Below, piece after piece: positions 1 through 56,809 of a stretch of DNA of 56,809 bases. Within the stretch, counting starts at the first letter, position 1. Every line of letters begins with the position of its first letter. The notes under the pieces are model-generated. The model saw only the letters and a list, made by a program, of their open reading frames with translations. It was not told the origin of the DNA and did not search any database. The position numbers were made by a program, and so were the translations under genes. Source of the stretch: a virus (taxonomy: Duplodnaviria > Caudoviricetes). The stretch spans positions 1 to 56,809 of the IMG/VR virus record IMGVR_UViG_3300046170_000220. The stretch is one strand, 5' to 3'.

Positions 1-564
1 CGGTGTACCTCTAACTGAAATGATGCCAGCATGATTTTCTCAGCCGTTCCTTCAGAGGCTATAAACCTAGTGTGGGAAGATGTCTTCCCCCTTTTGGGTC
101 CAGCTTTACGGACTGCTGAGGGGAAGTTCCACATTGATGATGTGTATAGAATGATACAGTCAGGACAATACACACTATGGGTTGTTGTCGAAGATGATAA
201 ATATATAGCAGCCCTCACAACTAGGGTTTTGGAATATCCATCACGCAGGGCCGTAGCTATTGATTGGCTTGGCGGAAAAAGAATGAATGAGTGGCTGCCT
301 ATAGCTATGGAAACCGTAAAGAAGTACGCAAAAGATATTAATTGCAAACACCTTGAGGGATATGGCCGTAAGGCTTGGGGCAGGGTATTGGAAAAGCACA
401 ACTGGGAGCCAGAATATATTGCTTATAGAATGGAGTTGAGCGATGGGTAAAGGCGGCGGATCACCACCCCCTAGCAGTTCTACAGTTACGCAGACTAATC
501 TGCCTGAATATGTAGAGCCGTATTTTAAAAGGCTTCTTGAGCGTACAGAATCAGAAAGCAAGCG
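1..564. repeat. Direct terminal repeat, left copy (564 bp)
   Basis: 1-564 matches 56246-56809; ORF 31..450 recurs identically at 56276..56695 (offset 56245). Confidence 0.97.
31..450 (+). CDS. GNAT-fold/acetyltransferase-like virion-associated protein
   Basis: 139 aa; LWVV...IDWLGG...C..LEGYGRKAWGRVL pattern typical of the small gene preceding podophage ejection proteins. Confidence 0.55.
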   Translation: MIFSAVPSEAINLVWEDVFPLLGPALRTAEGKFHIDDVYRMIQSGQYTLWVVVEDDKYIAALTTRVLEYPSRRAVAIDWLGGKRMNEWLPIAMETVKKYAKDINCKHLEGYGRKAWGRVLEKHNWEPEYIAYRMELSDG

Positions 565-1876
565 CGAATATACGCCTTATTCGGGCGATAGACTTGCTGG
601 CACATCCGCTGATATCAAAGCTGTTGAAGGACGCAACGAGAAGAATGGCTCAACAAGGGTACGCCCTATATTGGCGAAGCCTATGGACACCACTAGGGCT
701 GGCATTCAGGCCTGCCTATGGTGCTGCCGGATACCGCCCCGGTCAGTTTCACTATGCCGGGTCAAGGCATTACTCAGTTTACTGGCCCAGCGGGCGTCAC
801 CAGATTTACTGGCCCAAGCGGACCAGCAGGGCTTTCCGGATATCCGTTCTCAGGTTCAGCAATTTAGAGGCCCGTCTGCTGTTAGTCAGTTTAGTCAAGT
901 TGGCCCAAGTGGTGAGTTTGATGCTGCTGCCGCACAACAATATATGGATCCGTACATGCAACAAGTTGTTAATGTACAGAAAAGGGAAGCCATTCAAGAG
1001 GCGCAAAAAGCTAAAGCTGGAAGGGCTGCTCAAGCGATTGGTGCTGGTGCATTTGGCGGCTCAAGGGAAGGCATTGTTCGATCTGAGGCAGCGGAGAGCC
1101 TGCAAAAGCAACTAGGTGACATCCAAGCCATTGGCTCACAACAAGCATTCAAGCAGGCACAAGAACAGTTCGAGCGTGATCGAGCTGCGCAAGAATGGGG
1201 CAAGAGCAGCAAAGAGTTCCAAGTTGAACAGGCTCAAGAACAAGCTGTCCGCAGGTTTGAGGACATGGGATTCTCAAGAGAGCAAGCCCAAGAGCAGGCC
1301 TTCCGTCAGATGGAGCAGCAGAGGATGGCTCAGGAGCAAGCGCAAGCAGATCTTGTGTCTCGCTTTGAGGAGGCTGGATTTAGCCGCGAGCAGGCCCAAG
1401 AATCTGCACAGCGTCAGATGGAGCAGCAAAGGTTCGAGACAGAGAAGGCCAGAGAGTCTGCGATTCAAGCGCGTTACAACCAACTTCTGCAAGCGCAGCA
1501 GGCTCAGGAGCAAGCTCGTCTTGCTGGCGCACAGTTTGGCCTTGAGGGTCTAAAGACTGGTATGGCTGGCGCAGAGCAGCTTGCAGAGCTTGGAGCCAAA
1601 GGTCAGGGCTTAACGATAGAACAGCTTAGAAGTCTTGAGCAGGTCGGCAAGGCAGAGCAAGCCCGCCGTCAGCAGGCTTTGGATATGGCGTATCAGGACT
1701 ATATGCGTCAAAGAGATTATCCAAGAGAACAGCTACAGTTCTATTCATCAATCCTTCGCGGTGTTCCTGTGTCTCCGTCTCAGGAGCAAGCAACGTATCA
1801 ACAAGTCAATCCGTTACAACAACTTCTTGGCACGGGACTGGCAGGTCTATCTTTATATAAAGGTCTTGGAGGCTAA
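443..1876 (+). CDS. Internal virion/DNA ejection (pilot-like) protein; compensating frameshifts likely around 620-850
   Basis: N-term TQTNLPEYVEPY, QQYMDPY, AGAFGGSREG, Q/A-rich coiled coil, C-term LLGTGLAGLSLY; the garbled middle reads as QF.GP repeats across frames. Confidence 0.7.
   Translation: MGKGGGSPPPSSSTVTQTNLPEYVEPYFKRLLERTESESKREYTPYSGDRLAGTSADIKAVEGRNEKNGSTRVRPILAKPMDTTRAGIQACLWCCRIPPRSVSLCRVKALLSLLAQRASPDLLAQADQQGFPDIRSQVQQFRGPSAVSQFSQVGPSGEFDAAAAQQYMDPYMQQVVNVQKREAIQEAQKAKAGRAAQAIGAGAFGGSREGIVRSEAAESLQKQLGDIQAIGSQQAFKQAQEQFERDRAAQEWGKSSKEFQVEQAQEQAVRRFEDMGFSREQAQEQAFRQMEQQRMAQEQAQADLVSRFEEAGFSREQAQESAQRQMEQQRFETEKARESAIQARYNQLLQAQQAQEQARLAGAQFGLEGLKTGMAGAEQLAELGAKGQGLTIEQLRSLEQVGKAEQARRQQALDMAYQDYMRQRDYPREQLQFYSSILRGVPVSPSQEQATYQQVNPLQQLLGTGLAGLSLYKGLGG
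1254..1470 (+). repeat. Imperfect 108-nt (36-aa) intragenic tandem repeat
   Basis: RFEDMGFSREQAQEQAFRQMEQQR and RFEEAGFSREQAQESAQRQMEQQR. Confidence 0.75.
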
Positions 1877-1879
1877 TCA

Positions 1880-3967
1880 ATGAACATTCTCGATATCCAA
1901 GACAACCTAAAGAACTTTTCTGAAGATCAGCTAATTAATGAGATGCAGATGCCGTCAGGCACAGCCCCTCAGTTCCTTGTTCTTGGAGAGATCAAGCGCC
2001 GCAAGAAGATGCGTGATGAGCTGTCGGCTCGTCAGGCTCAGAACATGCCCACTGTTGCAGAAGAAGCAATATATGCTGCGGGTATGCCACAAGAGGGTTT
2101 GGCTCAGATGGCTCAGGCCATGGCACCCCAAAGTTCAATTGCACAAAATACAGGTATAGGATCATTGCCACAGGCCGCACCGCAAGCTCCACCGGCAGGT
2201 GCAGAGATGGGTATGGCAGAGATCATGCCTGAGATGATGCCTCAAGGTATGCCACAGGGCATGCCGCCAGCTATGCCTATGGCTAGTGGTGGCCTTCTTG
2301 AGTCTCTGTTTGCCACAAAAAGCAGCGACTCAGAGAGTGGAAGGCCAGAAATACGCACCACCAAGAGTGGTCGCAAGGCCATGTACAAACCGGGAACAAA
2401 CATCTTCCTTGGATTTGTAGAAGAGGACAAGGGCATGGCGGCTGGTGGCGTTCTACGCGCACAGCAGGGCATGTATATGCCAGAAGACCCACGCCTTCGC
2501 GCCCTAATGATGCAGGAAAGCCGTGGAGATCCAATGGCTACTGGCTCAGTGGGTGAGATCGGTGCATTCCAAATCCGTCCTGAGACGGCGCTAATGCCGG
2601 GGTATGGTATCAAGAGTTTATTCCCAGAGATCTCTTCTGAGATTGGCGCTGGCAAGAAGTACAGAACACCAGCCGAAGCATATGAAGCCAACAAAGACCT
2701 CATTGACTCAACGCTAAGGAACACCCAGAAGGCAGAAGGTTTTGCCAGTGACTATCTAACAAGAGCAGAAGAGCGCCTTGGGTCACCTGAGGCTGCGTTA
2801 CTGTCATACAACCGTGGCATATCTGGCGCGGGTAAAGTAGATGACCCAACACAAGACCCATACTATCAGGGTGTCATGAGTTTCATGGGTGATGATGGCT
2901 TGCCTAGCGTTCTTGCTGATCGCGGTGTAACTGCTGCCGATCTGGCGCAACCTGATGCTGATGCTGGCTTGTTCTCTGCTATGGCGGCAACTCCTAGTGT
3001 AGCTACGCAAACGCCCGACATACCACCAAACATTATTAAAGATGAGTCTGGTCGTGCAATTGGGGATGCTTCTTACGGCCCAAGAATAAGAGCGGCTATG
3101 GAGGCTGGCGATGAGGAATTAGCTAATCAGCTAGTTGCTCAGGGACTGAACGAAGCAAACTTCTTTGAACAAATGTACAGAAACATTGACCCTGATGATT
3201 TAGGCAATGTTGGTCAGGATGCTGTCACCTCTGGAATTGGCTCAATAACAACGCCTGTTGGAACCGGAACCATAGATCCGGGACAAATGACGCAAGTCCT
3301 TCCGCTAGACCCAACACAAAAAACAATCAGCGGCGAGACCGTTGAAGAAGATGTTGCAGAATCTGAAACAGTTGAGCCGACAACAAGCGCAACACCTCCA
3401 GCAGCGGACGCTCCGGCGCAATCTTCTGGTGATGATATTGCAGCAGAGATAGCTAAACTGATGACGTTCAGCGGTAGTGGCTCAACATCTGGAGTCGAGC
3501 AAGAGATCATTGACCTGCAAAAAGATCTCGCTAAGTCACGCGAACAGGACAAGTGGCTAGCTCTTGGGCAGGCTGGGCTTGCGTTGATGTCGTCAACCAA
3601 CCCAACATTGCTTGGCGCTGTTGGTGAGGCTGGCCTTGCTGGTGTTAAATCACTCAAGGATGCTGACGAGAGTTACAGAGAGGGAGTCATTGACTTGATC
3701 AATGCTAGGTCTAAACTCAGTAAGGGCGCTTTAACTGCTGAGGAGGCGGCTCCTCTTCTGTCTGATGTACTTGAAACACTAGGGGAGACAGTGGAAGATA
3801 AGAACCCAGCCTCCCCAACATTTGGTGAGATGATTCCGAAGGTTACAGGAACATCACGGTTGGAGCTGGAAAACTTGAGAGATTACCTGATGCCTAAAGT
3901 TGGCTACCCATCTGCTACCCAAAGAGGTATACAAGCAGCTATATCCGCAACAAATAATGCGAGCTAA
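1880..3967 (+). CDS. Internal virion protein with soluble lytic transglycosylase (SLT) domain
   Basis: SLT motifs LMMQESRGDP (catalytic E-S), GAFQIRPETA, ALLSYNRG. Confidence 0.8.
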   Translation: MNILDIQDNLKNFSEDQLINEMQMPSGTAPQFLVLGEIKRRKKMRDELSARQAQNMPTVAEEAIYAAGMPQEGLAQMAQAMAPQSSIAQNTGIGSLPQAAPQAPPAGAEMGMAEIMPEMMPQGMPQGMPPAMPMASGGLLESLFATKSSDSESGRPEIRTTKSGRKAMYKPGTNIFLGFVEEDKGMAAGGVLRAQQGMYMPEDPRLRALMMQESRGDPMATGSVGEIGAFQIRPETALMPGYGIKSLFPEISSEIGAGKKYRTPAEAYEANKDLIDSTLRNTQKAEGFASDYLTRAEERLGSPEAALLSYNRGISGAGKVDDPTQDPYYQGVMSFMGDDGLPSVLADRGVTAADLAQPDADAGLFSAMAATPSVATQTPDIPPNIIKDESGRAIGDASYGPRIRAAMEAGDEELANQLVAQGLNEANFFEQMYRNIDPDDLGNVGQDAVTSGIGSITTPVGTGTIDPGQMTQVLPLDPTQKTISGETVEEDVAESETVEPTTSATPPAADAPAQSSGDDIAAEIAKLMTFSGSGSTSGVEQEIIDLQKDLAKSREQDKWLALGQAGLALMSSTNPTLLGAVGEAGLAGVKSLKDADESYREGVIDLINARSKLSKGALTAEEAAPLLSDVLETLGETVEDKNPASPTFGEMIPKVTGTSRLELENLRDYLMPKVGYPSATQRGIQAAISATNNAS

Positions 3968-3969
3968 TT

Positions 3970-6315
3970 ATGGGACAGGTAACAACCCGCAGTCCCCTCA
4001 CTGGTAGACTCTACACCTTCAATGTAGCTGGAGATCAGCCGACAGAGCAGGAGCGTTTAGCTGTTGCTCAATATCTCATTGCGACTGAAGGTCAGACACA
4101 ACAGCCCCAGACATCTGAGCTAATAGAGCAAGAAGAGAGAGAATCCAATGCTCTTATTGATGCGCCTAGGGAGTTCACTAGGGGATTAGCAAAAGGTTTT
4201 GCCGACATCCCCGGAGGCCTAGCATCATTAGCCACTGCTATATCCCCATTAGATAGGTTTGGCCTTGGCTACGTTGAGGATTATGTTGAATCTGCCGGTC
4301 AGGGTGTAACGAAAGCTGCAAGAGAAGGCATCGACAATTTATTAGGTGAGCCTGTTGACACGCCTGTTGGAAAGTTTGCTGGCGCTCTTGGATCTATATC
4401 ATCTTACTTTGTGCCAGTTGGCGCAGCCGCCAAGGTTGCGTCTGGTTTGGGCAAGGGCGCTAAGGCCGTAACAGCAGCGGGTACTGGAACGGCTGCCGCT
4501 ATGGGTGTTCGCTCAAGGCTCGCAACAGCAGGTTGACAGAATTGCCAGACAGATAGAGCTGGGGCAAGAGGTAGACAACAAAGACCTAGCAGTTGCACTG
4601 GGTGGCCTAATTGGTGCCGGTGAATTTTTCCCACTGCAAAAAGCATTCAAAACATTTACAAGAACATTAAAGGGCGTCCCAAAGGATGCTAAGAAAGATG
4701 CTATCGAGGCATGGCTAAGTAAGGTAAACCTTAAAGCCAGAGCAAAGAGTGCTGGAAAGACAGGCTTGTTTGAGGCCGCTCAGGAAGCCACTGCTGGGAT
4801 GGGCGCAAGATCTCGTAGAAAAGAACCTGTACAACCCAGAGCCTTGATATAAGTTTAAGTTCATATCAGGATGACGCTATCTATGGTGGTGGCTGCTGGT
4901 GCTGCATTCAACTTCTTTGTTGATACCATAGCTGGCAGAAAGCTAAAGAAGTCTCTCTAACTCAAGGAATCAGCTTCAGCAGGATATGGATGAAGAGGGG
5001 CAGGCTAACAGGTCTCTGTTAGATAACGCAGAGACATCCCTTGGTACAGCCATGACCTTTGATGCAGAGGGAAATGAAGTCCCAAAGGGCGGCAGGCCAT
5101 TAATAGCTGCCCCCAAAGCAGAGCCTGTTGATGCTTTAGAAGGACAGGTGCCAAGCCCCACTCAAGACGCCGAGCCTACAGCAGAGCAGATCGCAGCGTC
5201 TGCGAATGTAAAGCAACTTGCGCTAGAGCCTAACAAAGAGGCGGAGCTTCAGAGCCGTAAAGCAAAAGAAATTCTGCTGGCAAACCCAACAGAGATAGAA
5301 GTAAAAGACCTGCCCGAAGATGAACAGGCCGCCGTGCGCCAGTACCGAATGAGAGCAGGGCTTCAAGATATTGAGGCACCACTCACAAGAGACGAACTTG
5401 AGGAAGCTGTGTCATCTACCCTTGGTGAGGACAGGGGCATTGAGGCTGCGAATCGTGAGGGATCGAAGAGGTTTCCCAGAAACCTTTGAGCCTAAGCTAA
5501 CAGAGAAAAAAGCAGCAGAAAGAAAAGCTGAAGCTGTTGTGCAGGCAAGGGTAGCTGAGGTTATTGAGGATGCCAAAGCTGGTCTTAAAAACGGAGAACT
5601 TCTCAAGAAGAACGGAACCATATCTCTTGGCAAGGTTAAGTCTAGGCTAAAGCTAAACCAGAATGAGGCCGTTGCCGTTGTCGATAAGCTCAAAGCTATT
5701 GGCTATGCCACACCTATTTCCCCGACAGAACTAAAGCCAATTCTACCAGAAGCCCGCCTCGAACCTGCAAACTTTACTAAAGTTCGCATGCTGCAAGACG
5801 GTGTGGCTAACAATAAAGATTATCTGGCTGGCGCAGAAGTCAGTGTAACTGACACGGAAGCATTAGTGTTGCAGCAAACAGGCGTTGCTGAACCCATCTC
5901 TGAAGGCCCGTCACCAGAGCAGGAAGCCCTAAGAGAGTTTCAGGTGGCTATGCAGGAGCTACAGTTCGACAGAGCAGAGCAGCAAAGACGCCTAGACAAA
6001 ATGAAAGAGGCTGGCGCTCAGGATCAGACTCAACAAATCATGCTGGAAAACCAGCAGCGCGTAGTCGATGAGGCAAACGCAAGGCTTCAGGCAGCCCTCA
6101 ACAAAGAGCAAGAGCTGCTAGCTAAGGCCAACCTCTCCAACCCTCAGAACTCTGATGGACTGCCAGCAGATCAGGTGCTAGCAAACGAAGCTCGACAGGC
6201 AGCGGAAGAGTCAACCGCATCTCAGCCAACTGAAGAGTACAAGCGGAAGATAAACACCGTAGCCAACCTGCTGCGTAAGTACATGTTTAAAGAGCTTGGC
6301 ATCAAGGGACGTTGA
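3970..6315 (+). CDS. N-terminal part of the giant ejection/polyvalent protein, broken by frameshifts (ORFs 3970-4536, 4505-4852, 4986-5489, 5371-6315)
   Basis: Overlapping same-strand ORFs with abrupt junctions; G/A-rich membrane-like segments followed by charged coiled coil; the last fragment overlaps ORF 6296. Confidence 0.6.
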
Positions 6316-9300
6316 CATTGTAACTGAGAATGTTCTTGAGCCTGACAAGATCAAAGACGGCTTTATTGTCGAGGGTTACTATGACGGTAGCGGCGAAGGC
6401 AGGAAGATCATCGCCCTTGCCATGGAGATATACGACCCGAACCTGACTGAAGCACAATTGTTCCAGCGTCTGCGTGGCGTCCTTAACCATGAGGTCATCC
6501 ACGCCCTGCGTGGCCTTGGCGTACTGACTGAGCAGGAGTTCGCCACTCTTGTTAAGGCAGCGTCTAAGCGTAAGTTTGTCAAGAAGGTTGGTGGTAGATT
6601 AGTCGAAAGAGACTACACATTCCTTGACCGCGCTGTAGCCATGAACGAAGGCCAGAGCATTGAGTATCAGCAAGAGGAAGCTGTTGCTGAAATGTTTAGG
6701 TCTTATGCTGATGGCAAGATCAAGGTTGCTGGCAAGCCTAGAACAATCTTCCAGAAGATAGGCAGGTTCTTCAAGTCTATATTCAACGCCCATAGGGATG
6801 CTGGCTTCACTGATGCGGCCTCTATCTTTGACAACATCCAATCAGGCAAGATTGGCAGAAGAGAGAGAAGCCTACAAAAAGCAGCGGCAGTACCAGCAGG
6901 AACAAAGTATTCCACCGCCGGTATCAGGGCCGGATTCCACGCGCCTGACATCGACAAGAAAGCTGCTGAACGCATAGGCATGTCCTTTAAGGATGTGACC
7001 AAGCGTGTAGAGGAGTTAACAAAAAGTGCAAATGAACTTTCTGATGGCGAAATAACCTACGATGAGTACGACAAAAGAGTTAATAAGTTCAAGCCGATCA
7101 TTCCGTACCAGACCGTACCAGCGCCAGCTACGACAAAAGAAATGGTCTCCGCTTTATCCGAAGGGAAAAAGGCTAAAGTGGGAAAAGCGTCAGAGATACA
7201 AGACAACACCCCTGTCAAACTAAGACTGGACATACCATCATACACACAGAAGGGTGTGTGGGTTCCCACCATCCACGGTCAAGACAACAGAACAATTGCC
7301 CACGAAAGCACAGCCATTGTTACCAATGCTAAGTTTTCTGCAAGCGACAGGACAGCTTTAAGAATAGCTAAGGGCGCTGCCAAAGGACCGTTTGCTACAA
7401 TTGATGGCATGTTTAAATATGCAACGCCAGACAATGCCTTTGCCGTAGCGCAAGAAATGTTGGCTGACCCAACAGTTGTTCAGGTTGGCTTTGATCCTGA
7501 GCGTCATTCATACTTCTATGACCGCACCACGACAGAGCCTGTTGTTTCAGCCGACTTAGTTGTACAGGTTGGCCCTCTTGTGCTGGCAAAGAACCCACAG
7601 TTTGCGCCTAAGTCTGACTTCAAGTATTCGGTGGCAAGGACTCAGGGATTAAACACAATAAGAGAGTTTATTAAAAACAACCCAGACGGATTTACCATAA
7701 CATCTCAGGGCGTTTCTGTCCCGATAGGAACCCCCGATAGTGGTATCGTAGTCGCTCCAATTAAGGACGCGGAACTTATTGTAGGTGGTGATATACCAAT
7801 CAATGTTCTTAGGGAGTATATCGAAAACGCTAAGGCTATGTCAGGAATATTTAACAGAGAGGTTTTCCTTGGAGGCTGGCTCAACAATGACAATGGCAAG
7901 TATTACCTTGACAACACACTCATAGTAAACGATAAGGCAGAGGCACTCTATTTTGCTCAGGCGGCGAAGCAAATAGCTGTTTATGATTTGAGAGTGCCGC
8001 CGTATGGACAGGAGATAGTTACAGATGAAGGAATCAAACAACTCCAAGAAGCCGGTATTTATAGGAGTGACACCGCAGAGCAATACAGAAGAAGTATTGA
8101 GCGAGCTAGTGGCCTCTTTAGAGCGGCAAGGATTGAAAATCAAAGACAAAGAGAAGCCGAGGCAAGCCTAGCTGCCAGAGCTTACTCGGTAGCCATTACC
8201 CCAAAGGCAGACCCTAACGGCAACGTGCGCCTTACTCACTACTCTCCTATGACAGACCTTGAGGTTGTTAACCCTGAAGAGCAAGGCTCTAACTACAGGA
8301 TGCGTGGAGAAGAGAGGAAGAGGCAGGCATCAGCTTGGCGGCAGGACTACCCAGCAAGAAGTTACTATGGCCTTAATGTTGGCGAAGAGGGTGGTTACTC
8401 TAAAGAGTATTCTGTCGGAGAAAATGTATATGTTGCCGATGTTCCTCTTGCAGACCTATATAACTTTGAAGAAGACCCAGAGGGATTCAAATCTAAAGCT
8501 GATGGCATGATAACCGATAGGGTTATGGAGCTTTCTTGGGGTGACCCTCAAGGATTCATCCTGACTCAGGCCGAGAAGATGGTTGCTGATGCTGGTTACT
8601 CTGGGTACTACACCAACACCCCAATGGGCTTGGTTGCTGCGATGTTTAACCCAATTAAAGTTAGGCCTAATATTGCTGACGCAAAGAAGTTTTCTATTGC
8701 GAGGCTGTCTCCAGCAGAGATAGGCCTGACATCAATCAACAATGTTAACACCGAGCTTGGCGACCCAGTAAACAATTACTATGTACAGCAAGCCCCATAT
8801 GGCAGCGTTGCTATGCAGACTGCTGTGCTAAAGATGCAACAAGATCGCGGTAACGTGGTTCTGAACTGGGACAACCCAGATAACTGGGAAACATTAGCAC
8901 GGCTTATGGCGGCAGAGGCTGAGGTTGCCCTGTCGCGAGATAAGAATGCTCTTGGTTGGTACGACAGAACACTCGATACCGCCAAGCGTGTCACATCTAT
9001 ATTGTTCCCAGACATCAAGCCAAATACAGATGCTGAAAGCGCATTCATATTTGCTACTGCCGTTACATCAAACGGTGTTCCTGTTATTGGTAACTGGCAA
9101 GCAGCAGCAGAGCAGTACAAAAACTGGAAAGAAACAGGACGGTTTATTGAGAAGGGTTATGGAGACCAAGGCTCCAGCATGATCCCAGCATTCCAGCTCT
9201 ACAATGCAATGAAGGATCTAAACTACACAGACCTTGAGATTAAAGACTTCCTGAATCAGAAGATGACTGTAAGTGAGTTACGGCAAAATAATCTCTTGAA

Positions 9301-12300
9301 AGAGCTGGGCTACAAAGACAGTGGAGCTGAATCGGCAGACACTGAAGTTTTTGTATCATACATTCTGGGACCAAAAATCGGTCAAGGTTTTTACCAGAAC
9401 CTAGTTGGCAACTTTAACACACTCACCATGGATCGATGGTGGATGCGGATGTTTAACCGTATAAGTGGTCAGCCTTTCGTTAACCCAGAGCGTCCTGAGA
9501 CATTCGATAAGCGTGTATCTGAGATCATTGAGTTTTCAAACAACCCTGTATCTGATGCAGAGTCCACGATTATTAACGTGGCAAAGGCTGAAATTAATGC
9601 TGACATCATCACGCCTGAAAATGTTGATGAGTTTTCGTATGCGGTTAATAGATATTTTCAGAGGGTCTATAAGCGCCTGACACAAAGTATTAATACAGCA
9701 AAGGAATCTCTGGCTATTGCAGAGCAGTCTGGAGATTCTGCCGCAATACAGAAGGCAACGGATGATCTTCTCAACGCCGAGAAGAACAGGAATAGAGACC
9801 CCAACAAAATATTCCTGCCATTCAAGTCACGTTTGTTCCAGCGTGTAAGTGGACACGTTAAGAAGCTGGAAGATGCCCGCAAAGGCGGAGCCATGCAGGA
9901 AGACCCGCGCTCTCCAAAGCAGCGTCAAGCCATGAGGGCAATAGCTAATCGAGCAAGAGAGATAGTCCAAGAGGATCTTGGCACCTCAATGTCTAACGCA
10001 GATTTTCAAGCGCTGATGTGGTATCCTGAGAAAAATCTCTTTTACTCTTATGGGGTAAAGAAGGGTCAGGGTGACGACAATGATTACATAGATGGGGCAA
10101 TAGCACTATTAGAAAAGGAAGGTTACAATGTTGACACCATCGCGCAAGCACTCCCCGAATCAGACGCAAGGATCGTCAATGATAGAAAGGGTGCCGCAGA
10201 ATCGTATGAGAGAACTGGTATTGAGCTTACAGAACCAGATAGACCAGAAGAAGGCGCAGTCGGTGATGCTGGAGGAAGAAAGCGAAGCGTAGCTCGCGTA
10301 GCTCCTGAACGTGATTATTCTATGCCAACTCAGGTTCTGTCTGACAGGATAGACCAACAGGCAAAGAACCACACATATGATAACGCATCTCGCATTCTTG
10401 CCAAGGTTATCCGTGGCGCTACATTCGGTAATGTCAGTAAGCAGAAAGCCCAAGGATTATCTGAAAGGTTCCTGACCAAGTATCAGGACTCTATGCTGCC
10501 GCTTGGCAAAATGCTAGACGAGATACGCGCCAACCCAGACAACGATATGGTCGATGCCTTTGATGCGTATATGCAGGAAGAGCTTTCTCAGGGCGTAGCC
10601 GGTGCCAGAATAGCGAACAACACTCAAGATTTCTTTGAGCCTATTGCGGAGGCTATGAAGAACATTGATGTGTCAGAAGTTCAATTGAACTCTATTGGCT
10701 CCAAGTATATTAGAGACTACCTAGCAACAGAGGCAGACCCACGGCAGGTGATTGCTGACGCTTACCTATATGCCAGACACGCCAAGGAAAGAAATAAGTA
10801 CATCCTAGATAGGTACAAGCGCGGTAATGGATCGGGTATGTCTGATGCTGAGGCAGATACCATACTGTCTTGGGTGAACGGTCAGCCAGTTGACATAAAG
10901 GCAAGCCTTGATGAGGTTGCATCCATAGCTGACCAGATTATTGAAAGCACAAACGCCTTCCGTAAAGAGGGTGATCTTATACCTGACTTTGCACAAGTAG
11001 CCGCCGACCCTGAGTCTAAATGGCAGCCAACAAACTTCAGCTTCTATGTCCCGTTACGAGGAACCTTAACCCCTGAAGAGGAATCAGTAGACGACTTTGG
11101 TAATGTGCCAAGGAGAACGCCCAATCTATATGGCGCTAGAGGGCGCAACGATGCTCGCATGCAGGGTCGCGGCAACGAGTACGCCACTGACATCGTGTCT
11201 CACTTGATGGCGCAGAACATGCTGACTATCCAGAGGGCTGAGAAGAACAAGGTTGGCAAAGCTTTCTATGACATGGTTGCCAGTGATCAGGTTGACACTG
11301 CCGACTATGCAGAGATTGTTAATAAGGTTGCTGACCCTGACAACACATTGACTGTGAAGATCAATGGTGAGGACAAGTATGTTGAGATCTTTGACGACCG
11401 TATAGCAAGAGCAATGAAGGGGGCGATGACACCACAAAGTCAGAGCGGCCTTGTCAAGTTCATGGCTGGTCTGAATCGGCTACTGTCAAACATGAATACA
11501 TCATGGAACCCTGAATTTGTTCTATCGAACTTTCCAAGAGACTTGGAGGCAGCGGGTGTAAACCTAGGCCAGTATGATGAGAAGGGTCTAACAAAGGATG
11601 TGATAGCCGGAGCCTTTCCAGCAGTTAAAGGTATAGGTGACTTCCTTAGAACAGGGAACATATCAAGCGAGTGGTCTGGATGGTACAAAGAGTTTGTTGA
11701 CAACGGGGGCAAGAACGCAACAAACCAGATGTCTGACTTACAGGACAGCATGAACAGCATCAAGTCAGTTCTTAACGACATATCAAACGATGGTCTGTCT
11801 AAGAAGTTTGGTGCCATGAAAAACAAGTTCACTCAGAGCGGCATCATTAAATTCCTAGATGACTGGAACACAGCAGTTGAGAATGGTGTCCGTGTTTCCC
11901 TTTATAAACAACTAGTTGAGAGGGGTTACTCGCCAAAGAGAGCGGCGCAAGCAGCGAGAAACATCACCGTTAACTTTGCTAAGGGTGGTGAGGAAAGAGC
12001 CTTCATGAATGCTTGGTTCCTTTTCTACAACGCATCACTGCAAGGCACGATGGCATTAACTAACGCAGCAGTTCGCTCGCCTAAAGTCAGGAAGCTTTGG
12101 ATTGGCCTGTTGATGTATGGATTCATGCAAGACATGATCCTTGGATCAATGTCAGGTGATGAGGACGAGGATGGCAAGAGTGACTATGACGAGATTGGTG
12201 ATTACGAGTTAGAGCATAACTTTATATTGCCAACATTCGGACTAGCTGACGAAAAGTATATTGCGATTCCGCTTTCATATGGACTCAACATGGCGGTAAA

Positions 12301-13138
12301 CACTGGAAGGTCTGTAAGCAGATTAGCCAGAGGTGAGTACACTCCAAGCCAAGCCGCCGGTTCCATCACCGGCACAGTCCTTGAGACACTTAACCCGCTC
12401 GGCTCTGGAATAGATGATTACGAAAACATCCTTGCCCCAACTGTGGTTGATCCGTTCCTTTCAGTGGCAATCAACAAGGACTACAAGGGCGCACCGATTT
12501 ACAAGGAAGGCTCACCATTTGGTTTGGCAAAGCCAGACAGTCAAATGTACTGGAACAACACTGGGCCTATACCAAAGTTTATTGCTGATCAGGTTAACAA
12601 ACTAACAGGAGGCAGCCGCGTGACTCCGGGGTATGTTGATATGTCTCCAGATGTTTTGGAGTTCTGGTTCAACTACCTAACAGGAGCAACTGGTGCGTTT
12701 GTTAAGCGTTCCATTGAAGCGCCTGTAAATATATATGATGCAATACAGGGCGACTTTGAAGGCACTCTTGTTGAGACCATTCCATTTGTTAGAAAAGTTG
12801 TAGCCACTCCCACCGAAATACAGGACATGGGTACTTACATTGAGAATAAGGACAAGGTTCTTAGAGCGCGTAAGGAACTTGAGACAGCAATCGCATATGG
12901 GGAAGTCGAACAAGCAAACGAAATCAGAAAAGAATATGCAAAGCTTCTGAAAATTTATGGGCTGATCAAAGGATTTGAGAACGCTAGGAACAGACTGATC
13001 AGGAAGAAGAACGAGATCAAGAACAGTCCACGCATACCAGAAGAGCGCAAATCTAACTTGATCCAGAAGATCAACGAGAGGATCAAGGAGATAGTCACAA
13101 GATCAAACAAGGTCATGTATGATGTTGGGATACGGTAA
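6296..13138 (+). CDS. Giant polyvalent virion protein: zincin metallopeptidase, several effector-like domains, LPD38-like C-terminus
   Basis: HEVIH...EEAVAE zincin motif; LTHYS...RSYYG...AGYSGY ART-like segment; GPKIG...TMDRWW...QALMW HhH-GPD-like segment; ARNITVNFAKGG...FLFYNASLQG typical of LPD38-type C-termini. Confidence 0.75.
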   Translation: MASRDVDIVTENVLEPDKIKDGFIVEGYYDGSGEGRKIIALAMEIYDPNLTEAQLFQRLRGVLNHEVIHALRGLGVLTEQEFATLVKAASKRKFVKKVGGRLVERDYTFLDRAVAMNEGQSIEYQQEEAVAEMFRSYADGKIKVAGKPRTIFQKIGRFFKSIFNAHRDAGFTDAASIFDNIQSGKIGRRERSLQKAAAVPAGTKYSTAGIRAGFHAPDIDKKAAERIGMSFKDVTKRVEELTKSANELSDGEITYDEYDKRVNKFKPIIPYQTVPAPATTKEMVSALSEGKKAKVGKASEIQDNTPVKLRLDIPSYTQKGVWVPTIHGQDNRTIAHESTAIVTNAKFSASDRTALRIAKGAAKGPFATIDGMFKYATPDNAFAVAQEMLADPTVVQVGFDPERHSYFYDRTTTEPVVSADLVVQVGPLVLAKNPQFAPKSDFKYSVARTQGLNTIREFIKNNPDGFTITSQGVSVPIGTPDSGIVVAPIKDAELIVGGDIPINVLREYIENAKAMSGIFNREVFLGGWLNNDNGKYYLDNTLIVNDKAEALYFAQAAKQIAVYDLRVPPYGQEIVTDEGIKQLQEAGIYRSDTAEQYRRSIERASGLFRAARIENQRQREAEASLAARAYSVAITPKADPNGNVRLTHYSPMTDLEVVNPEEQGSNYRMRGEERKRQASAWRQDYPARSYYGLNVGEEGGYSKEYSVGENVYVADVPLADLYNFEEDPEGFKSKADGMITDRVMELSWGDPQGFILTQAEKMVADAGYSGYYTNTPMGLVAAMFNPIKVRPNIADAKKFSIARLSPAEIGLTSINNVNTELGDPVNNYYVQQAPYGSVAMQTAVLKMQQDRGNVVLNWDNPDNWETLARLMAAEAEVALSRDKNALGWYDRTLDTAKRVTSILFPDIKPNTDAESAFIFATAVTSNGVPVIGNWQAAAEQYKNWKETGRFIEKGYGDQGSSMIPAFQLYNAMKDLNYTDLEIKDFLNQKMTVSELRQNNLLKELGYKDSGAESADTEVFVSYILGPKIGQGFYQNLVGNFNTLTMDRWWMRMFNRISGQPFVNPERPETFDKRVSEIIEFSNNPVSDAESTIINVAKAEINADIITPENVDEFSYAVNRYFQRVYKRLTQSINTAKESLAIAEQSGDSAAIQKATDDLLNAEKNRNRDPNKIFLPFKSRLFQRVSGHVKKLEDARKGGAMQEDPRSPKQRQAMRAIANRAREIVQEDLGTSMSNADFQALMWYPEKNLFYSYGVKKGQGDDNDYIDGAIALLEKEGYNVDTIAQALPESDARIVNDRKGAAESYERTGIELTEPDRPEEGAVGDAGGRKRSVARVAPERDYSMPTQVLSDRIDQQAKNHTYDNASRILAKVIRGATFGNVSKQKAQGLSERFLTKYQDSMLPLGKMLDEIRANPDNDMVDAFDAYMQEELSQGVAGARIANNTQDFFEPIAEAMKNIDVSEVQLNSIGSKYIRDYLATEADPRQVIADAYLYARHAKERNKYILDRYKRGNGSGMSDAEADTILSWVNGQPVDIKASLDEVASIADQIIESTNAFRKEGDLIPDFAQVAADPESKWQPTNFSFYVPLRGTLTPEEESVDDFGNVPRRTPNLYGARGRNDARMQGRGNEYATDIVSHLMAQNMLTIQRAEKNKVGKAFYDMVASDQVDTADYAEIVNKVADPDNTLTVKINGEDKYVEIFDDRIARAMKGAMTPQSQSGLVKFMAGLNRLLSNMNTSWNPEFVLSNFPRDLEAAGVNLGQYDEKGLTKDVIAGAFPAVKGIGDFLRTGNISSEWSGWYKEFVDNGGKNATNQMSDLQDSMNSIKSVLNDISNDGLSKKFGAMKNKFTQSGIIKFLDDWNTAVENGVRVSLYKQLVERGYSPKRAAQAARNITVNFAKGGEERAFMNAWFLFYNASLQGTMALTNAAVRSPKVRKLWIGLLMYGFMQDMILGSMSGDEDEDGKSDYDEIGDYELEHNFILPTFGLADEKYIAIPLSYGLNMAVNTGRSVSRLARGEYTPSQAAGSITGTVLETLNPLGSGIDDYENILAPTVVDPFLSVAINKDYKGAPIYKEGSPFGLAKPDSQMYWNNTGPIPKFIADQVNKLTGGSRVTPGYVDMSPDVLEFWFNYLTGATGAFVKRSIEAPVNIYDAIQGDFEGTLVETIPFVRKVVATPTEIQDMGTYIENKDKVLRARKELETAIAYGEVEQANEIRKEYAKLLKIYGLIKGFENARNRLIRKKNEIKNSPRIPEERKSNLIQKINERIKEIVTRSNKVMYDVGIR

Positions 13139-13198
13139 CCAACCGCAGTGTTATGTGTTCCAGTGGTGTTTAAACACTAAGCTTAATATAATTTTTTT

Positions 13199-13243
13199 AA
13201 AAAAAATGGGCAGTGGCAATCCAGTGGATATACCCTGCCCATC
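13199..13243 (-). terminator. Rho-independent terminator of the leftward recombination operon
   Basis: Minus strand ATGGGCAG...CTGCCCAT stem followed by T8, between convergent genes. Confidence 0.7.
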
Positions 13244-13258
13244 ATAGTGGTAAAGATC

Positions 13259-13687
13259 TTATATTTCAGTGAATGCCGCCATAGGTATGGACGCCACAGG
13301 CTCAATGTCCTGCCAATCCTCACGATCCTTTCTTCCCCCTATAACATATTTGAATTGTTGGCATATGTTTGTCCAAGCAGTTGCATCAACCCACCTCACC
13401 GCCAGTATAACAGGGATGCCTGTCACGGCCTGTAGGTTGCATGCCGACATTACCTTACCCAAAGACAAAATATAACTTGAGTAAGTGTCCTTGCTTACTG
13501 ATCGGCACTTCACTTCAACAAACGCTACGATGACACCATCCCTTACAGCGGCAAAGTCTACACCGTATTTGACTGGCAGCTTGTAATAAGTGCAATCGAA
13601 CTTCTTTGATAGTTCTTCCATGACCGCGACCTCATTAGTCAGGTCAGCCTTCTTCTCGTAACGTGGGCGCAATCTTCTTCTCCTCAA
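13259..13687 (-). CDS. PD-(D/E)xK nuclease-family protein
   Basis: YGVDFAAVRDG...FVEVKCR motif. Confidence 0.7.
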   Translation of the reverse strand: MRRRRLRPRYEKKADLTNEVAVMEELSKKFDCTYYKLPVKYGVDFAAVRDGVIVAFVEVKCRSVSKDTYSSYILSLGKVMSACNLQAVTGIPVILAVRWVDATAWTNICQQFKYVIGGRKDREDWQDIEPVASIPMAAFTEI

Positions 13688-13874
13688 TCCAATTTAGAAT
13701 GTCATCCTTAGCCCACCTGCTGGTGCGCTCGCCAAACTGGTATGGCTTTGGAAATGTTTTGTCACCATCTATTATACGATAGACAGTAGTCCTGCTAACA
13801 GCAAGAAGCTTTGCCACATCTACTAGCTTTAGTAGATCATTGTTATCTGTCATTTTTGATACCCCTGTTTCCAT
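13644..13874 (-). CDS. AlpA/excisionase-like HTH DNA-binding protein
   Basis: VAKLLAVSRTTVYRII...FPKPYQFGERTSRW...I.NWIE. Confidence 0.85.
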   Translation of the reverse strand: METGVSKMTDNNDLLKLVDVAKLLAVSRTTVYRIIDGDKTFPKPYQFGERTSRWAKDDILNWIEEKKIAPTLREEG

Positions 13875-14332
13875 CTTGAGAACTCCTCCGTTAGTTCTTT
13901 AAATTTTTCCCTAGCTTCAGAGTTTGTTTTCAAGTCTGCCCGACTGCCTATGCCAAGGGTTGACCGCAAGGTATCGGCAACAGCCGCATCCCTCTCACCA
14001 AAGCTGCTTTCAATGTAGTCCTTGTCTAACATGTAGCCTCTTTCAAAAAGAAACTCAGCAAACTCATCATTCCGACAAAGCATGCCAGCACTAGCAACCA
14101 TTTTATCAACATCTCTTTGTTGGTCGCTGATCTCCGGCTTGTCCTCATCGTTTAGCTTGACCATTGCCACCATGTAGCGAGAGCCAACCCAATCAGTGTG
14201 AAGGCTAGGCGGCACTTCGTTTGGGTGCAAGGCAAGGCGTAGTATGGTTCCTTGCTTGCTCTGAGACATTGATGTCTTGACAGCCTCAAAGTTTACCGCA
14301 GCACTCCTTACATCAACGTCATCACTTTCCAT
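13850..14332 (-). CDS. Hypothetical phage protein
   Basis: 160 aa, overlapping neighbours in the operon. Confidence 0.7.
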   Translation of the reverse strand: MESDDVDVRSAAVNFEAVKTSMSQSKQGTILRLALHPNEVPPSLHTDWVGSRYMVAMVKLNDEDKPEISDQQRDVDKMVASAGMLCRNDEFAEFLFERGYMLDKDYIESSFGERDAAVADTLRSTLGIGSRADLKTNSEAREKFKELTEEFSRWKQGYQK

Positions 14333-14573
14333 ATGGACTCTCCGTTAAAAAGATCTCTGACTTTCTTTCATCGTAATGATCTCTGTCAGTAAAGTTTCTG
14401 ACATGTGTGACACGCTTTATACCCTGATCGGTGCGCTCCCAAGTAACCATCTCCTGACGAAATACATTCTCAGGATTGTCGGGGAAAAACTTTTCGGGCA
14501 GCGTCTTAGACAAACCACACAAACCCTTTGTCGGAAAATAACAAAGGTCTTTTTCTTTTCTTAATTGTTTCAT
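14322..14573 (-). CDS. Hypothetical protein
   Basis: Start/stop overlap with neighbours. Confidence 0.55.
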   Translation of the reverse strand: MKQLRKEKDLCYFPTKGLCGLSKTLPEKFFPDNPENVFRQEMVTWERTDQGIKRVTHVRNFTDRDHYDERKSEIFLTESPYGK

Positions 14574-14881
14574 CTTTCTATCCTCGAAATGTTTTGCTTA
14601 GAACCAGTGTCAACACTGTTCCTGAGTTCGTTCAAACCATTTACGGCTTGCCTTACCATTGAGTTCTTTGAACTGTGCATAGATGGGTTTAAGGTTAGCC
14701 AGTTACTGCTGCCTTGGAAGTTTCCACGTTTGGCATTTTGATAGTGCCTTGTGCTTCTTGGAAACTTTCTTTTGTCCACCTTTCCATTTTCAAACTGAGC
14801 CTTGTAGTCGAGAACTTTTTTGCTCAAGGTCTTCAACTCAAGGGCAAACTCTTCGACAGTCATGTTAACCGCGTTCTTCAT
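14570..14881 (-). CDS. Hypothetical basic protein
   Basis: Coupled to neighbours. Confidence 0.55.
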   Translation of the reverse strand: MKNAVNMTVEEFALELKTLSKKVLDYKAQFENGKVDKRKFPRSTRHYQNAKRGNFQGSSNWLTLNPSMHSSKNSMVRQAVNGLNELRNSVDTGSKQNISRIER

Positions 14882-15116
14882 CTAGCGTCTCCTCAACAAC
14901 TTTAATTCTGCCCAAGGCCACATCAATCATGGCACACCACATATCAAGTCTGTTGTGATGCTGAGGTAATGCAGCAAACACCTGCATCATCTCATCTGTT
15001 GGGTTTCTCATAGCCAGTATGGCTCTTTCAGCAAGAAACCTTGATGGAACAGACTGCCCCATCTTCGATCTCGCACACTCTATGGCGTCACCCACAGTAT
15101 CAATTGCTCCTGTCAT
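14865..15116 (-). CDS. Hypothetical protein
   Basis: AILAMRNPTDEM...W.AMIDVAL pattern seen in small phage proteins. Confidence 0.6.
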   Translation of the reverse strand: MTGAIDTVGDAIECARSKMGQSVPSRFLAERAILAMRNPTDEMMQVFAALPQHHNRLDMWCAMIDVALGRIKVVEETLDEERG

Positions 15117-15390
15117 TAAACTTCTCCCAATTCAATCTAGCCCACTCTTTAGGATCGACTCCCTGTAGATCCCACCAAGTTCTCTCATCACCAAAAGCAT
15201 GTAGTTTCATATGACAAGAGTGGCACAGAGGCACACACCAGTTGTCTCCAACCTTCATTCCCATAGCGTTAGGCTCTGCGAACATAATGTGATGCGCCTC
15301 TGCGCCATACCCACAGACCAAACACGGTCTCCCTCGCAGGGTCTGTAGATATTTCTTTGACCTCACACGTTTAGAACGGAATGTTGTCAT
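15100..15390 (-). CDS. DUF968/Ref-like HNH zinc-finger nuclease
   Basis: PCLVCG...EAHH...VPLCHSCHMKLH; ATG at 15390 (MTTFRSK) preferred. Confidence 0.75.
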   Translation of the reverse strand: MTTFRSKRVRSKKYLQTLRGRPCLVCGYGAEAHHIMFAEPNAMGMKVGDNWCVPLCHSCHMKLHAFGDERTWWDLQGVDPKEWARLNWEKFNDRSN

Positions 15391-15661
15391 CGAGTTTCTG
15401 TGGCTGCTGTTGAGCGGCACCATTAGGGCGCTCCTCATATGCATTGCCAAGCAATGAAAGGAATGGCTTGCCAGTCTTTTGGCTAACCTTCTTCCATCCG
15501 ATCAGTGAAACCTTAGGCTTTGTTACACCTCTGCTCATCTGATCAACGAGGTCATTCACGACCTCATCCGATAGCTCAATCTGTCCTGTGTAGTCTGGAC
15601 TTTTTTCGCTTTTCTTTCTGTCGTTCTGAAATAGAACGCCTGATGGTGGGTAGTCATTCAT
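15371..15661 (-). CDS. Single-stranded DNA-binding protein (phage type)
   Basis: SGVLFQN...PDYTG and acidic C-terminal DDNIPF tail; next to the annealase. Confidence 0.75.
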   Translation of the reverse strand: MNDYPPSGVLFQNDRKKSEKSPDYTGQIELSDEVVNDLVDQMSRGVTKPKVSLIGWKKVSQKTGKPFLSLLGNAYEERPNGAAQQQPQKLDDNIPF

Positions 15662-16302
15662 GCCGCTTCTCCTTTTGTTTCTAGCGAGTCCGCATGTTTC
15701 TTAAAGTTCAATAGAACTTCTTCGTAAAGTTTTTTATCCCCCTTCTCCAAGGCGGATCTTGCACTCTGGTTTTCTGACCAGAATTTTCTTAGCGCTGGCA
15801 CTGTCTGGCAATCAGGGATGAATGTGTTGAACACCTCAGCCACAAGCTTCACACCCTCAACCTCTTCCTTCTTTCCGTCAGAAGAAGTGATGGTGTGCTT
15901 TGGTTCAGCCCCACTCGGCAGGTCTTCGCCAGCATAGATGTAGTGTCCAAGTCCGTGCATGGCGCAGCACTTAGCTAGGCAACGCTGTAAGGCGGTGTTG
16001 ACTTGGAAGCTGTCTGGATTTGCGACAGCTTTGTTGGCATGGTTTAGGACAGGCAAGACCTCAGTCTGACTATGCCCCTCGATGTCAACCGATACAGTAA
16101 CAAAGGCGTATCCATTTTCATCGAGCATGTATGGGCGCGAACTATTCGCCCCAACATGTAGGTGCTTGGTGTACTTCGCAGAGGGATAATGATCTTTCAC
16201 TATGCCCCAAGCCCAAGCCCAACTCAGATATGTTAGACCATTCTTTTCTTCGGTATGATCAGACACATCGATCAGTGAAAGGGTTTTCCAAACTTCGCTC
16301 AT
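15658..16302 (-). CDS. Sak/Rad52-like single-strand annealing protein (DUF1071)
   Basis: GLTYLSWAWAW...NTALQRCLAKCCAMHGLGHYIYAGEDLP. Confidence 0.85.
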   Translation of the reverse strand: MSEVWKTLSLIDVSDHTEEKNGLTYLSWAWAWGIVKDHYPSAKYTKHLHVGANSSRPYMLDENGYAFVTVSVDIEGHSQTEVLPVLNHANKAVANPDSFQVNTALQRCLAKCCAMHGLGHYIYAGEDLPSGAEPKHTITSSDGKKEEVEGVKLVAEVFNTFIPDCQTVPALRKFWSENQSARSALEKGDKKLYEEVLLNFKKHADSLETKGEAA

Positions 16303-16610
16303 TATTTTTTACCTCTTTGCTTCCAAACACGGAGAGACACTTCACCAGTATCTCTTGTTTCTACTGTCCTTGTTACGCAAGAAAAGCCACACTTGATTAT
16401 GGCGTTACGCAAAGCCCTCATCCTTATATAAACAGCAGCCTTTTCACCAGAGATAACAACAGAGTCTCCGTGTTTCATTTTTGCAGCCATGTCTAGCCAC
16501 TTACCGCCCTTACGCGAGCGCGGTGGCATCTCTACATTAGACTCAATATTTCCAATTTTAAATGTCACTTTATTCTCCCTTGAATTGTGAACAAAAATCA
16601 GCAACTCCAC
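16302..16610 (-). CDS. Small putative DNA-binding protein
   Basis: IESNVEMPP...MKHGDSV...LRVWK. Confidence 0.55.
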   Translation of the reverse strand: MELLIFVHNSRENKVTFKIGNIESNVEMPPRSRKGGKWLDMAAKMKHGDSVVISGEKAAVYIRMRALRNAIIKCGFSCVTRTVETRDTGEVSLRVWKQRGKK

Positions 16611-17433
16611 AGTAGTTGCCCTTACACCTTACCGCTTCTCCGGCTCGGTATTCTATCTCCGTTGCAACGCTCTGTGCTTCGGAAAAATCTTTAGCTTCTG
16701 CCTCGCTATTGAATACACGCATGGCTCGCTTCAATCCCTTCTTCTTTACCGCCCAAGCATCATCTCTTTTCCATGTCTCTTCATCTGAGCATGGCGGGAA
16801 CATCTGCACCAAATCGTAATTCATCTGTGCATCTTGATGCAATTGCACCCGCTCTTTCATGTAGCTGATGCGGTCTTCCTCTGACCAGATAGGTATGTTG
16901 ACCAACACAACAGGAGCCTTTGGGTAGTCAGGCTTGAACTTTGCGTCACGGTTATTCCAGTCTCTGAGTATGGCGCAGATCTGTATCTTGCTAACCCTCA
17001 ATCCTTTGTTCTTTTGAACGAGGTAAGCGTATACGTTAAGCTGGTTCTCCCACTCAGGCTTGCCATGTATGACAGACCAAACGCTAGTGCATTTGTAATC
17101 TGTAATCTCAACAGATGTCCTGCCAATTTTTTGATGATCAATCGCACCTGATATAGTCCAGTCATTTACAGTGGCATACAACCTTTCCTCAAGGATCACA
17201 TCGTCAGACTTATCGCTCTCCAGTATGTGGTGAACAGCAGTGCCGAACAAAGGCCAGATCATATCCGCTACATCAACCTGTCTATCACTCGCGTGATGAT
17301 CACGCATAAGCCTAACCCTTGGGCTATCAATTAATGTTGTCGCTGATATATCAGCTTTGCCTTTACTGTATTTGTCATTTCTGGCAAACTCAACGAATGC
17401 ATTTGGTAGATTGTGTGTGTTAGTTATTTTCAT
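16570..17433 (-). CDS. Cas4-like PD-(D/E)xK exonuclease
   Basis: GTAVHHILE, ISGAID, ITDYK, QLNVY, C-terminal cysteines; AGGAGG RBS. Confidence 0.8.
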   Translation of the reverse strand: MKITNTHNLPNAFVEFARNDKYSKGKADISATTLIDSPRVRLMRDHHASDRQVDVADMIWPLFGTAVHHILESDKSDDVILEERLYATVNDWTISGAIDHQKIGRTSVEITDYKCTSVWSVIHGKPEWENQLNVYAYLVQKNKGLRVSKIQICAILRDWNNRDAKFKPDYPKAPVVLVNIPIWSEEDRISYMKERVQLHQDAQMNYDLVQMFPPCSDEETWKRDDAWAVKKKGLKRAMRVFNSEAEAKDFSEAQSVATEIEYRAGEAVRCKGNYCGVADFCSQFKGE

Positions 17434-17451
17434 AACGTCCTCCTAGACCAT

Positions 17452-17479
17452 AAGATACCACGGCTAACCATACAGTCAA
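17452..17479 (-). promoter_or_regulatory. Sigma70-type promoter for the leftward recombination operon
   Basis: Minus strand TTGACT-N16-TATCTT with a TG extension, upstream of AGGAGG and ATG 17433. Confidence 0.6.
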
Positions 17480-17499
17480 CTACTTTTTTTGAGGGTGCT

Positions 17500-17910
17500 A
17501 TGACAAGGCCGACACATCTATTCACAATCGTTGGTGAGCCAGCATCTAAAGCCAATAGCAGGAAGTTTGTAGTCATACGAGGTAGGCCAGCCTCGATCAA
17601 GTCAGACAAGGCCAGAAACTATGTTAAGATGTTTGATGCTCAGTGCGTCAGGCTAGAAAAACTTTTTACATGTGATGTATGTGTGGAGATGTTGATTTAC
17701 TATTCAACCAGAAGACCTGATCTGGATGAGAGTTTGATACTCGACTGCATGCAAGGAAAGATTTACGAGAATGACAGACAGGTCAAAGAGAAGCATATAT
17801 ACTGGGGATTGGATCGGGGGAACCCAAGAACAATCATCAGAGTGTCGCCTTTGGAGACAGGTAATATCCCAAGCTATTTCGGATGCGTATCTGGACGATC
17901 AGAAGAATAA
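17500..17910 (+). CDS. rusA: RusA-like Holliday junction resolvase
   Basis: GEPASKANSR...RRPDLD..LILDCMQG.IYENDRQV; ATG 17500. Confidence 0.75.
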   Translation: MTRPTHLFTIVGEPASKANSRKFVVIRGRPASIKSDKARNYVKMFDAQCVRLEKLFTCDVCVEMLIYYSTRRPDLDESLILDCMQGKIYENDRQVKEKHIYWGLDRGNPRTIIRVSPLETGNIPSYFGCVSGRSEE

Positions 17911-18085
17911 GATTGCTGTCATAACATGGCTTGAAACACCAGACTTCGATGATGTCTGTGACTTCGCAGCACTACACCCTGAGCAAACAAAGAAACATTT
18001 CTACAAGATACTTGAAAGCAAGCCAGCCATCGCAAGATTTATTGGAAGAAAACTTAAAGATGCTATTGAGCGACAAGGCAACTAG
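17771..18085 (+). CDS. Hypothetical protein
   Basis: LWRQVISQAISDA...WL...DFDDVCDFA pattern common in phages. Confidence 0.6.
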   Translation: MTDRSKRSIYTGDWIGGTQEQSSECRLWRQVISQAISDAYLDDQKNKIAVITWLETPDFDDVCDFAALHPEQTKKHFYKILESKPAIARFIGRKLKDAIERQGN

Positions 18086-18154
18086 TTATAAACTACTAGT
18101 GTAACTAGCTACTAGTTATAAGTTACTAGTATAATATTATATATATAACTAGTA
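18081..18154. repeat. AT-rich ACTAGT array 1 (candidate origin or operator)
   Basis: ACTAGT at 18081, 18095, 18111, 18125, 18148; ACTAGC at 18104. Confidence 0.8.
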
Positions 18155-18239
18155 ACCTTCCGACAGGCTAAAAATTTCAGTGTTGACAATGCTCACTGTT
18201 TAACATAGTGGTGTGTATTGTACATCATAGGGAGGCACT

Positions 18240-20003
18240 ATGGACAAGTTATCACTGAGGAATGCAGCCATAAAGCTTGGCGGTGGGCAGCACAAGATTA
18301 ACTGCCCAAGCTGCGAGTCTGAACGCAAGAAGAAAAATCAGAAGACACTATCAATCAAGATCGAAATGGATAGCATCATGTACCAGTGTTGGCATTGCCA
18401 GCAATCTGGCGTGATCTCTATTGAGGATCGCATACAGCCAATAAAAAAGGAGAAGGCCATGCCGCTTGCCGTAAAGAGAGATTGGGACACATTGTCCAAG
18501 GGCGCAGTTGACTATCTCTCTGAACGCGGCATATCAAAAGCAACAGCGGATTTGGCTGGTCTAAAATCCACAACCCACTACATCAATGCTGTTGGCAGAG
18601 AGGTTGAGTGTCTTGTTTTTCCCTACACAAATCAGGGGCAGAACTACGCGGCAAAGATTAGATCATTGAGCGAGAAGGGGTTCGCCTGTAGTGGCAGCCC
18701 TCAATCATTTTTTAATATCGATAATGTTGACCGCAACGACTGGCTGATAATCTGTGAAGGCGAGATGGATGTCCTTTCATTCTTGGAGTGCGGCTACAAA
18801 AGCGTTGTGTCAGTACCGAATGGCGCTGTCATGAAGGTTGTTGATGGCAAGATAGACCCACATGAGGACAACAAGTTTCAGTTCCTCTGGAATGCCAAGA
18901 AGCAAATAGACAAAGCCGACAGGGTTGTTATCGCTACAGACGCAGACAGTGCTGGTCAGGCAATGGCAGAGGAGATGGCGCGGCGTATTGGCAAAGACAG
19001 ATGTTGGAAGGTTGAATGGCCTGATGATTGCAAGGATGCCAACGATGTGCTGACTAAGCACGGCAAGAAAAAGCTGGATGATCTTGCGGCATTCTGTAAG
19101 CCTTGGCCTGTCTCCGGCCTGTATGATGCGGAGCATTTCTATGAAGAGGTTGATGAGATCTTTGAAAAGGGAATGGGCAGGGGCGAAAGCACTGGGTATC
19201 CAAACGTGGATGAACTTTACACTGTCGTTGATGGTCAGCTTACTGTTGTCACTGGTCACCCATCATCCGGCAAGTCTGAGTTTATAGATCAGATACTGGT
19301 TAACCTTGCGGAATCAAAGGGTTGGAAGTTTGCGCTGTGTTCTTTTGAGAACGAGCCGCGTTTGCACATTGCAAAGATGGCAAGTAAGCATATCAGGAAA
19401 CCATTCTTCACTGGGCTTACACCAAGAATGACAACTGAGGAGCTGAAGAGAGGAAAGGAATTTGTTCAAGCGCACTTTTCTTTTTTGTACCAAGCTGACG
19501 GATCGCAGTCTACCATTGAGAGTATAGTCGAGCGTTTAAAGATTGCTGTCCTTAGGCACGGCATTAGGGGTGCGGTCATTGATCCGTACAACTACATTGC
19601 CAAGACCAAGGGTGATCAAAGCGAGACAGACTGGATCTCAGACATGCTGACGCAGCTTCGCGTGTTTGCTCAGGCGCATGGCATTCACCTATGGTTTGTG
19701 GCGCACCCGACCAAGATGTTGCGCGGTCAGGATGGCAAGGTTCCTGTTCCAAAGGGCTATGATATATCTGGCTCCGCTGCTTGGTTTGCTAAGGCAGATG
19801 TTGGCCTGTCAGTTCATAGGCCACAACCAGAAACATCTGGGTCAGAGATCCACATATGGAAGTGCAGGTTTAGCTGGGTAGGAAAGCAAGGACAAACAGA
19901 ATTGTTTTTCGACAGAACAACATCAACATATCATACAGGATATCACGATGAGATGCTGTCTCCCGCTACCTACGCTGAGGCAAGTGAGGGGGTTCCGTTT
20001 TGA
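18240..20003 (+). CDS. T7 gp4/Twinkle-like primase-helicase
   Basis: Zn finger CPSC...CWHC, Toprim ICEGEMD and ATDADSAG, Walker A GHPSSGKS, IDPYN, FVAHP, DISGS. Confidence 0.92.
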   Translation: MDKLSLRNAAIKLGGGQHKINCPSCESERKKKNQKTLSIKIEMDSIMYQCWHCQQSGVISIEDRIQPIKKEKAMPLAVKRDWDTLSKGAVDYLSERGISKATADLAGLKSTTHYINAVGREVECLVFPYTNQGQNYAAKIRSLSEKGFACSGSPQSFFNIDNVDRNDWLIICEGEMDVLSFLECGYKSVVSVPNGAVMKVVDGKIDPHEDNKFQFLWNAKKQIDKADRVVIATDADSAGQAMAEEMARRIGKDRCWKVEWPDDCKDANDVLTKHGKKKLDDLAAFCKPWPVSGLYDAEHFYEEVDEIFEKGMGRGESTGYPNVDELYTVVDGQLTVVTGHPSSGKSEFIDQILVNLAESKGWKFALCSFENEPRLHIAKMASKHIRKPFFTGLTPRMTTEELKRGKEFVQAHFSFLYQADGSQSTIESIVERLKIAVLRHGIRGAVIDPYNYIAKTKGDQSETDWISDMLTQLRVFAQAHGIHLWFVAHPTKMLRGQDGKVPVPKGYDISGSAAWFAKADVGLSVHRPQPETSGSEIHIWKCRFSWVGKQGQTELFFDRTTSTYHTGYHDEMLSPATYAEASEGVPF

Positions 20004-20473
20004 GCAATTCAAAGCCTGACCTCGGATCACCCAACCTGTCTAACCACTGCACACTGAGGCCGGAGTTCCTTGGCAAAGGCCACTCCCTACGATTGAAAGT
20101 GATTGATCAAAACATATTGGACAAGCTTTTAAACGATGAGGTTGTGTCCATTGATCAGTACATGGTGATAGACAGACTGGCATCTGATTACTACAAAGCC
20201 AATCTCTCTGGCGTGAAGGCATCTTCATACACCCCAAGGGCTACAACCGCAGCAAAGACAGAGCCAACAAACAAAGAGTTTATGCAGCGAAAAAAAATTA
20301 GTGGGTGTTTGTATGAGGTAAAAGATAGCGCCGGAGAAAAACTTTTAAAAGTTCTAATGAACATTTTGGATGACAAGCCGTTGAGCAAAGATCAAATGAA
20401 AGATTTGTGGGATGACGGTGTGGAAAAAATAGTGGCGAGTATCAATAAATTTTATAAGGAATGGGAACGATGA
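20000..20473 (+). CDS. Hypothetical protein (possible transcription regulator)
   Basis: Coupled to the helicase; position only. Confidence 0.55.
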   Translation: MSNSKPDLGSPNLSNHCTLRPEFLGKGHSLRLKVIDQNILDKLLNDEVVSIDQYMVIDRLASDYYKANLSGVKASSYTPRATTAAKTEPTNKEFMQRKKISGCLYEVKDSAGEKLLKVLMNILDDKPLSKDQMKDLWDDGVEKIVASINKFYKEWER

Positions 20474-20739
20474 GGAAGGGAAAGCTATTGCTTCAAGAGG
20501 CAGCACAGATCATTGACGCAAGGGGGGATCATTACGGCTCGCCTCTTGATAACTTTACTAGGATCGCAAAGTTGTGGTCAGTTATATTAGACAGAGAGGT
20601 CACGCCTATAGAGGTGGGGCTTTGTATGGATGCAGTAAAAACTGCTAGGCTTGTGGAAACGCCAGAGCATTACGACAGCTTCTTGGATAAGGCTGGTTAT
20701 GCAGCAGCCACTGTCGAGTGTTTAGCAAAACAAGAATAA
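20461..20739 (+). CDS. DUF6378-like protein
   Basis: RGDHYGSPLDNFTRIAKLWS...KTARL...DSFLDKAGYAA. Confidence 0.7.
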   Translation: MGTMRKGKLLLQEAAQIIDARGDHYGSPLDNFTRIAKLWSVILDREVTPIEVGLCMDAVKTARLVETPEHYDSFLDKAGYAAATVECLAKQE

Positions 20740-20773
20740 AAAAAGGGGGCAGCACCTGCAAGTGCCACCCCCT
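20738..20773 (-). terminator. Rho-independent terminator of the leftward early operon
   Basis: Minus strand AGGGGGTGGCAC-ttgcag-GTGCTGCCCCCT followed by a T tract. Confidence 0.75.
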
Positions 20774-20777
20774 AAGT

Positions 20778-20869
20778 TTTACAGGATATCCAAGACCCAG
20801 AGAGGAGAATGGGTGTAGCTGATCTTGGACTTAACGGCGTCCTGCGCCTACCGTTAACCCGCTACACCC
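20778..20869. ncRNA. Putative pseudoknotted structured RNA (unknown class)
   Basis: Complementary pairs GGGTGTAGC/GCTACACCC, TTAACGG/CCGTTAA and crossing TCCAAGA/TCTTGGA within about 90 nt. Confidence 0.45.
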
Positions 20870-21063
20870 TAGCTGGTAATGTTCCAGTGCATACGCAGGA
20901 CTTTCCCGCCAGCATCAAGGTCAGCAAAGTCACCATCCTTTGAATTGGATAATGTGTATTGTTCACTGATCCTGTCATAAGACATTGATGCCACAAGCAG
21001 GGGAACCTTTCCTAACTTGTGACACTCTAAATTGTAAGCCGTTCTAGCCTCATCTAAATTCAT
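20869..21063 (-). CDS. Hypothetical early protein
   Basis: ATG 21063 (MNLDEAR) overlaps the upstream stop; GGAGAGG RBS. Confidence 0.55.
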   Translation of the reverse strand: MNLDEARTAYNLECHKLGKVPLLVASMSYDRISEQYTLSNSKDGDFADLDAGGKVLRMHWNITS

Positions 21064-21224
21064 GATCCTCTCCGCGCTAGAATTACAGTTGCATAACATA
21101 ACCATATCGTTCCGCCATATAGAAGTAAAGTGCCAATCAAAATACTTGATCCGGCGGTCTCTAAAGTTCCGGCACCTATCGCCATCAGCATAAGTGCAGC
21201 GGTAAACTGAATGTAATCTTTCAT
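21060..21224 (-). CDS. Small two-TM membrane protein (54 aa, absent from the ORF track)
   Basis: MKDYIQFTAALMLMAIGAGTLETAGSSILIGTLLLYGGTIWLCYATVILARRGS; AGGAGG RBS. Confidence 0.65.
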   Translation of the reverse strand: MKDYIQFTAALMLMAIGAGTLETAGSSILIGTLLLYGGTIWLCYATVILARRGS

Positions 21225-21233
21225 GATCACCTC

Positions 21234-21512
21234 CTATTTGATTGAACTTCTGCCGCAGTGAGGGCATTCATGCAGCATCATGTCAACATGATACTGAAAC
21301 TCATCCTCACTCATAAACTTGTACGGCGAATGATCGGCAGAGAATATCGGGCTAACAACCCCGTAATCCCCAGCCACTTTTGTTTCATCATAGATGTCAT
21401 GGAAAACTTTCCGAACATCCAGCGAGCCATCCTCATTGTGCTGCTCGTCAACATGAGGCATGTAAACCACGCCACGATACCTGTACTCAGGTGCAGTATG
21501 CCAGCTAATCAT
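21234..21512 (-). CDS. Hypothetical early protein with C-terminal CPHC
   Basis: Operon-coupled ORF. Confidence 0.6.
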   Translation of the reverse strand: MISWHTAPEYRYRGVVYMPHVDEQHNEDGSLDVRKVFHDIYDETKVAGDYGVVSPIFSADHSPYKFMSEDEFQYHVDMMLHECPHCGRSSIK

Positions 21513-21801
21513 TAATGCGCTCCTCTATCTTGCTCAATCTTTCATAGTCAACTGATGCATCTTTAATCCCTAAGATGTTCATGATATCTACTCCAACTCC
21601 AGTAATTAACTCGTACATATCATCGGCATTGACATATCTAAATGGGTGCAAAGCCTCTTCCAAAAGGAAACGGTCTATCACCTCGCTTTCCCATTCATGC
21701 CAATGATCGGGAAGGCTTTGCCTTAAGAAGCGTTCCGATATCTTGACAACAACCTCTGCGAACTTTGCATCATACTCTTCCGGTGTTAATTCAATACTCA
21801 T
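21505..21801 (-). CDS. Hypothetical acidic early protein
   Basis: GGGAG RBS, coupled. Confidence 0.6.
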   Translation of the reverse strand: MSIELTPEEYDAKFAEVVVKISERFLRQSLPDHWHEWESEVIDRFLLEEALHPFRYVNADDMYELITGVGVDIMNILGIKDASVDYERLSKIEERIND

Positions 21802-21803
21802 CT

Positions 21804-22133
21804 TTATTCTCCCTTAGCTTTGGTTAACTCGTCAATAAACTCGCACAACATCTTACGCATAATCATGCTGTCGAATGTGCTGTTAGGCTGTATGTTGACG
21901 CTCATAATCTCTGAGCATCTAGCGATAGCGTAACCGATATCAACACGCCCATCGGCATAGTCTTCTAAGCTGTCCTCAACAGCAGTCTCTATTGCCGATT
22001 GCGCTGACAAAGACCACTGCAACTTATCGCGGTTGTCCTTGCTGTATGGATCGGTTAGCTGTTCGATCAGGTTGTCGAGCGCAACATCAATGGCGTTGCA
22101 CTCAAACTTAGTCAGGTTCGGTTTGATAATCAT
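21804..22133 (-). CDS. Hypothetical early protein
   Basis: AGGAG RBS, ATGA overlap. Confidence 0.6.
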   Translation of the reverse strand: MIIKPNLTKFECNAIDVALDNLIEQLTDPYSKDNRDKLQWSLSAQSAIETAVEDSLEDYADGRVDIGYAIARCSEIMSVNIQPNSTFDSMIMRKMLCEFIDELTKAKGE

Positions 22134-22969
22134 CGATCTACTCTCCTATTAGATTTCTTCTGGTTGTCTTTCCCCAAGATTATTTTCAGGTTTTGATGGA
22201 TGTGTAGGCCGGAGCCTTCCGATCCATCCTTGCCCCGATAGACTAATGGGAACTTGTGATCAACATGCCACACGCCCCTGCCATCACGATAATGTGAGCA
22301 TCGCTCTTGACGACAGTGCGCGTTGAACCTTCTCATCTCTGAATAGATTATGTTGATAGCCCTATGATCAGCCCATCTTGGCGTTGCCCTTTTGATAAGC
22401 TTGTGCCGATCATATTTTCTTTTAGAAGCCCTCTCTGCTTTCTGCCTGATCCTATCAAGCTTGTAGAAGTGATCAATGCTTGAGCGGGTTGTCATCAGGA
22501 AAAGCCGAGTGTTGGCATCAGCTTCCGGCTTGCCCTTTTTTATTTTATGCACAAGGTCATAATACTCTGGCTGAACCTTCAGCTTCAGCTTGAATACGCG
22601 CTTATACAATTGCTTGTGATCCGTCCTAACAAAGAGCATCTTGCAGCTTATGTCGTGTGTATTTCCATACAACGCACTGGCATTCTGATGTGTTTTCTTT
22701 GCTAACATTTTGTAGAAAACATCAGGCTCATTACGACCTATTTTACTGGCATCAACAAGACCACCCACAACTGGGATATATTCTTCATTTAAATTCTTAT
22801 TGATGTTGGAGCCTAACTTCTTATGCGTTTTGTAGTTCGCATAATAGCTGTCGTCAGTGATGACATATTGCTCAGGCAATCCAGATATAAAATCAGTTTG
22901 CTCGAACTCATCAACAAACCTTTCATGACCCTCGATGTTTCCGGCCTTTGTAAATCTCTCACTCATCAC
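22130..22969 (-). CDS. HNH endonuclease domain protein with long N-terminal extension
   Basis: RATPRWAD...WHVDHKFPL...GLHIHQNL...NQKKSN. Confidence 0.75.
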   Translation of the reverse strand: MMSERFTKAGNIEGHERFVDEFEQTDFISGLPEQYVITDDSYYANYKTHKKLGSNINKNLNEEYIPVVGGLVDASKIGRNEPDVFYKMLAKKTHQNASALYGNTHDISCKMLFVRTDHKQLYKRVFKLKLKVQPEYYDLVHKIKKGKPEADANTRLFLMTTRSSIDHFYKLDRIRQKAERASKRKYDRHKLIKRATPRWADHRAINIIYSEMRRFNAHCRQERCSHYRDGRGVWHVDHKFPLVYRGKDGSEGSGLHIHQNLKIILGKDNQKKSNRRVDR

Positions 22970-23001
22970 GAACCCCCATAAGTTCTATTGAACTTTTAAA
23001 G

Positions 23002-23736
23002 TTAGATGTCACCCAAAAGCTGATCGAGTATCTCAGCTTTTACTCTGCGCTTGAGAAGGCTATGAGCCTTGGCAACATCATTGCCGACAGCATGGACGCG
23101 CTTCTCGTACCCCTCTTGAACCAGCAACCAGCGGTCTTCGGTAAAGGCTATGCCATCCTTGGTTCCTACAAGCACAACGCGATAGGCATCTATGTTGTCC
23201 TGCTTGAGGAACTTGATGTCTCTCTTCTTCGCACTGAGCGTAAACCTCATGCCCTCTGGAGCCTTAACAGCATACAAATCTTTTTCGAAAACAGATTTGA
23301 ACCAGCTTATCGGTACTGTTAAATCATTACTGCGCCGGTATGATGGTGTGTTTTTGTCCGCTGGATCTAGTTGTGCTGTACCTGCGTCAACATCGAACCT
23401 AGACCGCTGGAACAGATCAGATAAAACTCTATCAGCATACACTTTTGACTTTGCTTTTTGCTCGATGACAGGGTGGTAAGGTTGCCTGTCTTTCCTGTCC
23501 CTTCTCATCTGCATGACTGCTGAAGCCAAGCGTTCAAAGTATTCAAAGGCTGCTCTGGCACCTGTTCCTTGCAGATCATCAAGGCTGTCTTGAAAAGCTT
23601 CTGCCTCACCACTCATTCCATGTCGGTGATGAGTGCGAACCTGTTTCCTCCACTCATTTGGTGCGCCCCAGCTTTCAACAAAGCGATCTATCTCTGTCAG
23701 TAAAAACTGCATGTGTTTATATTGTTCTATATTCAT
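23002..23736 (-). CDS. Hypothetical early protein
   Basis: 244 aa with AGGAG RBS. Confidence 0.7.
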   Translation of the reverse strand: MNIEQYKHMQFLLTEIDRFVESWGAPNEWRKQVRTHHRHGMSGEAEAFQDSLDDLQGTGARAAFEYFERLASAVMQMRRDRKDRQPYHPVIEQKAKSKVYADRVLSDLFQRSRFDVDAGTAQLDPADKNTPSYRRSNDLTVPISWFKSVFEKDLYAVKAPEGMRFTLSAKKRDIKFLKQDNIDAYRVVLVGTKDGIAFTEDRWLLVQEGYEKRVHAVGNDVAKAHSLLKRRVKAEILDQLLGDI

Positions 23737-23763
23737 AACTGTCTCCTAGGTTAGAGGTGAGGC

Positions 23764-24885
23764 TTACGCCTCAACCTCAATGCGGGTGGTCTGACCGAAT
23801 GGCGCATCATCGCAGTCAGGATAGGTTGAAACCCAAAGCACTGGGTAATCAGGGGCATTATCAGGGTAATCCCAAATGCCCATGTCAGTCAGGTAAACCA
23901 TGTTATCAACAGGCAAACCCTGATCTTCGATGTAGTCAAAGACAGGCTGCACTCGCGTACCGCCGCGCCCCTTCGCACTGATCTTGTCAATGACCTCACC
24001 CTCACAGTAGTGCCTCACATTCTGTACACGGCTGTCGCATGTGATCACTGTGACAGAGCGGGGCTTGTGTTCTTCGGTGATGGCGTTAAGCTCACCAACG
24101 AATTGCTCAAGTTCAAACTGATTGACTGAGCCGCTGGTATCGACAGCAACAACCACATCACCGACACCGATCTTGTCTATGGCTGGCATATAAATACCCT
24201 GCGTATAGTAGACCTTGCGATTGCAACGCCGGAACGTGTAGTCATCAGGCTGGTCACCGCCTACGAAACGGTGGAACACATCGCGCCAGTCAACCTTAGA
24301 CCTACGCATCTTGTTGACCATGCCCTCAATCGCCGCAGGAAGCTTGCCAGCGGCCTTTGCAGCATTAGCAGCCATGAAGACACGCTGATCAATCTCAGCT
24401 TCCATCTGCTTGGCCTCAGCGGGTGATGGGTCTTTACCATCCTTGCCCTTGGCATCCATAACCGCGCCCCATTCGGGTTGTTTGTTCTGATCTTCGGGCA
24501 GTTGCTCGTAAACCTTTTCTGCTGTCATCCCCTTATACTGATCATCAAACAGACCGTTTTCTGGCAGGGTAAAACCAGCATCGATCAGTATGTCATTGAT
24601 CACATAGTCTGCGGCAATGTTCCACCGCTCAGGGTTACGCTCACCGCGCCGCAACATGTGCTTCATGGCAACATGCATGACCTCATGGGCAATGACACCT
24701 GTCACCTCATCCTCACTACAGCGATCTACAAAATCCTCAGACCAGAGAATTTTTGTGCCATCAGTTGCCATGGTCTGACCATCAGGCTGCTGCACAAAGT
24801 GCAATGACAGTGCGAGTGATCCAAAGAATGGATGCTTGATTAAGAGTTTTGTTTTAGATCGTGCGATCTTCTGGGTTGCTTCCAT
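23764..24885 (-). CDS. DUF2201-type metallopeptidase plus VWA domain protein
   Basis: TMATDG, AHEVMH, WNIAADYVIN; MIDAS DTSGS, GRGGT, YLTD; ATG 24885 after GGAG. Confidence 0.88.
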   Translation of the reverse strand: MEATQKIARSKTKLLIKHPFFGSLALSLHFVQQPDGQTMATDGTKILWSEDFVDRCSEDEVTGVIAHEVMHVAMKHMLRRGERNPERWNIAADYVINDILIDAGFTLPENGLFDDQYKGMTAEKVYEQLPEDQNKQPEWGAVMDAKGKDGKDPSPAEAKQMEAEIDQRVFMAANAAKAAGKLPAAIEGMVNKMRRSKVDWRDVFHRFVGGDQPDDYTFRRCNRKVYYTQGIYMPAIDKIGVGDVVVAVDTSGSVNQFELEQFVGELNAITEEHKPRSVTVITCDSRVQNVRHYCEGEVIDKISAKGRGGTRVQPVFDYIEDQGLPVDNMVYLTDMGIWDYPDNAPDYPVLWVSTYPDCDDAPFGQTTRIEVEA

Positions 24886-24945
24886 GATTGTCTCCGAAAA
24901 GTGCAGTTGAACTTTTGGAAGGGGGCGCAACCGCCCCCCTCAAAT

Positions 24946-25962
24946 TTACAGGATAAGATGCTTGCCATCTGACAAGATCCACTGGCGAACCGCCTCAACA
25001 TTTTTTAGATCACGATCACGCGCCAGCGCATCTTTGATAACGAAAGCTGCGAACTCTTGTTGCGGTAACCGCTTGAGGTATCGGATCACATTGCCAGCGT
25101 TGGCCTTGCTCATTTTGTAGGCCAGTGCTGACGACACCGCATAGAGTACAGCCGGATCATCAGGCAGCACCGCGCTATCAGGGTTAGCAATAAGCTGATC
25201 CATATCAGGCACTGCTTCGTACACACGCAGGAAGCCGATAAAATCAGCAGCGGCTGGGCGTCCAACCTGACCGGCGATTGCTTCGGTCTGGCAGACTGCA
25301 TCTAATCCCCATGACAAAATGCTCGACACCCGATCCCATGATCTTGGTGATGGGCATGCGCTGGCGTCACGCTCAAACTTGTGCAAGAACTCAGGCCGGA
25401 ACCTGATAAAAGCACAGACCTGCTGGGCAACGCCTTTGGCATTGTAATATTTGATAGTGTCATCGAGGTCTGCCTCAACTTCCAAAAACATCAGGCGGTC
25501 ACGCAGATGCGTTGGCATGTTGTTGGTGCCAGCCCTGTCACTGGTGCGGTTGCCAGCGGCAACGATAGACCAGCCATCAGGCAAGCGGTGATCACCGACA
25601 CGCCGCTCATTAACAATCTGGGCAGCAATGTTCTGATTAGACACTGGTGCTTGTGGCAGTTCATCCAAGAACAGAATGCCCTCACCATCCTTGGGCATCC
25701 AATCAGGGCGAAGCCGTTTCATTCCATCGCCATCATTGACAAGCCAGCCAGCCAGTTCACCGGCATCATATTGGGCAAGGCTCACGATCTTACAATCGAG
25801 GTCGCGCTGTTCTGCAATCTCTTGAATGATTGAGGTTTTACCAAGACCAGCACCGCCGACAAGGTATGGCACGACACGACAAGCGTCACGCCCTGTTGAT
25901 TGATTTACTTGGCTGTCGATTGAAGCCTCGACAATAGCTTTTGCTTGCGACAGTTTCATCAC
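24946..25962 (-). CDS. MoxR-like AAA+ ATPase (partner of the VWA protein)
   Basis: Walker A GGAGLGKT, Walker B LFLDE, AAGNR, PSPRSW. Confidence 0.88.
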   Translation of the reverse strand: MMKLSQAKAIVEASIDSQVNQSTGRDACRVVPYLVGGAGLGKTSIIQEIAEQRDLDCKIVSLAQYDAGELAGWLVNDGDGMKRLRPDWMPKDGEGILFLDELPQAPVSNQNIAAQIVNERRVGDHRLPDGWSIVAAGNRTSDRAGTNNMPTHLRDRLMFLEVEADLDDTIKYYNAKGVAQQVCAFIRFRPEFLHKFERDASACPSPRSWDRVSSILSWGLDAVCQTEAIAGQVGRPAAADFIGFLRVYEAVPDMDQLIANPDSAVLPDDPAVLYAVSSALAYKMSKANAGNVIRYLKRLPQQEFAAFVIKDALARDRDLKNVEAVRQWILSDGKHLIL

Positions 25963-25985
25963 TATCTCCCATTTGGTTAAATACA

Positions 25986-26051
25986 GCGAGACGCTGCGAC
26001 ACTGCCGGAGCAGTGTTTCGGGGGTGTCTCACGCCCCCATCTTCAGGCAGC
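25986..26051 (-). ncRNA. Type I hammerhead ribozyme HHR-A (predicted cut between 25998 and 25997)
   Basis: Minus strand: gcugc CUGAAGA u ggggg-cgugagaca-ccccc GAAA cacugc-uccg-gcagug UC gcagc gucucgc; three helices and the full core. Confidence 0.9.
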
Positions 26052-26702
26052 TTAGGCAGCTTCAAATGCGGCAATGACATCATCAACATCATTATTTTCT
26101 GCTTCGACAGAAGCCTTGGCAGCAGCGGCAGCCTCATCAGCAGCCAGCCTTGCAGCCTTATATTCGCGATAGAAGTTGTCGAACTCATCCCAGTCTGACT
26201 GGTCAAACTTGGAAGCTTTGAAGTTGCCAGCCACTGTGGTTTTACCGAACAGTTTTTGAGCCAGCTTTTCCATTTCGCTTGCTGCATCAGCGTCTTTGAC
26301 AAACGCCGCCAGCTTGGCCTCCGAGGTAATGCCCTCATCAGTGAAAAGCTGAAAGACATATGAAGGGGTGCAATTTGCTGAAGGGATATCCAACTTGCGG
26401 AATGCACCAGCCGAATTTTCGACATACCGCTTTGTGGTTGCATCAGAGCAGCCGCCATCAGTGCTGAGGTCTTCCCGAATGCGCTTTGAAACAGCGCGGG
26501 GGAAGTGTTTATTCTTGCCGTTGCCGGTCAGCTTCACACCAGCATTTGCAATCGCGCTGATCAGTTCAGCGTAGGCCGTGATCTTTGCAGCATTGACCTG
26601 CTCAGAGTTGGCCTTGTTTGTGGCCTTCAATGCGCCAATCTCGCCCTCAGTGTTTGCGATAGTGTCTAGGGTATTCTGTGAAAGTTCAAAAGTGCTTTGC
26701 AT
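26052..26702 (-). CDS. Ala-rich hypothetical early protein flanked by two hammerheads
   Basis: ATG 26702 lies 6 nt after GGGAGA; the stop codon abuts HHR-A. Confidence 0.75.
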   Translation of the reverse strand: MQSTFELSQNTLDTIANTEGEIGALKATNKANSEQVNAAKITAYAELISAIANAGVKLTGNGKNKHFPRAVSKRIREDLSTDGGCSDATTKRYVENSAGAFRKLDIPSANCTPSYVFQLFTDEGITSEAKLAAFVKDADAASEMEKLAQKLFGKTTVAGNFKASKFDQSDWDEFDNFYREYKAARLAADEAAAAAKASVEAENNDVDDVIAAFEAA

Positions 26703-26732
26703 GTCATGTCTCCCATGCTTCAAGGTTAATAG

Positions 26733-26796
26733 CAGGACGCTATGACCCAGCGGGTGCTGGGTTTCGCCAGTGTCCTAAGCTGGCTCATCAGATAGC
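26733..26796 (-). ncRNA. Type I hammerhead ribozyme HHR-B (predicted cut between 26744 and 26743)
   Basis: Minus strand: gcuau CUGAUGA gccag-cuuaggaca-cuggc GAAA cccagc-accc-gcuggg UC auagc guccug; canonical core. Confidence 0.93.
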
Positions 26797-27032
26797 TAAA
26801 TGGCGATGTATTCGGTCAGGCGTAAAGTGCCTTGCTTTACCAGCTTGCCGTTTTGCATTAGGTAATAGGCGTGAAAGCGGCGGTTCTTGTAGACCGCAAT
26901 CATCTCAGGCTGTTCACCAAATGCCTTGTTGCAGCGTTCAATGTATGCACCCAAAGCCTTGATAGTTGGCTTGAGCGGATAAAGAGTTGTCTTGCCATTA
27001 TCGTTTAGTTGATTAGCTGAATACATATTCAT
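26796..27032 (-). CDS. Small hypothetical first early protein
   Basis: MNMYSANQL... after GGGAG; the stop codon abuts HHR-B. Confidence 0.65.
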   Translation of the reverse strand: MNMYSANQLNDNGKTTLYPLKPTIKALGAYIERCNKAFGEQPEMIAVYKNRRFHAYYLMQNGKLVKQGTLRLTEYIAI

Positions 27033-27035
27033 TCT

Positions 27036-27087
27036 CCCTGTTTCGCGTGTCTCTTCAATAACTGGGTTACGATCCCCAGCGACAGGG
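27036..27087 (-). ncRNA. Variant type III hammerhead-like motif HHR-C
   Basis: Minus strand: cccug UC gcuggg-gaucguaa-cccagu ua UUGAAGA g-acacg-c GAAA caggg; helices I and III intact, core deviates (U for C3, 2-nt insert, 1-bp helix II). Confidence 0.5.
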
Positions 27088-27337
27088 TTATTCATCTGGT
27101 GCGCTCTAAACCGGCGCATTATGGGATGGGTGCTAAACCAAGCCCTCAGTCTTACCACCGCATCAATTATCCTAGTGTCAGGCCTAATCGATTTTTGCTT
27201 GGGCGTAGGCGTATTCAGATGCCATCAGAGCCGTAGTGCGGTGGTGTCCAGTTCGGGGGTGCTAGCCCCTGCCCCAGTGGGCGTTTGATCTTTAGCGGTG
27301 GCCTCCTCAAAAATTTTCAAAATCAAAATTATTCCTT

Positions 27338-27367
27338 GTCGTATCATGCGGGGAATATATCTGTCAA
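27338..27367 (-). promoter_or_regulatory. Probable early promoter
   Basis: Minus strand TTGACA (27367-27362), TGnTACGAC at 18-nt spacing, AT-rich upstream. Confidence 0.45.
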
Positions 27368-27568
27368 ACAGAAAAATGCACATAGAGTAATTTTATTTTT
27401 CATAGTGTTTCATAGTGTCTCACATAGCAGACGATCCAACCCATAAAATTATTGTAGTGCTAGTGAACTTTTTTATTTTTTACCTGATGCTGTTTGGGCT
27501 GGTCTGAGGCGGGTATATATATAGGTGTAGCGGTAACCCCTAAAATTCGTTTGTACACAAACAAGTTT

Positions 27569-27727
27569 GTTCATGTTCTGTTCATGGCGTGGAACAAACC
27601 GTGAAAACGAGCGAGGTTCACTTGTGAGGGGGGTCTGGAATTTTCCGTGTGGGATTGTGACCAAAAACACCTAAAAACGCTCAGTGAGCTTCTATGGGCG
27701 ATTAAACGGCATGAACAAAAGGTGAAC
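27569..27727. promoter_or_regulatory. Alphaproteobacterial-type LexA (SOS) boxes
   Basis: GTTC-N7-GTTC 27569-27583; GAAC-N7-GAAA 27592-27606; GAAC-N7-GAAC 27713-27727. Confidence 0.65.
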
Positions 27728-27793
27728 ATTGCCATTTTGGCTGTTTTGGGGGTATCTCAGAAAAACTTGTTAGTACACAAACAATATGGGTGA

Positions 27794-27809
27794 AAGTTCA
27801 ATAGAACTT
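27794..27809. promoter_or_regulatory. Palindromic operator-like site AAGTTCAATAGAACTT (one of about 10 related copies)
   Basis: Identical at 15704 and, reverse-complemented, at 22980; variants elsewhere. Confidence 0.65.
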
Positions 27810-27928
27810 TGGTGAGTTGGGGTTCTGGTGAGGGCCGTGCAGCATGTACGATATGGACAGGACAAAAGCCCGCCAAGCGTTAGCGCATTGGTGCGGCACA
27901 TAGGGGATAAGACATAAAGGATAGTGAA

Positions 27929-28399
27929 ATGCCCAAGAAGAAAACACCTGATCATTTACGGCTAGTGGGTGCTGATAAAGATAAGCTAACAGCCAAGCAA
28001 GAAGGCTTTGCCCAAAAGGTAGCAAAAGGTGCAGTTCTCAGTGATGCATACAGGGAATGCTATTCGGCTGATACCATGAAAGATAGCACAGTCTGGACAG
28101 AGGCTTGCAAGCTTGCACAACACCCAAAGGTGTCCAAAAGGATTAAAGACCTACAGGATCAAATAGAGCAGGATCGCCGCACGATAGAGCGCAGGCGAGA
28201 AGAGTGGGTTTTGAAAAGGCTTCAAGAAGAGGCTGATCAGGCAGACAATGCATCATCACGCATTCGGGCATTGGAATTGGTGGGCAAGACCATCGGCATG
28301 TTTACTGATCGGATAGAACAGGCTGACGAGACACAACGCACTGCGTCTGAGATTGAAAAAGAACTCGAAGCGAAACTGGCGCGCCTGCTTGGCGGTTGA
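27929..28399 (+). CDS. terS: Terminase small subunit
   Basis: LTAKQEGFAQ...SDAYRECY HTH; RIRALELVGKTIGMF; upstream of terL. Confidence 0.8.
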   Translation: MPKKKTPDHLRLVGADKDKLTAKQEGFAQKVAKGAVLSDAYRECYSADTMKDSTVWTEACKLAQHPKVSKRIKDLQDQIEQDRRTIERRREEWVLKRLQEEADQADNASSRIRALELVGKTIGMFTDRIEQADETQRTASEIEKELEAKLARLLGG

Positions 28400-28511
28400 T
28401 CGATGCCCCGCCCATGACGCAATCCACGATGTCCTGACCCCCACCTACCCCCCACCCCCCTGTGCAGAGGTGGCGCTACGGACTGACTATATACTGGGTT
28501 TCACACAAACA

Positions 28512-28730
28512 ATGACCAAGAAAATTAAAAAACCAACCCCTTGTACCGGTATGTGTACCCTAGATGAAGATCTTGAGATATGCATGTCTTGCAGTAGGAC
28601 CATTCATGAGATAGCCGTTTGGGGCGATTTAACGGTCGCTGAGGCCACTCAAATGATGGAGGTGGTAAAAGCTAGGCAAAAATTGTTATGGGCGCTCTGG
28701 GACGATCCTGAGGGGTTTACGGTACATTAA
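28512..28730 (+). CDS. DUF1289-family Cys-rich protein
   Basis: PTPCTGMCTLD...CMSCSRTIHEIAVW. Confidence 0.75.
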   Translation: MTKKIKKPTPCTGMCTLDEDLEICMSCSRTIHEIAVWGDLTVAEATQMMEVVKARQKLLWALWDDPEGFTVH

Positions 28731-28852
28731 GTGTAAAACCACACATAGCAGCGATGTGCCGAATAATTTCACTATTACGCAACACAAATGGTAGTGCTGC
28801 CACTGCTAGTAGTGTTAACACTAGCCAGATCATCCATACTGAGTAATCAGTA

Positions 28853-29029
28853 TTACGCATTTGATTTCAGGTACTCCTCGATAGAAACGCTTCTCCCTTT
28901 GTTGGCTGCCCCGAACTTTTGTTTAGTGCCGAAGGATCTTGTATAGACGGTCTCCTCTTTCCTCTTTCGACCTTCCTTTGTTTCCCTGTCGGGATTTGTT
29001 CTCTGTCTATTCCTGTACTTTGTTTGCAT
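28853..29029 (-). CDS. Small basic hypothetical protein
   Basis: MQTKYRNR...FGAANKGRSVSIEEY; G-rich RBS. Confidence 0.4.
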   Translation of the reverse strand: MQTKYRNRQRTNPDRETKEGRKRKEETVYTRSFGTKQKFGAANKGRSVSIEEYLKSNA

Positions 29030-29161
29030 ACCCCCCCCCTTGTTTTTTCTGTGTCGGATAAAGTTCAATTGCACTTTTCTGGAAATCTTAGAAAATGCCG
29101 TAGGATTCCTAGCCCCATCAAAAAATTTAAAAAAATTATCGTATACAGTCTATATTAGTTA

Positions 29162-29215
29162 TATATAACTAGTAGTCTATACTAGTATGTTATAACTAGT
29201 ATTATATAACTAGTA
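29162..29215. repeat. AT-rich ACTAGT array 2
   Basis: ACTAGT at 29168, 29181, 29195, 29209 (13-14 bp spacing). Confidence 0.8.
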
Positions 29216-29346
29216 GGGTGGCCGATCAACTAAAAATCGTATATAGTTGACTTGTCCGCTAGTCTCCCAGCGGACGGGTGGGGTTGAGCGGTTTCCTCCC
29301 TGCGCTCCCCCACCCTCATTTCTTTGGGAGTTTGAAGGGAGAAGCT

Positions 29347-29589
29347 ATGTCTGGCAACATCATTAAGTTTCCTAACAAGGAAACCTTGGACAATGATTTT
29401 GAAATCGATCCTAGTGAAATGCTAGAAGCTATTAGACAGGATGTTCCTATGAAGGAAGCCTTGGTTGTGGGTTGGACCGAAGAAGAGAAGTTGTTTATCG
29501 GCACCTCTCATGGGAAAGCGGCCGATATGGTGTTCCTTATGGAGTTGGCAAAGTCCGTTTTAATGAGTAGGTGTGTTGGTGAAGAGTGA
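29347..29589 (+). CDS. Hypothetical protein
   Basis: MSGNIIKFP start after GGGAG. Confidence 0.65.
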   Translation: MSGNIIKFPNKETLDNDFEIDPSEMLEAIRQDVPMKEALVVGWTEEEKLFIGTSHGKAADMVFLMELAKSVLMSRCVGEE

Positions 29590-29825
29590 TGTTTTTAGCC
29601 TCGCTATATGTTTGCGTAGCAATGAATATGCAGGAATGCCTTGTTCTTGAGGATATGCGCGGTCCATATGAAACAATCGAGCTTTGTCAGGACAGGGTGC
29701 ATGAGATGGCGGCAGTCGCTCTCTCTGTCGGGCATATCCCAATAAGATTTAGATGTTCTGTCGCAGAGGAAAAAGATGATCCATCTAAAGGACGTAAAAA
29801 ACAAGCTGTCAACTTTATCTCCTGA
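29586..29825 (+). CDS. Small Cys-containing hypothetical protein
   Basis: Hydrophobic N-terminus, GPYET...C; coupled. Confidence 0.5.
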   Translation: MMFLASLYVCVAMNMQECLVLEDMRGPYETIELCQDRVHEMAAVALSVGHIPIRFRCSVAEEKDDPSKGRKKQAVNFIS

Positions 29826-31284
29826 GAAGCAGGCGGAGATACTTGAGCTTCTTGAGCTGTATGAAAACGCAAAGGACAAGGAGGATTGTAGAGAATCATT
29901 CCTGTCTTTCGTGAAAAGGGTATGGCCTGCTTTCATTGCCGGGAGGCACCATGAAATCATGGCCAATGCCTTTGAGCGCGTAGCACGGGGAGAGCTAAAG
30001 CGATTAATTGTTAACATGCCGCCCCGTCACACCAAGTCAGAGTTTGCTTCTTATCTTTTCCCGGCATGGTTTCTTGGGCAATACCCAGAAAAAAAGATCA
30101 TCCAGACAGCCCACACAGCAGAACTTGCTGTAGGATTTGGACGTAAGGTTAGAAACCTGATCAATCAGGAAGACTTCCAAGAGATCTTTCCCGGCATATC
30201 CCTGTCTTCTGACTCGAAAGCAGCGGGAAGATGGAACACAAACAAGCGAGGTGACTATTTTGCTATTGGTGTTGGTGGTGCAGTTACTGGTAAGGGCGCT
30301 GATGTCCTCATTATCGATGACCCGCACTCGGAGCAGGAGGCGGCACTGGGGGCTTACAACCCAGAAGTCTACGACAAAGTATACGAATGGTACACATCAG
30401 GCCCAAGACAGCGTTTGCAACCGGGTGGAGCGATCATAATTGTCATGACTCGATGGTCCGTCAGAGATTTGACGGGGCAAATCGTGAAGTCATACACCCA
30501 AAGAGAGGGTGCGGATGAGTGGGAAGTCATAGAACTCCCTGCAATCATGCCATCCGGTGATCCATTGTGGCCTGAGTTCTGGCCAATAGACCAATTAGAG
30601 GCGCTAAAAGCAGAACTTCCCATTTCAAAATGGTCTGCTCAGTACCAACAGGACCCAACATCAGAGGAAGGCGCACTAATCAAGCGCGAATGGTGGCAGG
30701 AATGGGACAAAAGTTCCTTCCCGCCTTGTGAAGCTATCATTCAAAGCTGGGATACGGCGTTTTTGAAGACGCAACGTGCTGATTACAGTGCATGCACAAC
30801 ATGGGGTGTGTTTAACTGGCCAGATGAAAGCGGTGTATCCCACCCAAACCTGATATTGCTGGACGCATACAAAGAAAAGCTGGAGTTTCCAGAGCTAAAA
30901 CGTGCAGCCTATGACAAATACTGGGAATGGGAGCCGGATCAGATGATTGTCGAGGCAAAAGCTGCCGGGTCTCCGCTGATATTTGAGCTTAGAGCTATGG
31001 GAATCCCGGTAACAGAGTTCACCCCATCGCGTGGGCAAGATAAAATAGCTCGCGTTAATGCAGTGACAGACCTGTTTGCTAGTGGTAGAATATGGTGTCC
31101 GCCTACAAGGTGGGCAGAAGAGGTAGTTGAGGAGTGCGCTGCTTTCCCTGCTGGAGAGCATGACGATTTGGTTGACTCTACAACTCAAGCCCTTTTAAGA
31201 TTCAGGCAGGGTGGCTGGATCAGATCTTCAATGGACGACTGGGATGACGAACCTAAATACAGAAGACCAACAGAATACTATTAA
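29776..31284 (+). CDS. terL: Terminase large subunit
   Basis: NMPPRHTKS, IIDDPH, IVMTRW, QSWDTA, HDDLVDS. Confidence 0.95.
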   Translation: MIHLKDVKNKLSTLSPEKQAEILELLELYENAKDKEDCRESFLSFVKRVWPAFIAGRHHEIMANAFERVARGELKRLIVNMPPRHTKSEFASYLFPAWFLGQYPEKKIIQTAHTAELAVGFGRKVRNLINQEDFQEIFPGISLSSDSKAAGRWNTNKRGDYFAIGVGGAVTGKGADVLIIDDPHSEQEAALGAYNPEVYDKVYEWYTSGPRQRLQPGGAIIIVMTRWSVRDLTGQIVKSYTQREGADEWEVIELPAIMPSGDPLWPEFWPIDQLEALKAELPISKWSAQYQQDPTSEEGALIKREWWQEWDKSSFPPCEAIIQSWDTAFLKTQRADYSACTTWGVFNWPDESGVSHPNLILLDAYKEKLEFPELKRAAYDKYWEWEPDQMIVEAKAAGSPLIFELRAMGIPVTEFTPSRGQDKIARVNAVTDLFASGRIWCPPTRWAEEVVEECAAFPAGEHDDLVDSTTQALLRFRQGGWIRSSMDDWDDEPKYRRPTEYY

Positions 31285-31439
31285 AAGTAATAATAGCGGC
31301 ACATATCGCTTTGTGCCTCATAGTGAAATAAAAATTTTTGAAGATACAGGCTGGAAAGTGGTCAGTCGAATGGAAGGCTCCCACCACGCCCAGTATTCTG
31401 TTATCATGAAAAAGCAATGCAACCCACAGGATTAATTAA

Positions 31440-33890
31440 ATGGCTGTAGAAAAGCAAATGACCCCAATGGAAATTGAGGGTATTGAAGAAGAGCAATCCG
31501 ATATCGATATTGAGATTGTAAACCCAGATGCTGTTTCAATTGAAACAGAAGAAGGGGGGATGGTTATTGATTTCACCGGGGAGGCAGCAGAAGATATATT
31601 GGGGCCGGAACATGATGGGAATATTGCTGAGTTTTTGGAAGACGCCGAACTACAATCCTTGGCGTCCGAGTTGGTTTCAGATTTTAATTCGGACCGTCAG
31701 AGCCGGAAAGACTGGGCGAGATCATATGTCAAAGGACTAGACCTTCTTGGTATGAAGATCGAAGAACGTCAGCAGCCTTGGGCTGGCGCATGCGGTGTGT
31801 TCCACCCAGTTCTCACAGAATCAGTTGTCCGCTTTCAGGCACAGGCTATGGGAGAGATATTCCCAGCCTCTGGACCAGCTCGCACTAAAATCATGGGCAA
31901 GATGACCCCTGAAAAGTTTGAGCAGTCACAGCGCGTTGAGAATGAGATGAATTATCTCCTGACTGAGGAGATGACGGAATACCGTGATGAGACAGAGCAG
32001 ATGCTGTTTAAGCTGCCGCTTGCAGGTTCAGCCTTTAAAAAGGTTTACTATGATCCATTGATGGAGCGCCCATGTGCAATGTTCGTTCCAGCAGAAGACT
32101 TTGTTGTTTCATATGGTGCTTCCGATCTTATGACATGCCCTCGCTACACGCATGTCATGAAGAAAACGCCTAATGAAATCGTTGAGCTAATGGTTAATGG
32201 TTTCTATCGTGACATTGACCTTCCAGATCCTGAGCCTGACTACTCTGATATTCAGGAAAAATATGACGAGCTTGATGGTGACGAGGCGATCATTGAGGAC
32301 GATGATCGTTACACCCTTCTGGAGATGCATGTAGATGTTGACCTTCCAGAGCCGTTTGATGACCCAGACGGAATCGCTCGCCCATATGTTATCACCATCG
32401 ATAAGTCATCAAGAGAAATTCTCGCCATCAGGAGGAACTGGTATGAGGACGATCAAAAGAAAAAGAAACGCCAGCACTTTGTTCACTACCGCTATCTACC
32501 GGGTCTTGGCTTTTATGGGACGGGCCTTATCCACCTTATCGGTGGGTTGGCTAAATCCGCAACATCAATCCTGCGCCAGTTGGTGGATGCGGGTACGCTG
32601 TCTAACCTACCCGCTGGTCTTAAAGCTCGGGGTCTTCGCATCAAGGGTGATGATTCGCCTCTCATGCCGGGTGAGTTCCGTGACGTTGACGTACCGGGTG
32701 GTGCAATACGCGACAGCATTACTTTCATTCCTTACAAAGAACCGTCCTCAGTCTTGTACCAACTGCTCGGCAACATTGTCGAAGAGGGCCGGAGAATAGG
32801 TTCTGTTGCTGATATCCAAATCGGGGACATGAATAACCAAGCGCCAGTAGGTACAACACTTGCCTTACTTGAGCGTAGCATGAAAGTAATGTCTGGTGTT
32901 CAGGCTAGACTGCATGCGGCTATGAAGAATGAGCTGCGTATTCTAGCGAAGATCATTCATGACTACATGCCTGAAGAATATGCTTATGAGATGGATGGAG
33001 ACTTTGACCGTAAAGAAGATTTTGATGGTCGTATTGATGTCATCCCCGTTTCAGATCCTAATGCTTCAACCATGTCTCAGCGCGTTATGCAGTATCAGGC
33101 GGCGCTTCAGTTAGCGCAGCAGGCACCGCAGCTTTATGACATGGGCAAGCTCCATCGCCAAATGCTAGAGGTTCTTGGCATTCAGGATGCGGCGGATATT
33201 GTTAAGCTTCCAGATGAAATCAAGCCAGCAGATCCTGTAACAGAAAACATGTCGATCCTAAAACAAGAGCCAATCAAAGCGTTCATGTATCAGGATCATG
33301 CGGCCCACATTGGCGTTCATATGTCAGCAATGCAAGATCCAAAGATGCAGGAACTTGTTGGTCAGTCACCTTTCGCCAGTGCAATTCAGAGCGCCTTCGC
33401 CTCTCATATTACTGAGCATGTGGCCATGCAGTACCGTGTTGAAATCCAGAAGATGCTTGGTGTGGAGCTTCCAGATCCAGAAGCGCCATTGCCAGAAGAC
33501 ATTGAGCTTCAGGTAAGCCGTATGGCAGCAGAAGCAGCGGCCAAGCTTCTCCAGAAGGATCAGGCAGAAGTGCAGCAAAAGAAGGCTCAAGAGCAGCAGC
33601 AAGATCCTCTAACTCAAATCCAGCAACGTGAACTTGCTATCAAAGAACAAGAGCTACAGCACAAGATCCAAATGGATATGGCCAAGCTTCAGATTGATGG
33701 TCAGGTTAAAATGGAAAACATTGAGATTCAAAAAGATCGTCTTGAGTCTGAAGAGAAGCGAGATGGTGCAAGACTTGGCGTTAAGATCGCTCAAGAGCTT
33801 GACAAAAACAAAGAGAAGGCAATATCAGAAGGAACTAAAATTGGACTTCAAATGGCAAGGGAGCTGACAAATGGCGGAGACAATTTATAA
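31440..33890 (+). CDS. Portal protein
   Basis: 816 aa directly after terL; GSAFKKVYYD, GFYGTGLIHLIGG, coiled-coil C-terminus. Confidence 0.88.
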   Translation: MAVEKQMTPMEIEGIEEEQSDIDIEIVNPDAVSIETEEGGMVIDFTGEAAEDILGPEHDGNIAEFLEDAELQSLASELVSDFNSDRQSRKDWARSYVKGLDLLGMKIEERQQPWAGACGVFHPVLTESVVRFQAQAMGEIFPASGPARTKIMGKMTPEKFEQSQRVENEMNYLLTEEMTEYRDETEQMLFKLPLAGSAFKKVYYDPLMERPCAMFVPAEDFVVSYGASDLMTCPRYTHVMKKTPNEIVELMVNGFYRDIDLPDPEPDYSDIQEKYDELDGDEAIIEDDDRYTLLEMHVDVDLPEPFDDPDGIARPYVITIDKSSREILAIRRNWYEDDQKKKKRQHFVHYRYLPGLGFYGTGLIHLIGGLAKSATSILRQLVDAGTLSNLPAGLKARGLRIKGDDSPLMPGEFRDVDVPGGAIRDSITFIPYKEPSSVLYQLLGNIVEEGRRIGSVADIQIGDMNNQAPVGTTLALLERSMKVMSGVQARLHAAMKNELRILAKIIHDYMPEEYAYEMDGDFDRKEDFDGRIDVIPVSDPNASTMSQRVMQYQAALQLAQQAPQLYDMGKLHRQMLEVLGIQDAADIVKLPDEIKPADPVTENMSILKQEPIKAFMYQDHAAHIGVHMSAMQDPKMQELVGQSPFASAIQSAFASHITEHVAMQYRVEIQKMLGVELPDPEAPLPEDIELQVSRMAAEAAAKLLQKDQAEVQQKKAQEQQQDPLTQIQQRELAIKEQELQHKIQMDMAKLQIDGQVKMENIEIQKDRLESEEKRDGARLGVKIAQELDKNKEKAISEGTKIGLQMARELTNGGDNL

Positions 33891-34059
33891 ACCCCTGAAG
33901 GATAAACTCAGGGACTACATGAATAGCGCGGCAGATCATCTAGCATGTGGTGGCGCAACAAACTTTGATGAGTATCAAAGAATGGTGGGTAAGATAGAAG
34001 CTTTGGCCCTAGTGGAAAGAGACATCTTGGACATCGAAAAGCATTATGAGGAAGAATAG
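33871..34059 (+). CDS. Small head-module protein
   Basis: FDEYQRMVGKIEAL; lies between portal and GroES. Confidence 0.65.
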   Translation: MAETIYKPLKDKLRDYMNSAADHLACGGATNFDEYQRMVGKIEALALVERDILDIEKHYEEE

Positions 34060-34169
34060 CCCCCAAGGACTTCCGGGAGCGTCAACCCTAGTGTATATTG
34101 TAAACGTGGAGACTTACGGGTAGGACCCGCTAGGTAACTGTGAGCCTATAATCACTGCAAGGAAATCAG

Positions 34170-34538
34170 ATGTATTCTGCAAACAAAGAAGTCGGCCAAG
34201 AGGTCGCATCCAAAATACCAGAACCTTCTGGCTACAAACTCTTAATTAAACCATTGGAAGTTAAGGAAAAAACTGATTCAGGAATCTATATGCCTGACGC
34301 TCTAAAGAATGCAGAGCAAACAGCATCCCTGATTGGTTTTGTTGTAAAAGCTGGGCCTGACGCTTACGGCGATCAGGACAAGTTTCCCAACGGTCCTTAC
34401 TGCAAAGAGGGCGATTTTGTTATTTTTAGATCTTATTCCGGCACACGGTTCAAGGTTGAAAAGCAAGAATTTCGCTTGATTAACGATGACACCGTTGAAG
34501 CGGTTGTCTCTGATCCGAGAGGTTATGCAAGAGCATGA
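34170..34538 (+). CDS. groES: GroES-like co-chaperonin
   Basis: PSGYKLLIKP..VKEKTDSGIYMP...GDFVIFRSYSGT...RLINDD. Confidence 0.88.
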   Translation: MYSANKEVGQEVASKIPEPSGYKLLIKPLEVKEKTDSGIYMPDALKNAEQTASLIGFVVKAGPDAYGDQDKFPNGPYCKEGDFVIFRSYSGTRFKVEKQEFRLINDDTVEAVVSDPRGYARA

Positions 34539-35461
34539 ATGAGCCAGAAGAAAAAATGGAAATAGATTTAGATACTTCAGAAGATCTTGAACTGGAGATT
34601 GTAGACGACACTCCAGAAGAGGATAAGGGAAAGGCGCGGAGACCAAAGGACGCCGACCCACAAATCCCTGAAGACGATGAGGTAGCAAACTACAGCGAAA
34701 ACGTACAGAAGCGCTTCAAGCAAATGAAGTGGGAGTACCATGAAGAGCGCCGCGCAAAGGAAGAGGCGGCTCGTCTTCGGGAAGAAGCTGTAAAATATGC
34801 CCAAAGCGTTTACGCAGAAAATCAAAAGCTACGGCAAACATTGTCTCAAGGAGAGGATGTGTTGCAAGACCAAGCCAAGCGCAGGGTCGATGCTGAGATA
34901 GAGCGGGCAAGATTTAATTATAAAACTGCTTATGAGTCAGGTGATCCAGATGAGATCGTAAAGGCTCAGGAATTATTAACTCAAGCTCAAGCTGAAAAAA
35001 TGAAGCTTGAAAGTTATGTTCCAATGCATCATTACGATCCGCAAAAGGAACAGGCCGCCTACATTCCGCCGCAGCAGCCGCAGCAACCAAAGGTTAAAAA
35101 ACCTGATGCAGCAGCACTGGATTGGCAAAATGAAAACCAGTGGTTTGGCAGTGATGATGAAATGACAGGTTACGCCTTGGGCTTGCATGAAAGCCTAGTT
35201 AAGAATGGCGTTAACCCTAACAGCCCAGATTATTATGACCGCATTGACGAATCAGTTCGCAAGCGGTTCCCAGACAAGTTTGACGGACAAGACATTGAGG
35301 TGGCACGGTCTCGTCAAACTGGTTCCGTGGTTGCCCCCGCAAAACGGAGTGCAAAAAAACCACGCAGAGTGCAGCTTACCTCAACGCAGGTCGCCCTCGC
35401 CAAGCGGCTTGGCCTGAGTCCAGAACAATATGCGGCGCAACTCTTGAAGGAGGCATCTTAA
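34535..35461 (+). CDS. Putative capsid scaffolding protein
   Basis: Acidic N-terminus, coiled coil, C-terminal QVALAKRLGLSPEQYA; upstream of the capsid gene. Confidence 0.7.
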   Translation: MNEPEEKMEIDLDTSEDLELEIVDDTPEEDKGKARRPKDADPQIPEDDEVANYSENVQKRFKQMKWEYHEERRAKEEAARLREEAVKYAQSVYAENQKLRQTLSQGEDVLQDQAKRRVDAEIERARFNYKTAYESGDPDEIVKAQELLTQAQAEKMKLESYVPMHHYDPQKEQAAYIPPQQPQQPKVKKPDAAALDWQNENQWFGSDDEMTGYALGLHESLVKNGVNPNSPDYYDRIDESVRKRFPDKFDGQDIEVARSRQTGSVVAPAKRSAKKPRRVQLTSTQVALAKRLGLSPEQYAAQLLKEAS

Positions 35462-35895
35462 TGTCTGATAGAACCCCACGCACAAATGACTCCCGTGAAA
35501 AAACGGAGCGTAAAAAATCTTGGCAAAGACCAACAATGTTGCCTGATCCCGAACCACGCGATGGTGTAAGTTACCGCTGGGTTCGCACATCTACTTTGGG
35601 TCAGAGCGATAACACCAATGTTTCGTCTAAATTTCGTGAGGGTTGGACGCCAGTCAAGGCAGATGACCATCCAGAATTACAAGTGTTGCCTGATATCGAT
35701 TCCCGATTTGAAGGTAATGTTGAGGTTGGAGGATTGCTACTTTGCGAGAACTCAACCGAATATGTCGAAAGTCGTAGAGACGCCCATAATGAGATGAACA
35801 AAACTCAAATGGACTCTGTTGATAACAACTATCTACGTCAATCCGATCCCCGGATGCCAGTTCTAAAACCAGAACGAAGCACCAAAATATCGTAG
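35461..35895 (+). CDS. Head-module protein
   Basis: YRWVR...REGWTPV...VGGLLLC; coupled. Confidence 0.65.
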   Translation: MSDRTPRTNDSREKTERKKSWQRPTMLPDPEPRDGVSYRWVRTSTLGQSDNTNVSSKFREGWTPVKADDHPELQVLPDIDSRFEGNVEVGGLLLCENSTEYVESRRDAHNEMNKTQMDSVDNNYLRQSDPRMPVLKPERSTKIS

Positions 35896-35952
35896 TATGC
35901 ACCATTTGGCGCATACTGAAATAAAATCGAGTAGAATAGAAGGAGAGACAAA

Positions 35953-36555
35953 ATGTCTTCAGTAGCTGCTCCCTTCGGTCTGCGCCCGATTGGTCGTTTG
36001 GATAATGGTTCACAGGAAGTTTTCCGCCAGTATCCTATCGCTTCTGCCTACAACACAAATATTGCCATGGGTGATATTGTTCAGCTTGTAGACGGTGGCA
36101 CTGCAACGACCATCGAAAAGCAGTCCGCAACTGGTGACGACACCACAGCCATCGATATGGTTGGTGTTTTCATGGGTTGTAAATACACAGACCCAAATAC
36201 TGGGCAACTTACATTTAGCCAGCTTTGGCCTGCAAACCTTGTTGCGTCAGATGCAATGGCATATGTAGTTGATGACCCTAGCGTTCTTTTCGCCATTCAG
36301 GCAGATGGCGCACCAACCAACATTGGTGACATCTATGGAAAGAACTCAGTTCTCATTCAAACTGCGCCAAATACATCGCTGAAAATCAGCCGTGTGGCTT
36401 TGGACATCTCTGAGATCGGTACAGATCCTGAGAACCCAATCCGCATCATTGATTATCTCGGTGGCGATCAGGGCGATGAGAAGGGTACATCTTTCCCGAT
36501 TCTGGTGTGTAAGTTTAATTACCATCAGCACACATCAACAACTGGTTCAGCATAA
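35953..36555 (+). CDS. Putative capsid decoration/cement protein
   Basis: AAPFGLRP...GVFMGCKYTDP; immediately upstream of the MCP. Confidence 0.6.
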   Translation: MSSVAAPFGLRPIGRLDNGSQEVFRQYPIASAYNTNIAMGDIVQLVDGGTATTIEKQSATGDDTTAIDMVGVFMGCKYTDPNTGQLTFSQLWPANLVASDAMAYVVDDPSVLFAIQADGAPTNIGDIYGKNSVLIQTAPNTSLKISRVALDISEIGTDPENPIRIIDYLGGDQGDEKGTSFPILVCKFNYHQHTSTTGSA

Positions 36556-36567
36556 GGAGTGTAACTG

Positions 36568-37473
36568 ATGGCTATTTCACGCGCACAACTTCTGAAGGAA
36601 CTGTTGCCCGGTCTTAATGCGTTGTTCGGTCTTGAGTACCAAAAGTACGAAAACGAGCATGCAGAAATTTACGAAACTGAAACTTCAGAGCGTAGCTTTG
36701 AAGAGGAAGTGAAACTGTCAGGTTTTGGCGCTGCGCCAGTCAAGCCTGAAGGTTCAGCGATTTCTTACGACAATGCACAGGAATCCTTCACTGCTCGTTA
36801 CAACCACGAAACGGTTGCAATGGGTTTCTCAGTGACAGAAGAAGCCATGGAGGACAACCTCTATGACGCTCTATCTGCTCGCTACACAAAAGCTCTGGCT
36901 CGCGCCATGGCATACACCAAGCAGGTTAAAGCTGCGTCTTTGTTGAACACAGGTTTTACAACCTTCACCTCTGGTGATGGTGTTACTCTGTTTAACACAG
37001 CGCACCCAACTGTTGCTGGCGGTAACAACTCAAACCGCCCCGCAGTAGCAGTTGACCTGAACGAGACTTCATTGGAAGATGCGGTCATCAACATTGCAGC
37101 GTTCACTGACGAGCGTGGCCTGTTGATTGCAGCTCGCCCACGCAAGCTGATCGTTCCACCTGCATTGATGTTCGTTGCAACTCGCCTGTTACAGACAGAG
37201 CTGCGTGTCGGCACAGCCGATAACGATCTCAACGCCCTGCGTTCAAACGGTTCGATTCCAGAAGGCTATCGTGTCAATCACTACCTGACTGACAATGATG
37301 CGTTCTTCCTGACAACCGATGTTCCAAACGGCATGAAGCACTTTGTCCGTACTCCAATGTCAACATCTATGGATGGCGACTTCGATACAGGCAACGTCCG
37401 CTACAAAGCCCGTGAGCGTTACAGCTTCGGCGTTTCAGATCCTCTTGGGGTCTACGGTTCTCCGGGCGCTTAA
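36568..37473 (+). CDS. Major capsid protein
   Basis: MAISRAQLLKELLPGLNALFGLEY...KARERYSFG; strong RBS; terminator downstream. Confidence 0.9.
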   Translation: MAISRAQLLKELLPGLNALFGLEYQKYENEHAEIYETETSERSFEEEVKLSGFGAAPVKPEGSAISYDNAQESFTARYNHETVAMGFSVTEEAMEDNLYDALSARYTKALARAMAYTKQVKAASLLNTGFTTFTSGDGVTLFNTAHPTVAGGNNSNRPAVAVDLNETSLEDAVINIAAFTDERGLLIAARPRKLIVPPALMFVATRLLQTELRVGTADNDLNALRSNGSIPEGYRVNHYLTDNDAFFLTTDVPNGMKHFVRTPMSTSMDGDFDTGNVRYKARERYSFGVSDPLGVYGSPGA

Positions 37474-37498
37474 TTGCTTTGAGACAGAACTTTTGACT

Positions 37499-37525
37499 GG
37501 GCGGCTTTCGGGCCGCCCTTTCTTT
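37499..37525 (+). terminator. Rho-independent terminator after the MCP
   Basis: GGGCGGC-tttcgg-GCCGCCC-TTTCTTT. Confidence 0.85.
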
Positions 37526-37600
37526 GTGTATAATGAATATGAACCTTGACAGTAAAGTTCACTTGAACTTTCTGACATTAGCCAAGACAAGGAGTTCCTA

Positions 37601-37810
37601 ATGGCTTTATCTACTTTTTCAGGACCAGTCCGTTCAAACGCTGGATTCCAAATTCCCGTTGTAACCACTGCAAACCTCCCAGCTTTTGGCGATGTTGCTG
37701 TTGGTACTGTCTACATGGTCAGCGACAACGGCGCTGGCGACAACGAGTATTGCATTGTGATCAACACAGGCGCTGCATGGGTAACTGCCGTTGGTGCTGC
37801 TCTTACATAA
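37601..37810 (+). CDS. Small virion protein
   Basis: MALSTFSGPVRS N-terminus; AGGAG RBS. Confidence 0.65.
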   Translation: MALSTFSGPVRSNAGFQIPVVTTANLPAFGDVAVGTVYMVSDNGAGDNEYCIVINTGAAWVTAVGAALT

Positions 37811-37822
37811 TAGGAGTACACA

Positions 37823-38101
37823 ATGTCCCAATCTGATGTATTTGCGGTAACTAAAGCAGCAGACGCTACAGTGTTTGCTAGCCGCGCCCGTGTGCGTCAG
37901 ATTCAAGTAAAGACAGCTACATCAGGATCCCCACAAATTGTTTTGAAAGATGGCGGCGCAAGCGGTACAGCACTGCTTGACCTTTCATTTGGCACAACCG
38001 ATACGTTCTCGGTTAACATTCCTGATAATGGGATTCTGTTTGGTACAGATGTTTACTTGGATTTGACAGACTGTTTAAGCGTGACAGTATTCCTGTCATA
38101 A
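37823..38101 (+). CDS. Small beta-rich virion protein
   Basis: AGGAG RBS; IPDNGILF. Confidence 0.65.
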   Translation: MSQSDVFAVTKAADATVFASRARVRQIQVKTATSGSPQIVLKDGGASGTALLDLSFGTTDTFSVNIPDNGILFGTDVYLDLTDCLSVTVFLS

Positions 38102-38113
38102 AGGAGTTATTGA

Positions 38114-38854
38114 ATGGCTCAGATTAGCTCTATATCTCGCGTAGGCACTACTGAGCCATTCGAGCTTCAAATTTCCCGTGGTCAAATATCTGGCCACTCT
38201 GTTATTAATATATTTGGTTTTGCCACAGCTATTGGGACATCGTTTACCACACCTTGGGAACTAGCCAATACAAATGCATTGCCTTTAATTAGTGCTGCGT
38301 CTCAATTAGATGTTGCAAGTAGTGATGCAGGAGACACAACTCAGATTGTTCAATTGCAAGGGCTTGATGCTGACTACAATTTAATTACAGAGAACGTCTC
38401 TTTAAACGGTACAACAACTGTTACGACATCAAGCAGCTTTAAAGCAATAAATGGATTTATAACTATTTCTGGGAATTGTGCTGGGAATGTTACTGCAAAA
38501 ATTAGTACAGTTGTTTACGCTCAAATAACCGCTGGAACTGGACGCAACCAAGCTGCAATTTACACAGTCCCGGCTGGACATTCATTTTATTTATCTAGGA
38601 TTGATGCATTTTCTGCAACAGCTACTGGCGCAAGCAAGTATGTTACATTCTTAAATAAAAACACATTTAGTGATGGCCGTGTATTTAATGTAGCTGAAAC
38701 AACATTTGCCCAGCGTATGGATATAATGCGGGTGCTACCATTTAAAGTATCGGAAAAAACAACCGTTGAGTTTCAGGCAAAGCTTAACAGCACTACAGGT
38801 GAAGTTGGTATTTTTGGGGAGGGGTTTTTGGTTAAAGAGGAAGGGCCGCTTTAA
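38114..38854 (+). CDS. Putative structural protein
   Basis: PFELQISRGQI...YTVPAG; RBS. Confidence 0.65.
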   Translation: MAQISSISRVGTTEPFELQISRGQISGHSVINIFGFATAIGTSFTTPWELANTNALPLISAASQLDVASSDAGDTTQIVQLQGLDADYNLITENVSLNGTTTVTTSSSFKAINGFITISGNCAGNVTAKISTVVYAQITAGTGRNQAAIYTVPAGHSFYLSRIDAFSATATGASKYVTFLNKNTFSDGRVFNVAETTFAQRMDIMRVLPFKVSEKTTVEFQAKLNSTTGEVGIFGEGFLVKEEGPL

Positions 38855-39204
38855 TGACTAGTAAGTATCCCGGCGTAAAGCGCATTACCGGAGGTGGCAT
38901 TGAGTATAGAGGGAAGAAGTTCGCGGGGTTTAATAAGCCGCGCAAGTCGGACCGCGCAGGCAAGAAGGGCATGGTCCTCGCCAAAGAAGGAGAGAAGATC
39001 AAGCTCATCCATTACGGCGATTCCTCAATGGGACACAACTACTCTCCAGCGGCAAGAAAGAGTTTCAAAGCAAGACACGCCAAGAATATCGCCAAAGGAA
39101 AAATGAGTGCTGCTTATTGGGCAGACAAGAAACTATGGGCTGGTCCGGGTGGATCCAAGAAGTCACCGCCCAAATCACAGAAGCATGTAAAGAAGGGAAA
39201 GTAA
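38854..39204 (+). CDS. Lys-rich basic protein
   Basis: RKSFKARH...SAAYWA motif. Confidence 0.7.
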   Translation: MTSKYPGVKRITGGGIEYRGKKFAGFNKPRKSDRAGKKGMVLAKEGEKIKLIHYGDSSMGHNYSPAARKSFKARHAKNIAKGKMSAAYWADKKLWAGPGGSKKSPPKSQKHVKKGK

Positions 39205-39205
39205 A

Positions 39206-39880
39206 ATGGGCGCAGGTGGCGGATACCAACAGCCTATGGGCAAGGGCGGTGGATACCAGCAGCCGATGAGCTATGGGCAGCCTTACGGCGGCAAAGGTGG
39301 TCAGCGTTTCCCTCAGCAGGGGCCGACTGGCCCATACGTTACTGATGGTCAGTATAGGCCATCTATGCCTAATAGCGGTCAATCCCCTTATGGTCCATTT
39401 GGTGGCCCTCTGCCGGGTGGCATGAATTTTGGCAGACCGAGTGGCGGGATGTTTGAAGGCATCCGTGAGCGACCTGAATTTCAACCCGTGGCACAACCTG
39501 CGTTTCCTATGTTCCCAAGCGCGTATGACAGGGACCCAGCCAGCAATGCTAATATCGGTGTTCCTGCGTTTAGGGATATACCTGAATATAAAGCACTTCA
39601 GGATGCCAGACGCAGGCAAAGAGAGGAGATGCAGGGCTTAGAAAATGCCTTTAGGCAAACTGGTCAGTATCAGGATTATATGAGGGAACTCCCTCCAATG
39701 CGCGCCCAAAAAACTTCTTTTAATCAAGATCCGCGAGGAATGCCTTATTTTAATACTGTGGAGCTTGAGGGCTTTATGCCTCCGCGTAGAGGAGGTGATT
39801 TTGTTAAGAGGGCAAGGCCTCAGCCGATTGCAGACCCAGTAAAGGGTGGTATTCAACCAGCCCTTTTAACAAGGGGTTAG
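39206..39880 (+). CDS. G/P/Q/Y-rich low-complexity protein
   Basis: GGGYQQPM twice at the N-terminus; operon-coupled. Confidence 0.65.
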   Translation: MGAGGGYQQPMGKGGGYQQPMSYGQPYGGKGGQRFPQQGPTGPYVTDGQYRPSMPNSGQSPYGPFGGPLPGGMNFGRPSGGMFEGIRERPEFQPVAQPAFPMFPSAYDRDPASNANIGVPAFRDIPEYKALQDARRRQREEMQGLENAFRQTGQYQDYMRELPPMRAQKTSFNQDPRGMPYFNTVELEGFMPPRRGGDFVKRARPQPIADPVKGGIQPALLTRG

Positions 39881-39882
39881 TC

Positions 39883-40455
39883 ATGGGTATGGGTAGTGGA
39901 AACTTTGGCACCCTTATAGGTAATGTTGCTAACAAGGGCGGTGCTACTGGCGCTCCTGCTTATACTCCACTTCCATTTGGTGGTAAAGGCGCTCCAGCAA
40001 CATACGATAATTACAGGCCAAATTATTCATATGCGGCTGGCCCAAGCTATGGGAACACCCAGCTACCTTATAGCTCAGGGCCGTATGGGTCTAATTATAT
40101 CCCAACACCGGGCGGTGTATCATTTGGTCAAAAAGGCGGAACAATGAGTCCCGGATTTGCGCCACCATCTTATCGCCCAATGATGAGTACGCTTAAGTAT
40201 GGGCGCTACCCCGGATCTGGTGTTGGATATTATGACCCAACCCCGGAACCAAATTATAACCCAAGAGAACCAGTTTACTCTAACCCAAATCCAGTAATGC
40301 CAAATCCAGTAATGCCGAGTCCGGTAATGCCGAGTCCTTCGGTTAAAGGTGGGTCTGACATTCCGTATGTTGGTATTCCGACACCGCAGACTCCAAAAAT
40401 TTACTCGCCATACGAGCCATATCCGGGTTTCATACCCCATGAAAGTGACAACTAA
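39883..40455 (+). CDS. G/P/Y-rich low-complexity protein
   Basis: PVMP(N/S) three times; operon-coupled. Confidence 0.65.
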   Translation: MGMGSGNFGTLIGNVANKGGATGAPAYTPLPFGGKGAPATYDNYRPNYSYAAGPSYGNTQLPYSSGPYGSNYIPTPGGVSFGQKGGTMSPGFAPPSYRPMMSTLKYGRYPGSGVGYYDPTPEPNYNPREPVYSNPNPVMPNPVMPSPVMPSPSVKGGSDIPYVGIPTPQTPKIYSPYEPYPGFIPHESDN

Positions 40456-40655
40456 TGACTGAAAAAGTGGCAGTGACATTGGCTAGGTTAGAGGAGCGCA
40501 TAGGGCAGCTACAGGATGAGGTGCGCCATGTGCATAAAGAGGTGTCAGATCTAAAGGCTCAGGCGAATAGATGGAAGGGTGCCTTCTGGGTAATGATAGC
40601 TATTGGCGGCATAGCTGGAACGATAGCTCATTTGTTTATTGGGTGGATTAAGTGA
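40455..40655 (+). CDS. Coiled-coil plus single-TM small protein
   Basis: LARLEERI...WKGAFWVMIAIGG. Confidence 0.65.
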   Translation: MTEKVAVTLARLEERIGQLQDEVRHVHKEVSDLKAQANRWKGAFWVMIAIGGIAGTIAHLFIGWIK

Positions 40656-41131
40656 CTATATCTCGGTCGGGTATGGGCAGTCAGTTATGGGGTAATAAAA
40701 TGCCGTTAACTAAAAAAGGCAAGAAGGTCATGAAGTCCATGAAAGGGCAGTATGGCGAAAAGAAAGGTGAGCAAGTTTTTTATGCCACCAAAAACAAAGG
40801 CAAACTTAAAGGTGTCGATATGAAAAAAGCAAAGAAGTATAAAGGTGGCGGTGACCTGCTTGCCAACTTGTCCCCAGCCTACAGTCTGATGAAGGGCAAG
40901 GGCGTGTTTAATGACATGATCAAAGGTGGGGGCATTGCTGGCGTGTTAGCAAAGCAACTTGGCAAAGATGACAAAGATGATGCCGTGGCTTCAGCGGCAG
41001 CCCCTTCCGCAGGAAAACCTGCCGGGATGGCCGAGGCACCAAAGATGATGTATGGCGGCGGTGCTGTAAAGCGAAGCCGACCTATTGATGGCATTGCTAC
41101 CAAAGGCAAAACAAAAGGTCGTATGTGCTAA
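40652..41131 (+). CDS. Basic K/G-rich protein (start may be 40700)
   Basis: MPLTKKGKKVM...VFYATKNKG; C-terminal DGIATKGKTKGRMC. Confidence 0.7.
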   Translation: MTISRSGMGSQLWGNKMPLTKKGKKVMKSMKGQYGEKKGEQVFYATKNKGKLKGVDMKKAKKYKGGGDLLANLSPAYSLMKGKGVFNDMIKGGGIAGVLAKQLGKDDKDDAVASAAAPSAGKPAGMAEAPKMMYGGGAVKRSRPIDGIATKGKTKGRMC

Positions 41132-41283
41132 TGAAGCGTAAGTCAGTGACAGCCCCTAAAGGTTTTCATTGGATGAAGTCTGGCAGCGGGTTAAAGTTAA
41201 TGAAAAACCCAAGCGGTGGCTTTAAGCCTCACAAGGGCGCTTCCCTTAAGGCAGTCTTCCCCTTGCAAAAGGTTCATAAATAG
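41131..41283 (+). CDS. 50-aa basic protein (absent from the ORF track)
   Basis: MKRKSVTAPKGFHWMK...HKGASLKAVF; TAATG coupling. Confidence 0.6.
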   Translation: MKRKSVTAPKGFHWMKSGSGLKLMKNPSGGFKPHKGASLKAVFPLQKVHK

Positions 41284-41394
41284 ATGGCAAAGCAGGTAGC
41301 AAATGTTCGTATCCAACGGAAGCGGATTCGCCGTCCCGGTCAGCACAAAAAAAATGTCAATAAGCGAAACAAAGTTAAGCAATTCTTCGGTTAG
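41284..41394 (+). CDS. 36-aa basic peptide (absent from the ORF track)
   Basis: MAKQVANVRIQRKRIRRPGQHKKN...; starts right after the previous stop. Confidence 0.45.
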   Translation: MAKQVANVRIQRKRIRRPGQHKKNVNKRNKVKQFFG

Positions 41395-41493
41395 AGTTCA
41401 TTGCAAAAAATGTAACCGTTGCGGTCAGGAACTAAAGAGTGTGTTTGTCCACGGGCATGAGCAATGCGTGTCTTGTGGACAAGTTGTGTATGA

Positions 41494-41862
41494 TTGTTGT
41501 CAAGGAGAGGTTTCATGCGAGCAGCAAAAATGATGTGCGCTAGAAACAGGAAGAAGCCAATCGCAATGAAAGCTGGCGGCAATCCTGTAGCTAAGAGCTT
41601 ATCAAGTCCAGCGTTAAAGCCAAAGGTGATCAAGCCAAAGAAAGGTAAGGGGTCTTACGACAGGAAGGCCTCTTCCTTTAAATCTGGCGGCAAGTCAACA
41701 GTCAACAAGGCTGGCAATTACACAAAGCCAACTATGCGTAAAAGTTTATTCAACAAGATTAAGGCCGGTGGCAAAGGTGGTTCGCCCGGACAATGGTCTG
41801 CAAGAAAGGCCCAAATGTTAGCCAAACAATACAAGGCTGCTGGTGGTGGGTATAAAGACTAA
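41494..41862 (+). CDS. Basic protein
   Basis: NYTKPTMRK...GQWSARKAQMLAKQYKAAGGGYK; start probably 41515. Confidence 0.7.
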   Translation: MLSRRGFMRAAKMMCARNRKKPIAMKAGGNPVAKSLSSPALKPKVIKPKKGKGSYDRKASSFKSGGKSTVNKAGNYTKPTMRKSLFNKIKAGGKGGSPGQWSARKAQMLAKQYKAAGGGYKD

Positions 41863-42050
41863 TGGAAAAGCAAATTATAGCTGGATTGATGGCCGTGATG
41901 ATTGGTCTCGCGGGGTGGAACCTCAAGACAACACATGATTTAACCATTACTGTTAGCAACATGAAGGTAAGTCACGCGGACAAAAACGCCATCCAAGACA
42001 TGAAGATGGCAATTCAAAGGCTAGAATTACTTCTTTTGCAGGACCAATGA
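41862..42050 (+). CDS. Small membrane-anchored coiled-coil protein
   Basis: N-terminal TM segment; coupled. Confidence 0.55.
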   Translation: MEKQIIAGLMAVMIGLAGWNLKTTHDLTITVSNMKVSHADKNAIQDMKMAIQRLELLLLQDQ

Positions 42051-42223
42051 TTGAGTTTCTTCTTGTTGTTTATATGGGTCAGGGGATTATTAGCCAGACT
42101 CAAACATTTGAAGATCTGGACAGATGCTTATATTTTGCAAAGAGATTATCGGATCAAAAGCCAATTAAAGTAGAGGGGAGATCAGTGAAGATGATGGCAC
42201 TGTGCAAACCAGTGCCAAGATAG
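42047..42223 (+). CDS. 58-aa protein (absent from the ORF track)
   Basis: MIEFLLVVYMG...DRCLYFAKRL...CKP; ATGA overlap. Confidence 0.55.
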   Translation: MIEFLLVVYMGQGIISQTQTFEDLDRCLYFAKRLSDQKPIKVEGRSVKMMALCKPVPR

Positions 42224-42231
42224 GAAAAAAC

Positions 42232-42726
42232 ATGATTGCTGAAACGTTAGCAGGTATCGCACTTTTTAAAAGTGCTGTCAGCGGAATCAAAAGCGCTATA
42301 GGCACAGCTAATGATATTGGGGATATTGCTAGCTTTATAGACAATTTGTTTGAGGGTGAAAAACAGGTACAGCAAGAAAGAAGTAAAAAATCTGGTGTCG
42401 GTAGTGTAGGTGATCAATTTGGTGTAAAATCAGTAGCAACTGAAGTTATTAACGCAAAGATTGCACAAGAGCAAATGCGCGAGATAGCTTCGATGGTTGA
42501 CATGAGATTTGGCCATGGTACTTGGAAGGGCATAACAGAAGAGAGAGCAAAAAGAATAAGGGAAGCAAAGGAAGCTGAGGCCGCTGCCCGAAAAGAAATG
42601 ATTAGAAAAGCTAAAGAAACAGAAGAAACTATAAAGATGGTAGTCGGTACGCTTGCTATTGTATCTACCATAATCGGACTGTTTATATTTTTAATGATTT
42701 CAGTAGCCAAAGCAATTGTATTATAG
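42232..42726 (+). CDS. Membrane protein with coiled coil
   Basis: MIAETLAGIAL...RFGHGTW...C-terminal TM. Confidence 0.65.
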   Translation: MIAETLAGIALFKSAVSGIKSAIGTANDIGDIASFIDNLFEGEKQVQQERSKKSGVGSVGDQFGVKSVATEVINAKIAQEQMREIASMVDMRFGHGTWKGITEERAKRIREAKEAEAAARKEMIRKAKETEETIKMVVGTLAIVSTIIGLFIFLMISVAKAIVL

Positions 42727-42734
42727 GGAAGGTC

Positions 42735-42995
42735 ATGCCGTTAAAAAAATCTCAGAAAAGCCTGAAGGCTTGGACAAAGCAGAAGTGGACAACGAAGAGT
42801 GGGAAGCCCTCCACACAAGGGTCAAAAGCAACCGGAGAGCGTTATCTTCCGGCATCAGCTATTAAAGCCCTCTCACCAAAGGAATACGCGGCCACCACGG
42901 CTGCTAAAAGAAAAGGAACTAAAGCTGGTAAGCAATTCGTCCAGCAGCCTAAAAAGATACAGGCTAAAGTAAAGAAACATAGAAAGGTTAAGTAA
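42735..42995 (+). CDS. Basic protein (DUF5872-like)
   Basis: LKAWTKQKWTTKSGKPS...GERYLP. Confidence 0.65.
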   Translation: MPLKKSQKSLKAWTKQKWTTKSGKPSTQGSKATGERYLPASAIKALSPKEYAATTAAKRKGTKAGKQFVQQPKKIQAKVKKHRKVK

Positions 42996-43675
42996 TGGCT
43001 GTCGTTACACCAGATCTGCCAGAAATATTTGAGGAAGCGTTTGAACGCGCTGGTCTGGAGTTGCGGTCTGGTTACGACTTGAAGACTGCTAGGCGAAGCC
43101 TTAACCTATTAACATTGGAGTGGCAAAACCGTGGACTTAATTTGTGGACTATCGATGCTGGCACACAAGCTCTTACAGCAGGCACAGCAAGCTATACAAT
43201 GCCTTCGGACACTATTGACCTCATTGAGCATCAAGTCCGTCAAGGTACTGGAACGAATCAAATCGATACTAGCCTTGAGCGCATCAGCGTTTCTACATAC
43301 GCTCAACAAACTAACAAAAACACTGAAGGACGCCCTACTCAAATTTTTGTCGAGCGCTTGGCGACTTCTACGCAAGTTACTCTGTGGCCTGTGCCAGACA
43401 GTAGCAGCTATACTCTCGCGTATTACCGCCTTCGTGGAATCGATGGCCTCGCGTCTGGGGTAACAGGCACGGCTGATATGCCGCCAAGGTTCGTGCCTTG
43501 CTTGGCTGCTGGTCTTGCATACTACATTGCAAGCAAGAAGCCTGAGTCAACTGGCCGGGTACCAGCGTTAAAGCAAGAGTATGAGTTTCAGTTTGAGCTA
43601 GCGGCAGGGGAGGATCGTGACAGCTCATCTATTAAGTTTGTCCCTTATGATACATTCTACCTTGGTGGTGCTTAA
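42995..43675 (+). CDS. Head-tail adaptor/tail tubular-A-like protein
   Basis: EEAFERAG...TARRSLNLL...WPVPD...GLAYYIA. Confidence 0.65.
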   Translation: MAVVTPDLPEIFEEAFERAGLELRSGYDLKTARRSLNLLTLEWQNRGLNLWTIDAGTQALTAGTASYTMPSDTIDLIEHQVRQGTGTNQIDTSLERISVSTYAQQTNKNTEGRPTQIFVERLATSTQVTLWPVPDSSSYTLAYYRLRGIDGLASGVTGTADMPPRFVPCLAAGLAYYIASKKPESTGRVPALKQEYEFQFELAAGEDRDSSSIKFVPYDTFYLGGA

Positions 43676-43980
43676 TGTCTTACGCAAGGGGTAAGTACGC
43701 TTTTGGATTCTGCGACAAGACTGGGTTTAGATACCCATTAAGAGATCTTGTTGATGAATATAATAACGGAACAAGGACAGGATTCCGGGTGGGCAGAGAT
43801 GTTGTTGACCCGGATCAACCGCAAAACTTTTTAGGCAGGGTTAAGATTTATGATCCACAGGCTCTGCAAAATCCAAGGCCAGACACATCACATGATAGTC
43901 TGTTTGGCTTTAATCCTGTGGGCAACCCAGCCCAATACTTAATAGGACAGGTTGGAACTGTCCTAGTAACAACGAACTAG
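43675..43980 (+). CDS. Virion-module protein
   Basis: YARGKYAFGFCDKTGFRY...DPQALQNPRPD. Confidence 0.65.
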   Translation: MSYARGKYAFGFCDKTGFRYPLRDLVDEYNNGTRTGFRVGRDVVDPDQPQNFLGRVKIYDPQALQNPRPDTSHDSLFGFNPVGNPAQYLIGQVGTVLVTTN

Positions 43981-43989
43981 AGGTGCGTT

Positions 43990-44853
43990 ATGCCAGTTAA
44001 AATTAAAGAGCTAGACCCCAAAACAGGAAAGCCAAAAAAGAAAATGCCTTTGCCGAAGTCAAAGCCACGCTATGCTAACCCAAAGCATCCAATGAATACA
44101 GAACGTACCGGGCCGCTTCGCAAGGCTAAAGGTGGTAAACTTGAAATGGTAGAAAAGGGCGGAAAGAAAGTCCCATTCTTCGCCGCAGATGGAGTGGGTA
44201 AAATGGCAAAAGGCGGGTCTATGAAAATTAAATCAGGAGACACCCTATCTCAAATCGCTAAGTCAAAAGGCATCAGCCTGAAGTCTTTGCTTGCGGCTAA
44301 TCCAAGCATCAAGAACGCTAATAAGATTCGTGTTGGCCAGAGCATTAAGATTCCGGGTGCTGAGGCCGGTAAAGCAGCCAAGACCAGCAACCCATACAAA
44401 GGCATGAGCCGTGTGCAGATGGCCGATATGGATGTGAAGAACAAATCTGAAAAGCGTCAGCGCACAGCGACTCGCTCTATGCAGGCTCAAGCTAAGATGG
44501 GTGCTGGAATGACACCAACCCCAAGCAAGGCGGCGGCCACCAAGGAAAAGAAGTCAGGCCGTGAGGCAATGATGTCTAAGGCGCGTAAATTGCGTGATAG
44601 TAAAAAGGCTTCAAACACTCAGGTTGAAGTGTCTAAAGGCACCCCGGCCATGAACAAGACGGCTTCCCTAAAGAATGTGGCGTCATCAGAAAACAAGCGC
44701 CTTGAAGCTCTTCGACAAAAAGCTCGCAGCAGGGCTGACCGCAGAATGGGTGGCGGTACTATGAAGAAAAAAGTCATGGCTTACAATAAAGGCGGCGTGA
44801 TGCGCGGCACGGGCGCTGCCACCAAAGGCAAAGGCTTTTCTGGCTGCTATTAA
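43990..44853 (+). CDS. Basic LysM-domain protein
   Basis: IKSGDTLSQIAK...LLAANPSIKNANKIRVGQSIKIP. Confidence 0.85.
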   Translation: MPVKIKELDPKTGKPKKKMPLPKSKPRYANPKHPMNTERTGPLRKAKGGKLEMVEKGGKKVPFFAADGVGKMAKGGSMKIKSGDTLSQIAKSKGISLKSLLAANPSIKNANKIRVGQSIKIPGAEAGKAAKTSNPYKGMSRVQMADMDVKNKSEKRQRTATRSMQAQAKMGAGMTPTPSKAAATKEKKSGREAMMSKARKLRDSKKASNTQVEVSKGTPAMNKTASLKNVASSENKRLEALRQKARSRADRRMGGGTMKKKVMAYNKGGVMRGTGAATKGKGFSGCY

Positions 44854-44868
44854 TAGGAAGAAGTTCAA

Positions 44869-45501
44869 ATGAACTATTCACAACTTGTACAGGCTATTCA
44901 GGACTACACGGAAAATGACGAGACAACATTTGTCTCTCAGATACCAACGTTTGTCCAGCAGGCAGAGCAGCGTATTAATAGATCGGTAATGATACCGGAT
45001 CTAAGGAAGAACGTTGCTGGTGTTTTGACAAGCGGTAATAGGTTTTTGGCAACGCCCTCTGATTTCTTGGCTGTGTTTTCTCTTGCGGTTATTGATGCCA
45101 GTAATGATTACCATTTTCTTTTGCATAAGGATTTGAACTTTATCAGGGAAGCTTATCCAGCTACGGCAACGCAAGGGCTTCCTGTGCATTACAGCATATG
45201 GGACGACACATCTTTTGTTGTGGGGCCAACGCCTGATATAGACTATAATGTGCAGCTTCATTACTACTATGACCCGCAGTCTATAGTTACAGCATCGACA
45301 AGTTGGATAGGGGACAACGCTGATACAGTCCTTCTTTATGGTAGCTTGATCGAGGCATACACCTTCATGAAAGGTGACCCTGATATTCTCACACTGTACA
45401 CAACGCGCTATAATGAAGCATTGCAACAACTTGGGCAGTTGGGCGATGGAAGAAATAAACGCGATAACTATAGAGACGGAACGCCAAGGATTGAGATGTA
45501 A
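44869..45501 (+). CDS. Second adaptor/tail tubular-like protein
   Basis: MNYSQLVQAIQDYTEN...GPTPD...LLYGSLIEAY. Confidence 0.65.
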   Translation: MNYSQLVQAIQDYTENDETTFVSQIPTFVQQAEQRINRSVMIPDLRKNVAGVLTSGNRFLATPSDFLAVFSLAVIDASNDYHFLLHKDLNFIREAYPATATQGLPVHYSIWDDTSFVVGPTPDIDYNVQLHYYYDPQSIVTASTSWIGDNADTVLLYGSLIEAYTFMKGDPDILTLYTTRYNEALQQLGQLGDGRNKRDNYRDGTPRIEM

Positions 45502-45797
45502 TGTTTGAAGCCATAACAATGGACGTTCCTGAAAGCCCTATAGTAAGCGTTGGAACCACAAGCAATAGGGGTATGTCCCCAGAAGAGGTTGCGCGTTTAT
45601 GCGTTGACAAGCTGATGTCTGTGTCTGAAACGGCACCACCAGCAATTAAGGATCAGGCTCAAGCCTTTAAGTCTGATATGGAAAAGGTGGTAGCCTATTA
45701 TATGCGGCAAGCTATCAAGAGCGACAGAACTACCATTTACAACAAACTGATGGATGCTGGTCATCCTGAACTTGCCGAAGCGATAAGGAGACTTTGA
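45501..45797 (+). CDS. Hypothetical protein
   Basis: Coupled ORF in the tail module. Confidence 0.6.
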   Translation: MFEAITMDVPESPIVSVGTTSNRGMSPEEVARLCVDKLMSVSETAPPAIKDQAQAFKSDMEKVVAYYMRQAIKSDRTTIYNKLMDAGHPELAEAIRRL

Positions 45798-45798
45798 C

Positions 45799-46230
45799 AT
45801 GGCAATCACACAAGCAATGTGTACTTCCTTCAAAAAAGAACTGATGGAAGCAAAGCACAATTTTTTAGCCTCTGGCGGCAATACATTTAAGTTAGCTCTG
45901 TACACTAGCAGCGCTACCCTAGACGCCACCACAACGGCTTATACAGCGACTAACGAGGCAACCGGCACGGGTTATACTGCGACTGGTGCCGCGTTAACTA
46001 ACATTGACCCAACAACATCAGGAACAACAGCGTTTACTGACTTTGCTGACCTCACATTTAGCACAGCAACGATTACCGCTCGCGGCGCATTGATTTACAA
46101 TGACACCGCTGCTGGCGACCCATCTGTTATTGTGCTGGACTTTGGTGCAGACAAGACATCAACTGCTGGTGATTTTACAATTTCGTTCCCAACTGCTGAC
46201 GCATCTAACGCAATCATTCGTATTGCCTAA
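45799..46230 (+). CDS. Tail-module structural protein
   Basis: MAITQAMCTSFKKEL...FKLALYT...ARGALIYN...VLDFG. Confidence 0.7.
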   Translation: MAITQAMCTSFKKELMEAKHNFLASGGNTFKLALYTSSATLDATTTAYTATNEATGTGYTATGAALTNIDPTTSGTTAFTDFADLTFSTATITARGALIYNDTAAGDPSVIVLDFGADKTSTAGDFTISFPTADASNAIIRIA

Positions 46231-46242
46231 TAGGTATTAGGC

Positions 46243-47139
46243 ATGTCTAGCATTACCGGATGGGGTAGAGGCACTTGGGGTGAAGGCCCGTGGGGTGAAG
46301 CTGCCCCCGTAGTCGTAACTGGTGAATCTGCCACTGGTGCCGTAGGTAGCGTATCCGTATCTGGTGATGCTAACTCATCGGTTACTGGCGATTCAGCTAC
46401 AGGCGCTGTTGGGTCTGTAGTTGTATCTGCTGATGCTAATGTTTCGGTAACTGGCGAGCAGGCTGTATCTGGTATTGGGTCAGTTACTGTTACTGGCATT
46501 GCCAATGTAACCGTCACTGGTGAAAGCGCCACTGGCAATGTCGGCTCTGTAACTGTGGCGGCCAATGCCAATGTTCCTGTTACTGGGCTATCGGCAACGG
46601 GTAATGTTGGATCGGTAACGGTCACCGGAGCGGCGAATGTTTCGCTAACAGGAATATCCGCAACTGGCGCGGTTGGTTCTGTAACAGTTTCCGCCGATAG
46701 TAACGTAAGCGTTACTGGAGAGGTGGGTACATCTGCTGTTGGAAGCGTATCAGTAACAGCAGATTCAAATGTTTCAGTTACTGGTTTAGAGGCGACATCC
46801 TCTATTGGATCTGTGACGGTTACCGGTGACGCAATTGTTTCCCCAACTGGGCTGTCTGCTACTGGCGCTGTAGGAACTGTAACAGTTAAGTTTGGCGTTA
46901 TAGTTCTGCCAACAGGCGTTTCTGCCACTGGGGCTGTAGGCACAGTTTCAACATCTGCTGGTGCTGTTGTTAGTGTCACTGGCGTTTCTGCTACAGGAAG
47001 TGTTGGTGTGGTATTGGTGTGGGGTGAGATTGTGCCAAACCAAAATCCATCGTATAATACAATCAATAGCAGCCAGTCTCCGGGGTGGTCAGATGTTAAT
47101 AGCTCTCAATCCCCTACTTGGAACACAATAGCTGCATAG
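46243..47139 (+). CDS. Repetitive beta-rich structural protein (about 24-aa repeats)
   Basis: About 10 VTGxSATGxVGSVxVxxxANV repeats; GWGRGTWG N-terminus. Confidence 0.75.
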   Translation: MSSITGWGRGTWGEGPWGEAAPVVVTGESATGAVGSVSVSGDANSSVTGDSATGAVGSVVVSADANVSVTGEQAVSGIGSVTVTGIANVTVTGESATGNVGSVTVAANANVPVTGLSATGNVGSVTVTGAANVSLTGISATGAVGSVTVSADSNVSVTGEVGTSAVGSVSVTADSNVSVTGLEATSSIGSVTVTGDAIVSPTGLSATGAVGTVTVKFGVIVLPTGVSATGAVGTVSTSAGAVVSVTGVSATGSVGVVLVWGEIVPNQNPSYNTINSSQSPGWSDVNSSQSPTWNTIAA

Positions 47140-47148
47140 GAAAAAATT

Positions 47149-50008
47149 ATGGCAAGTACATATACAACTAATATTGGAATTGAAAAACCAGCTACCGGAG
47201 ATCAGTCGGGTACTTGGGGAGATACCACTAACACAAATTTTGATATTATTGACCAAGGGACAAACGGTGTAGCTGTTGTTACATTGGCTTCTGCTGGAAC
47301 TTCCGGCTCTCCTAACAGTTTAGCTATTTCAAACGGTGCGCTCTCAGATGGGCGCAATCGCTTTATTGAATTTAATGATGGCGCAGATCTAGGCGCAACA
47401 GCATATGTTCAGCTTGATCCAAACGATGCTGAAAAGATTGTACATGTCCGCAACAGCCTTTCTGGCTCACGCAGCCTTATTCTTTTCCAAGGAACTTACA
47501 ACGCCTCTAACGACTTTGAAGTAGAAAACGGACATGATGTTCTCGTAAAGTTTGATGGCGGCGGAACAGGCGCTACCGTAACTCAAGTCCTGTCTCAAGT
47601 TCAGATGGGCGGTATTACTTCTGACGGCGGCACAATCAAGCTGGACGGTAACTATCCTGTTGGCGCAACCAACGTGGCGTTGGGTGATACTGCGCTGGAC
47701 AGCCTGACATCTGGCAATCAAAATACTGCTGTTGGTAATGTTGCTTTAACTGCAAACACTACTGGCGTAAGAAACACCGCAGTGGGAAGTAACGCCCTTG
47801 AAACAAATGTAAGTTCTGAAGGCAATACTGCACTAGGTTATGCTGCCCTTTATTTGAATACTGGCGCGAGCAATGTAGCTGTGGGTCGTTCTGCCCTAGA
47901 AAACAACACCACCGCATCCCAAAACACGGCTTTGGGTTACCAGTCTTTGTATACTAATTCCACTGGCGCAGAAAACACCGCAGTCGGTTACAATACCCTT
48001 TACGCAAACACCACTGGTAACTACAACACGGCAATGGGTAAAGTTGCTTTAGACGCAAACACCACTGGCTCTTTAAATTCTAGTTTAGGTTACAGGTCAT
48101 TAAGCGCTAACACCACCGCATCTAACAACAATGCGTTTGGTGCATACGCACTTTTTACAAACACCACAGGCTCTGAAAACATAGCTATCGGCAGGTCAGC
48201 CCTAGAAGCAAACACAACTGGCACAGGCAACGTGGCGATTGGTCACTCTGCTTTGGATGAAAATACCACCACATCCAGCAACACGGCGGTAGGATACCAA
48301 GCATTATATACAAATGCACAAAACTTCAATGTTGGTTTGGGTCACGTTGCGGGATATGCAAACACAACAGGTTATATAACCGCAATAGGTTCTGCTGCAT
48401 TGCAGAATAATACCACTGGTACAAATAACGTAGCAGTTGGTGGATACAATAACGCATCAGCAGCTTTACGAAATAATACTACTGGAAGCCAGAATACTGG
48501 CATTGGTTATGGCGCATTGGTAAACAACACCACCGCAAACAACAACACAGTGGTTGGTTCAGATGCTGCGTATGCTAATACTACTGGTTCAGAACTTACG
48601 GCTATTGGCAAGGATGCACTTGCGTCCAACACCACTGGTGTAGAAAGCGTTGCCGTTGGGTATCAAGCTGGCTTTTTAAACACCACCGGTCGCATTGTTG
48701 CAGTTGGTAGACACGCTCTTAGAAGCAATACTACTGCTGCAGAAAACACTGGTATTGGCTATCGTGCTTTGCGTGATACTACGACAGGTGCTAAGAACAC
48801 GGCGGTAGGTGGTGACACACTTCTTTTAAACACCACTGGATACAATAATTCGGCTGTTGGTTATGCCTCTTTATATAACAATACAACGGGTTATCACAAC
48901 ACGGCTCTTGGTTATTATTCTTTGTTAACTAACTCAACAGGCCTAGTTAACACTGCGGTTGGTGTTGCGGCTTTGCAAACAAACTCCACTGGTAGTAGCA
49001 ATGTGGCTGTAGGTGCGGATGCTTTAATTGCCAACACCACCGCAAACAACAACACTGCCGTTGGTTATCAAGCTGCATATTCTACCACAATAGGCAGCAA
49101 CAATATCGCAATGGGCAAGCAAGCCTTGTTCTACAACACCACCGGAGGCAGCAATACAGCGGTGGGGCATAACGCACTAATCAACAATACCACCGCAACC
49201 TACAACACGGCTGTTGGTTATCAGGCTAGCTACAACAACACTACGGGCGTAGAAAACACCTCCATTGGTACTAATGCATTAAGACAATGCACCGTAGGAA
49301 ATTATAACGTAGCAGTTGGTCATGCTTCAAGCTATAACTTAACAACAGGTGAAAGAAATGTATACGTAGGCCGCAGCGCAGGTGAAGCAACAACAACAGG
49401 TTATTATAATACTGGTGTTGGCATGTATGCTCTTCTTGCTGCACAAACAACATCTGGCAACACGGCAGTTGGCTATCAAGCTGGGTCGGCTGTAACTACT
49501 GGACAAAACAATACTTTTATCGGCAGAGATAGTGGAAATACTATAACCTCTGGTGGAAACAACACCATTCTTGGACGCTACAACGGCAACCAAGGCAGGC
49601 CTAGACATCCGCACATCCAGCAACAACATCGTGCTGGCAGATGGCGATGGTAATCCTAATTTTTATATTAACAGTTCTGGCTTGTTTAGAGGGAAAGAAC
49701 TGGTAAACGCAACGCCGACATTTGGTGCGCATAATACTTGGGTTTCGTCAGGATATTCTTTGTCTTCTTATACTAGTGGAGCCGTATTCTATATTTACGC
49801 AACAATGCAAAATTCAGGAGCGTATACTGCTGTAATGATTGTCTTTAAAACGCCAAACGACCAATATTTTGAAATGTCAAAACAAAACAGCTCCCTTTTA
49901 GATATTCGATTAAATGGGTCTACAATAGAATTAAAGCAATCTTCAGGAGCTAATCAAGCAGGGTCAACAGGGAATATAAGAATTTCGTCTGCAGGAGGAG
50001 TCCACTAA
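47149..50008 (+). CDS. Tail fibre/adhesin with NTAVG..AL..NTTG beta-helix repeats; one frameshift near 49597 joins ORFs 47149-49653 and 49553-50008
   Basis: Dozens of 14-aa repeats; deleting one base in caaggcaggccta restores GRYNGNQGGLDIRTSSNNIVLADGDGNP. Confidence 0.8.
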
Positions 50009-50304
50009 TGGAAAATAACACAATACAAAATTGGTTAAGTGACCCATCTTCTGTTGACGAAAATTACGCTACTGCTTTAAGTGCAATAGCACCTGCGTTA
50101 CTTAGAAAGAAAAGAGATGAATTGTTGAACGAAAGTGATTGGGTTGTAATAAAAGAAATGGAACAATCAGGTTCTATTCCAAATTATACAGAGTGGAAAG
50201 TATATAGACAGTCATTAAGAGATTTGCCAGAAACTCAATCACCAACTATTAATGAGTTTGAACAACTGACTAATGTAACTTGGCCTACTAAGCCGTCTGA
50301 TTAA
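50008..50304 (+). CDS. Tail fibre assembly chaperone-like protein
   Basis: RKKRDELLNESDW...W..YRQSLRDLP...WPTKP. Confidence 0.8.
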   Translation: MENNTIQNWLSDPSSVDENYATALSAIAPALLRKKRDELLNESDWVVIKEMEQSGSIPNYTEWKVYRQSLRDLPETQSPTINEFEQLTNVTWPTKPSD

Positions 50305-50314
50305 GGAGTATAAA

Positions 50315-50557
50315 ATGGACGAACTAACAGCAGAACAAATCGCACAGCATTATACAGCAATGGGTCACAGCGTTGACCTCATCAATGCTATTATTGCTGG
50401 TGAGGCTATGGCAGACGATGATGCCGCAGATAAGCAAGATTGCGTTGACCGCAATGTTGAGCATCTTGAGATTATGGTTGCTAAAGATTTCTGGGGTTCT
50501 GAGGATATGACTGCGGCTAATGCCGCTATCACAGCAGGACAAGGTTATACAGCATGA
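50315..50557 (+). CDS. Small acidic protein
   Basis: AGGAG RBS; DSV/RNVEHL-like pattern. Confidence 0.65.
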   Translation: MDELTAEQIAQHYTAMGHSVDLINAIIAGEAMADDDAADKQDCVDRNVEHLEIMVAKDFWGSEDMTAANAAITAGQGYTA

Positions 50558-50778
50558 GTGAGTCAAACGTAGTTACCATTGCGGGTAAAGAATACGAAGA
50601 GTCAAACCTTGACGATCAGCAAATGTATCTGATTAACCAGATTCGTGACCTGCAAGCCAAGGCGGCGTCCCTTCGTTTTCAGCTTGACCAAGTTCAAGCA
50701 GCGCAAGATGTCTTTACAAACGGTCTTATCGCATCAGTAGAAGAGAGCGATGAAGACGAAGTTGCTATAGCGAACTAA
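50554..50778 (+). CDS. Small coiled-coil protein
   Basis: Coupled ORF. Confidence 0.6.
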   Translation: MSESNVVTIAGKEYEESNLDDQQMYLINQIRDLQAKAASLRFQLDQVQAAQDVFTNGLIASVEESDEDEVAIAN

Positions 50779-50784
50779 TGTCAT

Positions 50785-52713
50785 ATGCCATTCCAAAAGT
50801 TACAGTTCACACCCGGAGTCAATCGGGAAGTCACCTCATATAGTAATGAAGGTGGATGGTTCGATTGTGACAAGATCAGATTCCGTGCAGGGTTTCCAGA
50901 GAAGATAGGTGGTTGGGAAAAGCAATCCCAAACAAATAGCTTCCTTGGGACTTGCCGTGCGTTGCATCCTTTTGTAGCTTTGGATGGCACTGGCTACTTA
51001 GGCGTTGGTACAAACCTAAAATACTACATTGAAGAAGGCGGTGGCTTTAATGACATCACCCCCATCAGGCAAACTACAGCCGCTGGTGATGTAACATTTT
51101 CCGCAACGGATGGCTCTAGTGTAGTAACCGTAACGGACAGTAATCACGGCTGTTTCGTTAATGATTTTGTTACATTCAGCGGTGCTGCCACTCTTGGCGG
51201 CAATGTAACCAGTGCAGTCTTAAATCAGGAATATCAGATAACGTCTATAGTAGACGGCAACAATTACACTATTGAAGCAAGGGATGTTGCTAGTCTTGAT
51301 GCAATAACAATCGATGGGCAATACACCCCAACATTAATTGTTGCAAATGCATCTGACACTGGTAACGGCGGATCTTCAACTGTGGGAGCTTATCAAGTCA
51401 ACTCAGGACTTGACACCACTGTTCTTGGAACAGGGTGGGGTGCGGGGACATGGGGGCGTGGCACATGGGGTTCTGGTGCATCTCTAACTGTTACCGGAGA
51501 AATACTACGCATATGGAGCCATGATAACTTTGGTGAAGATTTAATCATCAATGTAAGAGACGGCGGAATTTTTTACTGGGATAAAAGCACAAGCTCGGCT
51601 CCTTTTGCCAGAGCTGTTGCTTTGTCCGATTTAGCGGGGGCTGATTCCGCCACCCCAACAATTGCTAAACAGGTGGTTGTTTCTGATAGGGACAGACATA
51701 TACTTGCTTTTGGGTGCGATCCAATCAATGACATTGGGACGCAAGATCCTTTGCTTATAAGATTTTCAAGTCAGGAAAGCCCAACGACTTGGCTGCCAAC
51801 GGTAACGAATACAGCGGGTGATTTGCGGGTAGGTTCTGGATCTCAGATTATAACAGCGGTTGAGACACGGCAGCAGATACTTGTCTTTACTGATGTGTCT
51901 ATACATTCTTTACAGTTCTTGGGGCCGCCATTCACATTTGGCATTAATCAGATTTCAGAGAACACAACAATCATGTCACCTCTTTCAGCTATCGCTGTTG
52001 ATGACATGGTATTCTGGATGGGTGCCGGAGAGTTTTATTCATACAATGGTCAGGTGCAAAAACTGCCATGCTCGGTAAAGTCATATGTGTTCAACGATTT
52101 TAACGAAGCGCAATCTGAAAAAGTTACAGCATCTATAAACTCTGCTTTTAACGAGGTTTGGTGGTTCTACCCAAGTGAATCATCTGACAATGTTGACAAG
52201 TATGTGGTGTTTAACTACGAGTTGAATGTCTGGTACTACGGATCATTGGCTCGCTCATGTTGGGTTGATAGGGGCATAACAAGAAACCCAATAGCCGCTG
52301 GCCTTGATGGTTATCTTTACCTGCATGAAACAGGCTATGACGATGGCAGCACAACTCCGGCCAGTGCGATATCAAGCTACATTGAATCAAGTCAGATGGA
52401 TGTTCAGGAAGGGGACAGCTTTGTCTTCATGAGCAGGCTCCTGCCAGATATCACATTTGACGCATCAACAGCGGCATCTCCGGTAGCAAACTTTACACTA
52501 AAGGCTAGAAACTACCCCGGTGGGAATTATCTTCAAACCTCATCCAACAACGTTACAAGAGCCGCTACTGTTCCAGTTGAGCAGTTTACTGAGCTTGTAA
52601 ATCTACGTCTTCGTGGCAGGTCGTTTGCCTTGAGGGTTGATTCTTCTGACATGGGAGTGTCTTGGCGATTGGGGTCTCCTAGGGTTGATATAAGGCCAGA
52701 CGGGAGGCGCTAA
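50785..52713 (+). CDS. Tail nozzle/packaged-DNA stabilisation protein (P22 gp10/T7 gp12-like)
   Basis: 642 aa, beta-rich; PEKIGGW, LLIRFSSQE, FNEVWWFYP, C-terminal RPDGRR; follows the fibre module. Confidence 0.7.
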   Translation: MPFQKLQFTPGVNREVTSYSNEGGWFDCDKIRFRAGFPEKIGGWEKQSQTNSFLGTCRALHPFVALDGTGYLGVGTNLKYYIEEGGGFNDITPIRQTTAAGDVTFSATDGSSVVTVTDSNHGCFVNDFVTFSGAATLGGNVTSAVLNQEYQITSIVDGNNYTIEARDVASLDAITIDGQYTPTLIVANASDTGNGGSSTVGAYQVNSGLDTTVLGTGWGAGTWGRGTWGSGASLTVTGEILRIWSHDNFGEDLIINVRDGGIFYWDKSTSSAPFARAVALSDLAGADSATPTIAKQVVVSDRDRHILAFGCDPINDIGTQDPLLIRFSSQESPTTWLPTVTNTAGDLRVGSGSQIITAVETRQQILVFTDVSIHSLQFLGPPFTFGINQISENTTIMSPLSAIAVDDMVFWMGAGEFYSYNGQVQKLPCSVKSYVFNDFNEAQSEKVTASINSAFNEVWWFYPSESSDNVDKYVVFNYELNVWYYGSLARSCWVDRGITRNPIAAGLDGYLYLHETGYDDGSTTPASAISSYIESSQMDVQEGDSFVFMSRLLPDITFDASTAASPVANFTLKARNYPGGNYLQTSSNNVTRAATVPVEQFTELVNLRLRGRSFALRVDSSDMGVSWRLGSPRVDIRPDGRR

Positions 52714-53009
52714 TGTCCAGAGGATTGGTAAGGCCGTTCTTCCCCAATGCGCCTGCTCAATACAATAGTGGGTACATGTCTGAGGTTGTCAGAGCTTTCT
52801 CTGTTTTTATCCAGCAGGTAAACAATCCGGGTGACTGGCGAGCAACGACACTAACGTTGACCAACCTACAGTCAGATGACTCTGGGCTTGAGGACGGAGC
52901 TGTGTTTGTGCATGGCGGAGTATTAAGAATACCATTGGCATATAACCCATATGTCAGAGGCGGGGAGGCAACTGGGAGCGTAGGAACCGTAACTGTCTCA
53001 ACCCCTTAA
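52713..53009 (+). CDS. Hypothetical virion protein
   Basis: Coupled; C-terminal ATGSVGTVTV resembles the repeats of ORF 46243. Confidence 0.6.
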   Translation: MSRGLVRPFFPNAPAQYNSGYMSEVVRAFSVFIQQVNNPGDWRATTLTLTNLQSDDSGLEDGAVFVHGGVLRIPLAYNPYVRGGEATGSVGTVTVSTP

Positions 53010-53024
53010 AGTGCAATTGAACTT

Positions 53025-53261
53025 ATGTCATCTAAGAAAATACTAGAATGGAAGATATTACCAAGATTAATGATGCTCGTAATGACAATCATGAGCTGGC
53101 GCGTAGTAGAATGGTTCATGACCTTGCCCGATCCAACTGCACCACAGGCTGGTTTAGTATCTGTGGTAACCGGGGCAATGACAGGGGCATTCGCTGTGTG
53201 GGTAAACTCGGAGAACAAACATGATACAAGCTCTAATAGGCCCAGTAACGGGTCTTCTTGA
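53025..53261 (+). CDS. Two-TM membrane protein (holin-like)
   Basis: ILPRLMMLVM...AGLVSVVTGAMTGAFAVW. Confidence 0.6.
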   Translation: MSSKKILEWKILPRLMMLVMTIMSWRVVEWFMTLPDPTAPQAGLVSVVTGAMTGAFAVWVNSENKHDTSSNRPSNGSS

Positions 53262-53616
53262 TAAATTTATAGAAGATAAAGACCAGAAAGCAAAGCTCGC
53301 CCATGAGATCGCCACTATGTCTGAGCGACATATGCAGGACCAGATCATGGGTCAGTTAGAAATTAATAAAGCTGAAGCCTCCCACAGATCTATATTCGTT
53401 GCGGGGTGGCGTCCATTTCTCGGCTGGTGCCTTTCTTTTGCCATGGCTTGGCATTTTGTTTTGGCTCCAATGGCAATCTTTATTGCCGGGTGGGTTGGGG
53501 CGGAGATACCTGAATTACCAACGTTTGACATGGACAGCTTGATGACCGTACTTCTAGGCATGCTTGGCCTAGGTGGTTTAAGAACAGTAGAAAAAGTGAA
53601 AAAGGTTACAAAATAA
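53221..53616 (+). CDS. Holin (3TM, GTA-holin-like)
   Basis: EINKAEA...FVAGWRPFLGW...LLGMLGLGGLRTVEK. Confidence 0.8.
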   Translation: MIQALIGPVTGLLDKFIEDKDQKAKLAHEIATMSERHMQDQIMGQLEINKAEASHRSIFVAGWRPFLGWCLSFAMAWHFVLAPMAIFIAGWVGAEIPELPTFDMDSLMTVLLGMLGLGGLRTVEKVKKVTK

Positions 53617-53664
53617 AGGTTTAAGTGGTACAATCTCCCAACGCAAATATTTGGGAGGCTTGAA

Positions 53665-54699
53665 ATGCCGCAACCACCTTTGCCTGTATCGATATATGAA
53701 GAGACCGCAAGGCTCTTTTATGATTGTGATAAAAATGTAGCTAGGGCTGCAAGAGCAGCAGGAGTTCCATACAACACATTCTCTTCTAGGGTAAGGAAAG
53801 CCAGAGAGCTTGAATTAATTAGTGATTCAGCACACGTTAACGCAAGCAACAGCAAGGAAAAACCTGACACTACTGTTGTTGTAAAGCCTGTATACAGAAT
53901 ACAGCAGCGTAACTCCAAGCCGGAAGAGACAAAAAAAGTATTAGCCATAGGCGATTGTCACGATGGGCCAACGATGCCGGATAAGACAAGATTTTACGCT
54001 ATGGGTAGGTACGCAAGGACAACAGGTTGACCAGAATTATTCAGATTGGTGACTTTGCAAGCGTTGACTCCCTCAATAGATTTGACGAAACGAACACTGA
54101 AAGGGCAAGCAAAAGCCCTCATTTGGGCAGGACATGAAAAGCTTCCAAGAGGCTATCAAGAGCATTCCACAAAGGGCTTAGACGGCTATGATGTGCCGAA
54201 GCATGTAACCCTTGGAAATCATGAAGACAGAATCTGGTCATATACCAACAAAAATCCTGAAATAGTTGACTATGCTTGATCAAATACTTGTTTGCTACCA
54301 TGGATGACTATAATTGGACTTACTCTCCATATGGTGAGTTTTATTTTATGGTGATGTTGGGTTTACTCATGCTCCCTTAAATCATGGGTAAGGCATATGG
54401 CGGAATGCATGCTCGAGAATCAAATAGCTAGAGACGCTCTGCATGATGTTGTCTTGGGCATACTCACAAAAGATTAGACAAGACCTTCCCAAAGATGGGT
54501 AATCAGTTCTGTAAACATAATCAATTTGGGTACTAGTCTACCGGAGGGACACATAGAAGAGTATGCTAAACATACATTAACTGGATGGTCATATGGGGTC
54601 TACGACATCCAGATAAAAGATGGTAAAATAGACGAAAGAACGTGGATACCAATGAACAATCTTATTGAACGTTATGGTGAAGGATATGCGGGAGATTAA
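53665..54699 (+). pseudogene. HTH plus calcineurin-like metallophosphoesterase, multiply frameshifted (probably sequencing error)
   Basis: Motifs IGDCHD, IQIGDFA, LGNHEDR, FTHAP and GHTH occur in order but in different frames. Confidence 0.7.
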
Positions 54700-55096
54700 C
54701 AAAATCATTATACACTGCGCTGACACTCCAGAAGGCAGGGATGTAAAAACCAAAGAGATCAAGCGCTGGCACACTGAAGAGCGTGGCTGGAGTGACATTG
54801 GATATCATTGGGTTATTGAGCTTGATGGCTCATTACATGAAGGCAGGCCTGAATCTGTTAGTGGCGCTCATTGTAAGGGGCATAACTCTACTAGCATTGG
54901 GGTGTGCTATGTTGGTGGTTCTGACACTGACGGAAATCCTAAAGACACACGCACGGAAGCGCAAACCGAGACGATGAATAAATTAATGAAAGACCTGTTG
55001 GACAGATATACTGAGGCCGAAGTATTCGGTCATAGGGACTTCTCTGAAAAAGCCTGTCCTTCTTTTGACGCTAAAACAGAATATGCAGGATATTAA
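54686..55096 (+). CDS. N-acetylmuramoyl-L-alanine amidase endolysin (T7 lysozyme-like)
   Basis: IIIHCADT, WSDIGYH, GAHCKGHN, GHRDF..KACPSF. Confidence 0.92.
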   Translation: MREINKIIIHCADTPEGRDVKTKEIKRWHTEERGWSDIGYHWVIELDGSLHEGRPESVSGAHCKGHNSTSIGVCYVGGSDTDGNPKDTRTEAQTETMNKLMKDLLDRYTEAEVFGHRDFSEKACPSFDAKTEYAGY

Positions 55097-55106
55097 GGAG
55101 TAAGAC

Positions 55107-56279
55107 ATGCTGCCATTGTTATTAGGATTAGGCGGAAGCGCCATGGCTGGAGCTGGAATGCTTGGCGGCATGGGCGCTCTAACCGCTGGCGCTCTTGGCT
55201 CAGGCCTTGGCTCCTTTGTTGAAACTGGGGATCTTGGCAAAGGCATTGCCACAGGCCTTACATCCTACTTCGGTGGCAAGATGCTTGGCTCCGCCTTTGG
55301 TGGAGGAGCGGATCAAGCGGTAACAGGCCAAGCAACAACAACTCCGGGACTTCAACAGGGATTAGGTCCGCCAGCTTTAAATACAGGAACAATGACGGCG
55401 GCAGAATTAGCAAGTCCAGCATCATTGATGGATCAACAGTTAACCACAAGTGTTATAAACCCATCCAGTTCGGTCCTTCAAACACCACCTCCAGACAGTG
55501 CTGGATTTTTCACAAAGACAGCATTTGATCCCACCAAGGGTGCTGACCTAGGTGGCAGTATGACTGGCGCATTTACTAATTCACAGGTAATGCCGTACAC
55601 TCTTGGCGCTGCTGGTACTACAGCACTGTCAGATCCAAGCACAGCACAGGCATTAGGCCTTATGCCTAAGCCGTATGAGAAGCCAAAAGCTCCAGACATA
55701 CCAGAGTCTGACGCTCCAGAGGACAACATAAGATTCCCCGGATCTGATTATCGTCCGGGCCAGTCCCCAGAGTTTGACTACGGATTTAGCATGTCTAAAT
55801 CTGGTGGCTTGATGTCCCTTAAAGAAGGGGGCGAGACTAGTGAAGGAGAGGTCTCTGGGTTAAACGATAAAGAAATTATCTCAAAGGCCGTAGACGCGAT
55901 TCAGGGCGTCTCTGACAGCCCTCAAGAGGATCTTGGTATATTCCTAGCTAAATTTGGTGAAAGCGCTCTGAGAGACCTTGTAGACCGCGTATCGTCAGGA
56001 GAGCTTGGTGACACGGCGGCACGTTCAGAAGGCGCTGTGCGTGGCCCCGGAGATGGAATGAGTGACATGATCCCAGCAACACTAGAGGGTGAGCAGGATG
56101 TAGTCCTTTCTGATGGTGAGTTCATTGTGCCAGCAGACGTAGTGAGTGGGCTAGGTAACGGTTCATCAGACGCTGGCTCAAAAGCCCTGTATGAAATGAT
56201 GGACCGCGTAAGAGAGATGCGTACTGGAACAACTGAGCAGCCTGACGGTGTACCTCTAACTGAAATGATGCCAGCATGA
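55107..56279 (+). CDS. Internal virion protein with a G/A-rich N-terminus and a C-terminal GPG..SD.IPA..LSDGEF domain
   Basis: VRGPGDGMSDMIPA...LSDGEFIVPADVV resembles the motif near tape-measure C-termini. Confidence 0.65.
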   Translation: MLPLLLGLGGSAMAGAGMLGGMGALTAGALGSGLGSFVETGDLGKGIATGLTSYFGGKMLGSAFGGGADQAVTGQATTTPGLQQGLGPPALNTGTMTAAELASPASLMDQQLTTSVINPSSSVLQTPPPDSAGFFTKTAFDPTKGADLGGSMTGAFTNSQVMPYTLGAAGTTALSDPSTAQALGLMPKPYEKPKAPDIPESDAPEDNIRFPGSDYRPGQSPEFDYGFSMSKSGGLMSLKEGGETSEGEVSGLNDKEIISKAVDAIQGVSDSPQEDLGIFLAKFGESALRDLVDRVSSGELGDTAARSEGAVRGPGDGMSDMIPATLEGEQDVVLSDGEFIVPADVVSGLGNGSSDAGSKALYEMMDRVREMRTGTTEQPDGVPLTEMMPA

Positions 56280-56809
56280 TTTTCTCAGCCGTTCCTTCAG
56301 AGGCTATAAACCTAGTGTGGGAAGATGTCTTCCCCCTTTTGGGTCCAGCTTTACGGACTGCTGAGGGGAAGTTCCACATTGATGATGTGTATAGAATGAT
56401 ACAGTCAGGACAATACACACTATGGGTTGTTGTCGAAGATGATAAATATATAGCAGCCCTCACAACTAGGGTTTTGGAATATCCATCACGCAGGGCCGTA
56501 GCTATTGATTGGCTTGGCGGAAAAAGAATGAATGAGTGGCTGCCTATAGCTATGGAAACCGTAAAGAAGTACGCAAAAGATATTAATTGCAAACACCTTG
56601 AGGGATATGGCCGTAAGGCTTGGGGCAGGGTATTGGAAAAGCACAACTGGGAGCCAGAATATATTGCTTATAGAATGGAGTTGAGCGATGGGTAAAGGCG
56701 GCGGATCACCACCCCCTAGCAGTTCTACAGTTACGCAGACTAATCTGCCTGAATATGTAGAGCCGTATTTTAAAAGGCTTCTTGAGCGTACAGAATCAGA
56801 AAGCAAGCG
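56246..56809. repeat. Direct terminal repeat, right copy
   Basis: Starts cggtgtacctctaactgaaa like position 1; duplicated ORFs in the track. Confidence 0.97.
56276..56695 (+). CDS. Duplicate of ORF 31..450 within the terminal repeat
   Basis: Identical translation. Confidence 0.6.
   Translation: MIFSAVPSEAINLVWEDVFPLLGPALRTAEGKFHIDDVYRMIQSGQYTLWVVVEDDKYIAALTTRVLEYPSRRAVAIDWLGGKRMNEWLPIAMETVKKYAKDINCKHLEGYGRKAWGRVLEKHNWEPEYIAYRMELSDG

Follow-up and report, generated by a model that had tools for sequence, protein, structure and literature searches.

A linker motif recurring beside a predicted metallopeptidase in a giant polyvalent protein of a seawater phage: a candidate signal for self-processing

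Polyvalent proteins of phages were proposed in 2017 to be self-processed by their metallopeptidases (PMC5512222), and the accessible text of that work, supplementary alignments aside, names neither a cleavage site nor a junction motif. Two other giant phage proteins have been placed in the particle: according to the available part of a preprint, phi24B gp47 was found in virions by mass spectrometry and is a proposed ejection protein (bioRxiv 10.64898/2026.04.10.717836), and JC1 gp69 is described, in the available part of its report, as virion-associated by mass spectrometry in which the whole gel lane was analysed (PMC9144972). The processing idea has been known since 2017, and a defined junction motif, as presented here, appears to be new.

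The window, i.e. the whole stretch of viral DNA analysed (IMGVR_UViG_3300046170_000220:1-56809, 56,809 nucleotides), ends one of its operons with such a giant gene. The first-pass annotation placed the ORF at 6296-13138; these limits are wrong, since the TTG at 6296 is an artefact, a false start caused by single-base insertions upstream, and we conclude with high confidence that the annotated protein corresponds to the 3'-terminal three quarters of a single gene encoding a giant 'polyvalent' protein of a seawater phage.

3970..13138, plus strand: whole giant gene, about 3,050 codons, last in the late (virion) operon, running through frames 1/2/3/1/2/3/1/2 in this record
4508..6304, plus strand: insertion-bearing stretch, with seven single-base insertions (+1 frame changes)

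A tblastn search with a 3,090-aa homolog (P0002, 91% identical) yields matches spanning 3970-13135, and the ATG at 3970 is the gene start. The insertions lie near 4508, 4795, 4842, 4894, 4958, 5472 and 6304, none of the seven within a long homopolymer; at every frame change the contigs of four other seawater runs (X1-X4) are one base shorter, and in related loci the corresponding pieces share one frame in 40 out of 40 cases. The late operon opens with the large terminase (29776), the portal (31440) and the capsid protein (36568) and is closed by the giant gene; terminal repeats are present in the record. Positions 443-1876 and 1880-3967, considered as terminase and portal genes, were rejected in favour of those at 29776 and 31440. 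Megablast of the giant gene against cultured phages gave no match, and in P0002 the Kyte-Doolittle mean over 19 aa peaks at 1.37, hence there is no clear membrane helix in that homolog. Judging by its homologs, among them phi24B gp47 and JC1 gp69, the giant protein probably travels in the particle and enters the host by ejection.

The protein comprises an N-terminal region of about 770 aa, a metallopeptidase-like domain, four middle modules that fold independently and a C-terminal module of about 950 aa, with probably disordered linkers in between. Residues are numbered here along the ORF 6296-13138.

6383..6865, plus strand: predicted zincin-like metallopeptidase domain, aa 30-190
6905..6922, plus strand: motif 1, KYSTAG, aa 204, about 15 aa past the end of the peptidase domain (IGRRER)
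6923..7621, plus strand: module 1, whose core (aa 332-423) resembles mycobacteriophage L5 gp82
7622..7639, plus strand: motif 2, KYSVAR, aa 443
7640..8179, plus strand: module 2, predicted alpha/beta domain followed by a predicted long helix (aa 591-629)
8180..8197, plus strand: motif 3, AYSVAI, aa 629, the weakest copy
8198..8686, plus strand: module 3, weakly similar to 'lysin'-annotated proteins of Microcystis and Nostoc phages
8687..8704, plus strand: motif 4, KFSIAR, aa 798
8705..10279, plus strand: module 4, predicted all-alpha, resembling part of giant proteins in 39-kb phage records
10280..10297, plus strand: motif 5, KRSVAR, aa 1329
10298..13135, plus strand: C-terminal module, about 950 aa, conserved, containing LPD38 (12179-12778)

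The module sizes given by the first-pass annotation (239, 186, 169, 531 and 952 aa) follow from the motif positions, which we confirm, and the AlphaFold2 models (aa 1-830 and aa 790-1989) contain at least six folded units. Its assignment to the phage polyvalent proteins also stands, as LPD38 is present (PF18857 at E 4.3e-33, scoring 115 bits where the cut-off is 27) and relatives carry effector-type modules, namely PBECR5 in P0045 and ART-PolyVal in P0081. Concerning the middle modules, a Pfam scan of all four found no match above threshold and no known enzyme family. Module 1 matches PF25735 with E 4.8e-5, under the curated cut-off, and its BFVD matches are actinophage proteins of 120-140 aa, while module 2 is placed elsewhere in P0051, P0099 and P0107-P0113. 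The tblastn similarities cover aa 641-795 for module 3 (30% identity, E 2e-5) and aa 860-1322 for module 4 (27-28% identity, E 5e-32), the matching protein of Limnohabitans phage DC33 being 3,126 aa long. The C-terminal module matches PHROGs 14770, 616 and 10691, and tblastn against 347 phage records finds it in common with Stx-phage and Vibrio-phage giant proteins and, for roughly half of the module, with Bcep22-like ones. Searched as a profile against PDB sequences, the C-terminal part returned coiled-coil and low-complexity noise only. PDB fold searches with both models gave nothing at E <= 0.001; the sole fold match of high probability (0.95) was to the anti-CRISPR protein 6kyf, with a TM of 0.44 on the target.

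The predicted peptidase carries HEVIH at aa 65-69 (6488-6502) and EEAVAE at aa 127-132 (6674-6691). Residues H65, E66, H69, E127 and E132 are invariant in all 47 alignment rows and in a separate set of 20 sequences, and HExxH is kept in each of the 214 long family members checked, so that none of these offers a dead peptidase in which loss of the motif could be looked for. The model is confident across aa 51-160 (pLDDT 84-96), with predicted helices at 65-73 and 122-138 (pLDDT 86-96); the gluzincin-type signature, in which an HExxH helix is joined by another helix downstream that supplies a Glu ligand, is thereby predicted. The assignment as a peptidase rests on these motifs and the predicted helix pair: the domain has no Pfam match, its profile against PDB sequences returns coiled-coil and low-complexity noise, and its protein-atlas neighbours are only LPD23, LPD1 and MuF_C, all from polyvalent contexts. 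No fold was matched in the PDB at E <= 0.001, in a search blunted by the use of the 830-aa multidomain model as query.

All five hexapeptides reported by the first-pass annotation are in frame at the nucleotides claimed. They had been called near-identical; their recurrence is real, but three of the five (KYSTAG, AYSVAI and KRSVAR) are looser variants. The core is [KR]-[YF/R]-S-[VIT]-A-[R], with one copy in each of five linkers. Against 20,000 residue shuffles of the protein, K.S[VI]AR occurs 3 times (0.005 expected, no shuffle reaching 3), [KRA][YFR]S[VIT]A[RGI] 5 times (0.014 expected, none reaching 5) and [YF]S[VI]A 3 times (0.14 expected, shuffle fraction reaching 3 of 0.00045), values that are optimistic because the patterns were set after seeing the matches. 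The N-terminal and C-terminal blocks of the giant protein contain no copy.

The claim that the motifs fall in interdomain linkers was checked against AlphaFold2 boundaries and agrees with the predicted structures, where five out of five lie in low-confidence stretches between confident modules. In the model of aa 1-830, pLDDT falls below 50 at 1-31, 179-237, 443-450, 626-632 and 797-801, the last four of which hold motifs 1, 2, 3 and 4, respectively. In the model of aa 790-1989, KRSVAR is in the middle of the low segment 509-570 of the model (aa 1298-1359, 62 aa), and nine more low-confidence segments are all without the motif. A recurrent short motif and a predicted protease are thus found in one chain, with the motif confined to interdomain linkers, save that one more K-F-S, at aa 346, falls within a module modelled with confidence.

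The looser [KR]-[YF]-S recurs in a large family of giant phage proteins comprising 1,861 clusters. It is found 143 times in 46 representatives (67.8 +/- 8.5 expected) and 239 times in 106 wider ones (142.9 +/- 11.3 expected), 15 of which miss the strict motif, and Pro, Gly, Ser and Asp abound in the sequence flanking 274 distinct sites. The copy directly after the peptidase is the most conserved: the strict motif follows the domain in 49 of 152 representatives (8 expected), and a [KR][YFH]S[TM]AG form occurs at about aa 750-980 in 39 of 59 homologs among the matches listed.

The best reading, to which we give an even chance of being right, is that the protein's own predicted peptidase recognises the motif and cuts there. 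Cutting would set free four cargo modules, parting the C-terminal module from an N-terminal piece that keeps the peptidase, and could take place in the filled head or after ejection. Typical gluzincins favour a hydrophobic residue just after the cut; we would therefore guess, from general knowledge, a K|Y-S cut, before the aromatic residue. A predicted complex of the peptidase (aa 30-195, with alignment) and a 38-aa linker (aa 428-465) is neutral on binding: one run, without controls, scored 0.00 ('no answer').

As a side effect, linkers of the motif-bearing kind would accept new junctions, and we propose that this is why relatives swap, delete and reorder modules at the motifs. The suggestion that the motif marks cassette-exchange boundaries was followed up by looking for module swaps in homologs, and it is supported. 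Of the internal BLASTP breakpoints, 255 of 429 among 120 homologs are no more than 20 aa from a motif (9% expected), as are, family-wide, 1,687 of 7,993 breakpoints among 46 representatives with 143 motifs (4% for random positions); the sequences behind these counts are related, so they are not independent events, and 79% of the family breakpoints are away from any strict motif. Any multidomain protein should have breakpoints in its linkers, irrespective of what a motif there does. In P0003 (96% identical) module 1 has been deleted exactly from motif to motif, fusing KYS of site 1 to VAR of site 2. Module order differs in other relatives, the translocated modules of P0099 beginning at KFSIRQ and KYSGRI. 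P0004, 57% identical overall, keeps all five copies (RYSTAG, KYSVAR, ARSVAP, KYSIAR and KRSIAL) in linkers that have otherwise diverged, and motif 3 is lost in P0007 and P0008. Where alignments start at the window's motifs, a strict motif stands at the matching place of the relative in 15 of 92; degenerate x-S-[VIRK] forms are common there, with Ser as the sole residue kept.

This retention of Ser alone also suits the alternative that fares best, which we consider unlikely: the motif would be a short linear motif that is not cleaved, the protein staying whole. It could serve docking or threading for packaging or ejection, carry a modified Ser, or act as a pseudo-substrate that restrains the peptidase, and the peptidase would act on host targets or cell-wall peptides. 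A tethered pseudo-substrate would fit the higher conservation of the copy after the peptidase. Moreover, N4 gp50 has an HExxH domain and is reported, in the available parts of two sources, to be packaged unprocessed (PMC5512222; PMC13434306), so an HExxH domain does not imply processing, and the accessible part of the phi24B preprint proposes peptidoglycan as the peptidase target (bioRxiv 10.64898/2026.04.10.717836). However, a docking or modification role leaves unexplained why a copy sits at every junction and none in the N- or C-terminal blocks, and a scan of 25 other ORFs points to neither a partner nor a modifying enzyme.

Cleavage of the motif by another protease, from the host or from the phage during head maturation, is improbable in our estimate. 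In its favour are the predicted exposure of the linkers, the basic and aromatic residues, which are common protease determinants, and the precedent of T4, which uses a separate head protease to trim its internal proteins. Against it, the scan of 25 other ORFs revealed no head-maturation protease, its 'protease' PHROG matches falling on the capsid-protein part of fusion profiles, and the motif travels with the peptidase family, being absent from single-module relatives outside it (CRP-207 gp58 and the Limnohabitans DC33 protein). As a substrate in trans it is also poorly represented: the window's other 41 ORFs (11,617 aa) hold four plain [KR][YF]S and none of the extended form.

It is very improbable that the motif is a recombination trace without function of its own (a DNA joint or inherited linker copies) or cleaves itself at x|Ser through the N-to-O acyl shift known from Nup98 or ZU5 (F|S), since, although breakpoints coincide with motifs, an 8-base identity between sites 1 and 2 (AAGTATTC) could have mediated the P0003 deletion, and the Ser is invariant, codons differ at most positions between copies (Ser being TCC, TCG, TCG, TCT and AGC) with no conserved DNA word, so that a DNA-level recombination signal was rejected and selection acts on the peptide rather than the DNA, the motifs are kept while the linkers around them diverge, and self-cleaving F|S sites require a common folded upstream domain, whereas here the upstream domains differ and the motif lies in low-confidence, probably disordered sequence.

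Returning to cleavage by the protein's own peptidase, a defined and conserved junction motif makes the idea of 2017 specific, down to the residues to mutate and the fragment ends to seek. More tentatively, with the chances on balance against it, peptidase and linker motif may form a general plug-in delivery system across more than 1,800 clusters, in which any domain flanked by two [KR]-[YF]-S linkers would go into the particle, leave it at ejection and be released by cutting inside the host. The motif would then serve both as a release signal and as a safe seam for cargo trading. If so, it shows precisely where each of hundreds of uncharacterised injected effectors begins and ends. The motif would provide a rule for dividing thousands of giant unannotated phage proteins into cargo modules, which would aid the search for injected counter-defence proteins and the view of how 3,000 residues are packed and ejected; even if uncut, it is a family-wide linker signal that needs explanation.

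Compared with known systems, N4 virion RNA polymerase gp50 (about 3,500 aa) is likewise giant and ejected and has, after its HExxH subdomain, a large all-alpha C-terminal block whose fold is unknown; it differs in carrying an RNA polymerase and in its reported lack of processing, as far as the available part of the source describes it (PMC13434306). A sequence relation is not detectable by profile against PDB, and the match in fold falls short of significance (E 0.039, probability 0.12). Polyvalent proteins, as described in the accessible text (Iyer, Burroughs, Anand, de Souza, Aravind 2017, PMC5512222), are similarly multidomain, with genes that lie among those for virion proteins, and they combine a metallopeptidase-like domain and an LPD domain with modules that can be exchanged; unlike them, the window's middle modules are without recognisable effector enzymes (nucleases, ADP-ribosyltransferases), which some relatives have.

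The giant protein of Stx podophages (phi24B gp47, 2,811 aa; 933W type) is also the product of the last large late-region gene, contains LPD38 and is homologous over its C-terminal ~890 aa (aa 1388-2272, 29% identity, E 2e-88 by tblastn). In contrast, its N-terminal two thirds show no tblastn-detectable similarity, the protein carries other LPD domains (LPD5 and LPD1), and [KR][YFW]S is absent from the 2,794 aa of the Stx-phage homolog. In Shigella phage 75/02 Stx the protein is labelled 'LPD5 domain-containing protein'. The 'DarB-like antirestriction' giant proteins of Bcep22-like phages (JC1 gp69, 4,515 aa) have aa 354-814 of the C-terminal module in common, at 27-29% identity. P1 DarB itself has methyltransferase and helicase domains; Pfam found neither in the window's protein or in P0002, and the DarB label was rejected for the former. 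MARTX toxins and viral polyproteins use unrelated protease classes (a cysteine protease domain in MARTX) and unrelated delivery routes, but they likewise join a protease to several cargo domains through linkers that carry its short recognition site, the arrangement that would correspond to the cleavage we infer for the phage protein.

The giant polyvalent protein of this virus carries one motif per linker, conserved at the peptide level, in a chain that also holds a conserved, catalytic-looking HExxH domain, and these motifs stand at the seams of module exchange. The five hexapeptides, KYSTAG (aa 204), KYSVAR (aa 443), AYSVAI (aa 629), KFSIAR (aa 798) and KRSVAR (aa 1329), lie where the first-pass annotation had put them, and its module sizes are also correct. 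Residues are numbered within the ORF 6296-13138; modules 1 to 4 are the segments between successive motifs, followed after motif 5 by a C-terminal module.

The limits of the gene, taken there as those of the ORF, have to be revised. The record is a complete virus of 56,809 bases, bounded by direct terminal repeats, and the 6296-13138 frame is a mechanical TTG-to-stop ORF of 2,280 aa, which tblastn and contigs indicate to be the 3' three quarters of a gene starting at 3970. Of the proteins in the collection, P0002 is the closest relative, with 3,090 aa (91% identity, full query coverage), and nearly all other relatives measure 2,300-3,300 aa. In tblastn, P0002 covers 3970-13135, its 5' part falling in frames 1, 2, 3, 1, 2, 3, 1 and then 2. 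The region 3970-6400 was compared with contigs of four seawater runs (X1 to X4), each from another study, and a single base is missing in contigs at or beside each of seven places among the rows listed.

One-base insertions in the giant gene (where single runs are named, they are those among the rows listed)
4508, + strand: missing in X2, X3 and X4
4795/4796, + strand: missing in X3 and X2
4842, + strand: missing in X3
4894, + strand: missing in X1, X3 and X4
4958/4959, + strand: missing in all four runs
5472/5475, + strand: missing in all four runs
6304, + strand: missing in X2

The matching pieces are in one frame at 40 of 40 related loci. Because P0002 covers the upstream part, contigs exist without the extra bases and the related loci keep a single frame, the real gene starts with the ATG at 3970, immediately behind the stop codon of the gene before it, and spans about 3,050 codons. 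The window record either contains seven errors or is a defective variant. The insertions, all +1, are clustered in 1.8 kb of the giant gene, with none in its other 6.8 kb, and no long homopolymers were found at the seven places.

The pattern K.S[VI]AR occurs three times against 0.005 expected, and the five-copy pattern five times against 0.014, neither count being reached in 20,000 shuffles; both patterns were picked after the hits had been seen, so that these figures are flattering and independent tests weigh more. Conservation is at the level of the peptide and not of the DNA. The Ser codons of the five copies are TCC, TCG, TCG, TCT and AGC, and the Arg codons AGG, AGG and CGC. P0004 (57% identical) keeps all five sites as RYSTAG, KYSVAR, ARSVAP, KYSIAR and KRSIAL in otherwise diverged linkers, and at 40% identity P0007 and P0008 keep sites 1, 2 and 4, with site 5 degenerate and site 3 gone.

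Concerning structure, comparison of the motifs with AlphaFold domain boundaries, the check proposed at the outset, places all five in predicted low-confidence linkers. From 47 aligned sequences, AlphaFold2 modelled aa 1-830 at a mean pLDDT of 75.5, with values below 50 at 1-31, 179-237, 443-450, 626-632 and 797-801; four of these five segments contain motifs 1 to 4, and three scarcely exceed the motif in length. In a second model, of aa 790-1989 (33 rows, mean pLDDT 71.3), motif 5 lies midway in the low stretch 509-570 (aa 1298-1359). This model has nine more low stretches that hold no motif, most of them within the C-terminal module, which is truncated there, hence low confidence alone does not predict a motif.

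When the 2,280-aa protein was compared with 120 homologs by BLASTP, 429 internal alignment ends resulted, 255 of them within 20 aa of a motif (9% expected from uniform placement), counts that come from related sequences and therefore do not represent independent events. P0003 (96% identical) lacks exactly module 1 and reads ...AGT-KYS-VAR..., the front half of site 1 fused to the rear half of site 2, and P0099 has homologs of modules 4 and 2 in reverse order, starting at KFSIRQ and KYSGRI. Among 46 family representatives that share less than 70% overall identity and hold 143 strict motifs ([KR][YF]S), 1,687 of 7,993 internal ends lie no more than 20 aa from a motif, where random positions would give 4%, and the breakpoint-to-motif distance peaks at 0-5 aa. 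P0003, P0099 and the clustered ends support the idea that homologs swap modules at the motif. Against it stand the 79% of family ends lying away from any strict motif, and breakpoints in linkers are to be expected in any multidomain protein. Where alignments start at the window's motifs, the relative has a strict motif at the matching place in 15 of 92; the remaining places are mostly degenerate (SRSVVR, KRSQIS, VNSVAT, MFSRKQ), with Ser constant. Motifs 1 and 2 are spaced by 239 aa in the window and by 276 aa, or 37 aa more, in P0002 (91% identical).

The predicted zincin-like peptidase domain (aa 30-190) is assigned from the invariant H65, E66, H69, E127 and E132 and two confident predicted helices; against curated families and solved structures it gave no match. 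Its profile matched 1,861 clusters in a collection of 1.84 billion representatives (E <= 0.001). Most of the best 150 are 2,000-4,400 aa long and have the domain around aa 650-900, and HExxH is kept in all 214 long members with the full domain. In the wider set [KR][YF]S occurs 239 times against 142.9 +/- 11.3 (highest of 200 shuffles, 180), and is absent from 15 of 106 proteins. Pro, Gly, Ser and Asp abound on either side of 274 distinct sites, a composition typical of linkers, and the 70-aa window after the peptidase contains a strict motif in 49 of 152 proteins, against 8 expected. No motif of this type was found in the Stx-phage homolog, nor at the module limits of single-module relatives outside the family. 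Tandem double motifs four residues apart occur in the distant members P0145, P0158, P0159 and P0162 (e.g. RFSRRY/RYSATA, RFSRRF/RFSATA and KFSRKF/KFSATA).

LPD38 is the sole Pfam domain above threshold in the giant protein. Module 1 has a weak similarity to L5 gp82 (E 4.8e-5, short of the Pfam cut-off) and matches small actinophage proteins in a viral structure library, and modules 3 and 4 are similar to parts of phage proteins annotated 'lysin' or 'crystallin-motif protein'. Relatives carry PBECR5 and ART-PolyVal modules between linkers of the same kind; in P0045 the PBECR5 match begins at residue 1099 and KFSVKK at 1100. Searched against the PDB, the aa 1-830 model has one high-probability fold match, the anti-CRISPR protein 6kyf (probability 0.95, TM 0.44 on target, E 0.044). 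The C-terminal module is common to giant proteins of Stx and Vibrio phages and, over about half its length, to Bcep22-like ones; a search of 50,697 records with the N-terminal two thirds found no cultured phage whose giant protein bears the motif. The 39-kb record of Limnohabitans phage DC33 (PQ492659.1), which encodes a protein of 3,126 aa, names Inoviridae in its taxonomy line, an assignment at odds with this type of genome.

Genes placing the giant gene in its context
443-1876, + strand: large gene, weak match to the PHROG named 'DNA ejection protein' (E 4e-12)
1880-3967, + strand: SLT transglycosylase-domain protein (SLT domain, E 6.5e-8)
23764-24930, - strand: HNH endonuclease, 388 aa, in the replication region (phrog_1314, E 1e-106)
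29776-31284: large terminase
31440-33890: portal
34170-34538, + strand: Cpn10 (GroES-like) co-chaperonin, between portal and capsid genes (PF00166, E 5e-14)
36568-37473: capsid protein

Tail and virion genes follow the capsid gene up to the end of the record, and the operon carries on across the terminal repeat into 31-3967, the giant gene being last. Just upstream of it, 443-1876 and 1880-3967 probably encode additional internal or ejection proteins. The scan of 25 other ORFs recognised no head protease. Pelagibacter phage HTVC023P has a portal protein with 43% identity to the one here, and seawater and estuaries are the sources of the runs in which the giant gene occurs.

We infer that the peptidase of the giant protein would cut at the linker motif. 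Gluzincins usually prefer a hydrophobic residue after the cut, and to name the exact bond by analogy with this preference would be a guess. The openly accessible articles searched yielded no description of a junction motif. The main rival explanation is that the giant protein stays uncut and the motif serves some other role, for which N4 gp50 is a precedent: it has an HExxH domain and is reported as packaged unprocessed. The relatives treated in the phi24B preprint and the JC1 paper, whose available portions give no fragment sizes, are virion-associated, and PMC5512222, naming no cleavage site in its available text on cleavage, linkers, junctions and recombination, proposes that polyvalent proteins are processed by their metallopeptidases.

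Follow-up and report, generated by a model that had tools for sequence, protein, structure and literature searches.

Two genuine type I hammerheads, here termed HH-A and HH-B, are located on the minus strand of a marine phage genome at the ends of two consecutive genes. Given their canonical cores and covarying helices, both are predicted with high confidence to be capable of self-cleavage. By this activity they probably cut the operon transcript into gene-length mRNAs with hairpin capping. The window, i.e. the whole stretch of DNA that was analyzed, is a complete virus record of 56,809 bp with direct terminal repeats, and seawater metagenomes are the main source of the sequencing runs (mostly DNA) in which it occurs.

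The plus strand encodes, from position 27929, a small terminase, a DUF1289 protein, a large terminase, a portal and virion proteins. The minus-strand block extends from ~27.1 kb to 13.3 kb (~14 kb) and comprises replication and recombination genes, namely gene A, gene B, a MoxR-like AAA ATPase, a DUF2201 metallopeptidase/VWA protein, an exonuclease and a Sak-like annealing protein. The ribozyme region forms the head of this replication-side block, right after the divergent intergenic region (~27.9-27.1 kb). It gave zero blastn matches to GenBank phages. Gene B had no counterpart among the Pfam and PHROG families, and a protein atlas placed it in phage hypothetical clusters only. The features of the region are as follows.

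27036-27087, minus strand: leader, a variant type III hammerhead with a 6-bp stem III, C17 at 27081, a stem I hairpin, UAU replacing C3 and a stem II of one G-C pair
26796-27026, minus strand: gene A, 76 aa, AUG at 27026, no family match
26739-26796, minus strand: HH-A, type I hammerhead, stems of 5/5/7 bp, loop II of 9 nt, predicted cut at 26744/26743
26772-26776, minus strand: HH-A loop II segment AGGAC, 5' half of the pseudoknot, pairing with 26738-26734 and covarying
26729-26743, minus strand: HH-A stem I 3' strand (26743-26739), tail GUCCU (26738-26734) and copy of the stem I 5' strand (26733-26729), a predicted flush 5' hairpin after the cut
26052-26702, minus strand: gene B, 216 aa, phage-only hypothetical protein with a ribozyme on each side
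25993-26051, minus strand: HH-B, type I hammerhead, stems of 5/5/7 bp, extra U after A9, predicted cut at 25998/25997
26026-26030, minus strand: HH-B loop II segment GAGAC, 5' half of the pseudoknot, pairing with 25992-25988
25983-25997, minus strand: HH-B stem I 3' strand, tail GUCUC and complementary strand (25987-25983), a predicted flush 5' hairpin after the cut
24946-25962, minus strand: gene C, MoxR-like AAA ATPase (phrog_1297), the first gene past HH-B
24930-23764, minus strand: DUF2201 metallopeptidase/VWA gene, next after gene C

Structure and placement of the type I hammerheads

HH-A and HH-B share the same order of elements. A 5-nt stem I 5' strand is followed by CUGANGA, the stem II hairpin (5 bp, 9-nt loop) and GAAA, and then by a 7-bp stem III hairpin closed by A15.1-U16.1, by C17 and by the stem I 3' strand. 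The conserved core is complete in both elements (C3 U4 G5 A6 N7 G8 A9, G12 A13 A14, and a residue other than G at H17). An extra U between A9 and stem II is present in HH-B and likewise in 33 of the 42 distinct rows of the family alignment described below. The three helices around the core, the A15.1-U16.1 pair and the open ends of stem I define both elements as type I, and the minimum-free-energy structure of each, folded alone, is the three-way junction.

In a descriptor scan of both strands of the window, HH-A and HH-B were the only type I hits. The chance expectation is about 0.02 per window, based on six hits in 300 first-order Markov random windows at laxer thresholds of 4/3/3 bp. When the family covariance model was run unfiltered over the whole window, HH-A and HH-B scored 85.2 and 85.0 bits, and the next best match reached 10.4 bits (E 1.6). 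A first-pass annotation of this DNA had described two complete type I hammerheads that start at the stop codons of the preceding genes, and the analysis bears out both statements: the first G of HH-A lies inside the UAG stop of gene A (26798-26796), and HH-B is abutted by the UAA stop of gene B (26054-26052). The 5' ends expected there, 26743 and 25997, agree with the predicted cuts, which are followed by the next start codon after 41 nt in HH-A (AUG at 26702) and after 38 nt in HH-B (AUG at 25959, or GUG at 25962). The assertion that every gene boundary carries a hammerhead holds for the first boundaries, but the covariance model scan detected none in the rest of the ~14-kb minus-strand block.

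The designation of this block as the earliest operon is unproven, as a simple sigma-70 scan found no minus-strand promoter upstream. A TTGACA noted by eye at ~27357 was rejected as a promoter because it has no acceptable -10 box. In two salt-marsh RNA libraries the region was represented by small shares and by assembled contigs of ~90%-identical relatives, one of which bridges both ribozyme sites; such contigs cannot display RNA ends and DNA carry-over is possible, so that they speak neither for nor against cleavage.

Distribution and covariation in related phages

Fourteen loci were retrieved from IMG/VR via the ATPase. Hammerheads occur at matching boundaries in six of them, as type I elements in L001 (two), L002, L005 and L014 and as three type III hammerheads each in L003 and L004. 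The remaining eight loci (L006-L013) harbor none at these boundaries, which indicates that the elements are dispensable. A pattern derived from the first alignment matched 39 stretches in viral contigs. Model R1, which was built from the type I elements, retrieved 56 copies from IMG/VR phage contigs, 42 of them distinct and originating from 40 sources, and the broader model R2 gave 56 matches across 52 loci. A joint alignment of both type III subfamilies was misaligned and was not used for any model. A search for hosts with the family pattern across 185,579 species genomes returned 51 stretches, none of which scored as a family member; one was a weak match (23 bits) and one passed the descriptor with minimal stems.

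Covariation was found in all three stems and in the pseudoknot of the 42 distinct type I rows. In this alignment, which was fitted to the model and thereby favors pairing, 99.4% of the cells are paired and both sides have changed in 17 of the 22 pairs; the compensatory changes are real sequence differences nonetheless. The observed covariation was reached by none of 500 shuffles, and slid controls fell to 25-56% paired. The pseudoknot consists of 5 bp between loop II and the five nucleotides past stem I. It is 99% paired with three covarying pairs and exists in the versions AGGAC/GUCCU and GAGAC/GUCUC, with a third one in L053.

These controls contradict the idea that the elements are chance look-alikes without RNA function. 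The number of hits far above random expectation, the covariation and the recurrence as a family leave this explanation a negligible probability. The one point in its favor is the lack of an Rfam match. The Infernal search with Rfam hammerhead models that had been proposed as a check came back empty for HH-A, HH-B and the leader (at the gathering score, at E<=10, and with RF00163 on the genome). However, Rfam likewise missed intact relatives of both subfamilies and gave other type III relatives 39-47 bits, slightly less than the threshold of 48.5 bits. The miss therefore reflects limited model sensitivity or the seed set and not a defect of the elements; current Rfam models overlook whole phage hammerhead subfamilies.

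Synteny in related phages, which had been suggested as a further check, was found, as the 56 copies in IMG/VR phage contigs are embedded in the same gene order. An optional leader type III hammerhead is followed by one or two small genes, a type I element, a gene of ~222-240 aa, an optional second type I element, sometimes a small gene, and then the ATPase. Four ribozymes in a row are present in L053, and five R1 matches lie on one contig (L033 plus L037). The type I family copies are positioned on the coding strand, and within tens of nucleotides downstream of them come a ribosome site of the GGAGA type and a start codon. The stop of the longest upstream frame overlaps or abuts the first ribozyme base in 34 of the 56 copies; in 14 of the 56 the best upstream frame, in several cases a very short one, enters the core and stops at the core UGA. 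Gene B of the window shares 38% identity (E 1e-29) with a 221-aa gene of L004 that has type III hammerheads on both sides. Thus the boundary is conserved, and the permutation type is not.

The varying presence, with hammerheads in only six of the 14 ATPase-related loci, and the resemblance between copies of the same genome are also what would be expected of selfish or relic elements that owe their spread to duplication and recombination and are tolerated although they bring no benefit. Another version is that circular or spliced RNAs arise from successive cuts, products that were raised as a possibility for other phage hammerheads but were not detected (PMC3088659). Such an origin is highly improbable here, however, given how closely the elements adjoin stop codons and ribosome sites, the compensatory changes in every helix and the occupation of the same boundaries by a different permutation type. 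In addition, neither a reverse transcriptase nor repeats lie nearby.

The window and its closest relative, L017, are ~91% identical over 28000-27024 and 90% identical from 26805 on, whereas the copies of gene A in between are unrelated. The same boundaries mark the points at which matches to contigs of other relatives end (26798 and 27026), and the contigs differ in the genes between the ribozymes but keep the cassettes in place. This raises the possibility, rated as rather unlikely as the main role yet able to coexist with mRNA processing, that the cassettes act as insulators or module boundaries. Each would provide its gene with a fixed 5' untranslated region, rendering the genes exchangeable, and would double as a recombination joint. 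However, few joints were seen, phage mosaics break at gene boundaries anyway, and what the covariation reveals is selection for the RNA fold and not for identity of the DNA.

The variant type III leader

The third motif, located upstream of gene A at 27087-27036, had been classified as a variant type III hammerhead. This classification proved correct, as the element is homologous to intact leader type III hammerheads and carries UAU for C3, the partner of G8, between stem I and U4, and a stem II of a single pair. It aligns with intact type III hammerheads that precede the first small gene in L026, L028, L050 and L053, and the same variant is present in L001/L017 and L005. An intact form at this place was also found in the RNA-library contig of a relative (match ending at 27089). 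The distance from the predicted cut at 27081/27080 to the AUG at 27026 is 54 nt.

Sixteen distinct leader copies were compared. C3 directly follows stem I in eight of them, two of which have an extra base after A6, whereas the other eight contain UA, CA, UAU or an inserted hairpin ending in UAU in its place. Family-wide, pairing amounts to 97% in stem I, which also covaries, and to 91% in stem III. A helix between loops I and II, which comprises 3 bp in the window (CGU with ACG), changes in step among the copies (UGGU/ACCA, CGUA/UACG, UGU/ACA), and G5, A6, G8, A9 and GAAA are kept. Because stems I and III are paired, the loop contact changes in step and the core residues are retained family-wide, the variant leader is a maintained RNA and not a one-off wreck, and it is a candidate ribozyme that may or may not cut. 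In each of the 16 copies stem III extends with its 3' strand into a ribosome site, which in the window is that of gene A, so that a cut could release this site.

In position and in the kind of lesion, the leader resembles HHphage of the haloviruses HF1 and HF2, a variant with extra nucleotides beside C3. HHphage just precedes the first ORF of an early transcript with several genes, whose 5' end was mapped to within 3 nt of the cut (PMC3088659). The insertion in HHphage is placed between 2.1 and C3 and leaves C3 intact, whereas 2-3 nt (UA, CA, UAU) replace C3 in leaders of the window type. The hosts of HHphage are extreme halophiles and high salt rescues its activity, whereas the phage of the window comes from seawater. 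The one tested precedent for extra bases beside C3, that of these halophile viruses, was nearly inactive without very high salt, and an extra base after A6 characterizes a weakly active variant (PMC3088659).

The downstream hairpin and processing of the operon transcript

Past the pseudoknot tail the stem I 5' strand is repeated, and this repeat is able to form a hairpin with the 3' strand of stem I. Pairing in the hairpin helix amounts to 94.3%, and the helix covaries with position 1.1. In the predicted products, the initial 15 nt fold into a flush hairpin of -3.2 kcal/mol (HH-A) and -6.6 kcal/mol (HH-B). Nucleotide 1 or 2 is paired in the folds of 38 of the 40 distinct 3' products versus 279 of 2000 shuffles, a count that is biased because tail columns were part of both the search pattern and model R1 and most of the 40 products are close relatives. 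Of six divergent copies whose tails are unrelated, four form an equivalent hairpin from different nucleotides (L053:7751, L037:2850, L037:3816 and L032:1843). The energies of the active and the hairpin fold are -22.6 versus -23.0 and -28.2 versus -26.7 kcal/mol, calculated without a pseudoknot term, which would contribute ~-5 kcal/mol to the active fold. In the type III topology, the new 5' end retains stem I itself as a flush hairpin. Thus type I elements with the copied strand and type III elements by their topology would generate the same kind of downstream mRNA 5' end at these boundaries.

We infer cleavage, its timing and its effects on stability and translation from this arrangement as follows. 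The minus-strand operon, starting in the divergent intergenic region, would be transcribed as one RNA containing the leader, gene A, HH-A, gene B, HH-B, the ATPase and onward genes. Each type I hammerhead of 58-59 nt would fold on leaving the polymerase, and the five nucleotides after stem I would pair with loop II, the pseudoknot aligning stems I and II side by side. The RNA would then cut itself after C17. The upstream piece would end just past the stop codon and retain the ribozyme body with a 2',3'-cyclic phosphate, and the downstream piece would start with a 5'-OH. After the cut, stem I bridges two molecules and would lose to the one-molecule hairpin, in which the second copy of the 5' strand captures the freed stem I 3' strand. 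Formation of the flush 5' hairpin would release the products and make the cut one-way. Next come an A/U-rich spacer, the GGAGA ribosome site and the start codon, and the net effect would be gene-length mRNAs with fixed, hairpin-capped 5' ends regardless of the upstream sequence. A ribosome terminating at an overlapping stop codon would unfold stem I, and cleavage must therefore compete with translation.

The first-pass annotation had likewise read the array as a device for mRNA processing. The anatomy fits this reading with respect to coding strand, stop codons and ribosome sites, but the idea is not new: for clustered phage hammerheads, processing of a polycistronic mRNA without protein was proposed before (PMC3088659) and is the usual hypothesis. 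The annotation's additional argument that a 5'-OH resists RNase E decay is weaker than stated, since RNase E can enter RNA directly without a 5' monophosphate (PMC2948425, PMC4191395).

Cleavage might also serve the opposite end, exposing the downstream RNA or stripping the upstream RNA to host nucleases and thereby lowering or timing expression like the 5'-OH product of glmS. Ribozyme processing could yield transcripts of differing stability (PMC6765202). The weakened cores in eight of the 16 distinct leader copies could tune the rate. However, 5' stem-loops on bacterial mRNAs hinder 5'-end-dependent decay, and a flush 5' hairpin is kept in 38 of the 40 distinct products. The genes served are ordinary replication-region genes as well, and down-regulation is accordingly regarded as unlikely.

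Self-cutting RNAs at phage gene boundaries have been described before. Perreault et al. (2011) reported multiple hammerheads flanking single genes in prophages and proposed that transcripts are processed into gene-length mRNAs; three of the prophage arrays cleave in vitro and one in E. coli (PMC3088659). Pseudoknots occur in all three hammerhead types and are needed for fast cleavage (PMC3088659). The clusters in prophages of Clostridium scindens, Azorhizobium caulinodans and Agrobacterium tumefaciens resemble the window in that hammerheads of mixed type with stem I-II pseudoknots flank single genes or short blocks, but the window is a free marine phage genome with other neighbor genes, and cleavage, demonstrated for the prophage arrays, is predicted here (PMC3088659). 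The duplicated stem I 5' strand behind every type I copy here, which can cap the product, is not mentioned in the consulted text of PMC3088659, the figures and supplements of which may hold family members. No published hammerhead that caps a 5' end with a hairpin surfaced in a limited literature search, and one may still have been published. According to a 2019 review, the purpose of phage hammerhead clusters was still unknown (PMC6765202), and a 2023 paper also calls the purpose of clustered phage ribozymes unknown (PMC10085705).

Two other systems are comparable. In processing of the T7 early transcript, the analogy drawn in the first-pass annotation, cuts between early genes likewise produce gene-length mRNAs with structured ends. 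There the enzyme is RNase III, a host protein that leaves 5'-phosphate and 3'-OH ends, whereas the RNA of the window is predicted to cut itself, leaving 5'-OH and cyclic phosphate. Some relatives (L008-L013) carry plain hairpins at the matching boundary, and these might be candidate protein-cut sites. RiboJ, which was engineered from a type III satellite-RNA ribozyme, likewise places a hammerhead and then a hairpin before the ribosome site and creates a fixed 5' end. Its hairpin is a separate unit, unlike that of the window, which reuses the stem I 3' strand and can form only by displacing stem I.

A more far-reaching and so far tentative proposal, held with low confidence, is that the stem I 3' strand acts as a switch. 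Paired with its upstream partner it would form the active ribozyme, and after the cut its downstream twin would convert it into the cap hairpin, so that each gene becomes a nuclease-shielded, portable module. The leader copy would be a deliberately slow variant that controls when the first gene is translated, its stem III exposing the ribosome site only once the RNA has been cut. If this one-way switch is true, synthetic ribozyme insulators would have a natural forerunner in this family.

As a test system the family is clean, with a small operon containing two canonical ribozymes and one core variant. It is accompanied by dozens of natural relatives in which ribozymes are present, absent or of another permutation type at the same boundaries, and the conserved capping hairpin leads to a specific and testable prediction on mRNA stability and insulation.

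Hammerhead types at corresponding gene boundaries

Two related phage loci, L003 and L004, encode a MoxR-like ATPase that is 73% identical to that of the window phage. Each carries three type III hammerheads, which score 39-47 bits with the Rfam model RF00008, slightly below threshold, and occupy the gene boundaries held by type I elements in the window phage:

L003, 687-745, 1467-1521 and 1990-2043: type III hammerheads (RF00008)
L004, 2620-2678, 3400-3454 and 3923-3976: type III hammerheads (RF00008)

Searches of the window and of the related loci L026, L028 and L053 with RF00163 and RF00008 missed both phage hammerhead subfamilies, even at E<=10. Thus, routine annotation based on these curated models will not flag them.

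In four further relatives (L008, L009, L012 and L013) hammerheads are absent, and a plain G+C-rich hairpin is located in the 35-nt gap downstream of a 226-aa gene (e.g. L008 1703-1737). The same role as that of the hammerheads may be filled by this hairpin, either as a cleavage site for a protein nuclease or as a stabiliser. A descriptor match alone identified a candidate type II hammerhead with stems of 8/3/4 bp in L033 (6600-6534, minus strand), on a contig that also carries five type I copies.

The untranslated leader and its variant hammerhead

Upstream of the variant type III hammerhead lies an untranslated leader (window 27100-27400) that shows approximately 90% conservation among relatives; contigs from RNA libraries also cover it. 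Promoter prediction within this region gave no candidates. Further core variants of the leader type III family were located in three relatives:

L027, 2136-2188
L048, 10011-9952, minus strand
L023, 8606-8676

Two of these copies harbor an additional base after A6, and one contains an entire small hairpin between stem I and the core.

Elsewhere in the window, an ORF of 2280 aa was observed (6296-13138, plus strand), whose C-terminal 900 residues match phrog_14770 and phrog_616, two families of very long, functionally uncharacterised phage proteins.

Exchange of gene A between ribozyme cassettes

The closest relative, L017, shares about 91% identity with the window as far as the start codon of gene A, and this identity resumes 9 nt upstream of HH-A, the type I hammerhead that follows the gene. 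The sequence comparison delimits the intervening segment as follows:

Window 27024-26805 versus L017 1699-1863: non-matching segment

Between these conserved flanks lie unrelated genes without similarity, encoding 58 aa in L017 and 76 aa in the window (gene A). In contigs from other relatives, the match to the window likewise ends at 26798 and at 27026. Judged from these alignments, the ribozyme cassettes are the limits of the gene A swap.
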